Shown here: positions 1 to 64,000 of the stretch, piece after piece | Position numbering within the stretch: position 1 is the first letter of the stretch | Layout: each line of letters starts with the position of its first letter | IMG/VR virus record: IMGVR_UViG_3300021431_000075 | Coordinates: 448,001 to 512,000 of that record | DNA: 64,000 nucleotides | Strand: one strand, 5' to 3' | Origin: a virus | Taxonomy: Duplodnaviria > Caudoviricetes | Program-made: the position numbers and the translations under genes | Notes under the pieces: model-generated | Database searches by the model: none | Told to the model about the DNA's origin: nothing | The model's input: the letters and a program-made list of their open reading frames with translations, nothing else

Positions 1-335
1 TCGAACGGTCTGTTGTACGGTCTTTCCGTATCGCTGTTGTTTATGATTGACGTTGATGGAAATTTTCCGCTTTTGTCTATGTCATTGCCGCTTCCATCCT
101 TCGAGTCTCCGGATGTGTCTGTGTGCGGGAATATGTTCTTGTCGTTGAAGTGGAATCTTCTGTCAATCTCGTCCTGAGGAAGTTCCGGCGGATCGATTTC
201 ATTATAGTCCGAGCTGCACAGGTTGATGTCGTCGAGACTGATTGCCTGCTGACCTTCCATCTCGTCGTTGTTTACTTTCAACAAGTTGAGAATCATGTTT
301 TCAAGATATTCTCTCTGTTCTTCAATCGTTGCCAT
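1..335 (-). CDS. hypothetical protein, 3'-truncated by window edge (MATIEEQREYLENMILNLLK...)
   Basis: ATG at 335, 5 nt after the TAG of the upstream gene; frame stays open to position 1 (hand-translated; absent from ORF track because it has no stop). Confidence 0.75.
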   Translation of the reverse strand, partial: MATIEEQREYLENMILNLLKVNNDEMEGQQAISLDDINLCSSDYNEIDPPELPQDEIDRRFHFNDKNIFPHTDTSGDSKDGSGNDIDKSGKFPSTSIINNSDTERPYNRPF

Positions 336-340
336 TTGCC

Positions 341-2509
341 CTATTCCTTATAACCGTTGTATTGAGCCATCAGAATCTCACTTCCCATTCTCGGAAGGCG
401 CGAGTCGCTGTATATGATGGTGTCTCCGAGTATCTCGACATTCGATAGATGGTTGAAAGTTCCGTCATGGTACTTGATGTCGCAGTCGATGAACAAGTCA
501 ATCATATCTTCGTCTATCAGTTGTGAAAGACTTTTTCGTTTTTCGTTGATGCAGTTCATCTGCTCGTTGATTGACTCATAGTCTATATATAGCGTATTGT
601 TCTTTGACGTGTCGATATGCAATGATTCTGAATCGTTCTTGTCTATCCATTCGTTTATTAACTCGCATTCTACTGAACTGATGACCCTTGTCACTTCTCC
701 GTTTCTGATGAGTCTTAATTCATCCGATATGTATTTGAAAAGACGATATGTCCTTACCGGGTACATCGCGTTTCCGGTCGTTCCTGTTTCTTCGTCGAAT
801 GACGGGCTTATGTCTATGGACTTGTCAAAACCGAGTTTCTCCATGACTTCCCTGTATAGGGCATTGATATTGATTGACGAATGGCTTTTGACAAACGCCT
901 TGTTTGTTTTGTAGTTGGATATGAGCGTTGCAAGTTCCTTCATCATGGGAACGACTGTCTTCAGCATGGCAAAAGCATTATGCAGAAGCGCGATTGTATT
1001 TCTACGCTTTCTTGCACGCTCCATGTCTATCTGTTCTACAGACTTCGCTTTTTCTTCTATCGTCATCAGAGAGATTGGCGGCGTATCATATTCTTCAGCT
1101 ACGGAAGATGAATGAACTGTGTTGTCATCTGATGACGCCGGACTCTGGATGTTCTTCTTGTCGATATCGATGATGATTCTTATGTTGTACTTTCCTGCTT
1201 TGACAGTTGTTTCACCGGAACCGCTTTCCGTATTGCTGTTGTATGTGCTTGCGATTGTTTGTTGAATCATCTTGCATTCCGATGCGTTGAACAGCGAGTT
1301 TCCGTCTGAATCGGTCACGCCGGAAAGGACCTTGTATATCTTCTTTGATATGGATGACTTTGTCGGATCGTCATAGAACATCAGTGTGAACGTCTTTGAA
1401 TCGGCATCCGTCAATATGTCATATGTTTTCTTTATCTTCACTCCTGCGCTGCTCAAGTAGCTGAATCCGGCAGTTCTTGCCGCGTTTTCTGCAAATGCGG
1501 ACGCTTCAGATTCCATATAGTCCAAGTCGGTGAGGTTCTTCATTGACGTGAGAATCTCGTTGACGTTGAACAGAGGAAGCATGTCAATCGTTATGGCAGT
1601 CGAGTCATCTCCAAGACCAAGGTCGTCAAGAAGCCATATCAGGTCGTCAAGCGAGTTCATATTGTCTGCAAGAGTTGTCAGGTTCACGTCTGTCATGCTC
1701 TTGATTGTCTCGGCGATGTCATTGAGAGCGTCCTTGACTTGCAAAACCATGAATGCGTTGTATATCGAGTCTTTCTGTGCATTGAGCCACTCGCTCATCA
1801 TTCTCCTGAATATTTCCGGGTTCGTGTCGAAGTCGAGCCGGACTCCGAGATTCTTCTGTTTCTTAAGTTCCTTGTACTGGCGGTAAATCCCCATGCCCTT
1901 TCTGCAATAGTATTTTATTTGCGCAAGGGACATTCCGAGATAGTGCTGGCATTGTATGTCTATGAGTTCTTCGATTCTGCTCTTTATCGTGTATATCGCA
2001 TCCCTGAGGATGATTAGCACAGATCCTGGGTCCACGACGAAATCCATGACCATGTTGATGTACTCCTGATACTTCTCCGTGAATTTCTTTAGAAATATGT
2101 CCATGACAGAGATTGTCATCTGGAGACCTGCTGTCATGCATGACATCGGGATGTTCACGATATCAAGGTTTGAGATTTCAAGATAACCGCGAAGAACCGT
2201 GGCTGCTGCAAGGTTGGTCGCGTTTTTTGACAGCGCGATGACGTTTCTTGCAAAGTTGATTGTTTCCTCGTTGATGTTCAGAGACTCGTACAGCTTGTTG
2301 ATGCCGCTTTCTGCAAACTCTCCGACCGTGTTTTCAACCATCTCTATGATTGCCTCGACAGCAGTTCTTGTTTTTTCTGCAGCAAACACCATATGGGAAG
2401 TGGCTATCTGCTCGATGCCGCTTCCTATCGTAAGGTTCGCATATTTCTCGAACTGCTGCTTGATTTTCTCCGTGTTTTCCGGCAGTTCGACGATAAACTG
2501 GTTGCTCAT
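341..2509 (-). CDS. hypothetical 722-aa largely helical phage protein
   Basis: long ORF, co-oriented and tightly packed with neighbours. Confidence 0.8.
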   Translation of the reverse strand: MSNQFIVELPENTEKIKQQFEKYANLTIGSGIEQIATSHMVFAAEKTRTAVEAIIEMVENTVGEFAESGINKLYESLNINEETINFARNVIALSKNATNLAAATVLRGYLEISNLDIVNIPMSCMTAGLQMTISVMDIFLKKFTEKYQEYINMVMDFVVDPGSVLIILRDAIYTIKSRIEELIDIQCQHYLGMSLAQIKYYCRKGMGIYRQYKELKKQKNLGVRLDFDTNPEIFRRMMSEWLNAQKDSIYNAFMVLQVKDALNDIAETIKSMTDVNLTTLADNMNSLDDLIWLLDDLGLGDDSTAITIDMLPLFNVNEILTSMKNLTDLDYMESEASAFAENAARTAGFSYLSSAGVKIKKTYDILTDADSKTFTLMFYDDPTKSSISKKIYKVLSGVTDSDGNSLFNASECKMIQQTIASTYNSNTESGSGETTVKAGKYNIRIIIDIDKKNIQSPASSDDNTVHSSSVAEEYDTPPISLMTIEEKAKSVEQIDMERARKRRNTIALLHNAFAMLKTVVPMMKELATLISNYKTNKAFVKSHSSININALYREVMEKLGFDKSIDISPSFDEETGTTGNAMYPVRTYRLFKYISDELRLIRNGEVTRVISSVECELINEWIDKNDSESLHIDTSKNNTLYIDYESINEQMNCINEKRKSLSQLIDEDMIDLFIDCDIKYHDGTFNHLSNVEILGDTIIYSDSRLPRMGSEILMAQYNGYKE

Positions 2510-2519
2510 TTCGGTTTTG

Positions 2520-3212
2520 TTATAAAGGCAGTTTTTCGCGAGTTATCATCGTCTTGAATGCCCAGTAAGAATCTACCAAGTCATCGACTCCTTCTATGAA
2601 GTTGACTTTCGACGTGAGGTCTCCGTTGATGATAGCTTTCTTGAACGGGATGTCATAAGGTTCTCTCGTGAACGCATGAATCATGTTCTTCTTGTCATGA
2701 CGGAGTTCCTTTGTCGCGCAGCCTGCTGTCGATTTCAATGTGATTGGAGAGTATGTGAACAGGCGCTTGAGCATATCTCCGTAGTGCTCGTATATCTTTG
2801 CAAGCAAGACGCCCTTGTATGTAGCAAGGTTCAGCGTAGCGTCTCCCATCGAGTTGTACGAGAGACCTTCTGAACATACATACAGGTTGAACGTGTCATA
2901 TCCGAGAGAGTTCTTTATGAGAGAGTCCAAGTCATTGATAATCATGTTTGCAAGGTCGAGTGAGCGGATTGTGTGAATCAGGACTATCTGCGTGTTCTCT
3001 ATGTTGCTTTTCTTGTTTCTGCTCTTTGTCTCTACCGGTCCGAGTTTTCTTGATATTGCGCGGACGTTGCAGTTCTTGTACTTTTCTATCTTTGAAGCCT
3101 GCAGGTTTGCAGCCCACAGGTAGAAATATATTTTCTTGTCGCAGTATATGGTCGCAGCCGGCTTGTTCATCGAGAAGTCGAAACCTACATATATGTTCGG
3201 AATGTTAGCCAT
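2520..3212 (-). CDS. ruvC: RuvC-like Holliday junction resolvase
   Basis: RNase H-fold motifs VGFDFS, CSEG, DDLVDSYW; start moved to ATG 3212 because an AATAAATA box lies at 3230-3237. Confidence 0.75.
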   Translation of the reverse strand: MANIPNIYVGFDFSMNKPAATIYCDKKIYFYLWAANLQASKIEKYKNCNVRAISRKLGPVETKSRNKKSNIENTQIVLIHTIRSLDLANMIINDLDSLIKNSLGYDTFNLYVCSEGLSYNSMGDATLNLATYKGVLLAKIYEHYGDMLKRLFTYSPITLKSTAGCATKELRHDKKNMIHAFTREPYDIPFKKAIINGDLTSKVNFIEGVDDLVDSYWAFKTMITREKLPL

Positions 3213-3299
3213 TTCTTGAACGATTTTTGTATTTATTGCTCGGATTGCTTGAATCACATTTTTGCAAATAAATAGTCTATAAATAAATTTTTGTGAATA

Positions 3300-5105
3300 A
3301 TGAAAACAGCAAAAACTATTCAGCTTCTTGATGCAAACAATACCAACATATCTCCTGCGGTTTGTATCGAGTCGTTGTATTTTGAGCAGACGAGCGGTGC
3401 AAACACTTACAGAATATCTCTTAAGAACAGGACTGTGATTGCAAGCAATAATATCATCAACAAGACTCCGTCGATGGCACAGAATGATATTAATAAGTTT
3501 ACGATTCCGTATGTTTATGTGAAGAAGTTAAGTTCTGAAAGTTCATTTAATGTATGCGAGTTGAACACTGGTGAAATCAATATCGGAGAAGCCCTTACCA
3601 GATGCGTAAGCACATGGTGCAATACTAATTTTTACAATAAGCAGAATGCATCTGAAAAATTCATAAGAATGGATGAGAACGATCTGGAATTTCCTTTTGT
3701 CAATAGAACAAACGGTTTCTATTGTGGAACAAGTGATGCATCTTTGCACATATATGATGCAAGCGGTCCGGGTCGATTGAGTTGGAAGAACGGAAGTACA
3801 TATATCGGGGTTGATAAGGTGAATGGTATTGACTCGTTGAATATAACAGCAAATGGTACTAATTCTATCACACTTGATACCGAATCCAATAAGATAGCAT
3901 TTGTGACGGAAAATGTTGATATTTTTGCGCCGACCGGAATGAAAGTCGATGTTGGTGATTCTTCATTGTATTTTTCAAAAGTGGATATCGAATCTGTCGG
4001 TTATGTTAATGTCACATCTGGAATGAATGGCAACATCAATGTGAGTTCCGGAAACGATATAGTGTTACGCAGTACTGGAGACATAAGAATCAACCCGGCA
4101 TATGACGAAGACAATGTGACGAATGTATATCTTTATGATTACAGGCTTGAGAGACCGTCAGTTGATATTGATCCAGAAGAGCACAGGATATACGCTTTGA
4201 CGCTTGGTGCGAACTCAAGTGTTATGACATGGAACAAGTTCCCGAAACTTTATCTTAACTCTTTTGGAAAAAGGGACATGGAAACATTTGATGTTCTTGC
4301 GGATAACATAGAAAATACGAGTCTTTACACAAGAGGTCTTGTTTTCTATTCGGATTATAATGATGCATCCGTTCTTCCGGACGCATCAAGAATCCAGATT
4401 CTGTATAATAACAAGAACGACGGTTCCAACACGATTGGTTTCCGTGGATTCAAGTCCGGTGATGTGAAAAAAACATTGCTTGCCGTTCCCGGAAATGATG
4501 CTACTGTTGATGATTTGGTTGATAACAAGTTCGTCAATTTGTGCACGATTAATAACCGGAGCTTGCTTGGCAAGTCAAACATAGAAGTTCTCACACAGGA
4601 AGACCTCAACGGACACCATAAGATTACGTTTGTGAGAAATCCTATTGAAAACAACACATTCAGTATTGTCGGTTCTTATATGACAGAGTTTGACAAGTTG
4701 AGCAATACGGATGCGTCTGAAAGTGGACGTCTTTTCTATATGAGCAAGATATATTTCAGAACAAATGATTGTGTCTATGCAACCGGTTATTATGCATCTT
4801 CTGATGAAAGGCTTAAGGACAATATCGAAGATGTTCCGTCATATGAGATTGAGAATGTTCCATCAATCAAGCAGTTCAACTGGAAGTCTGATGATAGAAA
4901 GAGTTACGGTTTCATCGCGCAGGAACTTATGGAATCCGGTCATGAAGAACTTGTTTCCGAAGACCCGGATGGTATGTTCAGAGTTGACTATAACGCTGCT
5001 CTTTCTCTTAAGTGCGCGCAACTTGAAGAACAGAACAGGAAACTGTCTGATCGTGTTGAAAGACTCGAATCATTGGTTGAAAAGTTGCTTGATGAAAAAA
5101 AATAA
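3300..5105 (+). CDS. tail fibre/spike with C-terminal intramolecular chaperone (peptidase S74-like)
   Basis: SSDERLKDNI cleavage motif, GFIAQEL, terminal coiled coil; TATAAATA at 3278-3285. Confidence 0.85.
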   Translation: MKTAKTIQLLDANNTNISPAVCIESLYFEQTSGANTYRISLKNRTVIASNNIINKTPSMAQNDINKFTIPYVYVKKLSSESSFNVCELNTGEINIGEALTRCVSTWCNTNFYNKQNASEKFIRMDENDLEFPFVNRTNGFYCGTSDASLHIYDASGPGRLSWKNGSTYIGVDKVNGIDSLNITANGTNSITLDTESNKIAFVTENVDIFAPTGMKVDVGDSSLYFSKVDIESVGYVNVTSGMNGNINVSSGNDIVLRSTGDIRINPAYDEDNVTNVYLYDYRLERPSVDIDPEEHRIYALTLGANSSVMTWNKFPKLYLNSFGKRDMETFDVLADNIENTSLYTRGLVFYSDYNDASVLPDASRIQILYNNKNDGSNTIGFRGFKSGDVKKTLLAVPGNDATVDDLVDNKFVNLCTINNRSLLGKSNIEVLTQEDLNGHHKITFVRNPIENNTFSIVGSYMTEFDKLSNTDASESGRLFYMSKIYFRTNDCVYATGYYASSDERLKDNIEDVPSYEIENVPSIKQFNWKSDDRKSYGFIAQELMESGHEELVSEDPDGMFRVDYNAALSLKCAQLEEQNRKLSDRVERLESLVEKLLDEKK

Positions 5106-5197
5106 TAAGATTTTTAAACTTTTTGTCAAAAATGAAGTAATATTTCCGTACGGAAATGATGATAAATAATTTATAATATAAAAATATTTTTATAGAA

Positions 5198-7096
5198 ATG
5201 AAAGTTAATAAAAAGAGACGCGTTAAACTTGACGAGCGTTATAACAGCATCATGAACGTGCTTGCTCGCAAGGTGAAGCGTATTATCGAAAACTGTGACG
5301 CATGTGATGATGAGTTCGACGAGTGCGACAGGTTTGATGAGTGTGGCGATGAAGAGTTTGATGAGGATACATTTGAATGTAACGAAAACTTCCGTAGAAA
5401 CAGAAGCCGCCGTTATTCAAGACTTTATGAAATGGCAAAGACTGTCATCGACAGAAAGATTCTTGCGAATGTTCGTGACAAGATTTCCCGTAACGGTTGG
5501 GATTCTCCATATGGAATCAACTGGCGTAAGGTAGTTTCGCTCCCAAGAAAATTTACACCGGATGAACTTCTTCAGTATTATGTGGCAGCGTTACTTGTCT
5601 ATGGCGAGGATTGCCCGCAGACAGAGGCTGATATCGATAAAATCGGAGTATTCACTAACTATGCACATAAGTTGATTGACGATTACGGATTCACAATTGA
5701 CGACATCAAGGATTTCTATGGAAAGAACGAGAAGATTCAGTCCAAGTCAAGAAAGGGATCTTCACGCGGTTCAAAGGCATACAGGGCAACCAAGGACAAT
5801 CCGGATCCTAACATGAATTTCGATTCAGAAGAAAGTGATGGAGCAGAAGAACCGACAAGCAACAACGGTTATCTTGATAATATTCCTGATGCTGATATAG
5901 AAAACGACTACACTGACGAGAAGCAGTTTTCGGATGAAATCGACAATGATTATGAAGAGGATGAAGATATTATCGACAATGAACCTGCGGATGTCATTGC
6001 AACTGATGATGGTGAAGGAGGTGAAGAAAAAGACTTCCCATCATATGAGGATGCAGACAAAGAGGATTTTGTAGAAGATGATGATGAACCTGTAGAAGAT
6101 GATGATGACATTCCAGTAGAAGATGACGATGATATTCCGGTAGATGACGATGATGAACCAGTAGAAGATGATGACATTCCAGATTATGATGATGTTCCGT
6201 TAGATGATGAAGATGGTGATGAATATGAAGAAGATGTTGAAAGCACCACATCTAATCGTTCGGATATGAAGAGTAGTAAGCCATATCCTGATTATGATGA
6301 CGTTCCAACCGATGGAGATGATGATGAATATGAAGAAATCGTAGATGATGATGTTTTCAATAAGTCAGAAGATGAACGTGAAGATCTTGAAGATCAAACG
6401 GATTTTGCCGACTATGATGAAAACAAGTCTGATAGAGTTCTTGATATTGAAGATGAGGACAAGAAGCCATCTGAATATACATTCGAAGATATCATCAATC
6501 CTAACTTCAATGAAGTCGTTCATAACTACAATCCAGAGAAGTTCAAGCTGGATGATGACGGAAGAATCGGTTTCGATGTGTTCAAGTATGAGACGATAGA
6601 CGAAGCAAACAAGGACTTCATTCCATCCAATAGAGAAGCATCATTCACTATATGGGGAGAGTGTGTAGCACATGCTCTGCTTAAGGTTCAGTACTTGTGT
6701 GAAGATACTTCGAGGACGTTCGGTCAATGCGACAAACAGGTTGCAAGTTTAATCAAGGTGATTAGACGTTATCAGCCTAAGTTCAACGAGCTTATCAGCA
6801 AGTACTTCGATGTTATCGATCATCTCAAGAAGACAGACACATGGTTCCTTGACAATGAAAACAGAGTATCAAATGGCGACATCAAGGTTGTTGGCAATGA
6901 TTGTCAGATAGTTCTTGACATGTTCGACCATATTGATGAAGTATGTCCGTTTGAAAAGTTGGTCGGCATGAAGGCTCGTGATTTTGATTCAAAGTATGAT
7001 TTCGATGAAATTACGAATATCGATAGCAATGAAGAAGAAATCAAAGAATCTTTTCGTTACGGAAGTAGCAGAAGAATGTCAAGAAGAAGACGCTAA
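5198..7096 (+). CDS. acidic-repeat late protein, probably virion-internal
   Basis: 632-aa ORF, basic termini, central D/E-rich repeats; GATAAATA at 5161. Confidence 0.8.
   Translation: MKVNKKRRVKLDERYNSIMNVLARKVKRIIENCDACDDEFDECDRFDECGDEEFDEDTFECNENFRRNRSRRYSRLYEMAKTVIDRKILANVRDKISRNGWDSPYGINWRKVVSLPRKFTPDELLQYYVAALLVYGEDCPQTEADIDKIGVFTNYAHKLIDDYGFTIDDIKDFYGKNEKIQSKSRKGSSRGSKAYRATKDNPDPNMNFDSEESDGAEEPTSNNGYLDNIPDADIENDYTDEKQFSDEIDNDYEEDEDIIDNEPADVIATDDGEGGEEKDFPSYEDADKEDFVEDDDEPVEDDDDIPVEDDDDIPVDDDDEPVEDDDIPDYDDVPLDDEDGDEYEEDVESTTSNRSDMKSSKPYPDYDDVPTDGDDDEYEEIVDDDVFNKSEDEREDLEDQTDFADYDENKSDRVLDIEDEDKKPSEYTFEDIINPNFNEVVHNYNPEKFKLDDDGRIGFDVFKYETIDEANKDFIPSNREASFTIWGECVAHALLKVQYLCEDTSRTFGQCDKQVASLIKVIRRYQPKFNELISKYFDVIDHLKKTDTWFLDNENRVSNGDIKVVGNDCQIVLDMFDHIDEVCPFEKLVGMKARDFDSKYDFDEITNIDSNEEEIKESFRYGSSRRMSRRRR
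6070..6200 (+). repeat. coding tandem repeat, ~24-nt unit (PVEDDDD[I/E])
   Basis: CCnGTAGAwGAyGAyGAT units repeated in frame. Confidence 0.8.
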
Positions 7097-7119
7097 TCAA
7101 TAAGACAAATCTACATATG

Positions 7120-7155
7120 AAAAATAGTCATCAAGAAATTGATGACTATTTTTTT
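7120..7155. terminator. bidirectional intrinsic terminator
   Basis: AAAATAGTCATCAA-gaaa-TTGATGACTATTTT between convergent genes. Confidence 0.8.
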
Positions 7156-7172
7156 AATAACCATTATGACTT

Positions 7173-8501
7173 TTAATCGTCCATCGTTGTCCAGTGCGCA
7201 TGTCTCCTGAGGTCGTCCACATTTGTGCCGGAAGAAGAGTCGATGTACTGATTGATGATGTTTCTTATGTCCTCGTTGTCTTTCTTGATGTCTTCGTTGG
7301 TTTTCTTGACATCCTTGAAACCTTCAACAAGACCACGCACAAGTTTCGCGTTGTATGCGTCGCAATGATGGAAATGGTTTTCAATCGTAAGGAATCTTTT
7401 AGGAACGTTATAGTATTCATCCCAAGATAGCCAGTAGCCGCAATACAATGGAAGCGGAACCGGATGACAGTGTGAGTTGAATCCCCAGTAGTGGTTGTAA
7501 GTCCATCCGGGACAGCAGTGGTTGTGACCTCTGTCTGGTACTCTACTGTTGATGTATTTGGATGCAATCTGTGTATAGCCGTCAATGTCTGTCTCTTCAA
7601 ACGTGTTCTTGTCCTCGTCGTATATGGTTATGTGCGGATAACCCTTTGACTTCATGTACTCGTCGATGTAACTGAGGTCCGGTTCCCCGTCATAAGCCTT
7701 CATGACTGTATGTATATAAAGATAGTCCCTGAATTCTATTCTCCTGTTGAATCCGCATTTCTTGACAATGATGCTCAATTGCTTGTGCCAGTCTTCTTCG
7801 TCTATTTCATAGAACTTTCTCAGGTTCCAGTCCTTGTAGTATTTCGTGTGGTCGAGTCCCTTTCCGATAAGATGCGAGTCAATGATAAAGCCCATCGCAG
7901 TGTCGTCGACGCTCATCTTGTGAACTTTCCACTTCTCGTCGCATTTTACATTGTCCATCTTGATTGCATTGGCGCGATAAGATGCTTTTGTCATGACATC
8001 AATGTAATACTTCTTTGAAATCAGAACAGAGTTTCCCTGCGCATACAGGCAGTATGGATATGGACCGCTGATGTACTTTGATGCAAGAATGGTTCCGCAG
8101 TATATGTTCTCGTCATATGTGTCGAGTCTTTGCACGAATGCGTCAAGAAGCGGCACGTTGATATAAGTCGATGTGTTTGTTCTGAAAATGTAGTCCACAT
8201 CGCAAATCTTCGTATGGAGTGTTTTCAAACACATTAGCGTTTTCTGGTATGTTGAGAAGAAGTCGTCTTTTGTCGGAACATATACAGTGTGGCATTCTTC
8301 GTCTATGATACCAAGATTCTTGTGCTCCGTGTTTCTAAACATTTCATCACTCATTGCAGTGTACGAGTAATATGTTATATTGTCGTACTTGCCGTCGATT
8401 ATATCTTTCGCCCATGTCTGCTCGACAATTTCAACTTCATGGTCAAAGAAGTCGAGATTGCAAGACATGACAAGTATGAGTATTTTCTTCTTTTGTGCCA
8501 T
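7173..8501 (-). CDS. GT-A (GT31/galactosyltransferase-like) glycosyltransferase with His/Cys-rich and coiled-coil C-terminal extension
   Basis: ILILVMSC...TWAK, D-x4-Y-x-KT, DYIFRTNTSTYIN, G...ISK, VDD-x-AMG pattern. Confidence 0.65.
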   Translation of the reverse strand: MAQKKKILILVMSCNLDFFDHEVEIVEQTWAKDIIDGKYDNITYYSYTAMSDEMFRNTEHKNLGIIDEECHTVYVPTKDDFFSTYQKTLMCLKTLHTKICDVDYIFRTNTSTYINVPLLDAFVQRLDTYDENIYCGTILASKYISGPYPYCLYAQGNSVLISKKYYIDVMTKASYRANAIKMDNVKCDEKWKVHKMSVDDTAMGFIIDSHLIGKGLDHTKYYKDWNLRKFYEIDEEDWHKQLSIIVKKCGFNRRIEFRDYLYIHTVMKAYDGEPDLSYIDEYMKSKGYPHITIYDEDKNTFEETDIDGYTQIASKYINSRVPDRGHNHCCPGWTYNHYWGFNSHCHPVPLPLYCGYWLSWDEYYNVPKRFLTIENHFHHCDAYNAKLVRGLVEGFKDVKKTNEDIKKDNEDIRNIINQYIDSSSGTNVDDLRRHAHWTTMDD

Positions 8502-8623
8502 TTTATATGCGGATAGTGACTTTGTTGTCCTTTATATAAGATATTTATCTTATGGAGCAAAAATCAACTGATGCCACAAAACGCAATAAATAGAACAAGT
8601 ATTTAAAAATGTAACTTTATGTA

Positions 8624-10051
8624 ATGCCGCTTATTAGAAGAGGAAGTAGAAGAAGCGCTCAAGTTGAAGTCAATGACAGCAACAAGAAGTCATCAACAAG
8701 GGACATAACGGATTTTCTTAACACCGATTACAAGGAATATGCAAAGTATGTCATTGCAACAAGATGTTGTCCGGGAATGGACGGTCTTAAGGTCGGTGCA
8801 AGGAAGGTGATGCATGCTGCTTTTAACGGAGCGATGAAGAACGGACAGAAAGTCAAGATGATAAACCTGATTGGGGATGTTTATTCTTATACGATGTTCA
8901 TGCACGGCGATGCAGGTCTTGTATCTTCTATATTCACCAAATCAGCGGAGTTTTCGGATAACTTGAATCCGCTGGAGATTGACGGTCAGCACGGTCATCT
9001 GCGCTCGCCGGATGCGAAGTCGGAACCGCGTTATCTTTCAATCAAGTTGTCTAAATATGCAAAGATTCTGAAGGAAGATATGAATCTTCTTGAATATGTG
9101 TTTGATGAAGGACAGTATCTTGAGCCGACCGTGTATCTTCCGATTATTCCACTGGTTCTTGCAAGCAGCCAAATTGGTATGGCTCCGGGTTACAAGTTCC
9201 AGTGTTCTGTCGGTTACAATCCGCTTGACATCATAGACGCTTGCATCGAGTATTTGAAGAAAGAGAAAATCAAGACAAGGATAAGACCTTATGTTCGGGG
9301 AATCAAGTCTGAAAACTTCACATATTCGGAAGAGTCTGGAAGATGGACTAATAACGGAGAGTACAAGATTGACTTGAAGCATGATATGGTTCTCATAAGC
9401 GACTTGCCATATGATGTCACATATAAGGATTTTGAAGATACACTTAATTCTCTTGTCGAGAACGGAACGATCAAAGACTGGAAGAACTACTCGCATGAGA
9501 ATTTTCTTGACTACCGAATCATATACCAGAAGAACACTCTTTCAAGATTGAGCCAGCCGAGCAATGTTAAGCAGCTTGAGAAGTCATTGAAACTCAATAC
9601 AGTTATTCAGCCGAATATTCTTAATGTCATAGACGAGAATGGAAAAGTCCGTTACTTTGAAGATGAGTACAAGTTGATAGAGCATTATGTTTCATGGCGT
9701 CTTGTGAAGTATCAAGATAGAAAGAATAAGCTTGTTGAAGTCCTTGAAGATAAGTTTAAGCATAACAATAGCATATGTGAGTTCATCAGACTTGTCAATT
9801 CTGGAACCATAAAGATTCAGAACAGGAAGAAAGCGGACATAAAGAAAGAATTGAAAGAATATAATCTTCCTGATTTCGTATTGGGGATAGAGATTTCAAA
9901 ACTGACAGATGAAGAGAAGAAAGAACTTGAAAAGAAGAACGATGAAATCAAGAAAGAACTTGAATACATCAAGAATACAGAAATTAAGGAAATGTACCTT
10001 AATGACTTGAAAACATTGAGAAAAGAACTTGCAGAAGATTTTATAGATTGA
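8624..10051 (+). CDS. type IIA DNA topoisomerase breakage-reunion subunit (T4 gp52/GyrA-like)
   Basis: DGLKVGARK, HGD, SEPRY catalytic Tyr, ISDLP. Confidence 0.92.
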   Translation: MPLIRRGSRRSAQVEVNDSNKKSSTRDITDFLNTDYKEYAKYVIATRCCPGMDGLKVGARKVMHAAFNGAMKNGQKVKMINLIGDVYSYTMFMHGDAGLVSSIFTKSAEFSDNLNPLEIDGQHGHLRSPDAKSEPRYLSIKLSKYAKILKEDMNLLEYVFDEGQYLEPTVYLPIIPLVLASSQIGMAPGYKFQCSVGYNPLDIIDACIEYLKKEKIKTRIRPYVRGIKSENFTYSEESGRWTNNGEYKIDLKHDMVLISDLPYDVTYKDFEDTLNSLVENGTIKDWKNYSHENFLDYRIIYQKNTLSRLSQPSNVKQLEKSLKLNTVIQPNILNVIDENGKVRYFEDEYKLIEHYVSWRLVKYQDRKNKLVEVLEDKFKHNNSICEFIRLVNSGTIKIQNRKKADIKKELKEYNLPDFVLGIEISKLTDEEKKELEKKNDEIKKELEYIKNTEIKEMYLNDLKTLRKELAEDFID

Positions 10052-10172
10052 TGAAGATTTTTCATGAATAAAAAAAAACTGACAGACGTTGCTTCTCAGC
10101 AGTTCTGTCAGCCGTTGGATTATTGCTCGTCTAACAACTAATCTCAACAAAAGTTATTTATGTGCTTATTAC

Positions 10173-10688
10173 TTAATTATTCAAGTCAACGCCGCTCGAC
10201 TTGAATTTCCCTTTGTCATATTGTCGCTCCAAAGATCTTTTTAATCTTCTTCTTGTCTTTCCGTCCATTAGATAATGGTGTTCCGTGAAGAATGCTTCGC
10301 CTTGCAAGTACATCATACGCTCTATGTATTCTTTCTTGCGTGCTTCGTATTCTTCTCTTGAATTTTGCTCTTTCTTGCGCTTGTTCAGTTCGTCTCTTTC
10401 TCTGAGCGCTTTCAGTTTCGCGGTTTTCTCTACAAGGAATTCAAGACCTTCCTCTTTTGAAGAAGATGCCTTGAAGTCAATCTTGTCTCCAATCGGTTTT
10501 CCGGGTTCCAAGTCATATGGAGAACTGTATGCGAATGAAACACTCTCATTCGCACCCTTGGTAATCAGTTCGTCGATTTTCATTTCACCGACTTCTTTGT
10601 TGATGAATTTGACGTCGGTCTCATTGACAACTTCGCCGCAGTCTTTAGCGAGGTCGTCGTATATTTCATTCAATTTTTCTTCTTTCAT
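10173..10688 (-). CDS. hypothetical protein
   Basis: 171-aa ORF 3 nt downstream of the sigma gene. Confidence 0.75.
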   Translation of the reverse strand: MKEEKLNEIYDDLAKDCGEVVNETDVKFINKEVGEMKIDELITKGANESVSFAYSSPYDLEPGKPIGDKIDFKASSSKEEGLEFLVEKTAKLKALRERDELNKRKKEQNSREEYEARKKEYIERMMYLQGEAFFTEHHYLMDGKTRRRLKRSLERQYDKGKFKSSGVDLNN

Positions 10689-10691
10689 ATA

Positions 10692-11081
10692 TTATAAGGA
10701 GTGAACGTTATTGTCAATACTTATCATGTCGCTTGGTTTCATCTTTCCAGAAATCTTATGCCAGCCTTTGTTCAGTCCGTTGACGATGATGCTTGTGAAG
10801 TATGCAAATGGGTTCTTGCCCTTTTCCGGATTAAACCCGCGCCAGTACATCAATATGTCAAGATATGCGCTCTGCCAGCAGTCTTTTCGGTCTTCCGGAT
10901 CGTTGTAGTGCTTCTTTGCAGAAATGTTCTCAATCATCAAGTCGAACATCTTCAATGCTTCTGGCGTCAGTTCGTCTTGTTCTTTTGATTTTATGATTTC
11001 TTGAAGGAGGTATGGATTGCTTACATATTGCTTTCCGTCTTTTTTCGTTTTGATTCCTTCGACATTATCAATTTTATTCAC
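10692..11081 (-). CDS. T4 gp55-like late sigma factor
   Basis: YVSN...FNPEKGKNPFAYFTSI, a gp55-family signature. Confidence 0.8.
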   Translation of the reverse strand: MNKIDNVEGIKTKKDGKQYVSNPYLLQEIIKSKEQDELTPEALKMFDLMIENISAKKHYNDPEDRKDCWQSAYLDILMYWRGFNPEKGKNPFAYFTSIIVNGLNKGWHKISGKMKPSDMISIDNNVHSL

Positions 11082-11244
11082 AAATCATACGATGTGTTTT
11101 TATAAGCTGTATGTCTGTATGTATTAGATTATCAGCTCTGTTAATTATACTTTGGAATATAAAAAAAGTTTAAAAATCTTTGATATCTTATATATCTTTG
11201 ATTTTTAAACTTTTTTATCTTATGACTTCTTTTTGCTTAAAAAA

Positions 11245-12378
11245 CTATTCTTTGTTTTTCGGAGTCTTGATTAAGTTCTTTATCTTGGTGAGCAAGTGCA
11301 TTTCTTGTTCAGAGAGTTCGTTTGGAATATCGTATGCAATGTCAAGAATATAGTCTCCGGTTGTTTTGTGACCGTACATGTCTTCTATTGTTATTCCCAT
11401 ATCCCGTATTCTGCATTTCGTTCCCGGTTTCGTGCATGGCTTGATGTTGATGTTCATTTCTTTCTTGTCCGGTAGAACCAGATGATACTTGCATCCAAGC
11501 AGCGCGTCAACATATGGAATCTTGACTTTTTCGACAATCGTATTGTTTATGATTGAATATTTCGTCTTGTCGAAGTCGTATTGCAGAATAACAATAAGAC
11601 TTCCGTTCGGATGATTTGCATTTTTTGCTTCGGAACCTCTGCTTTCATATTGGAACACCTCTCCGTCTCCACGACCAGCCGGAATGTTTATTTCGAATTC
11701 AACTGTTTTCTTCTTGAAACCGGAGCCGTTGCAAGTCGGACATGCTTTCTTTACCGTTCTTCCGCTTCCGCCGCATCTTGAGCACACAGTCTGGATTCTG
11801 CTTATTCCGAATGGTGTTCTTGTAGTCTTGGTTTCGATTCCTGAACCGTTGCATACTGGACATGTTGCAGTTTCTCCGCCTGTTCCGTGGCAGTTCGGAC
11901 ACCTTATGTCGATTTCATATTTGATTTTCTTTTTGAAACCGCAATACACATCTTCCAGAGTTATCGGGATTGTCTTTCTGACATTTTCTCCCGGTATTAT
12001 GTTCTCTCTGCGACTGCGTGTTCTTCCAGATCCGTTTCCGAAAAAGTCTCTGATGTCATCAAACGGATTGAAATCGAATCCGAAATCGCCGAAACCGCTG
12101 AACGGGTCGAACCCGCTTCCTGCTGCAGAACCGTCATATGTTCCGTACAAGTCATATTTCTTCCTCTTTTCAGGATCGTTTAGAACAGAATATGCTTCAT
12201 TGATTTCTTTGCACTTTTCCTCGGCTTCTTTTTTCTCTTTGTCTGTTTTGTCGCTCTGTCTGTCAGGATGATACTTCTTTGATAGTTCCCTATACTTCTT
12301 TTTGAGTATGGACGGGTCATTGTCAACTTGCTCTTTTGTCAAGTCGAGTATCTCGTATAGATTCTTGTTTCCGTTCAT
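11245..12378 (-). CDS. dnaJ: DnaJ chaperone
   Basis: J domain with HPD, G/F region, four CxxCxGxG repeats, C-terminal domain. Confidence 0.96.
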   Translation of the reverse strand: MNGNKNLYEILDLTKEQVDNDPSILKKKYRELSKKYHPDRQSDKTDKEKKEAEEKCKEINEAYSVLNDPEKRKKYDLYGTYDGSAAGSGFDPFSGFGDFGFDFNPFDDIRDFFGNGSGRTRSRRENIIPGENVRKTIPITLEDVYCGFKKKIKYEIDIRCPNCHGTGGETATCPVCNGSGIETKTTRTPFGISRIQTVCSRCGGSGRTVKKACPTCNGSGFKKKTVEFEINIPAGRGDGEVFQYESRGSEAKNANHPNGSLIVILQYDFDKTKYSIINNTIVEKVKIPYVDALLGCKYHLVLPDKKEMNINIKPCTKPGTKCRIRDMGITIEDMYGHKTTGDYILDIAYDIPNELSEQEMHLLTKIKNLIKTPKNKE

Positions 12379-12424
12379 AATCGCTATTGATTATCTTTCG
12401 TTTGAAATTTCTTAAAACAAATTA

Positions 12425-12461
12425 AGTCACAGAGTCTTGATTTTCACAAGACTCTGTGGCT
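12425..12461. terminator. hairpin between dnaK and dnaJ
   Basis: AGTCACAGAGTCTTG...CAAGACTCTGTGGCT inverted repeat. Confidence 0.6.
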
Positions 12462-12496
12462 ATCATTATATATCTTTGTTTTTAAATCTACATGCA

Positions 12497-14425
12497 TTAG
12501 ATTTCCTCGAATTGAGCATCCTCAATATTATCGTTGTTAGCAGTCTCTTGTTCTTGCTGTTGCTCGGAATGTGACGCGTTTGCATCAGTAGTTGTTGATT
12601 GCTGTTGCTGCTGGTACATCTTCATTGCAACAGGACTCCAGAGTTCTTCAAGTTCTTTCTGAAGTTGGTCAAGTTCTTCATACTTCTTGTCCTTTGCTGC
12701 ATTTGACAAAGCATCCGCTTTCTCGTTGATTTTGTCTGCCTCTTCCACAGTCACATGGTCTTTTGCAGACTCATTGAGTGCATTCTTGATGTTGTATGCA
12801 AACTGTTCCGCGCTGTTTGCCTTATCAACATTCTCACGCTCTTTCTTGTCTGCCTCTGCATTTGCTTCCGCTTCAGCCTTCATTCTCTCGATTTCATCTT
12901 TCGACAATCCGGATGAAGCAGTGATTGTAATCTTCTGTTCTTTTCCGGTTGCCTTGTCTTTCGCAGAAACGTTAAGGATGCCGTTTGCGTCGATGTCGAA
13001 TGTTACTTCAATCTGCGGAACTCCTCGCTTGGCAGGCGCGATGCCGTCAAGCATGAATCGACCGATAGACTTCGCGTTTCTTGCCATCTGGACTCCTGCT
13101 GGAGCCTGAAGCACATGGATTCCGACACCCGGCTGATTGTCTTCGGCAGTACTGAACACTTCCTCGTGCTTGAACGGAATCGTCGTGTTTGCTTCAATCA
13201 TCGTGGTCATAACGCCGCCGAGCGTTTCGATGCCGAGACTTAGTGGAGTTACGTCAAGGAGAAGGATGTCTTTTCCTGCTGCGACTGAATCATCACCAGA
13301 CAGCAATGATGCCTGAATCGACGCGCCTGCTGCTACGACTTCATCCGGATTCACGCTCTTGTTTGCCTGCTTTCCGAAATAATCCTCTACTGACTTCTGC
13401 ACGATAGGGATTCTTGTAGAGCCGCCGACAAGGATAATCTCGTCGATTTCCGACTTGTCGAGTTTCGCGCTCTTGAGAACTTCTTCGACAGGAGCCATTG
13501 TTCTGCGCACGATGTCCGAAATCATTTGCTCGAATGTTGCTCTTGACAGAGTCTTGACAAAATGCTTTGGACCTGTTGCGTCTGCTGTGATGTACGGAAG
13601 GTTGATGTCTGTTGAAGAACTTGATGAAAGTTCAATCTTTGCCTTTTCAGCGGCTTCCTTGATGCGCTGCATAGCCATCATGTCCGATGAAACGTCAACG
13701 CCTTGCTCTGACTTGATTGAATCGACAATCCAGTTCACGACAAGATTGTCTATGTCCTTGCCGCCAAGATGACAGTCTCCGGATGTGGCAACGACTTCAA
13801 AGATTCCGTCGCTCAATTCAAGCAATGATACGTCATGTGTGCCGCCACCGAAGTCGAACACGAGAATCTTCTGCTCCTTCTCGATGTTGTTGAGACCGTA
13901 TGCAAGTGCCGCAGCAGTCGGCTCGTTGATGATTCTGAGAACATTGAGACCTGCGATTTCGCCTGCTTCCTTCGTAGCCTGTCTCTGTGCGTCATTGAAG
14001 TATGCAGGAACCGTGATGACAATGTCCTTGACTTCTTCGCCGAGATAATCTTCTGCTGTCTGCTTCATTTTCTGAAGAATCATTGAAGAAATCTCTTGCG
14101 GAGTATATAGTTTTCCGTCGATGTTGACTCTTGGATATCCTGCTACGTCATCGACCTGATATGTTACAGAGTTGATATCGTTCTGGACTTGCTTTGTCTC
14201 GCAGCCCATGAAACGCTTGATTTCATAGACAGTGTTCTTCGGGTTTGTTACTGCTTGACGCTTGGCTCCGTCGCCTACTTTGCGCTCTCCTTCTTTTGTG
14301 AAACCTACGACTGACGGAGTCGTGTTCTTGCCTTCAGAGTTTGGAATAATCTGAGGTTTGCCATTTTCAATGACTGCGACACAACTGTTTGATGTGCCCA
14401 AGTCGCAACCGATTGCTTTTGCCAT
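12497..14425 (-). CDS. dnaK: DnaK (Hsp70) chaperone
   Basis: [42 protein letters not shown]. Confidence 0.98.
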
Positions 14426-14502
14426 TATACTTAAATATTAAATAATTTTGTCGTTTAATTTTGAATCGATAATCATCGGATTATCTTTCAAGGGCTTGAA
14501 TG

Positions 14503-14518
14503 TGCAAAGCGTGTGCCA
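14503..14518 (-). promoter_or_regulatory. sigma54-type (-24/-12) promoter for dnaK
   Basis: minus strand TGGCACACGCTTTGCA = GG-N10-GC consensus, 78 nt upstream of dnaK. Confidence 0.7.
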
Positions 14519-14574
14519 AATGATGCATTGAAGCATATTTATGACAATGCTGCATTGTTTAATGCTAAAGTGTA

Positions 14575-14587
14575 TGACATAATGTCA
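14575..14587. promoter_or_regulatory. TGACA-N3-TGTCA palindrome, candidate activator site
   Basis: perfect palindrome ~60 nt upstream of the sigma54 element; partial copy at 14542-14554. Confidence 0.5.
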
Positions 14588-14649
14588 GTTTTCTTTCATT
14601 TTTGTGACAATGATAATAAATATCTTATAATGAAAAATAAGAGCAACTT

Positions 14650-15804
14650 ATGCGCAGATACACCATATTGAGAGAGTCGAAGTCAATAAGAAATTATAAT
14701 CTTGATGAAATGATTTCATCAATAGAGAAAGATGTCAGGGAAGAATATGATTATTATGCAAAGACGCATAAGCCGTTCAATATGGACAGGTTCAAGTCAT
14801 ATTTCTGTGATACGATTGGAAAAGAACTCTTCTATGGAGAGACTTTCCATGACTTCGGGACTTTTGATGTTGATTATTTCCATGTTAGAGTCGTTATGTA
14901 CGATGATGTTTCTTCATATGGTTTCACAGTTCCGGAATTGTGCGACAAGAACAAAAGACTTGTTGTTGTCATATTGTCTTCGAAATTCATCCCGGAAATG
15001 TTAAACGGAACAGGAAAGTTGTTTAATACTTTGACACACGAAATCCGGCATGGTGAAGACATTATTAATGACAGGATAGATACGCATTTTGAGATGATGG
15101 GTAAGACCGCTATCAAGTTCTATGGAGAGACTTATAATGTTGAAAAGTTCAGCAACACGGATGATAGTATCAAATATGTGACATATTTCTTGACAAGAAC
15201 AGAACTTAAGGGATATATCCAGTCAGTTGGCGGCATATTGAGAAGATATTTGAATGAGTCGAATCCGAAGTTGTTAAGAGATGCTCTTGTCAGGCTGGCA
15301 CACAAGATGAAGAAACCTCTTAAATTTCGCAGACTTTATGATTTGTTTTCTAAGAATGATGACGGAAAGCGTCTGTTGCTTGAACTATTCATAAACGAGT
15401 CGAACATATTTAGGATTTATTTCAGAGAGTTGAATGAAATCATGGTTGATTATAGTTTTTTCAAGAAATATATCATCGACTCTATTGAATCACACAAGAA
15501 AGATATGCCGGAATATGTCGTCTGGTTGAAGAATATGCTTGATAGTCAGTACTTTCCAAAGGATGATAATAGACGAAAGAAGCACAATGACATGTTCAAT
15601 TCATTGATGAAGAAATATATGGGTTATGGAATGAATCCGATAGAAGCACTTCAAACATATATAGAGAATGACTATTCGAAAATATTATATGACAGGACAC
15701 ATAGAGATTATATGAAGTTCATTGCTGCTGTTGTAAAGAATCTGATAGAAGAAGTTTCAAGATTTGATTCTAACGAAGAAGCAATTGAAAAGTTGAAGAA
15801 ATAA
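14650..15804 (+). CDS. HExxH (zincin-like) motif protein, late
   Basis: LTHEIRHG with downstream TELKGY; AATAAATA at 14615. Confidence 0.65.
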   Translation: MRRYTILRESKSIRNYNLDEMISSIEKDVREEYDYYAKTHKPFNMDRFKSYFCDTIGKELFYGETFHDFGTFDVDYFHVRVVMYDDVSSYGFTVPELCDKNKRLVVVILSSKFIPEMLNGTGKLFNTLTHEIRHGEDIINDRIDTHFEMMGKTAIKFYGETYNVEKFSNTDDSIKYVTYFLTRTELKGYIQSVGGILRRYLNESNPKLLRDALVRLAHKMKKPLKFRRLYDLFSKNDDGKRLLLELFINESNIFRIYFRELNEIMVDYSFFKKYIIDSIESHKKDMPEYVVWLKNMLDSQYFPKDDNRRKKHNDMFNSLMKKYMGYGMNPIEALQTYIENDYSKILYDRTHRDYMKFIAAVVKNLIEEVSRFDSNEEAIEKLKK

Positions 15805-15903
15805 TTAAAAATCCTAATTTAAATAATTATTGAAGTTTTTTGTGTTGTTGGTTTATAAATAATGTCTATATTTGCAAAAATAATTTGATAAAATAGAAAA
15901 ATT

Positions 15904-16747
15904 ATGATTATAAATGAAGATTTCAATAATGATTTAACAGCAAATATTTTATTCGAATGCGTTAGTTATAATAGAAATGCTGGAACTTTTGTATTCAATT
16001 TTTCTAATGATAATGATGATGAAATTATAAAATTAGAAAAAAAAAGTACATAGAAGTGAAATTTTCAATAATTGCTATTATTTTGCTTATGAATTTGAAT
16101 CAGATGTTGATTCATATATTAGAAGCCTTTTTATAAAGAGCATAAAATTTCCTGACGGTACTATATCAGAAGATGATAAATGTACTTTTATTGGTAACGC
16201 TGTGAGAAGTTTGGATTCTGAAATCAATCTTATAAAATATGATACGTTGATATATCCGCAATCAATGTCTGAATTGACAAGAGAAATGATAAAATATCTT
16301 TCTAAATTTGCATGACCGAAATTTGTTAGTTTTGAGTTGATAAAAGAGTTGCCAGCAAAAATAGAGTTTGATTATGATAAATTTGCTGCTGGTGAATTGA
16401 ATTCCACATTGCGGAATGGAATGCCAAGATATACAAATGCTCAAAAAGATGATGTATTGAAGAAAATAAGGGAAATGATGGACAATGTTCATTCAAGTGA
16501 TTATTTTTCAATAGCAAGAAGTATAAAGAAGACAAAATATAGACCATATATAAAGAACTATTATAATTTTAAAGATAAAAAAGATAAAGAGCTTTTTGAG
16601 CAGATCAATAATAGCAATGTTCTTGTTGTTGATGATATGGCAACAAGCGGAACGACGATATTTCATCTATTGAAAACAATTCGTTCTATTAATGATAGTA
16701 ACAATATTACCGTCTTTAGTCTTCTCGGCAAAAACTTGAAAATCTAA
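15904..16747 (+). pseudogene. disrupted type I phosphoribosyltransferase-domain gene
   Basis: ATG 15904 frame ends at TAG 16051 after A9 tract 16037-16045; the +1 frame continues through in-frame TGA 16313-16315 to the PRPP-binding motif VLVVDDMATSGTT. Confidence 0.75.
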
Positions 16748-16762
16748 TTTCTGAATCAATTA

Positions 16763-16804
16763 AACAAGAAACCATTGCCAGTTTTAGACAATGGTTTCTT
16801 GTTT
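16763..16804. terminator. bidirectional intrinsic terminator
   Basis: AACAAGAAACCATTG...CAATGGTTTCTTGTT between convergent genes. Confidence 0.75.
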
Positions 16805-16809
16805 TGGTT

Positions 16810-17517
16810 TTAGTTGTTGTTGAAGTTCGACCTCACGAAGTCGCTCAACAATGTCCCGTTGTACATACAGTTCGTATCGGATAGTTTTGTAATCGCATTG
16901 TTGATAATCGACTCTACAGACTTTGTGACTCCTTCTGTTGTTGATGACAGGTTGTTTGCGGTCGGAATGCCTGCATCTTCTCCGAAGTACATTCTTCCGT
17001 TTCTTACAGTGACCGCTGTTCTGCCGTCATCTGAAATGTATGGAACTATGTATTCTTTTCTTTGTGTCGTGTCTATGATTCCTGACGGAATCTCTTTCTC
17101 TGCAAGGTTCTTGTATGATGTCTCGTCCGACTTGTACTCCTGATTGACGAACTTGAAGAAGTTTCTTATCTGCGCGATAGTTCCTTCTGTTCGTTCATGC
17201 TTGACTTCATCATCATTGACAGACATCATTCCGACTGCCTGCGAGTTGTTCGGAATCATCAGCACGTCTTCTTTGTCAAGACTGAACGGGTTGCTGATTC
17301 CGGAGAACTTCAGGATGAATTCTGCATATTCGTCGGACTCGTACATCGCTTGCGATACCAAGTCCGGTCTCATCTGGTAGTAGTCTGTCATCTTCAGAAT
17401 CTCGTAGTCCTTGACAATGCCGGCATTTCTGGAGAATATGCTCTTTGCAAGATTGACAATCGTGTTGCCTTTCCTGTCTATTATCTGCTCTTTCTCATCC
17501 AATGTATACTTAAACAT
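16810..17517 (-). CDS. baseplate wedge protein (T4 gp53/LysM-like)
   Basis: RPDLVSQAMY...ILKFSGISNPFSL...VLMIP. Confidence 0.7.
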   Translation of the reverse strand: MFKYTLDEKEQIIDRKGNTIVNLAKSIFSRNAGIVKDYEILKMTDYYQMRPDLVSQAMYESDEYAEFILKFSGISNPFSLDKEDVLMIPNNSQAVGMMSVNDDEVKHERTEGTIAQIRNFFKFVNQEYKSDETSYKNLAEKEIPSGIIDTTQRKEYIVPYISDDGRTAVTVRNGRMYFGEDAGIPTANNLSSTTEGVTKSVESIINNAITKLSDTNCMYNGTLLSDFVRSNFNNN

Positions 17518-17526
17518 AATGTCAGA

Positions 17527-20178
17527 CTAATTGTTGCTTGATTTTCTTGTAAACAGATTTCCAAGTATGCGGACTCTGTTGCTGCTGTTGCCAAGGAACA
17601 GGTTCGCGCTGGTTGTCGATACGGTCTGGAATGCCTGTTCAGGGTCAACAGGCATGAACTTGGCAATAAGCGTTGTGTCTGCGTTTCCGTGGTTTTGAAG
17701 TTCCTTCCCAGGCGGAATCTTGAACACCTGATAGCCGCGAGCTCCGATCATTTCCATCGCTCTTTTCTGTGTCATGTATTCCGGAGTTACCCATCCGTTC
17801 TCCGTCATCACGTCGCGACCGCCGGTGAACGGATCGACTTTGGTTTCGTAGTTGGAAACCGCCTTGACATAGTCGGGAAGCTTGTATATCTTTCCTGCGC
17901 CGCGGTTGAACATCGACTGTATCGCAGCCTTGTCTCTTGCCATCGCATGCTCAATCGTATATACGACTTTCATTTCCAGCGGGAAGTCATCAGGTCCGAG
18001 TTCATCTCCGAAAGAGACATCCATCTTCTTGCAAATCAGATTTCCGACAACCATCATCGGGTTCAACGGATTTCCGATTGTCAGGTGCCAGTTTCCGGTA
18101 GGCTCTCCGCTCAACAGAGAACGAAGTCCGCTGACATTCGGAAGCACGGTTTCCTGAATGACTTGGTCTTTCCACATGCTATTCAGATTGTTGAACATGT
18201 TACTGAGCGCGTCCCTGCCTTTCTGTGCCGCGTCTTCTCCTGCGATGTTGTTTGCCACATCCCCTGCTTTGTTGAACCACGAGCCGACTGTTGACATGGA
18301 ACCCATCAGAGCAGAACCGATTGACTGAAGCATTCCGCCGATTGCGCCGACTGTCTGGCTCAGGATATTTCCCATTCGCTCAGTCAATATGCTCCATTCG
18401 ATAGAACTTGTAGCCGAGTCTGTGCTGACTTTCTTTCCGAATGACAGGAAACCCTCAAGACCCTTTGCAATCGCTCCGTTCTTTCCGAATATGTTGCCTG
18501 CATATAGAGCATCCATCATGCTTCCGCTTCCGGTACCGCGCTTGAACGGGTACATATGCGGCTTGATGTTGAATCTGTAACCGCCGCCCCAGAACACTGC
18601 ATCTGCAGAAGCAATCTCCATCGCGTTGGAAAGAATATCAAGCATTGCCGCTTTTGTGTTGATGCCGCCGATAGGTCTTGCCACATACTCGCAAGTCAGT
18701 GTGAAAGACTGTGAGAACTCGATGCCGGCATCTCTTGCCTGAACGCTCTGGATACGATTGACAGGACCTACAATCTTGTTTGAGTACAGTGATTCTGTAG
18801 GATCCATATTCGCGCTTGTCAAGTGTTCCCAAGCCGCTTGGTTATGACCATCATAACCGTTTGGCGACAAGAGTCCGACAAACTTACCGAACGATAGATA
18901 CTGCCCGGTCAATCCTCCCATGGCGCCGAGAAAGTTCGTGACGATTCCGGAACCTGATGTGATTCCTGAAAAACCGCCTCCACTTTCAAACATCTTGTCG
19001 ATGACCGCTCTCGGATTGCTGCCGACGTCTCCTTCTATCTTGTGAATGTCCGCGCTGATTTCTTTCCACTTGGTTCCTGACGAGAACTTCAGGAAATCAT
19101 TCAGCTTGTTGGCAGAATCGCCGCCGAAGTATGTCACGACTGTGGCAATAGGAGACGCTATGTTATGAGTCGCTTCGGTTCCTGCATCATTCAGCATATT
19201 GTAGAACTGAAGATTGTCATAAACGGGAACCGCATACTTTCTGAACGTAATCAGGCGGTTGTTCGGAATGATGTTCCAGAACTTGCAGAATACGAAGTCT
19301 TGGAAACTGTACGGGGTTCGTCCCCACTGGTCCTTGTTGCTCCAGTTTATGATATTTGAAGTCGTTGGATTGTTAATGCTCGTGAAGTCATCAGGGTTCA
19401 TGACAATGGAATCACCCTTTACGTTTGCCGTATCATAGAATCGCTTCGTGTCACGGATATCGTACATGTGGACTTCCTTGTTGTCTGAATTGACATTCGT
19501 TATGCCGCCGACAAGCCTTGTCACGCAATACGGGTTTATGAGCGACTGGACACCGTACATGTTGCCGTCTTTCTTGAGCTCTTCGACTTGAGCCTTGTTT
19601 GTCGCTATCTTATCTCCGCCGCTTGAAAGCGTGTTCACTTTCTGGTTTGTCGCTTCCTCATAAGCGGCTTTCTCGATTGTGAACACTTCATCGAAGTATG
19701 CGGAAGCCGCAGTGTCTGACGCGAACGGAACAATTATCTGTCCGGGAGAGTTCTTCTGCGTTGCAAGGAAACCGTCGATTCTGATCAGTCGAGGGTCCCA
19801 AGCCGCAGCATGTCTGGATTCCGGAAGAGTGCTACCTTCGTCCGTAGTCGCGTTCACTATTCCGCTGATGTCGTTTCTGCTCTTTTTGTACAGAGAGTAG
19901 TATTTCGCATCGTCAAGGTTCAGCATAGAGAGCATATCGTCGATATATACTTGGAGCCTGTTGATTTCATCTTCTTCATAGTATTCGTTTATATATGAAG
20001 ATATTTCATATTGCTTGCGCTCGTCAGAATACCCGCTATTGTTCAATATGTTTTCTATGATTGCAGCAAGAGAACCGTCTGCACCGTAGAGACCTTTTGC
20101 GTCATTCGATGCATTATGCTTCTTGTTTTGAATGTACTTTTTCTGATGCTTCTTATCTACGAGATTTAACGTCTTCAC
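17527..20178 (-). CDS. large virion structural protein, baseplate/tail-associated (putative)
   Basis: 883-aa ORF co-transcribed with the gp53-like gene; late box at 20237-20244; Gly-rich helical middle. Confidence 0.65.
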   Translation of the reverse strand: MKTLNLVDKKHQKKYIQNKKHNASNDAKGLYGADGSLAAIIENILNNSGYSDERKQYEISSYINEYYEEDEINRLQVYIDDMLSMLNLDDAKYYSLYKKSRNDISGIVNATTDEGSTLPESRHAAAWDPRLIRIDGFLATQKNSPGQIIVPFASDTAASAYFDEVFTIEKAAYEEATNQKVNTLSSGGDKIATNKAQVEELKKDGNMYGVQSLINPYCVTRLVGGITNVNSDNKEVHMYDIRDTKRFYDTANVKGDSIVMNPDDFTSINNPTTSNIINWSNKDQWGRTPYSFQDFVFCKFWNIIPNNRLITFRKYAVPVYDNLQFYNMLNDAGTEATHNIASPIATVVTYFGGDSANKLNDFLKFSSGTKWKEISADIHKIEGDVGSNPRAVIDKMFESGGGFSGITSGSGIVTNFLGAMGGLTGQYLSFGKFVGLLSPNGYDGHNQAAWEHLTSANMDPTESLYSNKIVGPVNRIQSVQARDAGIEFSQSFTLTCEYVARPIGGINTKAAMLDILSNAMEIASADAVFWGGGYRFNIKPHMYPFKRGTGSGSMMDALYAGNIFGKNGAIAKGLEGFLSFGKKVSTDSATSSIEWSILTERMGNILSQTVGAIGGMLQSIGSALMGSMSTVGSWFNKAGDVANNIAGEDAAQKGRDALSNMFNNLNSMWKDQVIQETVLPNVSGLRSLLSGEPTGNWHLTIGNPLNPMMVVGNLICKKMDVSFGDELGPDDFPLEMKVVYTIEHAMARDKAAIQSMFNRGAGKIYKLPDYVKAVSNYETKVDPFTGGRDVMTENGWVTPEYMTQKRAMEMIGARGYQVFKIPPGKELQNHGNADTTLIAKFMPVDPEQAFQTVSTTSANLFLGNSSNRVRILGNLFTRKSSNN

Positions 20179-20314
20179 GATGACTCGATTATGTTTTCAG
20201 CAAGAATGAAATGTGTGTAATCTTGCTATATTTTTTTATTTATCATTAAATAGGTGATTTTAGCATAATGAAAAATTATAAGATGTTAAAAAAATAAAAA
20301 TATAGTCATGCTGT

Positions 20315-20346
20315 TTTGTTTTAATGAATGAAATCTATTAACTTTG
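20315..20346 (+). promoter_or_regulatory. Bacteroidota housekeeping promoter
   Basis: TTTG-N20-TAACTTTG. Confidence 0.75.
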
Positions 20347-20382
20347 CAAGCACAATAAAACATTTATAAACATTATAAAGAT

Positions 20383-21012
20383 ATGAAGAACTTTAGACAT
20401 TTTCTATTTGTTATTAGTGCTCTTGTTTTTGTTTCATGTAGTACTTATGAATATTCATTCAGGCTTGTTGATGTTGAAAGACCTGTTGATGCGAAACAAC
20501 AATTTGGAGAAACTGAATCAGTTGTTGTTAAAAATAATGGTTTGTGCCGTTATGAAGATGAATATATAGATGTTACTTGGCATGTGGATATGGAATCTAT
20601 AAGATTTTCAATTACTAATAAAACAAATCATTCTTTGAAAATTAATTGGAACGATGTTTGTTTTGTTGATGCAAACAACCAAGTGAGACATGTTACTCAT
20701 TCTGGATATAAAGATTTGAATAATTTGCAGCCGATGAGTATGATTCCAAACGGTTCCACATTGACTGATTGTATAATTCCAGAGGTTAGAGTTTATAATT
20801 ATAACCATATTGGAAAGAAAAAGACTTATATATTGCCGAACATATACAAGCAATATAAAGATACAAAAGAACTTGAAAGCACGAAACAGTCTGCAACAAG
20901 TTTTGTTGGTAAAAAAATAACATTGGTTGTGCCCATTATAATCAAGAACGTTCAAAATGATTATATGTTTACGTTTGTTGTTGATAGACTTTTGAATACA
21001 CAAAGTAGATGA
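20383..21012 (+). CDS. Bacteroidetes-type lipoprotein
   Basis: signal peptide with lipobox VFVSC; AT-rich; own host-type promoter. Confidence 0.75.
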   Translation: MKNFRHFLFVISALVFVSCSTYEYSFRLVDVERPVDAKQQFGETESVVVKNNGLCRYEDEYIDVTWHVDMESIRFSITNKTNHSLKINWNDVCFVDANNQVRHVTHSGYKDLNNLQPMSMIPNGSTLTDCIIPEVRVYNYNHIGKKKTYILPNIYKQYKDTKELESTKQSATSFVGKKITLVVPIIIKNVQNDYMFTFVVDRLLNTQSR

Positions 21013-21098
21013 TTTGAAATGCTGGGGATTGTCTAATTTCATCATTAGTGATTTCCGGGGATTTTCAAAATAAATACTTTCAAAACAAACAACCGGCA

Positions 21099-21578
21099 AT
21101 GAATCCAGACGAAATACAGCAGCAACAGACGCAAGAATCAACAGAAAACACTCCGGAAGACAAGGCGACAAAACTCCGTAACTATTGGACAGAGGAAGTC
21201 CAAAAACTGAATGAATATTTGAAAAACCTTCCGTCTGTTGACCATTTGATTAATATTGTTTATACAAAAAGACAAGAGGCTGTTGATAACTATTATGCAA
21301 CGATGTCTGTATACAACAAGCAGTATCGTATATACAAGCAGAACTATGCCCAGATTTACAACAATATCAAAGCAGGTTCCAATGGCATACGATATACAAG
21401 CGACCAAGCAATAGACAAGCAAATTGACGCGCAGTTGATTGCACAGCGAGAAGTCCTTGATGAATTGAATGTTCTGATGAGTTTCTTATGGGAGACTGTC
21501 AAGTCTATCGATGGTATTCAGTATGCTATTGGTAACAAGATTAAGATTCATGAAATGATGAATGGCTTGAAGTTCTAA
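21099..21578 (+). CDS. UvsY-like recombination mediator
   Basis: helical; C-terminus ETVKSIDGIQYAIGNKIKIHEMMNG resembles UvsY; ATG 21099 follows AATAAATA 21069. Confidence 0.55.
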   Translation: MNPDEIQQQQTQESTENTPEDKATKLRNYWTEEVQKLNEYLKNLPSVDHLINIVYTKRQEAVDNYYATMSVYNKQYRIYKQNYAQIYNNIKAGSNGIRYTSDQAIDKQIDAQLIAQREVLDELNVLMSFLWETVKSIDGIQYAIGNKIKIHEMMNGLKF

Positions 21579-21606
21579 AAATAAATAAATAAAGTCGTTT
21601 TAAGAA

Positions 21607-21978
21607 ATGAGACGAAATAACAAGTTGACCGAGCAGCAAATCAGGCATAGAGTCATGAGAGAAGTCTATGATTTTTTGAATGAGCATTTTCCTGCGGATG
21701 TTATCGAGCAGCAAGCATTGGATAAAGTGAGAAAACTTGGTGAGTTCGATATTATAAAGATTAAGTATGCTCCTGCAAAGTTTAACGGTTATCTTGAAAT
21801 TGAGAACAATATATACAATAACTACTATGTTGTTGGATGGAATTTTAATTATGGATGCCCAAGAAGCACACAAAGATTCAGAAATCCGGAGGAAGTAATT
21901 AAGTTCTTAAAAGATAATGGCATTGATCTTTCGTCTCTCGTTGAAACAGTAAATCCGGATTTGACAAACGGTCTATAA
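21607..21978 (+). CDS. hypothetical late protein
   Basis: ORF with KLTE/VMRE/FLNE leader; AATAAATA at 21580. Confidence 0.7.
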   Translation: MRRNNKLTEQQIRHRVMREVYDFLNEHFPADVIEQQALDKVRKLGEFDIIKIKYAPAKFNGYLEIENNIYNNYYVVGWNFNYGCPRSTQRFRNPEEVIKFLKDNGIDLSSLVETVNPDLTNGL

Positions 21979-21995
21979 AAACGTTCTTTATCTTT

Positions 21996-22214
21996 ATGTC
22001 TAAGAAAATAAAGAAAATCAGCAAGAGTAATAATGATTCGTCTGGAATCATAAGAATGGTCGGCGATGCTGGCTATCTTGTAAAAGACACTCCATGTCTG
22101 ATTCCGAAGGAGAACATGCCAATGTTCAATGCCATGAGAAAGACTGCCGGCGTATCTTCTTTTGGAAACTATCCGAATCCGTTCAACATTTTCTGGAAAG
22201 GTGGAGGAAAGTAA
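21996..22214 (+). CDS. small hypothetical protein
   Basis: 72-aa ORF followed by a terminator. Confidence 0.6.
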   Translation: MSKKIKKISKSNNDSSGIIRMVGDAGYLVKDTPCLIPKENMPMFNAMRKTAGVSSFGNYPNPFNIFWKGGGK

Positions 22215-22229
22215 TTATCAATAGAATAG

Positions 22230-22263
22230 AAAAATCTCACAACATAGTGCTGTGAGATTTTTT
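22230..22263. terminator. bidirectional intrinsic terminator
   Basis: AAAATCTCACA...TGTGAGATTTT. Confidence 0.75.
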
Positions 22264-22323
22264 GTCTTTATGATTATGATGTTTTTCTCAAGAATAATCA
22301 GAGCCGAATGTATGAAATCGTTT

Positions 22324-22797
22324 TTACTTTCCGTTCTTGATTCTGTTTCCTACGATGTCCCACATCGTGTTCACGATGAAGCTGTTCTTCACCTTGCGAC
22401 CAACCATGCTCTTGATTTGCTCGTTGATGACATCAACGACTTCAGCGGACTGTCCGATACGGAAGCTCTCTGTAATCTGCTCAAGATTCTTCTTGACCTG
22501 TTTCTGGATGAACATCTTGATGTCTTCAGACGAAGAGTCCTTGCTGAGAACAATCATATTCTCGTTAAGCAACTTGACGCCAGCATCGTTGATACCGGTC
22601 TTTGGAGACCAGTACTCGGAAAGCCTGCGTGCCATCTCAGCTTTTGTCTTGGAATCAAGCTCTGACATTTTGCCTGTAATCATGTAGTTCTCCTTGAGAA
22701 CATTGACAACCGCAACCTTCTGTGCCTCATAAACAGCGCGTCTCTCTTCAAGGACCTTTTTCTTGCTTTGATTATAAACTTGACTATATGATTTCAT
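22324..22797 (-). CDS. hypothetical late protein
   Basis: 157-aa ORF; GATAAATA at 22893-22900. Confidence 0.75.
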   Translation of the reverse strand: MKSYSQVYNQSKKKVLEERRAVYEAQKVAVVNVLKENYMITGKMSELDSKTKAEMARRLSEYWSPKTGINDAGVKLLNENMIVLSKDSSSEDIKMFIQKQVKKNLEQITESFRIGQSAEVVDVINEQIKSMVGRKVKNSFIVNTMWDIVGNRIKNGK

Positions 22798-22916
22798 TCT
22801 TTTGTAAAAGAATATTTTATTCAGTTTTTGTTGCTTTATTTCTTGTGCGTTTTTTGACTTGCTTGAGCAAATACAATAGCCGCAACTTTTATTATTTATC
22901 TTTAATGTTTGAAAAA

Positions 22917-23375
22917 TTATTTTTCAATGTTCAGGATGAGTCTTGTGTCTTTCGGGACTGTGCATAAAGCGCGTATGATAATGGTTCCGTCATCCGGGTT
23001 CCATTCATAGTCGCAGTTGGGTTCAGGGTGCTTCTTTGATATGATGTCATAGTGCTGGCAGTAACCGAAAGGAATCACGAATGTAGTGTCCGGTTCCACT
23101 TCGAACACCATGTCACGAACATCCTTCGAGTATAGCGCGCTCTTGTCCACCATTCTTGTCGGGCATATCTCGATGATGTCGCCGCGGAAGAATCTGCTGT
23201 TTGAATAGACGGACCGTCCGTCGAACTTCACTTTGCATTGTCTTGCGTTTGTCGGAACAAGGTCGTATTTTTTTATTGCCTTTTTGTCTCGCTTTGTGTC
23301 TCCCCTGAAAAGCCCGTACAGACTTATGCCTTTCAACTGTTCATTGATTCTATGATGCTTGCTGTAGTGTCTCAT
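22917..23375 (-). CDS. degenerate SET-domain protein
   Basis: GRSVYS...RGDIIEICP...FGY...HPEPNCDY...IRALCTVPKDTRL follows SET motif order, but NHS and the terminal Tyr are absent. Confidence 0.6.
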   Translation of the reverse strand: MRHYSKHHRINEQLKGISLYGLFRGDTKRDKKAIKKYDLVPTNARQCKVKFDGRSVYSNSRFFRGDIIEICPTRMVDKSALYSKDVRDMVFEVEPDTTFVIPFGYCQHYDIISKKHPEPNCDYEWNPDDGTIIIRALCTVPKDTRLILNIEK

Positions 23376-23381
23376 TTCTTT

Positions 23382-25271
23382 TTAAAAATCACTTTTCTGT
23401 CCGCCGTTGTATGTCTCGACTTTTTGTTTCAGTTCATCTCCGGCATTATCCAATGCTTCGATGCGAGTTGATGCGTCCGTTGTTGTTGCTGTTGATGCAT
23501 CGACAGTTTCTTGGCTATTGTTATCCGCATATTTCGCATAGTTGTTAACATAGTCTTTTACATCCTTGTTTGGCACCAAGTTTTCAATCCTTTGTGCAAG
23601 TTTTCCGAAGTATGCGCTCATGTCCTCGTCTTCATTGATGACATAGTCGTACACGTACATGAACTCTTCAACAACGAGAGATTCAGAGATGTTCAAGTCC
23701 TTGTTGTAAATCACGTTGCAGATCGCGTCATAGTAAGCGTCAAATGCATTTGCAAGCGTGAAGTTCGAGTACTTCTCCGAATAGTCTGTATTCAAGAAGT
23801 CCTTAATCAATTTCAAGAACATCTTTTCTACGTTTATCTTGTCGATGACAGACGTGCTTGATGACTTGAACGAGTCAAGATACGGAAGAAGCGACTTGTA
23901 GTGGTCGTTGTCCGGAGCGGTTATGATGTTCTTGATGATGTCAAGGATGCTGACATTCTTTTTGAACACCGGACGCTTTGTATTGCTTCCGAACGGAGTA
24001 ATCTCATAGTCGTTGTTCTTGAACAGATTGTCTAAAATCTTCTGGCAGGCGTTGTCGATTTTGCCGGCATTCCATTTGTATATGTCGCTGTTTAAGAAAT
24101 CTTTCCATCTCTTGATGTATTCTCTGAGCTTCAGTTTCAAATTCTTGTTATTGATGATGAACTCTTCGTTCAGTGTGTTGTTGTAGTCTTCTATTGCCTG
24201 ATATGTCTTGTTGATGCTGTCGAAATATGTTCCGATGAGGAGTTTTGAAATCGCGTCATCGACTTGCTCAACGATGTCAGATTCGTTCTTTTGGTCTATG
24301 ATTTTGTTCATGATGCGGTTGTCGCTATAATAGTCAACCACATGTTTGATTGCATTCCTCAGGTTGATATTGGGAATCCTTCTTGTTTTGAATTCCTTTG
24401 CAATATCCGGAGCATTCGTATTGAGCCATCTGTTGCTGTCCAATATGCTGTCAAGTCTGTCATATGCAATATCAGAGTTCGGATATACGCCTTGAATCAG
24501 GTCAATCTTCTCGTCATAAGAGTTCTCGTCAGGAATATCCACATAGTTGTTGTTCTTGCTGATGATGTTCTGTATGAATTTCTTGTCGCTTGCATCCGAT
24601 GTGTATTCTCTGATGACTGCATTGTAGAATTCGGTTTTTAGAATATTCTTGTGAGCCTCGACGTCACAAACGGTCTGAATGACTTTAAGGGATATGAAAA
24701 TATCAGGGAATTTTATTTTCGTCTCGTCTGTTATGTTCTCGATATTGATGTTTGTCAAGTTTGAATTGTAGAAGAACGACAGGATGCTTTCAAGGTTCTT
24801 GTCTTCCTTCTTCAAATTGACAAGAGCGTCGAAGAAAGTCTTGAATTCCTTGTCGTCTTCATTGTTTCCGTTTTCATCTTCAAACATGCTCTCGTCTTCG
24901 TCATGAACTTCCCTGTGTGTCTTTATGAAGGTTCCGTCCGATTTTATAATCTGTTTGAACATGTTCCTGTATGTCTCGTAGAGATTGTCTTCGATGTTGA
25001 AATTGTCAACAATCTCATAGAACTTGTTGATTGCATCATGGAGAGATTTGATGTTATTGTTCTGCATGGATGAACCCATTCTTCCTACAGTCTCTCTGTT
25101 CAGAATATGCTCTGATGCAAGATACTGCTTCAGAACATCTATTCTCTCGTCATTCACATCCGCGTTTCCGTGCATAGAGTCGAGCTGCCTTGCCGTGTCT
25201 ATGCAACGCTCCAGTTCATCTGCGCTATGAAACTTCTGTTTTGTTAAGTATAATACGTCTATCCAAGCCAT
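23382..25271 (-). CDS. hypothetical 629-aa late protein
   Basis: long ORF in late operon. Confidence 0.8.
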   Translation of the reverse strand: MAWIDVLYLTKQKFHSADELERCIDTARQLDSMHGNADVNDERIDVLKQYLASEHILNRETVGRMGSSMQNNNIKSLHDAINKFYEIVDNFNIEDNLYETYRNMFKQIIKSDGTFIKTHREVHDEDESMFEDENGNNEDDKEFKTFFDALVNLKKEDKNLESILSFFYNSNLTNINIENITDETKIKFPDIFISLKVIQTVCDVEAHKNILKTEFYNAVIREYTSDASDKKFIQNIISKNNNYVDIPDENSYDEKIDLIQGVYPNSDIAYDRLDSILDSNRWLNTNAPDIAKEFKTRRIPNINLRNAIKHVVDYYSDNRIMNKIIDQKNESDIVEQVDDAISKLLIGTYFDSINKTYQAIEDYNNTLNEEFIINNKNLKLKLREYIKRWKDFLNSDIYKWNAGKIDNACQKILDNLFKNNDYEITPFGSNTKRPVFKKNVSILDIIKNIITAPDNDHYKSLLPYLDSFKSSSTSVIDKINVEKMFLKLIKDFLNTDYSEKYSNFTLANAFDAYYDAICNVIYNKDLNISESLVVEEFMYVYDYVINEDEDMSAYFGKLAQRIENLVPNKDVKDYVNNYAKYADNNSQETVDASTATTTDASTRIEALDNAGDELKQKVETYNGGQKSDF

Positions 25272-25290
25272 CTTTTAAGAGTTATCATTA

Positions 25291-26874
25291 TTAAACTGTC
25301 ATGCCGGATGAACCGGAATTGCTATAAATCACATCATACATGCTGACGACGCGACCAAGCGCGCTATCCATGTCATCCACGAAGTATTTATAACCTGTAT
25401 TGAAGTCATCCACTGTATAGTATGGTATATATCCGTTCTTGTACTCATAAGACAGCTGCTTGAATATGCATCTGTATGTGAGCATCATGGCGATTATTCT
25501 CGGATACGTGACACGCAGGAAATCCTCGACGAATGACGCTGAACCGCTTTCGACGGAACCCTGGCTTCCGGTCAGCTGCGCGATTCTGTTGTCGATTCTC
25601 ATCTGGAGATCCGCGCTGTATCTGTTCCACATGGAAAGAAGACCTTCTGCCTTGAACGGATGGTGTCTGAGACTCTTTTGACCGCCGGTCTTGCAGACTT
25701 GCGCAATCTTGTTCTTGATTTCCTCGTCTGCACGGTCCTTGATGAACTTCATCGCGTTGGAAAGTTCCTTGATACAGGACCAGTCTGCACGCGGACCGAT
25801 GACCTCGCTGATTTCGGAGCTCAGGAAAGTGAACATGTCATGGTATATCGTGTCATAGTCCATCTGTTCATATTCAGAGAGCTTTTTGTCGATTGCCTCG
25901 TCTTCATTCAGAATGTTGCTTTTATCAAATTTTAACGCTTCCTCGATTGTTTTCAGGTTGCTGATTGACTTCGGCTTCATCGACATGTTGTCTTTCGAGA
26001 GGAAACCGTAAAAAGCGGTCCAGTTCGGAAAGTTCGTGAACGTGTTGATGAACCTGTTTAGCGTGTCGTTGTTCTTGATGTTCTCTATGTAGTTGCTGAC
26101 CTTGTTGAGATAAGCGCCCTTGTCGCCCGGAATGCTTGAAATCGCGATGCACTTGAAAACGATGTTCGCGTTCTTCTTCGCATCTATCTCGGTCTTCATG
26201 TCATTCAACTCTGTTCTATATCCCGTGTCCTTTATGCTTCTGAAAACCTCGCTCTTGTCTTCGAGCCATTCCTTTACATTGTTGAACGATGTCTTGTTTG
26301 CTGTTTCGATGGCTTTCTTGAAACCGGATATGCCGGATGAACCGGAAACCATCTGGACAATCGGGCTTATTATCGTGACTGAACGTGAGACATATGTTGT
26401 TATCGCATTGACGACATCTGTCATCATCTTGCTCATTTTCGCATTTCTTGATTTGATATCTTCTGGTTTAATATCAATTCCGTGCATGTCAGTCGTATCT
26501 TCAAATAGCATTCTTGTCATCAAGTTAGCAAGGTCAAGACTTTCGTTATATGCTTCTTGATTGTATGTCATCTTGAAACCGTACAAGTCCGGACTTCCGA
26601 AATTAATGTCGCCGAAACACTGCAGACCGATATCATCCGCGCTGTTCGAGTCTATTTCCATCGGTCTCATGAACAGGCTTCCGTTCGGATTATTCTTTGC
26701 CTTTGCCGGAAAGTTGATGTCTGCCATCAGCATCTGGAAATTGTACGGAAGCGACGGAAACGCGATTGCAGAGAACAGGTCTGTCTGCAGGTTCAGCTTG
26801 AATGCGCGCTTCTGCATCGTCTCGAGATATGCTTTCTGCACATCATCATTTATCAATATAACGTTATGTGCCAT
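25291..26874 (-). CDS. hypothetical 527-aa late protein
   Basis: long ORF in late operon. Confidence 0.8.
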   Translation of the reverse strand: MAHNVILINDDVQKAYLETMQKRAFKLNLQTDLFSAIAFPSLPYNFQMLMADINFPAKAKNNPNGSLFMRPMEIDSNSADDIGLQCFGDINFGSPDLYGFKMTYNQEAYNESLDLANLMTRMLFEDTTDMHGIDIKPEDIKSRNAKMSKMMTDVVNAITTYVSRSVTIISPIVQMVSGSSGISGFKKAIETANKTSFNNVKEWLEDKSEVFRSIKDTGYRTELNDMKTEIDAKKNANIVFKCIAISSIPGDKGAYLNKVSNYIENIKNNDTLNRFINTFTNFPNWTAFYGFLSKDNMSMKPKSISNLKTIEEALKFDKSNILNEDEAIDKKLSEYEQMDYDTIYHDMFTFLSSEISEVIGPRADWSCIKELSNAMKFIKDRADEEIKNKIAQVCKTGGQKSLRHHPFKAEGLLSMWNRYSADLQMRIDNRIAQLTGSQGSVESGSASFVEDFLRVTYPRIIAMMLTYRCIFKQLSYEYKNGYIPYYTVDDFNTGYKYFVDDMDSALGRVVSMYDVIYSNSGSSGMTV

Positions 26875-26876
26875 AG

Positions 26877-27683
26877 TTAATCCTTGTCAATCACTGCTGT
26901 GAGTTTTGATAATACATTCGTGTTGAATGCCTGAAGTCCGCCGCCTTCTTGCGGTGCCGCCGAGTTGGATATGTTCATCATGCTTCCGTTTCCGAAGTAA
27001 CCGAGCTTGTGAGCCGCGCTCATTACCGAGTTTGTCATATTTCTGTCCGCTGTTTCCTGCACTGTGCGGAAGCATGCCATGTTGCGCTCGCCCATGTTCT
27101 GCCTTGCACCTTTTCTAAAGAAGAAGGCATACCACGGCTTCTTCTTGTGGACTCCCTGGTCAATCACTTCGACGAGCCTGTTCATGTAGTACTTCAGCTT
27201 TTCTATTGCAAGCTTGTCTTTTCCTGTGACAATCAGTGTTGCAAGAGCAGTTCCGAGAAAAGCGAGACCGCTCAGTGCAAGTGTTCCGAGTTTGGAGAAA
27301 GAGAGATTCTTGACCCATGCATATGCATCAAGACCTTCGCCGCCTGCTGCCTCGTTCAATATCTCGCTGTCGTCTTCATCATCATAATTCTCGAGATAGT
27401 TAAGCGTAGAGTCTTTCATCTCTATGTAAGAGTCATAGTCAACATCATTTTCAAGAGAGTCTGAATACATCTTGTCAATTTCTTCAGATATGATGTTCTT
27501 AATGAAAGATAAATTATCGAACGGTTGCTCGTCAATAGAATCATCTTCGGAGAAAATCAAATCATTCTCATCTTCTTCGAAAAGATTCCTCTTGTGAGCG
27601 TTATGCTCAGATTCATAAATCTTTCTATCTTCCGGACTCAGCAGAGCGAGTCTTTCTTTTGACAACTTGTGTGGAAATCTCAT
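26877..27683 (-). CDS. hypothetical late protein with acidic N-region and hydrophobic helix
   Basis: KIYES/NLFEE/ILNE then LGTLALSGLAFLGTALATLIV; GATAAATA at 27723-27730. Confidence 0.75.
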   Translation of the reverse strand: MRFPHKLSKERLALLSPEDRKIYESEHNAHKRNLFEEDENDLIFSEDDSIDEQPFDNLSFIKNIISEEIDKMYSDSLENDVDYDSYIEMKDSTLNYLENYDDEDDSEILNEAAGGEGLDAYAWVKNLSFSKLGTLALSGLAFLGTALATLIVTGKDKLAIEKLKYYMNRLVEVIDQGVHKKKPWYAFFFRKGARQNMGERNMACFRTVQETADRNMTNSVMSAAHKLGYFGNGSMMNISNSAAPQEGGGLQAFNTNVLSKLTAVIDKD

Positions 27684-27887
27684 ACAATCAAATGCAAATG
27701 TACATTCATCTTTATTATAAGATATTTATCTTAATGATTGAAAATGATGCATTTTGATGAAATTAAGAAAATAAAAACCGGGCTTCCTTAAAAAGAAAGC
27801 CCGGAAAATGTTTAATTTAAAAATTTTTGCTGATCTAAAAAACCATTTTGTCGCATTTCACAACGAAACAAAAAGTAGTATAATGTA

Positions 27888-28370
27888 TCAGAACAGGGCA
27901 TCGCCTTGCCCGCTTTCTGTATTTTTTTCTATGATTAAAGTTCTGAATATCTCCTCAAGAACATTCACGACTATGCTGTTTCCTGCAAGTTTCATAAGAT
28001 GATTTTTTGAGATGTCAGAATTCACAAGAAGTTCAGTCTCTTGACTATTGAGTCCCATTAACTTGAAAAGTTCTGTTTCTGTCAATCTTCTCAAAGAGAC
28101 TTTCTTGACTACTTTCTTGTTGTCCACTTCTTCATATTTGATAGAGTCGATGACAAACAGAGATGATGGAGCGCATGTTATTGTCGGACATAGCATTCCG
28201 CCGCCTTGAACACGTCCGCGTCTCAACTTTGAGTTCGGATATGACATATCGAATATGCCGCCAACCGGACAGAAGATATATGCCTGCTTTGTTGACTGGT
28301 GAATGTTTAGCCCATCGCAATCCTTAGAAACAGTCTGAACACATCTTGTTTCATTTACTTCCTCAACCAT
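27888..28370 (-). CDS. C5-cytosine DNA methyltransferase, C-terminal chain (TRD part + motifs IX-X)
   Basis: RRGRV insert, RRLTETELFKLMG (IX), KLAGNSIVVNVL (X); TAATG overlap with the N-chain gene. Confidence 0.85.
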   Translation of the reverse strand: MVEEVNETRCVQTVSKDCDGLNIHQSTKQAYIFCPVGGIFDMSYPNSKLRRGRVQGGGMLCPTITCAPSSLFVIDSIKYEEVDNKKVVKKVSLRRLTETELFKLMGLNSQETELLVNSDISKNHLMKLAGNSIVVNVLEEIFRTLIIEKNTESGQGDALF

Positions 28371-29260
28371 TAGAATAATGCGTTTTCGTTCTTGACAGGA
28401 ACGTAGCCTATTGTTTCTATAAGTTTTGCCTCGGTGTTTTCTGGTTCTTCAAGTTCTATCGAGTCCTCATCAACACCATACTGGTCTATGTTGTGCTCTT
28501 TTTCCTTGTCCTTGATGAGATGCTTATGCTCAGTGGTCTTTTCGTCAAAGTCTTCGCCTGTGTTGTAAAGCAGGTCAAGGAACTTCGGAATGACATCATC
28601 AGACAGATAGTATTCTTCAGGAACTCTGTCGCACAAGAAGTCCTCAATCTCTCTTTTGCGTTCAATCGGTTTTGGGAAGTAGTATTTAGGAGACTCGTCA
28701 ATCTCGTCTTTTCTGATAGAGACCATGAACACGCGTTCTCTTCCTTGAGGAATATCATAGTCGGCTGCATTCAGAACCTTGATGAAGCTGTTGTAACCGT
28801 AACTGTCTACGATTCGCTTCCAGCTCATCAATAGAGGATAGAACTTCTTGTCTGCATACAGGTTCTTTACGTTTTCAAGCAGACAGAATTTCGGACGCTT
28901 TTCCTCGATTGTTCTCTGGCATTCCCACAGCAATGATGAGCGTGTGCCGGAACCAGCCTCTCCGCCTCTCTGCTTGCCGCATATGCTGAAGTCTTGACAA
29001 GGGCTTGAATACGTGAACAAGTCAAAGTCCGGAACATTTTTCCAGTCAACCTTGCTTATGTCGCCAAGATTCTTGTCTGCTGCTTCTGGAAACACCGCAT
29101 TGTGGCTTGAAATCGCATATTCATCAATCTCGCTCCATCCGACAAGCTCGTAACTGAACCACGGATAGTTCTCGACAAGTCTGTCAAGAGCCATGCACTG
29201 GCTGTCATAGCCGCTGAATGCAGTGAAAACTCTTAAATGCAAATGCTTATTTTCATCCAT
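28370..29260 (-). CDS. C5-cytosine DNA methyltransferase, N-terminal chain (motifs I-VIII)
   Basis: FSGYDS (I), SSPCQDFS (IV), LENV (VI), QGRERVF (VIII). Confidence 0.9.
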   Translation of the reverse strand: MDENKHLHLRVFTAFSGYDSQCMALDRLVENYPWFSYELVGWSEIDEYAISSHNAVFPEAADKNLGDISKVDWKNVPDFDLFTYSSPCQDFSICGKQRGGEAGSGTRSSLLWECQRTIEEKRPKFCLLENVKNLYADKKFYPLLMSWKRIVDSYGYNSFIKVLNAADYDIPQGRERVFMVSIRKDEIDESPKYYFPKPIERKREIEDFLCDRVPEEYYLSDDVIPKFLDLLYNTGEDFDEKTTEHKHLIKDKEKEHNIDQYGVDEDSIELEEPENTEAKLIETIGYVPVKNENALF

Positions 29261-29292
29261 TGTCTAAAATCGTTTCTTTCTTAACTGAAAAA

Positions 29293-29320
29293 GTATACTA
29301 TATAAATAACAGAAAGTTTA
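29293..29320 (-). promoter_or_regulatory. phage bipartite promoter TAAACT-N16-GTATAC
   Basis: one of nine same-spacing copies; upstream of the MTase. Confidence 0.75.
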
Positions 29321-29382
29321 AAAAATGAGAGAATTTAGTTGAAAACAAACTCTCTCATCATCTCTAATTTGGACGCTTTCAA

Positions 29383-30261
29383 TTATTTTTTCAGAAGTTT
29401 GCGCTTCATAATTGCAAAGTTGACAACTTGGCTTAATATGTTCGAGTTGAACGCAAAGTTCTCTTTGTAAACTCTATAGTTCTTTCCGTTTACTGCATCT
29501 GGACCTTTTAATAGATTGCAGATGCATACAGAGATGTTTTCCGGCTTGTCTGTAATGTGATATGTGTTCAGCAAGTCGTTCTTGTAAGTGTGTACTTGGA
29601 ACGTGTACTTGCTCATGTCGCAGTCTTCCCAGTGGAATGCAGGTCCTTTCAACGTTTTGCCTCGGAATGACGAGCATTTGATTTCATCGGTCGTTTTCCA
29701 GTCCACAATCAGGAACTTGTCTGCGTTTCTGTTTTTCCAGAGGCAGTCAAGCCTGCCGACCACGATGTTCGCTTCTTCCATTCCGTCATCGAACGGCATC
29801 TGACTTTCTGAAAAGCTTTCGCCGTACAGTGTTAGTTCTCTTCCGATGAATTCGAAGTTGTATTTTGTTATATCTTCATAGAACTGGTCGAAACCGAGAC
29901 AAATGTTATATAGACGGCTGTCTGACTGGAAGTTGTTGTCAAGTTTCCAGATTTCCAGTTCATTGGTCCGGTTGTTCAAACGGAAGTCTGTATATTCATC
30001 AAGAAGCTTCCCGTATCTTTTCGATTCTTCCGCCTTTGCATTCCATTGCTGCAGAATCTCTTCCGCTGTCATGCCGGCATACTTGTATTTCGGGTCGTCC
30101 ATGCCTTTCTTTGCACATGCTTCTGCTTGCTGCTGTGCATTGAACGGCTCTGATATGTACTCTTCAATCTTTGATACAGAGATTATGTTTCTGTTTTCAA
30201 GATTCGAAAATTTTGCTTTGTTGATTTCATCAATCGTTCTGATGATTTCTTCTCTATTCAT
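29383..30261 (-). CDS. PD-(D/E)XK exonuclease (RecB/Cas4-like fold)
   Basis: YGKLLD..E, GRLDCL, IVDWKT, Y-x-x-Q-x-x-x-Y. Confidence 0.8.
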   Translation of the reverse strand: MNREEIIRTIDEINKAKFSNLENRNIISVSKIEEYISEPFNAQQQAEACAKKGMDDPKYKYAGMTAEEILQQWNAKAEESKRYGKLLDEYTDFRLNNRTNELEIWKLDNNFQSDSRLYNICLGFDQFYEDITKYNFEFIGRELTLYGESFSESQMPFDDGMEEANIVVGRLDCLWKNRNADKFLIVDWKTTDEIKCSSFRGKTLKGPAFHWEDCDMSKYTFQVHTYKNDLLNTYHITDKPENISVCICNLLKGPDAVNGKNYRVYKENFAFNSNILSQVVNFAIMKRKLLKK

Positions 30262-30273
30262 TTCTATAATGGT

Positions 30274-31863
30274 TTAAGATGATAAATTAGCTCCTGCTTC
30301 TCTTTCTTCAAGAATCTTCTCATAGAAAGCAAGTTCAGTATCGACATCTTTTCTGTCGTTCTTTGCCTGTTTTCTTAAGTTATAATAATGTGTGAGGATG
30401 TTCGGAAGAATTGCCGGACCTTTCTTATAGACTGCTCCGCTTTTCATCTTGATTTCATCTTCTTTCGGAACATAGTCTCCGACTACGGTCTTGTCAGTTC
30501 CATCCGGGTTCTTGCCAATGACTTTCGTATCCTTGAACAAGAATTTTTCAGGAGAGACGCCGAACTGTCTGATGATTGACGGGTACAGGCTGGCAAAGTC
30601 AAGTCCGCCGATATATCTTACGATGCTCTTGTTCACCGGGAGAACCCAAGCACCTGCATATGACTCTTGAACTTCCGGAACCTCGTGCTTCATGCTCGGG
30701 ATGACCTTGTAGTCTTCATATATGAAGTTCGATATGACAGTTTCAACAGGATTGATTGTAGAGAAAGCATCATAAGCATTGATTCTCAATATACTGGCAA
30801 GCATGAACCATATCTTTGCAGTGTTCAGTTCTTTGTCTATCTGCTCCAGAATGATGCTGTCTATGCACTGGTAGAACACATAGTCCGCAAAGAAATCCCG
30901 ATAGCCGTCCTTGAATCCCCAAGAGTGCGCTTTCTTTCCGATGCCGAGAACTCTTTTTGCGATATAGTCGAGTTTGTAATTCTCACAATGTTCGACTGTC
31001 TGGTCCCAAGTCTTGAAAACAAGAAGATAGTCATATATCAACTTGTGCAAAGGAAGTTTCAGGTTGATGGTTGCTCCGCCGCTTCTCGGAGTTATTCTGA
31101 AAGTTGTCGTGTTGTGTGTCGGACTCAGTTTCTCAAAGTCGAGATTGTTCTGCAAGCACCTGTTTCGTATGTAGAGCATATCGAAGTTCAGAAAGTTCCA
31201 ACCTGCAATTGCAGCAACATCTTTGGAGAAGTCAAGAAAGTTGTCAAGCATTGAACGTTCGTCAGGAAAGTATCTGAACTGGAATTTGTATCCTTTCGTG
31301 ATGTCGCGCTTTGTCTCGTCTGTGCATAAGTCAGGGTCTTGAGAGTAGTTCTCTATCTGATCTTGTATCCAGTTCTTTTCACGTTCAGACAAGTCTTTTC
31401 TTGACCATACGATGACATCCGGAAACTTTGACATCGCAATCGTGTTAATCGGAGTCCTTGCTTCTTCCGGTTCAGGGAAGTCATCAACGACATCGACCTC
31501 AATATCGCAGAACCAAGTGTCCGGAACGTTCATCACGAACAAAGGATCTATGTAAGAGCCGAACGAACACAGAAGTTCATTGAGCCTGTTTTCCGGAAGA
31601 ACCTTGCATGGTTTTCTTGCAACCGGCTTGTCGTCATAGCTTTTCCATTGTACTTGCTTCTGTTTTCCGTCCTTATCGATTACCATGAACGGAGGATCAG
31701 CATATTTTGGCTTTGTGTATTTCCACTCGAACATTTGTTCTGGCGGAATCGTGTAGTTCAAGAAACCGATTTTCCCCTTGTCATTGACATAGCTGACGAT
31801 GAGTTTCTTTCCGGGTTGTCCGTTCGGTAGGGTTATGTCGATTTGTTCTTTGTGTATAATCAT
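30274..31863 (-). CDS. family B DNA polymerase, N-terminal subunit (3'-5' exonuclease + motif A; split gp43A-like)
   Basis: ExoI DIE, ExoII GWNFLNFD, YKLDYIA, motif A DFASLYPSII; ends before motifs B and C. Confidence 0.88.
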   Translation of the reverse strand: MIIHKEQIDITLPNGQPGKKLIVSYVNDKGKIGFLNYTIPPEQMFEWKYTKPKYADPPFMVIDKDGKQKQVQWKSYDDKPVARKPCKVLPENRLNELLCSFGSYIDPLFVMNVPDTWFCDIEVDVVDDFPEPEEARTPINTIAMSKFPDVIVWSRKDLSEREKNWIQDQIENYSQDPDLCTDETKRDITKGYKFQFRYFPDERSMLDNFLDFSKDVAAIAGWNFLNFDMLYIRNRCLQNNLDFEKLSPTHNTTTFRITPRSGGATINLKLPLHKLIYDYLLVFKTWDQTVEHCENYKLDYIAKRVLGIGKKAHSWGFKDGYRDFFADYVFYQCIDSIILEQIDKELNTAKIWFMLASILRINAYDAFSTINPVETVISNFIYEDYKVIPSMKHEVPEVQESYAGAWVLPVNKSIVRYIGGLDFASLYPSIIRQFGVSPEKFLFKDTKVIGKNPDGTDKTVVGDYVPKEDEIKMKSGAVYKKGPAILPNILTHYYNLRKQAKNDRKDVDTELAFYEKILEEREAGANLSS

Positions 31864-31901
31864 TTTTTTCAACCATTAGAAGATGAAAATCTTCATTTCA
31901 A

Positions 31902-31929
31902 GTATACATCCTAATCAGTATATAGTTTA
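31902..31929 (-). promoter_or_regulatory. phage bipartite promoter TAAACT-N16-GTATAC
   Basis: upstream of the DNA polymerase. Confidence 0.75.
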
Positions 31930-31990
31930 AATAAAAGCTATTGGTTTTGTTAAAATCAATAGCCTTTTTAAACTATTCAGATGGCGGCGT

Positions 31991-32647
31991 TTACGGTGTG
32001 ACCGGTTTTCCTTGTTTCTTTGATTTCTTTTTCTTGCGCTTCTTTTTTGGTCTTTCGTTCTTGATGTCCACCACTGTCTGATCGAACATCCTTACTAAGT
32101 TCATTCCTGTTTCATTCAGAAGATTTATGCATTCTACACAAACCATCTGGTACTCTTTCGGAGTCGTTAATATGTCTTTTGTTTCTATGTCGATGAACAG
32201 GTTGTTCATATATTTCGGAAGCTCGAACCCGACCAGACCATTTTCATCAGTTTGTGTGACGATTGGCACGCATTGCTCATCGACATACATCATGAGGGCT
32301 TTTGTGAATATAGTGAACGTGTATGCAAGTTTGTCATATTCAACATGGTCCACATACATATAATATACGCCTTCATCTTGTACATTGCATTCTGAAAGGA
32401 ATGGCTTGTACTCGTCGCTGAATGACCAGATGTACTTGTTTTTATAGAACTCGCATATTTGGTCGATTCTTTCAATCGGAAGTTCCTTCGTTGTCTTAAG
32501 CGCCCATTCATCAATCATAATGTCATACATTTCAGGCGACAAGTGAACGACTGCATTTCCTTCATCGTCTATTTCCGTATGGCTGTTTATGATTTCTTCA
32601 ATGTTGAACTTTCCACCTGTATGTAGTTCGAAATCACCGATTTTCAT
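31991..32647 (-). CDS. hypothetical protein with Lys-rich tail
   Basis: 218-aa ORF downstream of recA. Confidence 0.75.
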   Translation of the reverse strand: MKIGDFELHTGGKFNIEEIINSHTEIDDEGNAVVHLSPEMYDIMIDEWALKTTKELPIERIDQICEFYKNKYIWSFSDEYKPFLSECNVQDEGVYYMYVDHVEYDKLAYTFTIFTKALMMYVDEQCVPIVTQTDENGLVGFELPKYMNNLFIDIETKDILTTPKEYQMVCVECINLLNETGMNLVRMFDQTVVDIKNERPKKKRKKKKSKKQGKPVTP

Positions 32648-32667
32648 AATTTAGCGATTAATGTTTT

Positions 32668-33945
32668 TTATTGTTCTTGGCTATTGTCTTCAACCTCAAC
32701 GTCATTTCCAAGATCGACCAAGTCTTCCAGTTCGTCGATGATGTCGAATGATGCTTGGTCTGGTAGTTCGAATGCAGGCTTGATGACCTTTTCGTCAAGT
32801 TCATGTAGGAACTCATCTGTGAAAACTTCCGGAGTCCAGAGACCTGTCAGTGGAACAGTCTTTCCAAGATGCCCGATGACAAGATTTCTTGCCGTTTCTT
32901 TTTCTTGGCAGTGAAGTGTCTGACCGTTGAACTCCCAAGAGTGAATCGTATCAGAGTCGCCTCCTGCTTTCTTCCATTCAGATTCAGAGAGGATTGAACC
33001 TCGGCAAATATGTGAAGTTTCCCAGTTGATATAGCTTTCCAGCCCGATGAACTTGTTGCTTGGAGCATGGTAGCTGATTGAGAATCTCACTTTTCTTGGA
33101 ATCGTGAAACGGGACTTTTCCACTTTCGCAGTCACCAAGACGCCGCTCTTTAGAACATCATCCTTGTTTGCCGCTTTCTCTGTCGCGTCAACAGCAGCCT
33201 TGTCCTGAAGTTTCGATGGAGAGAGCATAAGCGTGACTGACGAGTTGTAGTTGATTCCTGAACCGCCGCTGACAACACTCGTAGGGACATATGCGCCGAT
33301 TGTTTGGTATATGTGGGAAATAACCACGAAGATGATTCCGTTTCTTGCCATCGGAGTTGCATTGACACGGAAAAGAGCCTTGATGTTCTGTGCGCGAGTC
33401 ATATCTCTTTTGTCGCCGGCATTATCGAGCGTGTCTGCGAGTTCCTTGGTCGAGGTCAGGTTTCCGAGCGAATCAAGAACGATAAGGAACTTGTGGGCAG
33501 AACCGTACTTTGCTCGCATATCATCAAGGTTTTTGCAAGTGTTTGCAAGAATTTCAGATACTTCGGTTACAGTGTTGACCTGCTTAATCATGACTTTCGA
33601 AGTATCAACGCCGATTCGTCTCATGAAAGACTTGTCCATCGCGCCTTCCGAGTCAAGATACAAGATATTGTAGCCTTCGTTTTGCGCCTCACGACATATG
33701 TTACAAGCAAGGAATGACTTACCTGAACCCGGAACGCCGGCAAGTGTTGTTACACGACCGGACGGGATGCCGCCGAACAGACTTCCGCTGATTGCCGCAT
33801 TCAGCAGATAGTTTCCTGTTGAAATCCATTCGTTGATGTTGCTGTATGACGATTCCTCGATGATTTCGATATTGTCATCAATTCCTTTCATCATTTCAAA
33901 CACGTCAGGTAGTTCTCCTTCTTTCGTTACTTTCTTTTTAGCCAT
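32668..33945 (-). CDS. recA: RecA/UvsX-like recombinase
   Basis: ISTGNYLLN, Walker A GVPGSGKS, YLDSE, IVLDSLG, SGGSG. Confidence 0.92.
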   Translation of the reverse strand: MAKKKVTKEGELPDVFEMMKGIDDNIEIIEESSYSNINEWISTGNYLLNAAISGSLFGGIPSGRVTTLAGVPGSGKSFLACNICREAQNEGYNILYLDSEGAMDKSFMRRIGVDTSKVMIKQVNTVTEVSEILANTCKNLDDMRAKYGSAHKFLIVLDSLGNLTSTKELADTLDNAGDKRDMTRAQNIKALFRVNATPMARNGIIFVVISHIYQTIGAYVPTSVVSGGSGINYNSSVTLMLSPSKLQDKAAVDATEKAANKDDVLKSGVLVTAKVEKSRFTIPRKVRFSISYHAPSNKFIGLESYINWETSHICRGSILSESEWKKAGGDSDTIHSWEFNGQTLHCQEKETARNLVIGHLGKTVPLTGLWTPEVFTDEFLHELDEKVIKPAFELPDQASFDIIDELEDLVDLGNDVEVEDNSQEQ

Positions 33946-34175
33946 TTTCTGAAAAAGTTTTTGAGTTTCAAGAATATGTTTATATTACGTTTATGTTTAT
34001 GATTGTTGTCATTGCTGTTTTCTTTTAGTTGCTTGATGGTCTTGTCGTTTGTCTTGATGCCGTCAAGACTCATCATTTCTTTATACATCTCGTTGACATA
34101 GATGTTGAGATTTTGCCGGCTGTCTTGGATGGAACCGGCTTGAATTGTGCCTTGTGTATGTTTTCGAGATGGCAT
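33927..34175 (-). CDS. small hypothetical protein
   Basis: 82-aa ORF between promoter and recA; start uncertain. Confidence 0.4.
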   Translation of the reverse strand: MPSRKHTQGTIQAGSIQDSRQNLNIYVNEMYKEMMSLDGIKTNDKTIKQLKENSNDNNHKHKRNINIFLKLKNFFRKWLKRK

Positions 34176-34204
34176 GCGATAAAAGAAACCATTAAGTCAA
34201 AAGA

Positions 34205-34232
34205 GTATACTTGATATTGTTTGTTTAGTTTA
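34205..34232 (-). promoter_or_regulatory. phage bipartite promoter TAAACT-N16-GTATAC
   Basis: upstream of the recA operon. Confidence 0.75.
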
Positions 34233-34427
34233 AAAATCTTCAAACTAAAATTATAAAAATTTCCACAAAGTCAAATTCAAGAAAATGCATAATGATAAAT
34301 ACAAAAAGCGAGCTGAACGTGTTTCGGCTTTGCGAAAAACGGAAAAACACATACTATTATATGTTGTTTCCGAGAGATTCGGAAAACCGAAACTAACCAA
34401 TTAAAAAACCAACAATTCACTTAATAA

Positions 34428-35219
34428 ATGGATACTGTTGAAATGTTTTATGGCGACTCGCCGCTTGTTAAAGTATCTTTCTCTTATGGAACCATAGAAG
34501 AAGCAGCAAACGACTTGACTCCGGGTGCTTTGTCTTTCGGCTATGATGAAGCAACTAAGGCTGGTGCTGTTTTCAGAGTTGGAAAACTCGTCTCATCAAA
34601 GGTTCTTGATGTTGTCATTTCTGATACAGAGACTGATGGTGTCGGTCTTGTGTCTGTCAAGTATATTGACTATGATGGAACCGTAAAGGTACACACGTTC
34701 AATTCTGTTTCAGAAAGTAAGATTAACGAACTCTCTCAGCAGATTGGCGAAGCAGGGAATACTTACACGCAAGGAAGATTTATTGTCATTTCTGACGAAA
34801 ATGAAATTAGTGTCAACTACGATGAACTGTACCAGAGTGTTAAGGATGAACTGGAAAATGACGGAATCGGAAGCGCAGATGCAATCATCGAGGCTTTCGG
34901 TAACAGACTTGCTGCGATAGAAGATGGTTATGTCAGTGGTATTGAAGAAGAAGTTGTCGAGGGTAATGACTACACGACCGTTAAGTTCACTACGAAGTCA
35001 AAGGAAGATGCTGCGTCTGAACCGACTGTTTCAACTGTGGAGATAAAGTCTCCGAATGCTGACTTTTATAACAAGGTCAATGATGCGATTGCTGAAATTG
35101 AAAGTCTCGATACTTCGGTGAACGCACGTTTGGGAGAGATAGAAAACGAGATAGAAAGCATTGACGTGAACACACTTGAGTGGATGAATGTTCACGACTT
35201 GCTGGAAAATTATGATTGA
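34428..35219 (+). CDS. fibre/decoration-like virion protein, paralog 1
   Basis: shared N-domain (FGYDEAT...VSSKVLD), coiled coil, terminal LEW; GATAAATA at 34294. Confidence 0.7.
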   Translation: MDTVEMFYGDSPLVKVSFSYGTIEEAANDLTPGALSFGYDEATKAGAVFRVGKLVSSKVLDVVISDTETDGVGLVSVKYIDYDGTVKVHTFNSVSESKINELSQQIGEAGNTYTQGRFIVISDENEISVNYDELYQSVKDELENDGIGSADAIIEAFGNRLAAIEDGYVSGIEEEVVEGNDYTTVKFTTKSKEDAASEPTVSTVEIKSPNADFYNKVNDAIAEIESLDTSVNARLGEIENEIESIDVNTLEWMNVHDLLENYD

Positions 35220-35260
35220 TTACGAAATACACAAAATGCTATAAAATATAAATTCTAATA

Positions 35261-37177
35261 ATGCTTATGAATTCAAAAAATTTGATTCTTAAGAACATAA
35301 TTGACACAGAACCGGTGCTTGGTGCTGCTCCTTCAAATTCGAATGTTGTTAAGTTCGCGTTTACAGAGAATGCATCAAAGATTGCAACTGCGGAACAGGG
35401 TCAGATTTTGTTCTCACATATTCCTGCACTTGGCATTGATGGTTCTACCGGTGTTATATATGTAGGCGACCAGATTGTATCGTCTAAAGTTCTTGATGCT
35501 TCGTTTGTTGATCATTATGTTGAAGGCACAGTAAGCGGTACATATCTTTACGATAATGGTTTGTATTATGCAGATAATGACGAAAACATACCTACAGGTG
35601 TTAATAAAGTTGCAAAACAGACTGTTACTGTTCAGTATGTCAATGTTGCAAATGCTGTTGTTAGTGCATCGTTTGACAATGTTAATCCTGAGCTTGCACA
35701 GGCATTTGTAAAGGCACAGGCTGCTGCTGATGCTGAACGTTTGAACGACCTTGATGCTTCGGTAACGGAAATCAAGACATTTATTAAGAGTGATGCGGTT
35801 GTAACTGCTGCTGACAATTCTTCAAATGCTGTTATTGTTAATCATAGTGATGATACAAATGGTTATACATCTTACACTGTTGATGTTAAGGTAGATGATA
35901 AAACTATTAAGATTGACGGTACTTCTAAGGCAATTAAGGCTCCTAAGAGTATTGATGTTTCTGCTGGTGGAACTGGCGAAGAAGGAAAGAACTTCATCGT
36001 TTTGAAGAATGCCAATGGAGAAATAGAGAGTGCTATTGATGTTGCTAATATTATTGGTAACGGTATTGTACAGTCTGCTACTTATAATCCGGCAGATAAT
36101 AAACTCACAATCGTTTGGACTACTGCAACTGGTGATCAGGATACCGTAATTGATTTGGGTGCTTTGCTTGACATCAATGACGTGTTTATTGCAAATGATT
36201 CATCTGCTTATCTTGGCGTTACTCTTTCTGCAAGTACAATGACTCTTGCTACAAAAGTTCAAGACATTTCTACTGCTGATAAAGATAATACTGGTTTGCT
36301 TGATGCTTCTACAACTAAGACTTGGATTCTTGACCAGTTGAAAAATACAGAAATTGATGCTGCTGGTGACGACTATATTGATGTATCTATTGATTCCGAA
36401 AATAACAAGAAGGTTAATGTTTCTGCAAATGTTGCAGATTTGGAATATACAGCGGCTACAGCTTCTTCACATGCAACGTTGAGCGGAACTGTAAACACTC
36501 TTGTCGATGGTAGTCAAGCAGCAACTGCAATTTCCAATTTTGTAAACGGTAGATTGGATGCTTCTATTTCTGCTCTTGATGCAGAACAAAGCGGTAAGGA
36601 TGTAAATGTTAGTGTCGGTGTTACAGAAGTTGATGGTGTCATTACAGATGTTACAGTTACAGAAACTTATGCTACTGTTAGTTATACAGATAATGATACT
36701 ACATCTTGGAGTGTTACAACTCCTGCTGGTCTTGTTACTGGTAACGATCTTAACACATTGAAGAATTATGTAGATGACAAAGTTGAAGCTGCTGATTCGT
36801 CAGTTACTGTTAAAGAAAAAGAAACAGGAAATTATGTTTCCGTAACGATTGCAGAACTTGATGGTAAGTTAGATCAAGCAACTTCTTCAATGAGTGTTAC
36901 TTATGCAGATTATGCTAATACAACTGCTGGTATCGCAACTGACGCTTATGTAACTGCAGCAATTCAAGCTCTTGATCTTGCTTCTACCGCTACTGGTGCA
37001 AGTGCTCATGATGCAAGTTCTTTGGTAACAGTTACTATTTCTGAGACTGATGGTATCGTTAATATGAATAGTGTTGAAGTTAAGGTACATGAAGTTGCTA
37101 CTGCATCGGCTGACACTGACGGTCTTGCAACTGCAAAGGCTGTTAAGGATGCTCTTACTTGGTCTATTATTTCATAA
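35261..37177 (+). CDS. fibre-like virion protein, paralog 2
   Basis: shared N-domain, VDDKTIK and GLATAKAVK fibre-type motifs, A/T/V/D-rich. Confidence 0.75.
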   Translation: MLMNSKNLILKNIIDTEPVLGAAPSNSNVVKFAFTENASKIATAEQGQILFSHIPALGIDGSTGVIYVGDQIVSSKVLDASFVDHYVEGTVSGTYLYDNGLYYADNDENIPTGVNKVAKQTVTVQYVNVANAVVSASFDNVNPELAQAFVKAQAAADAERLNDLDASVTEIKTFIKSDAVVTAADNSSNAVIVNHSDDTNGYTSYTVDVKVDDKTIKIDGTSKAIKAPKSIDVSAGGTGEEGKNFIVLKNANGEIESAIDVANIIGNGIVQSATYNPADNKLTIVWTTATGDQDTVIDLGALLDINDVFIANDSSAYLGVTLSASTMTLATKVQDISTADKDNTGLLDASTTKTWILDQLKNTEIDAAGDDYIDVSIDSENNKKVNVSANVADLEYTAATASSHATLSGTVNTLVDGSQAATAISNFVNGRLDASISALDAEQSGKDVNVSVGVTEVDGVITDVTVTETYATVSYTDNDTTSWSVTTPAGLVTGNDLNTLKNYVDDKVEAADSSVTVKEKETGNYVSVTIAELDGKLDQATSSMSVTYADYANTTAGIATDAYVTAAIQALDLASTATGASAHDASSLVTVTISETDGIVNMNSVEVKVHEVATASADTDGLATAKAVKDALTWSIIS

Positions 37178-37198
37178 AAAACTAATAATTTATTATAC

Positions 37199-37232
37199 AA
37201 AAGAGATGCAATAGAAATTGCATCTCTTTTTT
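37199..37232 (+). terminator. intrinsic terminator
   Basis: AAAGAGATGCAAT-agaa-ATTGCATCTCTTT followed by a T run. Confidence 0.8.
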
Positions 37233-37297
37233 TTATAGTCATTTTTGAGAAATGCGGAAAAGATAAATATAAAAAGTAAAAAGTTATTCCAATAAAA

Positions 37298-38866
37298 ATG
37301 ATTCACAAACATTCGATAACAAAGAATATATTGGACGCAACTCCCGTGATTCTCGGTGCCGCACAAGGAAGCGATATGGTTACGTTTGCTTATGGTTCAC
37401 TCACAAAAGCACTCAATAGAACACAAAGTGGTGAAATCGAATTCGGTTATGATGAAGCAACTGGCGGTGGTCAGATTCTTGTCGGTGGTACGCCTGTGAC
37501 ATCCAAGATTCTCGACATTACATCTGTTCAGAAAGCAAATGCTTCTACAGGTGTAAAAACTATTACATTTACTTATGTAGATCCTGAACAAAAAGCAGGC
37601 ACTGGTAAAAGTACTTCAACATTTGAAGTAGTTGACGAGGCTGCCGCTAAGAGTTTTGTTACAGATTTAAGTACTGCACTTATCGGTGCTGCTAATGATG
37701 CATCCAGTCTTGATACAATTAATGCTGCTAAGAACTATGCAAAAGCCGCAGGTTGGACTATTGCTTATGATAATACTACTGATTCAAACAACCCAGTAAT
37801 TCAGTTGAAGAGTCAAGGTGGTACAGTAATTTCATCTATTTCAGCCAAAGCCTTTATCAAGGACGGTATGCTCAATTCAGCTACATTAGTTACTGAAAAA
37901 ACTGGTGAGGCGGCAGGTTCTGGTCCTTGGATTAAACTTACTTGGAATACAGATGCCGGTAAGGAAGATACTTATATTAATGTTCATTCGCTTGTTGATA
38001 CTTATACGACTGACAGAACAGACCAATTGTCAATTAGTGGTTATAAGATTAATCCTATAACTGCTGATCCTGCTGATTTGACAACCGGTACTCTTGATAG
38101 TTCAGCACTTGCTACTGCTGGACAAGTTAAGGCATATGTTGACGCAAAAGTTTCTGATAAGAATGTATCTGCTACTGGTGAAACTGGTGATAGTGCTCTT
38201 GTTACTGCATCTGCTAATAACAATGCAGTTACTGTTGGTTCTACTACAAAACTTCAGACTGCTGTTGATCTTGCTGAAACTGCTGTTCAGACTATATCAG
38301 AAGGTTCAAGCACCGAATCATATGTTGCTCTTACTGTTGGCACAAAGACAGATAGAGCTGTTGCAATCTCAATCAGTGATGCTGCTCTTGTAACAAAGAT
38401 TAATGCAATGGATGTATCTATTAACAATAACAATGCATCTATTGTTAGTCTTAATACATCAGTTAATGGATTAGAAACAAAAGTAAATGGTGGCTTATCA
38501 ACAGACAATGCAGATACTTATGTTAATGTTGCAATTGATTCTACAAATAAGTTCAAGATTGATGTAACTTCAAAAGAACCGCTTATAACTGCTGTTGCAA
38601 ATGCAAATAGTGCGGTTCAAAATGGTTCTGTTGGTACAAACGCAAAAGGGTTCTTGACTAATTCAAAAGGTACAGCAGGTACTGCTGATTCATCTAATTT
38701 GATTGTTAATTTTGTTAATGCTCCTATTAACACTTCTGCTAATCTTGGTGATTTGGGTTCTGGTGAAGGTACTACAACATTAGTAACTGCAAGAGCAATC
38801 AAGGATTTCGTAGATTCAAAGACTTCTGCTGCACTCAGTTGGATTATGCTTGACCCGCAATCATAA
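37298..38866 (+). CDS. fibre-like virion protein, paralog 3
   Basis: shared N-domain, FIKDGML, LATAGQVKAYVD, terminal LSW; GATAAATA at 37262. Confidence 0.75.
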   Translation: MIHKHSITKNILDATPVILGAAQGSDMVTFAYGSLTKALNRTQSGEIEFGYDEATGGGQILVGGTPVTSKILDITSVQKANASTGVKTITFTYVDPEQKAGTGKSTSTFEVVDEAAAKSFVTDLSTALIGAANDASSLDTINAAKNYAKAAGWTIAYDNTTDSNNPVIQLKSQGGTVISSISAKAFIKDGMLNSATLVTEKTGEAAGSGPWIKLTWNTDAGKEDTYINVHSLVDTYTTDRTDQLSISGYKINPITADPADLTTGTLDSSALATAGQVKAYVDAKVSDKNVSATGETGDSALVTASANNNAVTVGSTTKLQTAVDLAETAVQTISEGSSTESYVALTVGTKTDRAVAISISDAALVTKINAMDVSINNNNASIVSLNTSVNGLETKVNGGLSTDNADTYVNVAIDSTNKFKIDVTSKEPLITAVANANSAVQNGSVGTNAKGFLTNSKGTAGTADSSNLIVNFVNAPINTSANLGDLGSGEGTTTLVTARAIKDFVDSKTSAALSWIMLDPQS

Positions 38867-38895
38867 TTCTTAATCAAAGTACATAATACTCACAC

Positions 38896-38929
38896 AAAGG
38901 CTTGCAATTTCAAAACTTGCAAGCCTTTC
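38896..38929 (+). terminator. intrinsic terminator
   Basis: AAAGGCTTGCAA...TTGCAAGCCTTT. Confidence 0.7.
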
Positions 38930-39029
38930 TTAATTATTGTTAAATTTATTATCTTTTATATGTTCATCTCAATGTTTTCTTGATTTTTATTATTATATTT
39001 GCACAATCAATCTTAAACTCAAAAGAACA

Positions 39030-39698
39030 ATGGTATTTACAGACGAACAACTATTAGATATGAAGAACGAGTACATCTCGCTTCTTCGCTCGACAAACAG
39101 GAAAGGAATCGAGAACCTGATTAACTGGCTTGACACGAAGTCGGATTTTTTCTATGCTCCTGCCAGCACATACTATCACAACTCTGTCAAAGGCGGTCTT
39201 GTGAACCACTCTCTTAATGTCTATAAGGCAGCAAAGCACATTCTTGAAGGAGCCAAGCTTCTTGCAATTCCGGAAAAGAACATCAGTTCGATAACAGAAG
39301 ATTCCCTTATCATCTGCACACTTCTCCATGACTTATGCAAGACCAATTTTTATTCTCCTGTTCAGAAAGTCTGGAAAGACGAGTCGCTTCCATCTCCGCA
39401 ATGCTGGAAGAAGTACATGTCATATGAAATCAAGGACCGATTCCCTGTCGGACACGGTGAGAAGTCTGTCATCATGGCACAAGTCTTCATATCGCTCACT
39501 GCTTCTGAAATCTGTGCAATCAGGTGGCATATGGGTTTCACAGACTGCGGTTCATTTCTCTCTCCATATGAGAAGCCTGCGCTCATGGCTGCAATGAATG
39601 ACATTCCGCTTGTCGGAATCGTTGCGGAAGCAGACCACTTTGCATCGTTCATGATGGAACCTGAAATCAACCAGAAAGTTGATTGTCAAGTTTTCTAA
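39030..39698 (+). CDS. HD-domain phosphohydrolase
   Basis: FFYAPAS..YH...GGLVNHSLNV, LLHDLCK, GHGEKSV, IRWHMG; TATATTTG promoter at 38994-39001 supports ATG 39030. Confidence 0.88.
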   Translation: MVFTDEQLLDMKNEYISLLRSTNRKGIENLINWLDTKSDFFYAPASTYYHNSVKGGLVNHSLNVYKAAKHILEGAKLLAIPEKNISSITEDSLIICTLLHDLCKTNFYSPVQKVWKDESLPSPQCWKKYMSYEIKDRFPVGHGEKSVIMAQVFISLTASEICAIRWHMGFTDCGSFLSPYEKPALMAAMNDIPLVGIVAEADHFASFMMEPEINQKVDCQVF

Positions 39699-39758
39699 CT
39701 AACTTATAACTAACCAATTAAAAAAGAGACTTCGTTTTTTTTGAAGTCTCTTTATTTT

Positions 39759-39830
39759 TTAGGCGAGAGCATCGCATAATAAGGCTTTGCTTTTTTCAAG
39801 AGTTTGTTCGCATTTCTCTTTATAATCCAT
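39759..39830 (-). pseudogene. 23-codon gene remnant (MDYKEKCEQTLEKSKALLCDALA)
   Basis: hand-translated; resembles MDYKEKYEQALE-type N-termini of Bacteroidetes phage proteins; cut off by a terminator. Confidence 0.35.
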
Positions 39831-39843
39831 AATTATTTTGTTT

Positions 39844-40230
39844 TTAAAAGCTATACATATCCTTTGGAGCTTCTAATGCAAGACCTTTTTGAATAAGCCC
39901 TCTATAATCGAGGAAATGAGCGTTAAGCCAATCTATAAATAATGAAGCGTCATATGCATGATTAATTCTTGTTAAGTAAAAATTGTATTGAGACTTTTCC
40001 TCCTCAGTCATTGACGAAATGGTTCTAAGATAAGGCTTAATCTCACTTATTTTATAAAAAGTATATGGGGTGAAATTAGAATCGCTAACAGGCGAAACTT
40101 GTATATTTTTGTGGCTAACCGACTCAATATATGCATCATATTTGATAGTTCCGTCAGTTACGGACACAATTATACCATATGAATATCTTGCACTGAGGTC
40201 TTTCAACAATTCTCTTTCTTCTTGTGTCAT
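39844..40230 (-). CDS. Bacteroidetes-phage-type hypothetical protein
   Basis: MTQEERELLKDLSARYSYG...IKPYLR..SSMTEEE...DYRGLI..GLALEAP; AT-rich. Confidence 0.75.
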   Translation of the reverse strand: MTQEERELLKDLSARYSYGIIVSVTDGTIKYDAYIESVSHKNIQVSPVSDSNFTPYTFYKISEIKPYLRTISSMTEEEKSQYNFYLTRINHAYDASLFIDWLNAHFLDYRGLIQKGLALEAPKDMYSF

Positions 40231-40243
40231 AATTTATGTTACA

Positions 40244-40435
40244 TTAGTTGATTTTATTATATAATTCTACTAATGCTTCTTCCCACAATATAACATCATC
40301 ACCACACAATCTGATTGGTTTTAATTTATACATTGGTTCAATTGGACCATAAGATATTTCATATATCTCCAACGGTATCGTATCTCGTGTATGTTTTTTA
40401 GTGAACATGTCACCAATTTTAAATTTGCTTTCCAT
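40244..40435 (-). CDS. small hypothetical protein
   Basis: MESKFKIGD start, TAATG overlap with the MTase gene. Confidence 0.6.
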   Translation of the reverse strand: MESKFKIGDMFTKKHTRDTIPLEIYEISYGPIEPMYKLKPIRLCGDDVILWEEALVELYNKIN

Positions 40436-41421
40436 TATTTCTCATTATTTTTAACTCTCTTGACAACCAGTCTTTTGAATTTGCATTTGCCGTTCAATAT
40501 CGGTTTCGCAAAGTCATAGTTCTCTTGATTCACTCCGCCGTTCAGTTGTCCGAGTATTTCAAACAGAATGTCATTTCCATATGAATCCACAAAGTTGATA
40601 TAACCAAATTCGTTCAACTTGTCGAATGATGTTATCGGAACTCCCATCACTTCATAGTAGTCAACAGGAATCTCTGCCATCGAATTGACATTTATCGCGT
40701 CATAAGTGTCATATTTTGGATAGTCATCTGGATTGAACTTCTTTGTCAATATGGTTTTCTTCATTTTAGGGAACTCATAGTCAAGTGTCGTGAACCATCT
40801 CACTCCTTTAACCCTGATGAATCTTCTTCCTTCTGAATCAACTCCGCAACTTGTCCCGTCAAGCGGATAGTCATCCGGGATATAGAACTTGCGGTCTCCG
40901 CTGTGGATTGTTCCGCCGTACTTCAGTTTTCCGTCAACAACATTGCAGAATATGCCCTTGTATGTCAATGCATTCATATTTCCGAGAATGATGAAGTCTT
41001 TTTCCATCTTTAGAAGCATTGCCATGAACTCGCCGGAACGAGAGAACGGAGGATTCGTAACGATGATGTCTGCAGTCTTGATAAGTTCCGCAACTTCTTG
41101 CCCCATCATGTCGAATATGTTTTCAGTTAAACGTTCTCTGATAGAAAACTTGTCGATTTCAGCAAAGGTTCCCGCATTCTCTCCGTAAGATGTTGCAATC
41201 AGTTTCTTTAGTCCAAGTTCCTTGAACTTGTCCTTGAAGAACTTATAGAAGTTGCTGAATCTATAATCATCGCACGGACAATATACAATCTTTTCATTAA
41301 ACAAGTTCTTGTACAAAGTCATCTCTTTTTCAATGTCCTCGTACATCGTATAGAACTCGTCCGCCTTGTTTGTTCTTGCGGTTCTCAGGTTCTCGTTCGT
41401 CTTGTCTGTATTTCTCGGCAT
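40435..41421 (-). CDS. EcoRI-family adenine-specific DNA methyltransferase (orphan)
   Basis: DEFYT, VYCPCDD, DIIVTNPPFS, MGVPIT; no restriction endonuclease next to it. Confidence 0.85.
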   Translation of the reverse strand: MPRNTDKTNENLRTARTNKADEFYTMYEDIEKEMTLYKNLFNEKIVYCPCDDYRFSNFYKFFKDKFKELGLKKLIATSYGENAGTFAEIDKFSIRERLTENIFDMMGQEVAELIKTADIIVTNPPFSRSGEFMAMLLKMEKDFIILGNMNALTYKGIFCNVVDGKLKYGGTIHSGDRKFYIPDDYPLDGTSCGVDSEGRRFIRVKGVRWFTTLDYEFPKMKKTILTKKFNPDDYPKYDTYDAINVNSMAEIPVDYYEVMGVPITSFDKLNEFGYINFVDSYGNDILFEILGQLNGGVNQENYDFAKPILNGKCKFKRLVVKRVKNNEK

Positions 41422-41432
41422 ATCTTATTAGA

Positions 41433-41921
41433 TTAGAATAGAGGGTCTGATGCAACTTCGTCGATTCTTTCGCTCATTCCCATGTTCGTGTAATAGTCAT
41501 CAAGTATCTCTGTTTTCATCTTGCATGATATGACTTTCTTTACGATGTAGTCATAGTTGAAGTCAAAGAATTCATTGATTGCTATGACTATCTCATATGC
41601 TGACAGAGTCTTTATCTTGGATAGATGTTCTTTCATGTAGTAGAACACCTTTGAGATATCTTCCTTCGGAATCTTGATTATTTTCGTTTCCTTGTCTGTA
41701 TAAGCTTCTGCGAATGGAGAGTTCTTGTATATCTCGTACAACTTGTTTGCTGTGTCTATCCTGTCTTGGTCAAGACTGATATCTTCTGTTATCGAGTAGT
41801 CATAACGGTCATACACCATCGGAGAAATCGCGATGGTCGAGTTGTTTAGCGATTCTGCATCTATTCCGCCGGTGAAGTAACCGTCGTTGCTTAACATCTT
41901 GGTCGTATTAATTCTTCCCAT
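41433..41921 (-). CDS. hypothetical protein ending in DPLF
   Basis: 162-aa ORF downstream of the helicase. Confidence 0.75.
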   Translation of the reverse strand: MGRINTTKMLSNDGYFTGGIDAESLNNSTIAISPMVYDRYDYSITEDISLDQDRIDTANKLYEIYKNSPFAEAYTDKETKIIKIPKEDISKVFYYMKEHLSKIKTLSAYEIVIAINEFFDFNYDYIVKKVISCKMKTEILDDYYTNMGMSERIDEVASDPLF

Positions 41922-41967
41922 TTCTCATATGAGTCGATTTTTTTAAATAGATATGTTGTGTATTTAA

Positions 41968-43773
41968 TCACATCATTGGCGTCTGTGGAATGCCGTTTCC
42001 GGATGTATAATGGTACATGGTCTGTTTCTGCTCGCCTTGTTGGTTTTGATAACTTGCGGCATTGTCGTCAATATGATGGAATAGTGTCTTTTGTGGTGTC
42101 ATTACTCCGCCGAACAAATCTTGCGGAGTTTGTGGTATTGCCGGCTGCGGAGCAGTTGGTTGCCTCTGGATGACTGGCTGTGAAGGAAATGGAGCCATGT
42201 CCGGATCTGAAACAGGAATCTGTATTCCGTGATTCGAATCAAGCTGTCCGTATATGTCCGGATTGTCATTGAGAGACAGACCGTTCGGCATCGGGTTCTG
42301 TCCGTCCATAATAGGATTGAACTCGTTTATGGTAGCAGGCTGTGGCTGTATCGCCGGCATCGGCGCTGGGTTGCTTTTGCCTGAACCGGATAAGATTGTA
42401 TTTGTTGCGTCGAAACTTCCCGGAAGCGGAACAGTATCTGGAATGATTCCTTCTGACGGGTCTTCCTTGATGCGCATATAGTCTCCCGTGAACAGGTACT
42501 TCTTCTTGTCGCCCATGTTCGGAGAGTTTCGGAGCGCGATTGCCTTCAGGTAGTATATGCCGCTTGCTTTCATGACAGGAGTGCAAATGATACCGTATAG
42601 GCTATCGACAGTCGCGATAAGACCTGATGATTCGGCAACGGATGTCATGTCAAGGTCAGACGCGCCCATTCCTGCTCGGTTTGTCTGTGTCAGAGAGATG
42701 ACGCACCAGTCGTTTCTCTGTGCCATTGCTCGGATGTCCTCGCAAATGGACTTGATTTTCATATAGGTGTCCGGCGAGTTTCCGTATCTTGCATCAGCCA
42801 TGATGTTCACATAGTCGATGAACACGTTTCTGATTTTGAACTCCTTTCCTTCGATTGAGCGAGACTTCTCGACATTCAGGATGAATGATTCGATGTCATA
42901 GACAGTTGCTGATGAAGTTGGGAATTCTTCTACAATGAGCGCGCCGGGACCGAACATCGAGTTGGAGAACACAGATGAAAGACGTTGTTTCATCATGTTC
43001 AAGTCATCTGCATACTGGTCATAATCCCTAATTGGAATGCTCATCAGATTGGAGCCGATTCGGTGGTTCACAATCTGTACGGACATCTCAAGACTGATAT
43101 ATACGCAGTTGTCTCCGTTCAGGACTGAATTCGCGCACAGGTTACAGAGCCACATCGACTTTCCGACTTTTGGCGGTCCCATCAGCACGTTCAGCGTCTT
43201 CTTTGCCCAGCCTCCGTTCAAGCAGGTGTCCATGAACTTGTATCCGGTTGTTCGTGTCTCGACTTTCGACAGCTTGTGTTCCATCGGGTCGAAGAAGTCA
43301 TGACCGACTTTGTCTCCGAGAGTGAAGTTCGCATCCGAAGAGAACATCGTCTTGACTTTCTGGATGTATGTGTGAGCGCTTTCTGGAGTTACGTCATACT
43401 GCGTCTGCATCAGATAGCTGGACATCCTGTTCACCGCAACGATGAAGTTGTTCCACTCTGCAAATCCCTTTGTCGTGGAACGAAGCCAATCTTCTGCATA
43501 GTTGGACAGGTTTTTCCTACACGACCATATCGAACGGATGATGTCTCTCGGAAGTTCGGCAGTCTTTTCATTCTGCTGAATCAGAGTGTACACCATGTCT
43601 TCAGTAGGCTCTTCCTTGTATTCTATGATATATGGTTGGACCAACTCGAACAATTTCTTCAGGATGTCCTGCGAGAAGTATGTTGGCTTGAATATGGAAG
43701 CCATGTCATAGTTCTTGATGACATAGAAGAATATCAGTTGTTCGGTATAGTTATCTGTTGTAGTTACGTCCAT
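41968..43773 (-). CDS. replicative DNA helicase (T4 gp41/DnaB-like) with Pro/Gln-rich tail
   Basis: Walker A GPPKVGKS, YISLEM, FIDYVNIM, TQTNR, ESSGL. Confidence 0.92.
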   Translation of the reverse strand: MDVTTTDNYTEQLIFFYVIKNYDMASIFKPTYFSQDILKKLFELVQPYIIEYKEEPTEDMVYTLIQQNEKTAELPRDIIRSIWSCRKNLSNYAEDWLRSTTKGFAEWNNFIVAVNRMSSYLMQTQYDVTPESAHTYIQKVKTMFSSDANFTLGDKVGHDFFDPMEHKLSKVETRTTGYKFMDTCLNGGWAKKTLNVLMGPPKVGKSMWLCNLCANSVLNGDNCVYISLEMSVQIVNHRIGSNLMSIPIRDYDQYADDLNMMKQRLSSVFSNSMFGPGALIVEEFPTSSATVYDIESFILNVEKSRSIEGKEFKIRNVFIDYVNIMADARYGNSPDTYMKIKSICEDIRAMAQRNDWCVISLTQTNRAGMGASDLDMTSVAESSGLIATVDSLYGIICTPVMKASGIYYLKAIALRNSPNMGDKKKYLFTGDYMRIKEDPSEGIIPDTVPLPGSFDATNTILSGSGKSNPAPMPAIQPQPATINEFNPIMDGQNPMPNGLSLNDNPDIYGQLDSNHGIQIPVSDPDMAPFPSQPVIQRQPTAPQPAIPQTPQDLFGGVMTPQKTLFHHIDDNAASYQNQQGEQKQTMYHYTSGNGIPQTPMM

Positions 43774-43833
43774 TACTAATTTCGATCACAGTAGTTCTTT
43801 GAAACTTTGCGTGATTTTTGAAAATTCTAAGAA

Positions 43834-43861
43834 GTATACATCAAAAAACGGCATTGGTTTA
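43834..43861 (-). promoter_or_regulatory. phage bipartite promoter TAAACC-N16-GTATAC
   Basis: upstream of the helicase. Confidence 0.75.
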
Positions 43862-43955
43862 AATAAATTAAGATTTTTCTTGATAAAGATTTGAAATGCT
43901 TTAAAAAGCGCCAAATGTCGTGTTTTAAGATAAATATATAAAATTTCGATGCATA

Positions 43956-44210
43956 ATGTTTGGCTTGAACGGCTTGTTAAAAGAAGGCATCTATGTAATA
44001 GAGGGATATGCTCGTTGGGTTTGCGATGTGTTCAGGGGTGATGCATCTCCGCGTTACAAGCAGCGTTACAAAATATGCAAGGAATGCAAATACAACAAGC
44101 ATGGAGTTTGCAAGTTGTGCGGATGCATCATCAAGGCTAAGACCAGAGTGTCATATGAACTTGATGAGAACGGCATATCATTAGATGGTTGTCCGATGAA
44201 AAAGTGGTAG
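43956..44210 (+). CDS. small Cys-rich (CxxC...CxxCGC...CP..KW) protein
   Basis: ICKEC, CKLCGC, CPMKKW; GATAAATA at 43929. Confidence 0.75.
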   Translation: MFGLNGLLKEGIYVIEGYARWVCDVFRGDASPRYKQRYKICKECKYNKHGVCKLCGCIIKAKTRVSYELDENGISLDGCPMKKW

Positions 44211-44219
44211 ATGAGTCAA

Positions 44220-44257
44220 AGAAAATCGCTCTACGTGTTGTTTTAGAGCGATTTTCT
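44220..44257. terminator. bidirectional intrinsic terminator
   Basis: AGAAAATCGCTCTA...TAGAGCGATTTTCT. Confidence 0.75.
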
Positions 44258-44277
44258 ATTTTTGTTGAGCCGAGTGC

Positions 44278-45615
44278 TTAATTGGCTTTCTGTTTCGGCT
44301 TTTTCTCTATCTTGAATTTCTTGTCGATGTTCTTTGATATGTACTCGCCGTCGATGACAATCTTCTTCTTTTTGGATGAAGGAGCGTCATACATAATCTG
44401 CTTCATTATCTTTTCGACGATTGACCTGAGCGCGCGTGCGCCTGTGTCGCCCTTTGACGCCTCGTCCACGATGTAGTCAAGGACTTCATCCGTTATCGTC
44501 AGTTCCTTCTTGTCAAGAGTCAGCAGTTTTGTGTACTGCTTGATAATCGCGTTTTTAGGCTCTGTTAAGATACGCTTGAGAGATTCCTTGTCAAGCGGTT
44601 CCACATATGTTATGATAGGAAGGCGTCCCACGAGTTCAGGGATGAAACCGTAGTTTCGGATGTCGTTCTGCTCGACATACTTAATCGGATTGTCCTTGTC
44701 CGGTTTCTCTGAATCAGGCTCTGTGTTGAGGTCGAATCCGACGGTTTTCATGTTCATCCTTGACTTGATGATTTCCTCGATTCCGATGAACGCGCCACCG
44801 AATATGAACATGATGTTCTTCGTATTGACTTTTATCATCTTTGCTTCCGGATGCTTTCTGCCGCCCTGTGGCGGAACAAGAACATCTGTTCCTTCAAGCA
44901 TTTTAAGCAATGCTTGCTGCACTCCTTCTCCGTTCACGTCTCTCGTGATTGACGAGTTCTTTGACTTTTTCCCGAGTTTGTCGCCCTCGTCCAGATAAAC
45001 GATTCCGCATTCTGCTTTCGCCACGTTGTAGTCGCATACTTGAAGAAGTCTTGTAAGGATTGACTCGACATCTTCCCCGACATATCCGGCTTCTGTGAAC
45101 ACGGTCGCGTCGGCAATACAGAAAGGCACGTCAAGAAGTTTTGCAAGTGTCTGCACGAGAATTGTCTTTCCGCTTCCGGATGGACCGCAAATGAGAATAT
45201 TTGACTTGTCTATCTGAACATCGTCTTCTGATGCCGATTCCGGTTGATGGATTCTCTTATAGTGGTTATACACCGCTACTGCAAGAGACTTTTTTGCTTC
45301 TTCCTGTCCGATGACATATTGGTCGAGATATGCCACGATGTCATGTGGCTTTGGAATCTTGAATTCTTTGGAAACTTCCGAAATCGGTTGCTTGTTCGAT
45401 TCCTCATACTCGTCCATTTCTTCAAATTCATAGTTGTCTAATGAACCGTGAGTCGCCTGTATGTGTTCGCTCAGGTTTGCAAGAGTCTGGATGCACTCGT
45501 CGCATATCATGCTTGACGAGTTTACACCTTTGAACATGTACTTCACTTCTGTTCGTGACTTGCCGCAGAAACTGCAGACATCTATTGGAATGTTGTTGTC
45601 TTTCTGTTCGCTCAT
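44278..45615 (-). CDS. clpX: ClpX AAA+ unfoldase
   Basis: CSFC/ICDEC zinc finger, [24 protein letters not shown] loop, TGARALR. Confidence 0.96.
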
Positions 45616-45839
45616 AGTTTATTTTGGAGAAATCTCTTGTTGTTTTATTTATTGATTAAATTTCTTTGGTTCATTGCAGAGAACTGAGAATCCATATAGT
45701 TTTACATTAAATTTTGTCGATAGTTTAAAAAAGAATGTCATTTGATTGAAAAAGTTTTCAGAAATGCAGTTTTTCCAAAATAAATACATTATCTTTGCAG
45801 AAACAAATTAAATTAATGTGTAAGTTTTAACATATTGTT

Positions 45840-46211
45840 ATGAAGACGATAACTGGTTTCGATAATAATTTTGATTTCAGCAAGTTGATAAAGGTTGCCG
45901 ATTTAATATACTTTGATGGACCTCTATTGTCTCATTACATGAGTGATAATGGAGAAAACTATTTATTCCTTTGGGTTGATGCTGATGCCGACTATAATAG
46001 ATGGGTTGTAATTCGAACGGATATTTTGTCTATTCAACAATATCTTGACAGGAAAGTGAATCTGCGTTCTCTTGTGATGAATTCAAATGATGGTTTTGTT
46101 TTCTCTGTAGATATAGATGATGATATGAATTATTCTAACATAAAAGTTGTTCCTATCGATGAACTGCCTGAAAAATATTTTCCAACAGAAGATTCCTTCT
46201 ACAGTATGTAA
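45840..46211 (+). CDS. hypothetical protein (DUF6575-like, YFDGPLLS)
   Basis: AT-rich ORF with TATCTTTG promoter at 45790-45797. Confidence 0.65.
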   Translation: MKTITGFDNNFDFSKLIKVADLIYFDGPLLSHYMSDNGENYLFLWVDADADYNRWVVIRTDILSIQQYLDRKVNLRSLVMNSNDGFVFSVDIDDDMNYSNIKVVPIDELPEKYFPTEDSFYSM

Positions 46212-46290
46212 AAATGTTTATCTGAAATGCAATAATCTAAAAAGCAATAATTTGACTTAAATATTGTTTACATTAAGAATCATCAAACAA

Positions 46291-46324
46291 AAAACTTCAA
46301 GCAAATGACTGCTTGAAGTTTTTT
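46291..46324. terminator. bidirectional intrinsic terminator
   Basis: AAAACTTCAAGCA-aatgac-TGCTTGAAGTTTT. Confidence 0.8.
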
Positions 46325-46330
46325 CTGATG

Positions 46331-46406
46331 TAGCGCAGACGAGACTCGAACTCGCATGACTCTACGTCCCGAACGTAGTCGGACACCAATTACCGGTTAC
46401 TGCGCT
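46331..46406 (-). tRNA. tRNA-Pro (anticodon CGG)
   Basis: acceptor AGCGCAG/CTGCGCT+A73, anticodon arm CTACG-TTCGGGA-CGTAG, T arm GCGAG-TTCGAGT-CTCGT; CCA not encoded; D arm irregular. Confidence 0.8.
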
Positions 46407-46418
46407 GTTTTGATGTTG

Positions 46419-46450
46419 CAAAGTTAAGAACTATTTTTGTTTCAAGCAAA
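46419..46450 (-). promoter_or_regulatory. Bacteroidota housekeeping promoter for the tRNA
   Basis: TTTG-N20-TAACTTTG on the minus strand. Confidence 0.8.
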
Positions 46451-46465
46451 TTTTAGAGAACTTTT

Positions 46466-46744
46466 TTAATGTTTTTCTTTGCTTTTGAAATATTCCAAGT
46501 CTTGTTTTGCTATGTCGAGACCGTTTTGAGCATAACCGAGAATCTGTTTCTTGTCTTCTGGTTCATCAAGAACAAACTCGTCTATGTGTTCAATGATGAA
46601 AGATGCTTTCTCAATCGCTTTCTCGCAACTTTCCACATCGACAAGATTGTCTGAACTTATCATATTTCCCAAATAGAAGTATCTTAACTCTGAATTGAAG
46701 ATTTCAGATAGTCTTTTTATTTTTTCTGTAGTGCTTATTTCCAT
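46466..46744 (-). CDS. hypothetical protein
   Basis: 92-aa ORF; host-type promoters at 46780-46787 and 46843-46873. Confidence 0.7.
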   Translation of the reverse strand: MEISTTEKIKRLSEIFNSELRYFYLGNMISSDNLVDVESCEKAIEKASFIIEHIDEFVLDEPEDKKQILGYAQNGLDIAKQDLEYFKSKEKH

Positions 46745-46954
46745 GATTTCAATTTTTTGATTAAATATAAATTTCAGTACAAAGATATGATGTTTTTTCG
46801 ATTAAGAGACACAAAATCGAGAATTTTTGTCGATTAACTCTGCAAATTTAAGGATTTTTTTCTAAATTGCAAAATTGCATATTTCAAAATTGCAATATAA
46901 ATGGCGACTATTATCAGAAACAGCCGCCATTGTGTTTATTTTGCTTTGTCTGAA

Positions 46955-47605
46955 TCAAGGCCACTCGCCGAGAGGCTTGCCGAAAAATGCGCCATATGCA
47001 GGATTCTCGTCGCTTATATTTCCATTAGCAGCATCAACATAAAGTTGTGCATGCGAGTTGCCGAAAATGTACTGTGCGTTTGCATCTTTCGTACCGATTT
47101 CCTTTCTCAAAACGCATTGTCTTGAATGCGGCTTCGGATAGTTGGTTTCAAAAACTTTCTCTATTGCTTCATCAAATGTTACCGCAATTTGCTCATCGTT
47201 CAAAACATAGTCCTCAATCCAGAAACCTTTTATTACTTCATATTCAGTATCCGCTCCGTTGTGTGTGCAGAAAACTACATGAACGTCTGCAGTAGTCGGA
47301 GAGCATTGTTCTACGACTTGGAACACGTTTCTAATAGTCTCAATCTCATTGCTTGCAGTGTCTCCGTCCATAAAGTACTTCAGAGTCACGCAGCTTTCAA
47401 ACCATCGGAAACCTTCTCCGTAAGTATTGAACATGTACTGTTTGTCAAGATTGATGGCACGCTCAAGATTGAGAGTCGCTTCTTCTGCCTGAACTTCTTC
47501 TTCGATAGGCTCTTCTGCTGGCTGGACCTTCTTCTTTCCGTCGCATGATACAAGGCAAATGGCAAATGCCAAAAGCATCATAAAGATTAATCTCGCTTTC
47601 TTCAT
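46955..47605 (-). CDS. lipoprotein, C-terminus PepSY-like
   Basis: lipobox CLVSC; C-terminal LYVDAANGNI. Confidence 0.7.
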   Translation of the reverse strand: MKKARLIFMMLLAFAICLVSCDGKKKVQPAEEPIEEEVQAEEATLNLERAINLDKQYMFNTYGEGFRWFESCVTLKYFMDGDTASNEIETIRNVFQVVEQCSPTTADVHVVFCTHNGADTEYEVIKGFWIEDYVLNDEQIAVTFDEAIEKVFETNYPKPHSRQCVLRKEIGTKDANAQYIFGNSHAQLYVDAANGNISDENPAYGAFFGKPLGEWP

Positions 47606-47651
47606 AATTTCGTTTTTCTAAAATTTCAATTTTTGTTATTATTTTTATTTG

Positions 47652-48869
47652 TTATTTGTCGCCCTTTGTCGTGAACAGGCTTAGTCTTGTCAGCGCGTTC
47701 ATGAACTTGCTGAACGGCATTATGATACAGTATAGTTTCTCTTTCGCATAGAGTTTTTCATCAGACTTCTTCTCATAGGAACCATACATGAACTCGTTCT
47801 TTGCTATGAAGTACATTGAAGACTGGAGCATTCTTACAAACCTGTCATTGTTGTCTCCGCTGATGATTACATAGTAGCCGTCGTTTGTCGTGTCCCACTT
47901 GCTCAAGTTTCCATTGCCGAGTTCCCAGTTCATTATCTTGTCGATGTCTCCCATGCTTCCTGTCATATCTCTTCCGTACTTTCCGATGATGCTGAACAGT
48001 TTGGGGACGATGCTTAATGAAATCGAGTTGATGTTCTCTATATCTTTTGTGAACTTCATCTTTCTCTTGCATACAGTGCAGTTTATCCTGTGTGCATAGA
48101 ATCTTTTCATCAGCATCGCGAACATATTCCTATATGACTCCAAGTCGTTGTTGTCCGGACCGTTCGTGTTCAAGAACATATACATGAGATTCTTGCTAAT
48201 ATATGTCAAATTCTTCAATTCTGTGAAAGAAATCGTGTGTCCTTCCCAATAAAGAGAGTACTCGAAGTCCTTGTTTTCATTATCGACATACATCTTGAAC
48301 AGCATCTCTCCGTTTGTCTGCTTTGTCTCGATGTGGTCAATAACAAACTCGATTTCGCCGGTAGCATAGTCGAAATTTACATTCTTCAACTTGATTTTGT
48401 ACTCGTTCTGGTTTCCGAACTTTCCGGACTTTTGGACAAAGTCGTCGATGCTGCTTATCTTGTTCTCGTCCGCCGGATCTATCGCAAACATACTTGACAG
48501 ACACTCGAATGACCAGTTCACGAAGCGGCTCTTTGACGAATAGTGAACCTCTTTCATTCTTCCGGTTCCGGCGACTTTCATTTCGAAGTATACCGTCTCG
48601 AAGTCTGAATCATCATCAACGACTTCATCATTGAATATCTCGTCATCCAGCGTATCAAAAAGGCTTTCAAACATTGGATAACCGAAGTCGGCATGCGGTC
48701 TCAGCAACCGTCTGCGGATTTTCTTTCTTTGCTCAAGTTCCCACTCTTTGTCGAAGTCGAAATCTTCCCCGCCATCAAACACGGATGTCAGAATATAGTC
48801 ATTGTTGTTGAATCTCAACTTCTTTGTGAATTCTCTCCCAGATATATGAAGTTTGCTATGATGTCTCAT
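47652..48869 (-). CDS. hypothetical late protein
   Basis: long ORF; probable ATG 48869 (MRHHSK); GATAAATA at 48904-48911. Confidence 0.75.
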   Translation of the reverse strand: MRHHSKLHISGREFTKKLRFNNNDYILTSVFDGGEDFDFDKEWELEQRKKIRRRLLRPHADFGYPMFESLFDTLDDEIFNDEVVDDDSDFETVYFEMKVAGTGRMKEVHYSSKSRFVNWSFECLSSMFAIDPADENKISSIDDFVQKSGKFGNQNEYKIKLKNVNFDYATGEIEFVIDHIETKQTNGEMLFKMYVDNENKDFEYSLYWEGHTISFTELKNLTYISKNLMYMFLNTNGPDNNDLESYRNMFAMLMKRFYAHRINCTVCKRKMKFTKDIENINSISLSIVPKLFSIIGKYGRDMTGSMGDIDKIMNWELGNGNLSKWDTTNDGYYVIISGDNNDRFVRMLQSSMYFIAKNEFMYGSYEKKSDEKLYAKEKLYCIIMPFSKFMNALTRLSLFTTKGDK

Positions 48870-48922
48870 TTTGGATAAAACTAAAATCAAAAATGACTTT
48901 TTTTATTTATCAAAATCATAGA

Positions 48923-49393
48923 CTAACTGAAAGAGTCGAGCCGTTTTTTCAAATCAAGATAGTGGTTCCACATGGCATAAAGCCTCGGTCCGGAAAACTC
49001 TTGGTGCAGGTCGTTGGCTGCTTTGTAGTATTCAAGTTCCGCTTCTATCGTGTCTGCCCGGAGAATCTGGTAGTCTGCTTCCTTGTACGCCATTGCAAGC
49101 TCATAGTCGATATGTTCAAGGTTTGCTCCGTATTCGTCATTGCCGATTGTCCTGAGAATCTCGTTCTTGATTTCCTCTCTTGAAGCAATCAACGCGTCCA
49201 AGCATTTGTCATCCGGCAATGACTCGGATTTTTCAACAGTCAGGGAACCGTCATTGTTCATAGTTACAGTGACTTGCCATTGCGGACCGCAATCTGCATG
49301 TTCCTGTTCAAATGACGGATCTTTTGCAGCCTGTTCAACATTGTGACTGTTGCTTGTTCCGAATAAAGTCTTGAATCTGTCTATGAAACTCAT
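48923..49393 (-). CDS. hypothetical protein
   Basis: ATGA overlap with the upstream gene. Confidence 0.7.
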   Translation of the reverse strand: MSFIDRFKTLFGTSNSHNVEQAAKDPSFEQEHADCGPQWQVTVTMNNDGSLTVEKSESLPDDKCLDALIASREEIKNEILRTIGNDEYGANLEHIDYELAMAYKEADYQILRADTIEAELEYYKAANDLHQEFSGPRLYAMWNHYLDLKKRLDSFS

Positions 49394-50085
49394 TTGTTTG
49401 ACAAGAATATTTTAGAGAAGTTGTTGACATTTTCCATCAGTTCAGTTCCATATGCGTTCCACAAGTCTCTTGAATACTTCAGATTGAACTTCTCGATGTT
49501 TGCTATTATGTCTTTTAGCATTCTTGAAATGAACATGACAAGTTCTTCCCCGTATCCGATTTCGCTGTATAGACCGATGAGTCCGCTTATTAGAAAGTCA
49601 TCATAGAATATGTCAAGCGCCATGCATTCGGACAGGATGCTTTGGTGTATTGTCAGGTTGGAATCCTGATTGACGGAACTGTTGCATACTGCTGCATATA
49701 TGTTGCTCTTGCAAATGTCGATAATGTTCTTTGTTGAATCGTTTTCATCGAAGAAACTGAACATGCAAGACTCGAGACCGGATGATGCGTTCTCTGCATC
49801 TGTCACTTTCAGATACTTCCCGCCGCTGTTGTTATGCAAGCAGAAGATTCCGGAAACCATCAGAATGAATAAGTCGCTTTCTTTAAGAGAGAAACCGTAG
49901 TCTGTGTCCGGCTTTCTTGAGTTTTCGTATATGCATATGATATGATAGAGTATGCCAAGCGTCTTGTTGATGTTGTGGTACGGCAGAGATATGCTCGTAT
50001 TGTGCATCAAGTACCACTTGTATATCTCTATCAGGCTTTCGTTCGAGCAAATGACAGAATGGACCTTGTTTATGTCAAGTTTCAT
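49390..50085 (-). CDS. degenerate HD/PDEase-fold protein
   Basis: LPYHN at the expected position, but the HD dyad is replaced (IFCLHN). Confidence 0.5.
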   Translation of the reverse strand: MKLDINKVHSVICSNESLIEIYKWYLMHNTSISLPYHNINKTLGILYHIICIYENSRKPDTDYGFSLKESDLFILMVSGIFCLHNNSGGKYLKVTDAENASSGLESCMFSFFDENDSTKNIIDICKSNIYAAVCNSSVNQDSNLTIHQSILSECMALDIFYDDFLISGLIGLYSEIGYGEELVMFISRMLKDIIANIEKFNLKYSRDLWNAYGTELMENVNNFSKIFLSNK

Positions 50086-50170
50086 TTATGTACATGCTTA
50101 ATTAAATGCAGCAGACCGGAATGGAACTTCTTGCGAGTCGGAAACCGGTCTGCTGCCAGCGTTGTGAGAA

Positions 50171-50566
50171 TTAACTGTTTAGAAATTTCGGATGCGGGAT
50201 CACATCTGTTTTGAATGCCGGTTCGACGACGATGTAAACTCGGACAGTATCAATCTCGGAACCGTTCTCGATGAAGTCGAACCTGATTGTCTTGTGCGGT
50301 CTCATCGCTCCGTCATTCCCGGTTATCCAGATAATCGAGCCGGGTTCCGGAAGCAAGTTGCAGTGAAATTCTTCTACCAGTATGTTGATTTCTGGAATTT
50401 CGTCCTCATTGTTCGAGACTGAATAAGAGATTATGGACACTGGAAGTTCTTGGTTCCTGATATTCTCAAGTTCTTGCTCGTTCTCTCTGATGATTTCATC
50501 AGAGAGTCGTTCCTCCAGTTCTTCGTTCGTCTCTTTTCTGAACAGGTTCTTGAATAACAAGCTCAT
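50171..50566 (-). CDS. hypothetical protein
   Basis: ORF in operon. Confidence 0.7.
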   Translation of the reverse strand: MSLLFKNLFRKETNEELEERLSDEIIRENEQELENIRNQELPVSIISYSVSNNEDEIPEINILVEEFHCNLLPEPGSIIWITGNDGAMRPHKTIRFDFIENGSEIDTVRVYIVVEPAFKTDVIPHPKFLNS

Positions 50567-50576
50567 ATCGTATCTC

Positions 50577-50948
50577 CTACTCTTCTACAAGAGACCAGAG
50601 CAAGTACTGCTGCTGCTTGTTCTCCACGATTTCCATGAACGGTCTAATCTTGCTGAATTCGACATTGTTCATGTATGAGATGAACGTGTTCATCTCGCCG
50701 ATTTCCATCTTGTCTTTCTTCGCCTCGATGAACCTAACCAAGTCAACAAGCTTCTTTCTGTCGCCCTCATTGTTCGTGATGATGGTTCCGTATGGTAGCG
50801 AACCGAGCGCGTTGTTGATAAGACTCAGAAACTTGTCTGTACACTTGAGATAGTGCTTGTACGTCTTAGTCTGTGGCTCTGGCATTGCAGAGTCGTCATC
50901 CATGATGATGTTTCCTTTGATTTCCTTCTTCTTTGAATTAGTAGCCAT
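50577..50948 (-). CDS. hypothetical protein
   Basis: ORF in operon. Confidence 0.7.
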   Translation of the reverse strand: MATNSKKKEIKGNIIMDDDSAMPEPQTKTYKHYLKCTDKFLSLINNALGSLPYGTIITNNEGDRKKLVDLVRFIEAKKDKMEIGEMNTFISYMNNVEFSKIRPFMEIVENKQQQYLLWSLVEE

Positions 50949-50986
50949 TTTTCTTTCCTATTGTTTCTTTTATAATGTTTCTTTTT

Positions 50987-51445
50987 TCAATTGAACTTCG
51001 GCATTGCAGGAATTGACGGCATGTTTAGGTTTCCGAACGTGTTGTCGAACTTCGGCATCATCGCTTGTTGCTTTGCCATCATGCTTTCCATGCTTGCCTG
51101 CTGCTGTGCGATCATATCGTTCTGGTCTGTCTGTTCTCCGTTCTGCTTCTCGACGAATTCATTGTGCGCTTCGACAATCATTATGATTTCAAACCACGGC
51201 ATTCTGTTGAAGTCTGTCCATGAGACGTGGATGTCTCTTGAAAGAACATACATCAGGTCAGTCAGTTGCTTGTACGGAATCTTGAACAGATGAGACAGGT
51301 TGAACGTGTCAGAGCGGAAAAGTTCCGCAGCCGTATTTAGAAAAGTCCAGCTGCGGCTTTTCTTGATGAACTTCTCGTTCCAGTCATTATATACCCAGTT
51401 CCTCGTCCAAATCCAGGGTGAAAATTGCCTTGAGTCCGCCGCGAA
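50987..51445 (-). CDS. tail assembly chaperone, frameshifted C-terminal part
   Basis: frame of the 50987-51253 ORF is open 64 codons upstream to the TTT-CGC site at 51446-51441; DFNRMPWFE resembles chaperone GT-type domains. Confidence 0.6.
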   Translation of the reverse strand, partial: FAADSRQFSPWIWTRNWVYNDWNEKFIKKSRSWTFLNTAAELFRSDTFNLSHLFKIPYKQLTDLMYVLSRDIHVSWTDFNRMPWFEIIMIVEAHNEFVEKQNGEQTDQNDMIAQQQASMESMMAKQQAMMPKFDNTFGNLNMPSIPAMPKFN

Positions 51446-52409
51446 AGTTGAGCGGAGTCTCCTGCTCCGCGCCGCTACTGTCGTTGTATGTCATCTTCGG
51501 AGTGATTGCTTGTTCCAGTGCCGACTTGACTTTCGATATGAGAGACCAGTCTCTTATCGTATAGTTCATCGACTGTGACACAAGGTCGCTGTACGTCTTG
51601 TCCGATAGTTTCTTATAGTCGCTTACAAGAATCTGCGCGATTCTTATGAAGTCACGGTCAAACGGCTCTTGCATAGCCTGCTTCTTTGAGATGTACGTCT
51701 TGAACCACTGGATTGTTCCGATGGACGGTATATAGAAGTTCAACTGGTTTCTTTGAGGATTGTCCGACCTGAATGTAAAGCATCTCTTCTCCTCGTTATA
51801 GTACTTGAGGAGCCAGTCCGGAAGGTCTATGAAAGAAATATTGTCTTTCTTCACGATGACTGTGTCGTTCTCATTGAGGTTGATTTTCAGTTCATTGTGA
51901 CCTTCTGGGAAAGTGAAGTCCCTGATTGCAAGAATGATGTACAATCTGTCGATATCCTTGAGGTCTTTCCATTGTCCGATTCCGTATTCGGACGGGAACG
52001 AGATGATGCAGCAACGCTCGATGATGTAGTTGAGCGCGTCGTCAATCTCGGAAACATCCTTATCATCCATCATCGACCAGTGCCTGATGTCCGCTCCGGA
52101 TGCCGCACGGATGCTGATTTTTGTTCCGTTCGGATAGAATATGCCTCCGGATGGAAGGTCTTCGGTCGGAATCTGAATCCATCCGAGACCGAGTTCTCTT
52201 GTCTCGTTGAGAATCTCTTCGCGGCGGTTCTGCTGTGCCTCTGCAAGAGACATCTTCTCTACCGGCGGTTCCGGAGATTGTCCTTGTGGTTGCGAATTGC
52301 CGACTTTGGTAGCAGGACTCACGTTGCTTGATGCAGCGCGTTCTTGCTCTTCTTTCTTGGCATATTCCGCCATCACTTCTTCAATGGTTTTCTTTTGCTT
52401 ATCAGCCAT
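51387..52409 (-). CDS. baseplate hub/tail assembly chaperone-like protein
   Basis: LPSGGIFYP, IRAA, DRLYIILAIR..TF, PLNFRGG. Confidence 0.65.
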   Translation of the reverse strand: MADKQKKTIEEVMAEYAKKEEQERAASSNVSPATKVGNSQPQGQSPEPPVEKMSLAEAQQNRREEILNETRELGLGWIQIPTEDLPSGGIFYPNGTKISIRAASGADIRHWSMMDDKDVSEIDDALNYIIERCCIISFPSEYGIGQWKDLKDIDRLYIILAIRDFTFPEGHNELKINLNENDTVIVKKDNISFIDLPDWLLKYYNEEKRCFTFRSDNPQRNQLNFYIPSIGTIQWFKTYISKKQAMQEPFDRDFIRIAQILVSDYKKLSDKTYSDLVSQSMNYTIRDWSLISKVKSALEQAITPKMTYNDSSGAEQETPLNFRGGLKAIFTLDLDEELGI

Positions 52410-52516
52410 AATATTCTTATAGTTTCAAATTATATATCTTTATTTCTTATCAAATGTGTATAAGAGATGAGGACAATTTTGCATCTTTTTGGTTAAAAGC
52501 GCTCAATTGTTAAAAA

Positions 52517-52544
52517 GTATACAACAAAAGTGTTGGAAAGTTTA
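52517..52544 (-). promoter_or_regulatory. phage bipartite promoter TAAACT-N16-GTATAC
   Basis: upstream of the chaperone operon. Confidence 0.75.
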
Positions 52545-52552
52545 AAAAAACC

Positions 52553-54484
52553 TTATAGCCATGCTACATTTCCCTGATATAGCGTCGTTTCTTGTCCTGC
52601 CGAGTCTCCGGTGTCAGTCATGATTGCAAAGTATCTGTTTGCGGCGGGTACGCTCATAATCTGCTCTGCCTGTTCGCCTGTTATGTAGAAAACGAGAGTT
52701 CCGATACCGAGATTTTGCTTGGTTGAGTCAGGGTTCGGACTTATTGCCAATTTCTGTGTTCCGTCAAGCAACGGAAAGACAATCTTGTACTTGTACGGTC
52801 CTGTCAGGTCATAAGGAATCCTCGCATTGTCATCGTTGATATTGAACAGCTGGACAAGATAGTTGGAACTTGTCCTGTATAGCCTGAGCGTCATCTGTCC
52901 CTGGGTGTATATGTTCGCTCCGGTTCCGATGTTCTTTGCTACAAGGTTTGTCGAGTTGTAGTAGCTTCTTATGTACTTCTCTTTTATGTTCTCTTGTGGA
53001 GACACGATGTTATGTGTCGTTCTGTTAATCTTGTTGACAATCTTGTATGTGTTGACATTCAGATAGTTCTTGATGTCGTCCATATAGTTGTTCGCGTCAA
53101 CTGTCAGTGTCGCTATTCTGATAGCCTCGATTGCCTTATATACGTTCACGAGCCTGCAAGTGTACTTGAGACAGATTGCATATGCGCCGATTTTCTCGAT
53201 GATATTCTTGTTCGGGACGAATCTTGTTCTCCAGTACTCGACCGTGTTCATTTCCGCATTCTTGCTATAGTCGATGATTCTTGAATATGCCTCGTCATAA
53301 CCGTAGTCCGAATTTCCGACCTTATATACATAAGTGACGTTCAAGTCGTTATATATTTTCCATTTGATTGGTCTGTCGTCCGAATCGTTGTTATAGTATA
53401 GAGAGTCGCCTCCGTAGTCAACATCGTTTATTTCATCATCCGCCGTGTTCAGGTCATAGAAACTGTTCGTTGTTACTGGAATAGCGCCAGCTTCTATCTG
53501 TGCCATGATGTTTCCGTCGAGTTCGTATGAGTTCGTGCTGTCGCCGTAAGTCGGATAGTATATGATTGAATGGTCGTTCGGGTCTTCGTATATCCTGACG
53601 TTGAAGTAGTCTGAAGATACTTCCGGATTCATAGACGCGGAAACGACCGAGTCTGTCGTGAAACGAACGGCGGATAATTCAAAACTTCCGATGCGCACTT
53701 TGGCTGTGGCATCTGACTTTCCTGATGATACAGTTGCAAAGTCTATGATTGTGTTCGCGTTCGGATTCACCTTGTATTCGACATTGTCAAGAACGAAAGT
53801 GTAACTCGGGTTTATGGCATCTGCATAGTCCTTGAGAGCGATTCCGTACAGGGACGGAAACTCTATCGTGATGTATCTGTCATAGAACTTCGAGTTCATG
53901 AACAGCGGAGACTTCAGATAGCGGATGATGGTCCTGTTCTGGCTGTCTGTCGTGACTCCGTTGAAAAGGTCCTTGCTGACATATCCGCAGAAGATGGTCG
54001 CATCTGTTTCCTTCGTATAGCGCCTGCCGTCGTCCTCGTTGATGTCATAATTTGCTTTAGACTTCACCTGTAGAGTGAATCCGTCTATGTTGTCGAAGTT
54101 GAAGCCCCTGATGAAATAGATGTTTATCTGGTCATAGTAGAAACCGGCATTCGTTTTTTCTTCCGAGTACTTTACTACTGACGAAGTCTGATAGTTCATC
54201 GCATTCGCTATCGTTATTCTTGAGTCTGTTATGTGCTCGAAAGATGTTCCGTTCTCATCCGGATACATCTGGTAAATGGACATGTTCTTGTAGTAGTCTG
54301 CAGATGATGTGTATTTCGGTGCTTCCGTGTAGTATATGTTGTCATCGTTTCCCTTGTATATGTAATATCTGCTCGGCTGCGTGTAGCCGTCGATGCCCTG
54401 ATTGTTGATGATGTTGTACTGGTTGCTTCTATATTCAAGAAGAATCTGCGGAGTTACTCTATAGAAATTGGATGTGATAGCCAT
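52553..54484 (-). CDS. putative virion structural protein
   Basis: 643-aa beta-rich ORF; AATAAATA at 54509-54516. Confidence 0.7.
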   Translation of the reverse strand: MAITSNFYRVTPQILLEYRSNQYNIINNQGIDGYTQPSRYYIYKGNDDNIYYTEAPKYTSSADYYKNMSIYQMYPDENGTSFEHITDSRITIANAMNYQTSSVVKYSEEKTNAGFYYDQINIYFIRGFNFDNIDGFTLQVKSKANYDINEDDGRRYTKETDATIFCGYVSKDLFNGVTTDSQNRTIIRYLKSPLFMNSKFYDRYITIEFPSLYGIALKDYADAINPSYTFVLDNVEYKVNPNANTIIDFATVSSGKSDATAKVRIGSFELSAVRFTTDSVVSASMNPEVSSDYFNVRIYEDPNDHSIIYYPTYGDSTNSYELDGNIMAQIEAGAIPVTTNSFYDLNTADDEINDVDYGGDSLYYNNDSDDRPIKWKIYNDLNVTYVYKVGNSDYGYDEAYSRIIDYSKNAEMNTVEYWRTRFVPNKNIIEKIGAYAICLKYTCRLVNVYKAIEAIRIATLTVDANNYMDDIKNYLNVNTYKIVNKINRTTHNIVSPQENIKEKYIRSYYNSTNLVAKNIGTGANIYTQGQMTLRLYRTSSNYLVQLFNINDDNARIPYDLTGPYKYKIVFPLLDGTQKLAISPNPDSTKQNLGIGTLVFYITGEQAEQIMSVPAANRYFAIMTDTGDSAGQETTLYQGNVAWL

Positions 54485-54629
54485 GCTTTTTGAACATTTA
54501 TTGTTTAGTATTTATTTTAGTAATTGTATATTTTTATATTATAAACAATCAAAACTGCATAAAATATTCAATTATTTATATGTGAAAATATTGAGTCGAT
54601 GAGACTTATAATGTATAATTTTATAACAC

Positions 54630-56006
54630 TTAATGAAACCATTCATCAAGCCAATTGTTCATCTTTGCAACAATATATGCTCTATTAGACTTATAATAAA
54701 AATCACGTTTTGTTTTATATTTTTTTGATTCTTCATAACAAGTTTCATAATTCCAATAATTTTTTGGTTTTTTGATAAACCAATTATAATCATAAATCCA
54801 TTTGTTTTTACATGAAGTATGATATGCTGTTTGGTTACCTTTTTTGAATTCTCCACTTGTTCTATATTTTTTTGCTTCTTTGTAACAAGTTTCATAATTC
54901 CATTTTCCTTTTCCGATGCTACCAATCGAACCTGTTTTTGCTTTGTTCAATATAACCCATCCATTTTCTTTATATCTTTTTAGCCAGTATTCTTCTTTAA
55001 TCGCACCTTCTTTTATTGTTAGATTTGTTTCAAGAATCTTCATCTGTGGAACAGCAATATTATGTTTCTTGGCAAAAGAAGAAACACTATCTAAATCATA
55101 TATATGCTCTTTGTCTCTTATTTTTGCTCTCTTTACTAATGTTCTTCCAATATATGCTGAATTTTGTTCTTTAAATTCATAAACATAAACACAATCTATT
55201 TTATCTTTATATAAGTCAAATCTAATATCTTTGAGCCATTTATAATCATCAATCCATTTGTTTTTATGTGCAGCAAAGTATGCATATTGATTCTCATTTT
55301 TAAATTCACCTCTGGAACTGTATTTTTTTGCTTCGTTGTAACAGTTTTCATAATTCCAAAACCCATTTGGTTTTGCTATTTGTTCAAACCAAGTGTAATC
55401 ATCAATCCACTTGTTTTTGAATGCTGCTTTGTATGCTGATTGACAACCTTTTTGAAAATTTTTTCTTGTTTTATATTTTTTTGCTTCTTCGTAACAAGTT
55501 TCATAATTCCATTTTTGTTTTGTTTTTGATGGAGCAAACCAGATATAATCATCAATCCATTTGTTTCTAAGTGCAACATCATATGCGCTGTTACAATTTT
55601 TACTAAATTCATTTCTGGAACTGTATTTTTTTGCTTCATTGTAACAGTTTTCATAATTCCAAAACCCATTTGGTTTTGCTATTTGCTCAAACCAAGTGTA
55701 ATTATCAAGCCACTTGTTTTTTAATGCCGCATTGTATGCACCACTACTTCCTTTTTGAAATTTTTTTCTTGTTTTATATTTTTTTGCTTCTTCGTAACAA
55801 GCTTCATAATTCCATTTTATTTGGTTTAATGAACGTAATTTAATTCCATCGTCAAACCAATCATAATCATCAATCCAATTGTTTCGTCTTGCACCATTAT
55901 AAGCACTGTTATTGCTATGCTTAAATTCATTTCTTGTCTTATATTTTTGGGCTTCTGTATAACAATGATTATAGTTATCCCAATAACCTTTAGGGTTTCT
56001 TTTCAT
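54630..56006 (-). mobile_element. free-standing GIY-YIG (homing-type) endonuclease with seven ~50-aa repeats
   Basis: CVYVYEF...AYIGRT...R..EH...E..W...Y...G..ILN flanked by 5+2 WNYExCYxEAKKY repeats; very AT-rich. Confidence 0.8.
55311..55817. repeat. 303-bp-period internal direct duplication
   Basis: TCTGGAACTGTATTTTTTTGCTTC... at 55311 and 55614, near-identical for ~200 bp. Confidence 0.85.
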
Positions 56007-56116
56007 ATTTAATTATTTTTTTAAATTTATCTTGATTTTATGTTTAATGAAATCTTGATTTTCAGCACAGAAAAAGCCGGCATTCAACTTAAGATGACCG
56101 GCTTGTTCTATAATAT

Positions 56117-56884
56117 TTAAAAGTTGATGATTCCGTATCCGACTCCGATTCCGATGTATGGTTTGAACTTCATGTCGCTTGTGAGACCGAAACCGACTTG
56201 CGGTCCTATGTGCCATCTTTTCTGCTTGAACTTTGACTTGATGACTGCGCTTTGTGTCGGGTCGATGACTGCTCCGGTTATGTCATTTATCTTTACAAAC
56301 GGGTTCTCGCTCCTTGCTATGAACTTGAGCTGCTTGTCGCGCTCAATCAAATCAACGGTCAAGTCAACCGGGATGTACAGGTTCGTAATAGTTGTCGAGA
56401 ATCCTGAGAAGTCCGATGCAACATCTGTGATGCCGGAAATCGAATAGTAGTAGTCAGGATGCGTGCTGTGCCAGTGTAGTTGCCTTTGTGTGGAGTCCGC
56501 GTCTGCCACGACTATAGAGTCTGCATCCGCATAGATGGTGTCCGTGTGGAAGTACTGCTTGATTTTGGTAATCGTGACCGGATGGTCTTTCAGGTTTCTG
56601 ACTTCGTCTGCAAGTTCGTCGTTTTGTTGCTTCAGTTCGTCAATCGTCTTGATGTATGTGTTCTTTGCAACATATTCCTCGTTCAGTTTGTTCTTGTATA
56701 TCTCAATCGAGTCGTTGACGATGACGACAGGCTTTAGAGAGCGCTTATAGTAGTGTCTTGCTGCAAGTATTCCTGCTGTTGCTGCAACAACAAGTATGAA
56801 GATAATCCAGTCTTTGACTGTCATTTTCTTCGCTACGGCAAGAATCCATTCAATCACTTGTGCTGCTATTGCTGTTAAGTTCAT
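56117..56884 (-). CDS. membrane-anchored lysis accessory (spanin-like) protein
   Basis: N-terminal TM helix, coiled coil, C-terminal beta hairpin KRWHIGPQVGFG...YIGIGVGY; adjacent to lysozyme. Confidence 0.6.
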   Translation of the reverse strand: MNLTAIAAQVIEWILAVAKKMTVKDWIIFILVVAATAGILAARHYYKRSLKPVVIVNDSIEIYKNKLNEEYVAKNTYIKTIDELKQQNDELADEVRNLKDHPVTITKIKQYFHTDTIYADADSIVVADADSTQRQLHWHSTHPDYYYSISGITDVASDFSGFSTTITNLYIPVDLTVDLIERDKQLKFIARSENPFVKINDITGAVIDPTQSAVIKSKFKQKRWHIGPQVGFGLTSDMKFKPYIGIGVGYGIINF

Positions 56885-56910
56885 CTTGTATGAATGTATT
56901 TTAATGATTT

Positions 56911-57369
56911 TTAATTAGTTGCATTATGTTTTATGTATTCATCACAGTCGAAGTACATCTTGATTTCGCTTTTTCTTCTATCAATAAGAGACTTGTTCTT
57001 TCCGCCGGATGTGTATGTGTACTTCCAGAAGTCTCGCAGACCGTCATCATAAGGGTTCTTCTGAATCATTCTTCCAAGATCCGTGTTGGAAATGTTTCCG
57101 ACATTGAGAGCGAAAGAGAAGCAGGCATCGAACATGTTCTGGAACATGAACTTCTCGTCATAAATCAGGTTTACGTCATCTTCTATCGCTTTGTTGTCCT
57201 CGTAGAACATTTCTTTCAGTTCATCATCGGAGTATATTTTTGATTCGTCGATGTCGTCGCCCGTATGGTTGATTCCGACCACAAGAGTTCCGGACTGGTT
57301 TCTGTACGGCTTGTTCGAGTACGGCTCCAGACTCTTTATGAATTCATATCCCTTGTCACTCAGACGCAT
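56911..57369 (-). CDS. GH24 phage lysozyme (endolysin), divergent
   Basis: LSDKGYEFIKSLE..PY....G...G..H, QNMFDACFSFALNVG, LIDRRKSE. Confidence 0.75.
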   Translation of the reverse strand: MRLSDKGYEFIKSLEPYSNKPYRNQSGTLVVGINHTGDDIDESKIYSDDELKEMFYEDNKAIEDDVNLIYDEKFMFQNMFDACFSFALNVGNISNTDLGRMIQKNPYDDGLRDFWKYTYTSGGKNKSLIDRRKSEIKMYFDCDEYIKHNATN

Positions 57370-57483
57370 TGTTTATATTATGTTTGAGTTATTTATCAAT
57401 GTGGCTGGAGTGATTTCTATTAAGAGATTTTTGTTTTGAAAAGCAAAAAGCAGATGCGTTGAACATCTGCTTTTCCTATTTTC

Positions 57484-58164
57484 TTATAAATTCGTCATAA
57501 TGATTTGTGTCACAAGTTCATTGAGTTGCTCTGGGGCTTTCGTCCAGAATTCTTCATAAGTTGCTGCAGTGTCATTTAGAACAGCATCACTCACGATTCT
57601 TACAGAAACGAAAGGTTTTGAGTATCTGTAGCAAGTTTGTGCAATCGAAGCGGACTCCATGTCGATGCCTATCGAGTTCATAAAGTTGTCATATATGGCA
57701 ATAGCCTTGTATTTTGTATCTACAAACCAGTCTCCGCTAACCACATAGCCTTTGTGTATGTTGAACTTCTTGTCCAGTTTGCTTGTGTCTATGTCGATGC
57801 ATTTGAACTTTGCTGGAAGATCTTGAACTTGTCCCAAGTCGTTCGGCACGCCGCACCACATATCATGGTATCCGACTTCTTCCGCTATGATGAAGTCTCC
57901 CGGAATGATTCCGTTTGGCTTCAGAGTTCCGCACACTCCGCTTGATATGATGAAATCTACATTGAATGTCTCAATCATCTTCATCGTGCAAAGTGCCGAG
58001 TTCACTTTTCCTATTCCGGACTTTGACACTATGATTATGTGTTCATCGTCAACAGAACCGATATAGAAGTCGAATAACCCCTTATTCTCATGGACTAATG
58101 AAAACTTGTTCTTGAAAAGTTCAAGTTCTTTGTCCATTGCTACTATTAAACCGATTGATTTCAT
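57484..58164 (-). CDS. mtnN: 5'-methylthioadenosine/S-adenosylhomocysteine nucleosidase
   Basis: IGLIVAMDKE, SGIGKVNSA, SGDWF, DMESASIAQTC, RIVSD. Confidence 0.93.
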   Translation of the reverse strand: MKSIGLIVAMDKELELFKNKFSLVHENKGLFDFYIGSVDDEHIIIVSKSGIGKVNSALCTMKMIETFNVDFIISSGVCGTLKPNGIIPGDFIIAEEVGYHDMWCGVPNDLGQVQDLPAKFKCIDIDTSKLDKKFNIHKGYVVSGDWFVDTKYKAIAIYDNFMNSIGIDMESASIAQTCYRYSKPFVSVRIVSDAVLNDTAATYEEFWTKAPEQLNELVTQIIMTNL

Positions 58165-58186
58165 ACTAAACTATTTTTCTTGGATA

Positions 58187-58214
58187 GTATACAGAAAAAT
58201 AGCGGTTTGGTTTA
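58187..58214 (-). promoter_or_regulatory. phage bipartite promoter TAAACC-N16-GTATAC
   Basis: upstream of mtnN. Confidence 0.75.
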
Positions 58215-58225
58215 AAATAAGACGG

Positions 58226-58558
58226 TTATTTTGTTTGTGTTTCTGCAAAATTAAAGCCGAACCCGCACAGTGAAAGCAGAAGAAGCGTTCTGTTGAACTC
58301 ATTTAATGTGAGTTCCTTGTGACCTTTCAAATCAACCATGTGAATGCGCATCTGGTTCACGTCAAGCGCCCTGCCGTCCTTATAGACTCCCATTACATAG
58401 TCGAATGCATCCAAAAAGAATTTGACCGACTTCTTGTCAAGTTCCGGACTCTCTATAATCTTGTCCCTGAACCTTATTGCTGATTCTTCAAAGGAAAGTC
58501 CTTCAAAACCAGCTTTCCACTCATCTATGTCGTCATTTTGTTTCTTTTTGTCAATCAT
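58226..58558 (-). CDS. hypothetical protein
   Basis: 110-aa ORF; AATAAATA at 58585-58592. Confidence 0.7.
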   Translation of the reverse strand: MIDKKKQNDDIDEWKAGFEGLSFEESAIRFRDKIIESPELDKKSVKFFLDAFDYVMGVYKDGRALDVNQMRIHMVDLKGHKELTLNEFNRTLLLLSLCGFGFNFAETQTK

Positions 58559-58653
58559 TGCCTTAAAATATAATTTATTCCAACTATTTATTTGAAAAGA
58601 GCAGGGAACCTTAAAAACAGTTCTCTGCTCTTATCTGTTTGTGTTTATCTGGT

Positions 58654-59844
58654 TTAATAAGATTCGTCGTATATGATGAGCATGTTCTTCTTGATGAAGC
58701 ATCTCCATGCATGCTTTGTCATGTCATAGTATGTAATTATGTTCGGATTCTTGATTCTTTGCTGGTCCGGTGCAGCCTGTATGCTCGCGCCGTCTATTCT
58801 CGATAGAATTTCCGAAGATGTTGTTCCGAATGATTGCCTTTCGACGCCATTCTTCTTCTTGAAAACGAAATGGACGATTCCTTTGCTGAGAGTTTTCTTG
58901 AAAACTTCCGCATTGAAGAAAGTATCTTCACTTCGGTCTCTTCTCGGATTTTCAGAATCTACATATGTCATGATTTCCACTTCATAGTCATCCGGATCGT
59001 TGCCGAGCGTGATGCCGAGTTCTTCAGCGGTTTCCCTATAAGACGCCTTCCTTCCGGACCATTCGGTTCCATATGTCTCGTCGGTGCCTTCGTATATGTT
59101 GCCGTCCGCGCAATCTTTTGTTACTTTGTCATCTTTGATATCTGCGACAAGTTCTTCCATATTGTTGAACTCTCCGTCTGTCACGATATTGGATATGCGG
59201 TTCATGAACGCCGACTCGTCAGTAATCGTATTCGGGTCGATGATGTTGCCGTCCCGGTTTCCATCCGGCAATACAGAAATCTTGGGAACCACGTCAGATA
59301 TGCGCTTCACGTCCCAGAAACCGTGGATGATCTGGTCTATAGCGTCTGAAATCGAAGTCGCGTCAATCCATACTGTTACCACGTCATTGTCTATCGAGGA
59401 TATGTACTTGATGTAGTATGTAGTCTCGTTGAAATCGTCTGCATCCGGAAAGTTCGGAACAAGAGGATGTGTCACTCTTCTCGCCTGCGATTTCATCGGA
59501 GCAATCTCGCGGAGTCTCTGACTTACAGATACAGAATCCTGTTCAAGAGTATTGATGTCATAGTTGTGGCTGTTTGATGCTTCTATTGATGCTTCTCTTG
59601 CAACCCTCAGGTTAACCGGAACATCGTTCGGAGTCCCGACATTGCCTATGTTGATTGAGTATACGATGCCGTCCGCATATTTCTTGAAGTCAAGGAGTCT
59701 CTTTATGCACTTGAGATATTGCCAAGCTGATATTTTCCTGATATATGACTTGTTATTAAGCAGTTCTTCTTGCCTGTTGGCTGCACGCCTTGCAAGTTCT
59801 GGTGACATTTCATATAACTTCGAAGTATTTCTATCGCGTTTCAT
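58654..59844 (-). CDS. late protein with C-terminal SH3-like (WYL_2/DUF2693-type) barrel
   Basis: VHFVFKKKNGVERQSFGT...YYDMTKHAWRCF. Confidence 0.7.
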   Translation of the reverse strand: MKRDRNTSKLYEMSPELARRAANRQEELLNNKSYIRKISAWQYLKCIKRLLDFKKYADGIVYSINIGNVGTPNDVPVNLRVAREASIEASNSHNYDINTLEQDSVSVSQRLREIAPMKSQARRVTHPLVPNFPDADDFNETTYYIKYISSIDNDVVTVWIDATSISDAIDQIIHGFWDVKRISDVVPKISVLPDGNRDGNIIDPNTITDESAFMNRISNIVTDGEFNNMEELVADIKDDKVTKDCADGNIYEGTDETYGTEWSGRKASYRETAEELGITLGNDPDDYEVEIMTYVDSENPRRDRSEDTFFNAEVFKKTLSKGIVHFVFKKKNGVERQSFGTTSSEILSRIDGASIQAAPDQQRIKNPNIITYYDMTKHAWRCFIKKNMLIIYDESY

Positions 59845-59898
59845 AATTATGTAATTGTTTCGATTAAATTATAAGATATTTATTTAGTTGATGTTGCA

Positions 59899-61278
59899 TT
59901 ATGCGTTATAAACTTGCAAGAATGGAATAGTATAAGTATTTTCATTAATTCCTTTTTTATCGACAGTCATTTTATTATTTACATAATGAACACAATAAGA
60001 GTATATTAAATCATCACTGATGATGAAGCTGCTTGATATAAAAGTTCTTTCGAATGATGAAACCAAATCTTTTAAAGCATAAGAAAATTTATATTTGGAT
60101 AATGATTCATCAATTAAAGAAACGATATTTTCCAAATTACTGAATAATCCTTCAAGTTCATAAATTGCCGGAATGTACCAGTTTCCTTCTGTAGTTCCAA
60201 TCGGAGCATATTTGTATGTAATCATATTGGTTGGAAAGGTTCCTCGTTCATGATCGTCGCTAATTATTTGACTGTACCAATTCTCATCAAAATTTCCAAA
60301 TTTATCAATCTCGTCATTCATCATCTTATATAGTATCGGCTGGTTCTGATAACCGTGCATTTGAGATAACTGATTTATTAAATCTTTGTCCGGATTGAAT
60401 AAAAATGGTGCAAATGTGCAGAAACCATGTTTGATTTTATAACCGCTGCAACCATATTTGGGATAAAACAGGGATGCTATGTTCAATGCTGAAAATATCG
60501 CAGATTTGGTTCCAGGGATGACACATACAGCAATTGGATAGTTGAGCATGTCATCTTCAGTCTGCTGGCTGACAAGTTTTCCATCACGAGTTGCATACAG
60601 CAAAGAACCGATTTTGAAATCCTTGATTTTCTGGTTTGAACTTTCTGATAGATGAACCGGTCCTGTATATGACAATTGCGGTTTTCTAATTTTAATTGTT
60701 TGCTTGTTGTTTCCGAATAGTTTGGTGAACGTTAGCCTTATGTTTTGTGACTTTACTGAGAATTTGTCAAATATGCAACAATCATCAACAAATATGCTAT
60801 AATAATAGATTTCATCAGCATTGTGAGAAATTGTACTGATTAGTTTATAGAATAAGTTCGACCACAATCTGTAGGCATACTTAAAATCACAATCTTTGTT
60901 TAATTTGACATCTATAATAATATGTGGAAAAATGAAATCACTTGTTATTTCATTATATATTTCACGCATCTTTTCATAGATTTCCTTCCGGTTGATAAAA
61001 ATCTCATTTGACAATTTATTAACATCGCTTGTCTTACAAAACATTGCATCACCGATTTTATAACTAAAAATATGATACTCTATTAGAGGATGTGTTGATA
61101 GTATGTTATTTGTTGCTGTCAATAATGAGTATATTTGACGTTTTAACCGATTTTTAGCATAATCATATAGACATGTAAACGTTGATAGAATATCAAATCT
61201 TAACTGACAATCAAATTCAACATCATCAGTTATTTCGGTTGGTTCTATATTGTCAAAAAGGCTTTCGTTCAGTGTCAT
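59899..61278 (-). CDS. hypothetical late protein with WYIP..EL C-terminal domain
   Basis: AT-rich; MTLNESLFD leader, PIAVCVIP, GNWYIPAIYEL. Confidence 0.7.
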   Translation of the reverse strand: MTLNESLFDNIEPTEITDDVEFDCQLRFDILSTFTCLYDYAKNRLKRQIYSLLTATNNILSTHPLIEYHIFSYKIGDAMFCKTSDVNKLSNEIFINRKEIYEKMREIYNEITSDFIFPHIIIDVKLNKDCDFKYAYRLWSNLFYKLISTISHNADEIYYYSIFVDDCCIFDKFSVKSQNIRLTFTKLFGNNKQTIKIRKPQLSYTGPVHLSESSNQKIKDFKIGSLLYATRDGKLVSQQTEDDMLNYPIAVCVIPGTKSAIFSALNIASLFYPKYGCSGYKIKHGFCTFAPFLFNPDKDLINQLSQMHGYQNQPILYKMMNDEIDKFGNFDENWYSQIISDDHERGTFPTNMITYKYAPIGTTEGNWYIPAIYELEGLFSNLENIVSLIDESLSKYKFSYALKDLVSSFERTFISSSFIISDDLIYSYCVHYVNNKMTVDKKGINENTYTIPFLQVYNA

Positions 61279-61341
61279 GGAAAAACGATATTGTACATAT
61301 TAAGATATTTATCGTTTTCTGCCGAGCGAAAGCCTTTTTAA

Positions 61342-63999
61342 TCAAATCAGTTCTGGAATATCATAAATTCGATTGCTGCCGCTGGTCGGGCGTATCTGCG
61401 GGTTCTGCTCCAGTGAGTTTAAAGAAGCCGCTGACTGTTGATGCACTTCGTTCACATATATGTATGATGAAGGAGAAGCGAAGTAAATCTTGAATGATGC
61501 TCCGTTTTCATTGAATGTGGTCTTTAGCATTCGCAAGTGAATAACAGCAGTATTTGTGGCTCCAAATGCAACATATTTGTTATTGCCTTGTATGTCTATG
61601 AATACGGTTCCTGCTGACATTTCTCCGCCTGTCATGCCTGAATAGATCGGTTCCCATGTCGTTTCATTGTATCCGGTTATTTTTTTATTGATGCATATGT
61701 ACAAATCTTCAACAACAGGTCGTTCTATATTTGTATGATGATACAGGTTTGTCAGTTCTGGTGTTATGTGCAATTCCATCACATAGTAACCATTATAAGG
61801 AGACGCGGTGTTGCTTATAACATTCAATACATACTTCCTTAGATATTTCTCTATTGAGATGTTAAATGACTTTGCCGGCGCGTTGTTCGGGTCTCTTTTG
61901 TATAAGACTTCATAAGTATATTGGTTGGTTCCGTCTGCGATATATCTGAAACCGGAACTGTCAAACAACCATCCGCAATTCGGTTGTGTTGTAATTTCAT
62001 CACAGGTTGAATTATCAACATCAACGGTAAAGTCGTTCATGTGAACTTCCTTTGAACGGGTAGTGATGCCGTCCTTGACGATTTCCTTGTTTGCAAACGT
62101 AAACTTGAAACTTGAATCGGAACTTCTGACGCTCAATCCGTTTCCGGTTCCAATCCTTGATATGCTTCTGACTGGATATGCCTTTGCGCTGATGTTTATC
62201 GATATGGTCCTGTCTCCGTTCTTGCCGGTCATCTTTAAGAAATCTGTGAATGGATAATCTGTATAGACAAATGACGAATTGTCGATTGTGCGGTACTGCT
62301 TGTAGAAATCAATCGCAGTTTTTATTGAAACATAATGGCTATACGGAATGACTCTTTCAACATCATTGCTGTCTATCATCTTCAGTGTCGGAAGATTGTA
62401 GATGTTTGAATTCGTAGCAACTTGGATGATTTTTGTTCCTGTCAAGAAGTCTTTTATGTTGCTTGCCGTATATGTATTGCTATCGCCTGCCAATTTTATG
62501 TTTTGCAATACGGCAGACGGAATTCCTTGATTTATATTAATCAAGTATCTTCTTTTGAGAACATTCGTGGAACCGTGCATCTCATACTCTTCCACATATG
62601 ACTGGAAGTACACATGCGTATAGCAGCCTACGGCAGAGTTAAGATACATATATTCCTGTTCGTCCGTATATATCTCTATCTGGTCGTTCGAATAGTCGAA
62701 TTCTTGTTTTGTCGGAACGATTGCTACCGCTCTGAAGCATTCCACTGTTGTTGACGGTCTTTTCGACGCAGTTATTCTCACGCTATATATCTCTCCCTTG
62801 CTGCTTGTCGGCGAACCGTCTATAAGTGTTCCGATGGACCATTCAAGATGCGTGCTTGGTCTGTCGGATGAAGTCAGAAGTTCCCAACCTGGATCATCAG
62901 GTTCTGCATTTTTGTTTTGCGAGTAGTATATCTCAAACATATAACCGTCATATGAACTGTTGTCCAGCGGCTCGTTGTCTGGCAAAGTCAGGTTCCATGA
63001 GATGTCCCTGATATGACCTACGACTGTCGTATATAATTTTTTTGTTCCGGCTGTGTTGCTGGTCACGCTCCAGAACGGGTTGTAGTCGTCTGTTAGTGTC
63101 GTCTGGTATCCGCTTTGACCTTCGCCGTCATAAGTGTCTGAGAAAACAGCATATATGTCATACGTCTTGTACTTGACAGAGTCTATATAGAAGGCGACCG
63201 CGATTTTCTCTGTCCAGTTGTCGTTCAGAGAATATATGACATCCGGCCACTTGATTGTATTGTTATTGCCGTAAAAATAGCACTCTGCTGTATGGATTAT
63301 GTTGAACGACTCAAGTTCCGAACTCAAATAATAAATCAGCTTGTATGTGAATCCCGTATAGTCTTCGGTCGTTCTTGATATGCTCAATGCAATCTCCTTG
63401 TTGTATTTAGTCGGTGTTCTGAATGATAGCGGATTGCTTGTGTCTCCGTATCCTTTGACTTCATCCGAGATGACGACAGGTTCCATGCCATTGTAGTCTG
63501 TGCTGATAGTCAAGCCCGGCTGACCGATGACATAGAAATCATATGTTCTTGTGAACACAGGCTCGATGTTGATTATTATCGTCGATGCTTCTTGGTTGAT
63601 ATAGAAGTCGCAGTCGATATTCCAGTTCGGTTTGTCATATGCAAGTTCTTCCAATTCTGAAGTTTCCTCTATTGACTCGCCGTTCTCTATTATTTCCGTA
63701 GTGATTGAATAGTAAAGTTTCTCATAGCCGTAGTTTATCTGGCTGATGTTCAACGAGAAGTATGTGTATGCATATTCGGCAGGAGGTATCGGAAGACCGT
63801 CCTGTGAGACATAATACGCATAGATGTAGTAATCTTCGTCGCTTACGTCAACACATTCAAACCGTGGCAATGCTGAACCGATTTCTTCATCATACCTGTG
63901 CATATATGCAACATTTGCATTGATGAACGGAATGCCGGATACAGAATCGTTTTTCGGTATCCTTACATATATCTGCTTGTCGTTGTAGCCCTTGATTGC
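61342..63999 (-). CDS. large beta-rich putative virion protein, 5'-truncated by window edge
   Basis: frame of the 853-aa ORF stays open from 63903 to the window end. Confidence 0.8.
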   Translation of the reverse strand, partial: AIKGYNDKQIYVRIPKNDSVSGIPFINANVAYMHRYDEEIGSALPRFECVDVSDEDYYIYAYYVSQDGLPIPPAEYAYTYFSLNISQINYGYEKLYYSITTEIIENGESIEETSELEELAYDKPNWNIDCDFYINQEASTIIINIEPVFTRTYDFYVIGQPGLTISTDYNGMEPVVISDEVKGYGDTSNPLSFRTPTKYNKEIALSISRTTEDYTGFTYKLIYYLSSELESFNIIHTAECYFYGNNNTIKWPDVIYSLNDNWTEKIAVAFYIDSVKYKTYDIYAVFSDTYDGEGQSGYQTTLTDDYNPFWSVTSNTAGTKKLYTTVVGHIRDISWNLTLPDNEPLDNSSYDGYMFEIYYSQNKNAEPDDPGWELLTSSDRPSTHLEWSIGTLIDGSPTSSKGEIYSVRITASKRPSTTVECFRAVAIVPTKQEFDYSNDQIEIYTDEQEYMYLNSAVGCYTHVYFQSYVEEYEMHGSTNVLKRRYLININQGIPSAVLQNIKLAGDSNTYTASNIKDFLTGTKIIQVATNSNIYNLPTLKMIDSNDVERVIPYSHYVSIKTAIDFYKQYRTIDNSSFVYTDYPFTDFLKMTGKNGDRTISINISAKAYPVRSISRIGTGNGLSVRSSDSSFKFTFANKEIVKDGITTRSKEVHMNDFTVDVDNSTCDEITTQPNCGWLFDSSGFRYIADGTNQYTYEVLYKRDPNNAPAKSFNISIEKYLRKYVLNVISNTASPYNGYYVMELHITPELTNLYHHTNIERPVVEDLYICINKKITGYNETTWEPIYSGMTGGEMSAGTVFIDIQGNNKYVAFGATNTAVIHLRMLKTTFNENGASFKIYFASPSSYIYVNEVHQQSAASLNSLEQNPQIRPTSGSNRIYDIPELI

Positions 64000-64000
64000 A

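Follow-up and report, generated by a model that had tools for sequence, protein, structure and literature searches.

The question raised by this locus is how a nuclease of the GIY-YIG kind, set in the middle of an array of small repeats, might be directed to its target. The gene lies in a window of 64,000 nucleotides, bases 448001-512000 of a virus record that measures 673,114 bp and has direct terminal repeats; the record is the 673-kb genome of a Lak-like gut megaphage. Its product (henceforth P0001; Table 1) was recovered as an identical protein on four contigs from independent samples and matches phrog_20046 (E 4.6e-64), which is annotated as function unknown. An earlier note on this DNA had proposed seven repeats of about 50 residues, five before and two after a catalytic domain. 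This layout was confirmed by repeat finding, which recovered a 123-nt unit in seven copies spaced by 147-165 nt inside each array, and by a repeat HMM, which scored all seven at 61-89 bits; the non-repeat domain between repeats 5 and 6 spans about 110 residues. The newly derived consensus, WNYE.CY.EaKKY.tr..F.k....AY..a.kNkWiddy.w, agrees with the scaffold given before, and all seven variable strings of the form xxxAYxx quoted then are present in P0001 (7/7). Pairwise identity among repeats 2-7 is 41-78%, with differences at many scaffold positions too, and repeat 1 has one residue more than the others (WDNYNHCY).

Table 1. Features of the nuclease gene and its surroundings (positions in the window)
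Feature	Position	Strand	Remarks
AT-rich insert	54485..56116		1632 bp, 27.1% GC, between two genes adjacent in Lak phages
Downstream flank gene	52553..54484	(-)	643 aa, conserved Lak-type, no family match; 44% GC
Upstream flank gene	56117..56884	(-)	255-aa DUF6808 protein; adjoins endolysin gene
Hairpin and U-run	56066..56112	(-)	after DUF6808 gene, just before nuclease gene; dG -20.7 kcal/mol, z -4.5
Nuclease ORF P0001	54630..56006	(-)	458 aa, ATG to TAA; five repeats, GIY-YIG domain, two repeats
Repeat 1	55854..55982	(-)	aa 9-51; divergent
Repeat 2	55686..55814	(-)	aa 65-107
Repeat 3	55533..55661	(-)	aa 116-158; single-repeat AF2 model pLDDT 91, three helices
Repeat 4	55383..55511	(-)	aa 166-208; duplicate partner of repeat 2
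Repeat 5	55230..55358	(-)	aa 217-259; duplicate partner of repeat 3
GIY-YIG catalytic domain	54924..55199	(-)	aa 270-361; I-TevI 1mk0 structure match, profile match, invariant residues
Repeat 6	54777..54902	(-)	aa 369-410
Repeat 7	54633..54755	(-)	aa 418-458; C-terminal

Whole-protein scans of P0001 against Pfam and NCBIfam gave nothing useful, and a sequence search of the PDB with the protein returned noise only. The central segment alone scores 16.3 bits against the Pfam family PF01541, below the threshold of 22.6; its homologues P0067, P0068, P0029 and P0030 (45-56% identical) pass that threshold with 24.5-30.6 bits. In the whole-protein AF2 model (pLDDT 87), the domain is predicted to form strands at residues 271-278, 283-290 and 323-329 with flanking helices, in the order strand-strand-helix-helix-strand-helix. 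The best solved fold for this model is the I-TevI catalytic domain 1mk0 (VIA Z 9.8; 86 of 97 residues at an rmsd of 2.5 A). PD-T4-3, UvrC and Slx1 come after it, all of them GIY-YIG folds, and the Z score of I-TevI stands well above those of the non-GIY-YIG matches. Likewise, a profile of 61 family nuclease domains placed I-TevI first in the PDB (E 0.004), with only GIY-YIG proteins among the top matches. Across these 61 domains Y274, Y285, G287, R297, H301, E338 and N354 are invariant. The GIY and YIG motifs of P0001 read VYVYEF and AYIGRT and align to IYQI and VYVG of I-TevI, so that Y274, Y285, G287, R297 and H301 fall on I-TevI motifs, the arginine and histidine on its R..RH stretch. We conclude from the homologue scores, the predicted layout, the structure match, the profile and the invariant residues that the central domain is a GIY-YIG nuclease, as the earlier note had claimed, and that it belongs to the I-TevI class; on the same grounds the P0001 nuclease looks catalytically intact.

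The remainder of the protein consists of the repeats and their linkers. A single repeat is modelled by AF2 as three short helices, in keeping with the idea of a modular array of small helical units. For the protein as a whole pTM is 0.37; its linkers, which vary in length, are modelled with low confidence (pLDDT 49-73). Because of these two values, the repeats are predicted to be independent three-helix domains held on floppy linkers like beads on a string; packing into a solenoid finds no support in the same values. DNA may nevertheless induce the repeats to order into a continuous superhelix.

Variation within the repeats is strongly patterned. Among 1270 family repeats, a core of W3, C8, A12, Y15, F21, A28, Y29, A32, W37 and W43 is nearly fixed, and entropy peaks at columns 7, 19, 22-27, 30, 31, 33 and 34, more than ten columns exceeding 2.7 bits. 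These high-entropy columns map to the last part of helix 2, to the turn and to the side of helix 3 that is exposed, which bears out the suggestion that variable residues cluster around the AY motif. The same pattern is found inside the gene itself. Two segments spaced by 303 bp are 91% identical over 215 nt; the two-repeat duplication seen before is thus real, pairing repeat 2 with repeat 4 (88% at the nucleotide level) and repeat 3 with repeat 5 (81%). The duplication is a mosaic in which the scaffold is 93-100% identical at the nucleotide level, compared with approximately 47-70% for the variable patches: 31 of 78 nucleotides differ at the family variable columns versus 12 of 207 elsewhere, an approximately 10-fold excess (Fisher p = 2.6e-11). 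In the patch dN is 0.59 and dS 0.44, and in the scaffold dN is 0.044 and dS 0.158. The signal is real and striking, and we conclude that the variable patch is a functional, diversifying surface. Since dS is also higher in the patch, positive selection need not have acted alone, and gene conversion of the scaffold may have contributed to the mosaic alongside it.

Whole repeats are also gained and lost. In 12 of 35 pairs of proteins with nuclease domains matching at 90% identity or more, the two partners have different numbers of repeats, in some cases perhaps through truncated ORFs. The closest homologue, P0064, has a nuclease 77% identical to that of P0001 and the same 5+2 layout; when the repeats of the two proteins are compared over all columns, only the last repeat corresponds (0.60), and the variable columns show no repeat-by-repeat correspondence. 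Repeat turnover in the family is thus fast, as had been supposed, and from this fast turnover the proposal that the enzyme is retargeted by exchanging repeats is plausible. Diversification driven by recombination through beads-on-a-string DNA-binding repeats has already been published for the T5orf172/CapR/DUF723 homing enzymes (PMC10448857).

The genomic setting of the gene points to an insertion. The nuclease gene has a GC content of 28.2% versus 40.7% for the genome (0.6th percentile of same-size windows), and its GC3 is 19.8% versus 58.4% in a neighbour; the neighbouring genes have 44-45% GC. Homologues of the two flank genes, 36-39% identical to those here, are adjacent in 15 of 15 Lak Prevotella megaphage genomes, those of the 643-aa gene (36% identity) being present in all Lak phages. 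In Lak-A1 the gap between them is 59 bp (with TAG read as Gln) versus 1632 bp in the phage studied here. Because the Lak relatives are distant (36-39% at the amino acid level), the date and the direction of the insertion are uncertain. Free-standing homing genes have a classic signature, an AT-rich insertion lodged between two genes that adjoin each other in relatives. The AT-rich insert, the adjacency of its flanks in relatives and the patchy contexts of the homologues described below together bear this signature, that of a putative free-standing homing endonuclease gene. This gene is the only one in the 673-kb genome that carries the repeat module. A search of viral contigs with the 643-aa neighbour found no related loci, and an insertion site shared with P0064 was ruled out, its neighbours not being detectably homologous to the flank genes here.

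Several features of the surrounding DNA were recorded along the way. The hairpin with its U-run was missed by a simple terminator scan because its outer loop is long, and a promoter scan gave matches no more frequent than in shuffled sequence. The 643-aa gene is open under the standard code; its Lak-A1 homologue (L014 1702-3903 (-)) carries 13 in-frame TAG codons and needs TAG to be read as Gln. Long frames across the genome stop at TAA 233 times, at TGA 172 times and at TAG 65 times. From the open frame and these stop counts, the 673-kb phage may not share the TAG recoding of Lak, at least around 52553-54484. Further patches of low GC (0.33-0.35) lie at 14001-16000, 20001-22000 and 60001-62000, with ORFs that have no Pfam match, and could be further foreign insertions. 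Outside the window, genome positions 423379-423540 (+) encode another GIY-YIG domain, which passes the Pfam cut-off and is free of the repeat module, and positions 108242-108331 (-) an HNH_3 domain; the megaphage is seemingly poor in homing-type nucleases for its size.

With moderate confidence, we favor the explanation that this is a free-standing, horizontally acquired gene for a homing-type endonuclease, equipped with a new modular DNA-binding array and residing in a Lak-related megaphage. Such an enzyme would carry, tethered to either side of an I-TevI-class nuclease, 5 + 2 three-helix modules of about 47 residues that fold independently and that we infer to be small, basic, HTH-like DNA-binding units. 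Acting together on their flexible linkers, the modules would recognize a long target and position the nuclease over the cut site. During co-infection an allele lacking the nuclease gene would be cut, and the gene would then be copied in where the DUF6808 gene meets the 643-aa gene. Specificity would lie with those residues of helix 2, the turn and helix 3 that are exposed; they diversify fast, and recombination adds and removes repeats.

The distribution of the family bears on this explanation. A word-indexed search with the whole of P0001 returned 2187 relatives within a length band of 251-802 aa; the majority have 9-13 repeats, with many different splits before and after the nuclease. The repeat profile matched 8453 proteins (E up to 1e-3) among 1.84 billion cluster representatives, with up to 21 matched repeat units per protein, and 126 of 137 newly retrieved representatives carry the same GIY-YIG nuclease, the others including proteins with SF2 helicases or DUF723/DUF4379 zinc modules in its place. 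We conclude that the repeat module is a large, very widespread and uncharacterized family. Fold matches in the ESM Atlas (TM ~0.9) fall mostly into phage clusters where GIY-YIG, DUF723 or NUMOD1 domains occur. Shorter versions occur in isolated phages, namely Vibrio schizoT4-like, Rhizobium, BcepSauron and Lak phages, where they are annotated as hypothetical or simply as GIY-YIG nuclease domain-containing; the Rhizobium phage versions, annotated as GIY-YIG, adjoin the primase. PF26058, listed for some homologues, is DUF8019 and was set aside, its matches being only faint.

The closest homologues occur in unrelated settings, P0064 in an unrelated phage and others in Bacteroidota-like chromosomal surroundings. 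Among sampled genomes of one bacterial order the module was found in 2 of 201, one of the two being a fragment. A search of genome contigs with P0068 retrieved one Paludibacteraceae MAG, and a scan of genome contigs with P0001 found nothing. On the contig of P0068 (L015), the chromosomal homologue sits amid AAA_14/DUF4143, UvrA-like, Thg1, AAA_35 and SIR2 genes, a neighborhood that resembles a defense island; other homologues are found outside such a context. On the phage contig of P0064 (L013), two HNH_3 genes, 3112-3606 (+) and 5159-5755 (+), lie on the opposite strand in the setting of a lysis/tail module, and the region is dense in homing-type nuclease genes.

These chromosomal occurrences invite another explanation, which we regard as unlikely: that the enzyme is a domesticated conflict nuclease, through whose repeat array the phage (or, for the chromosomal homologues, the bacterium) directs the GIY-YIG domain against rival phages, satellites or the DNA of the host. 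The location of some chromosomal homologues beside SIR2, AAA-ATPase or recombinase genes would agree with it, as would the single copy of the P0001 gene in this genome, and the several homologues that sit amid bacterial housekeeping genes also fit a domesticated role. Rapidly diversifying recognition surfaces, such as the one described above, are typical of arms races. There is precedent as well, in the T5orf172 genes (PMC10448857) and in phage ICP1, which uses the nuclease Odn in conflict with its competitors (PMC8263062). However, a PADLOC search gave no match, the neighborhoods of the homologues are inconsistent with one another, and an AT-rich intergenic insert between genes that adjoin in relatives argues against a conflict nuclease.

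A further question is whether the variable face spells out a code. The earlier note had suggested that each repeat follows a recognition code, and one can imagine a decipherable one in which a few residues of helix 3 let each repeat read a defined short word of DNA; targets could then be predicted, and swapping repeats would re-engineer them. The focus of variation on one helical face, the variable number of units per array (from 5 to 21) and the modular, independently folded repeats of the AF2 models are all compatible with such a scheme. Yet the six exposed helix-3 positions take 909 distinct signatures in 1270 repeats without a dominant class, which leaves a discrete TALE-like code unsupported, and columns 30/31 alone hold 157 different residue pairs. 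The spread of variation over more than ten columns, the 41-78% identity among repeats, which extends the differences to many scaffold positions, and the flexible linkers of varying length, which impose no fixed register, likewise speak against it. The simple code was thus not borne out, and we judge a decipherable one, which would have to take a more complex form, to be distinctly improbable.

What, then, do the repeats bind? Searches with the repeat unit by sequence and by repeat profile against Pfam, NCBIfam and solved structures identified no known family, and neither P0001 nor its repeat segments gave Pfam matches to NUMOD1/3/4 or CapR/DUF723/DUF4379, even at E up to 10. Fold searches of the PDB with one repeat (Foldseek and VIA) returned nothing above Z 3.0, so that no fold family can be named. 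The VIA neighbors at Z 2.3-3.0 are weak and mixed: the small helical inhibitor Sda leads (Z 3.0), and DNA-binding domains of the Fis/NtrC and Myb types occur beside FF domains, with Cpl-7 cell-wall-binding and Slx4 CCD domains as other weak neighbors; Foldseek adds FtsK-gamma and TyrR, non-significantly (E above 6). The turn of the repeat is often Gly and its variability lies on the exposed face of helix 3, around a three-helix core, perhaps HTH-like, whose structural matches are weak (Z <=3.0). A zinc-finger reading was ruled out because each unit conserves a single Cys. The module was not found described in the literature searched, which does not prove that a description is lacking.

The partners of the module are more informative. 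In the metagenomic proteins P0223, P0251, P0230 and P0049 it is fused to SF2 helicases or to DUF723/DUF4379 treble-clef zinc modules, and P0251 combines it with an SF2 helicase and a Methyltransf_8 domain. Judged from these fusions, the repeat appears to behave as a portable module that serves enzymes with nucleic acid substrates. DNA binding by the module is probable, mainly because all of its fusion partners act on nucleic acids and because the mean net charge per family repeat is +1.9. That the repeats instead read no DNA sequence, binding RNA, a partner protein or DNA that is modified or structured, or serving as non-specific avidity anchors, would suit the lack of a match to any known DNA-binding family and the FF, Cpl-7 and Slx4 CCD domains among the weak fold neighbors, but is very improbable given that every partner found (GIY-YIG, SF2 helicases, DUF723 zinc modules) works on nucleic acids, that the repeats are net positive and that diversification so focused points to a surface for a specific ligand.

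Returning to the homing-type enzyme, what would be new is that its targeting part appears to be an unnamed, very widespread three-helix module. GIY-YIG homing endonucleases, which are small cutters acting as monomers, already serve in engineered nucleases, for example in Tev-TALE fusions. In this family the same cutter is naturally joined to long and plastic arrays built from a single tiny helical module, which occurs in thousands of protein clusters. Should the module prove to bind DNA specifically, it would provide a new modular recognition scaffold and a clear natural case of homing-site retargeting by repeat turnover. The boldest form of this idea, in which the 47-aa module is a new and widespread class of DNA-reading unit, folding on its own, whose helix-3 residues specify short words in a learnable way, so that arrays of 5-21 units around a monomeric GIY-YIG nuclease would offer programmable, TALE-independent targeting by repeat exchange, is a long shot. 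If the module is not a specific DNA binder, the gene nonetheless provides a clean marker for the movement of genes into Lak-type megaphages.

Several known systems resemble this one in part. TALE/BurrH-type arrays, like those of the P0001 family, are tandem helical repeats with few focal variable positions and a varying number of units. Unlike them, P0001 has no near-identical scaffold, two-residue RVD or small code set, and no superhelix is predicted (pTM 0.37).

The T5orf172 enzymes with CapR/DUF723/DUF4379 zinc fingers (Barth et al. 2023, PMC10448857) likewise carry a beads-on-a-string array on a nuclease of the GIY-YIG superfamily and, as in P0001, have repeats at the nucleotide level whose number is altered by recombination. 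Some relatives of P0001 share DUF723 with them, as an extra domain only. By contrast, the P0001 module is all-helical and, with its one conserved Cys per unit, not a zinc finger, and the arrays of its family are much longer (7-21 copies) and flank the nuclease on both sides.

A further group consists of I-TevI, I-BmoI and the Seg-type enzymes of T4-like phages. They have the same class of catalytic domain as P0001, they too place the nuclease on flexible linkers to separate DNA-binding modules (putative in P0001), and they too are encoded by free-standing or intergenic AT-rich phage genes. In I-TevI-type enzymes the nuclease stands at the N-terminus, and a zinc finger, a minor-groove helix and a single HTH (NUMOD modules) come after it, whereas in P0001 the nuclease sits in mid-array among 5 + 2 copies of one unrelated three-helix module without a NUMOD1/3/4 match. 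There are also phrog_20046 and the proteins of the Vibrio schizoT4-like, Rhizobium, BcepSauron and Lak phages, which combine the same module and nuclease as P0001. These isolated-phage homologues have fewer repeats, arranged for instance as 2 + nuclease + 2 in Vibrio phage VH7D and as nuclease + 3 in Rhizobium RHph_TM3_3_9, and their repeats end in C-x-H, in place of the W-F of P0001.
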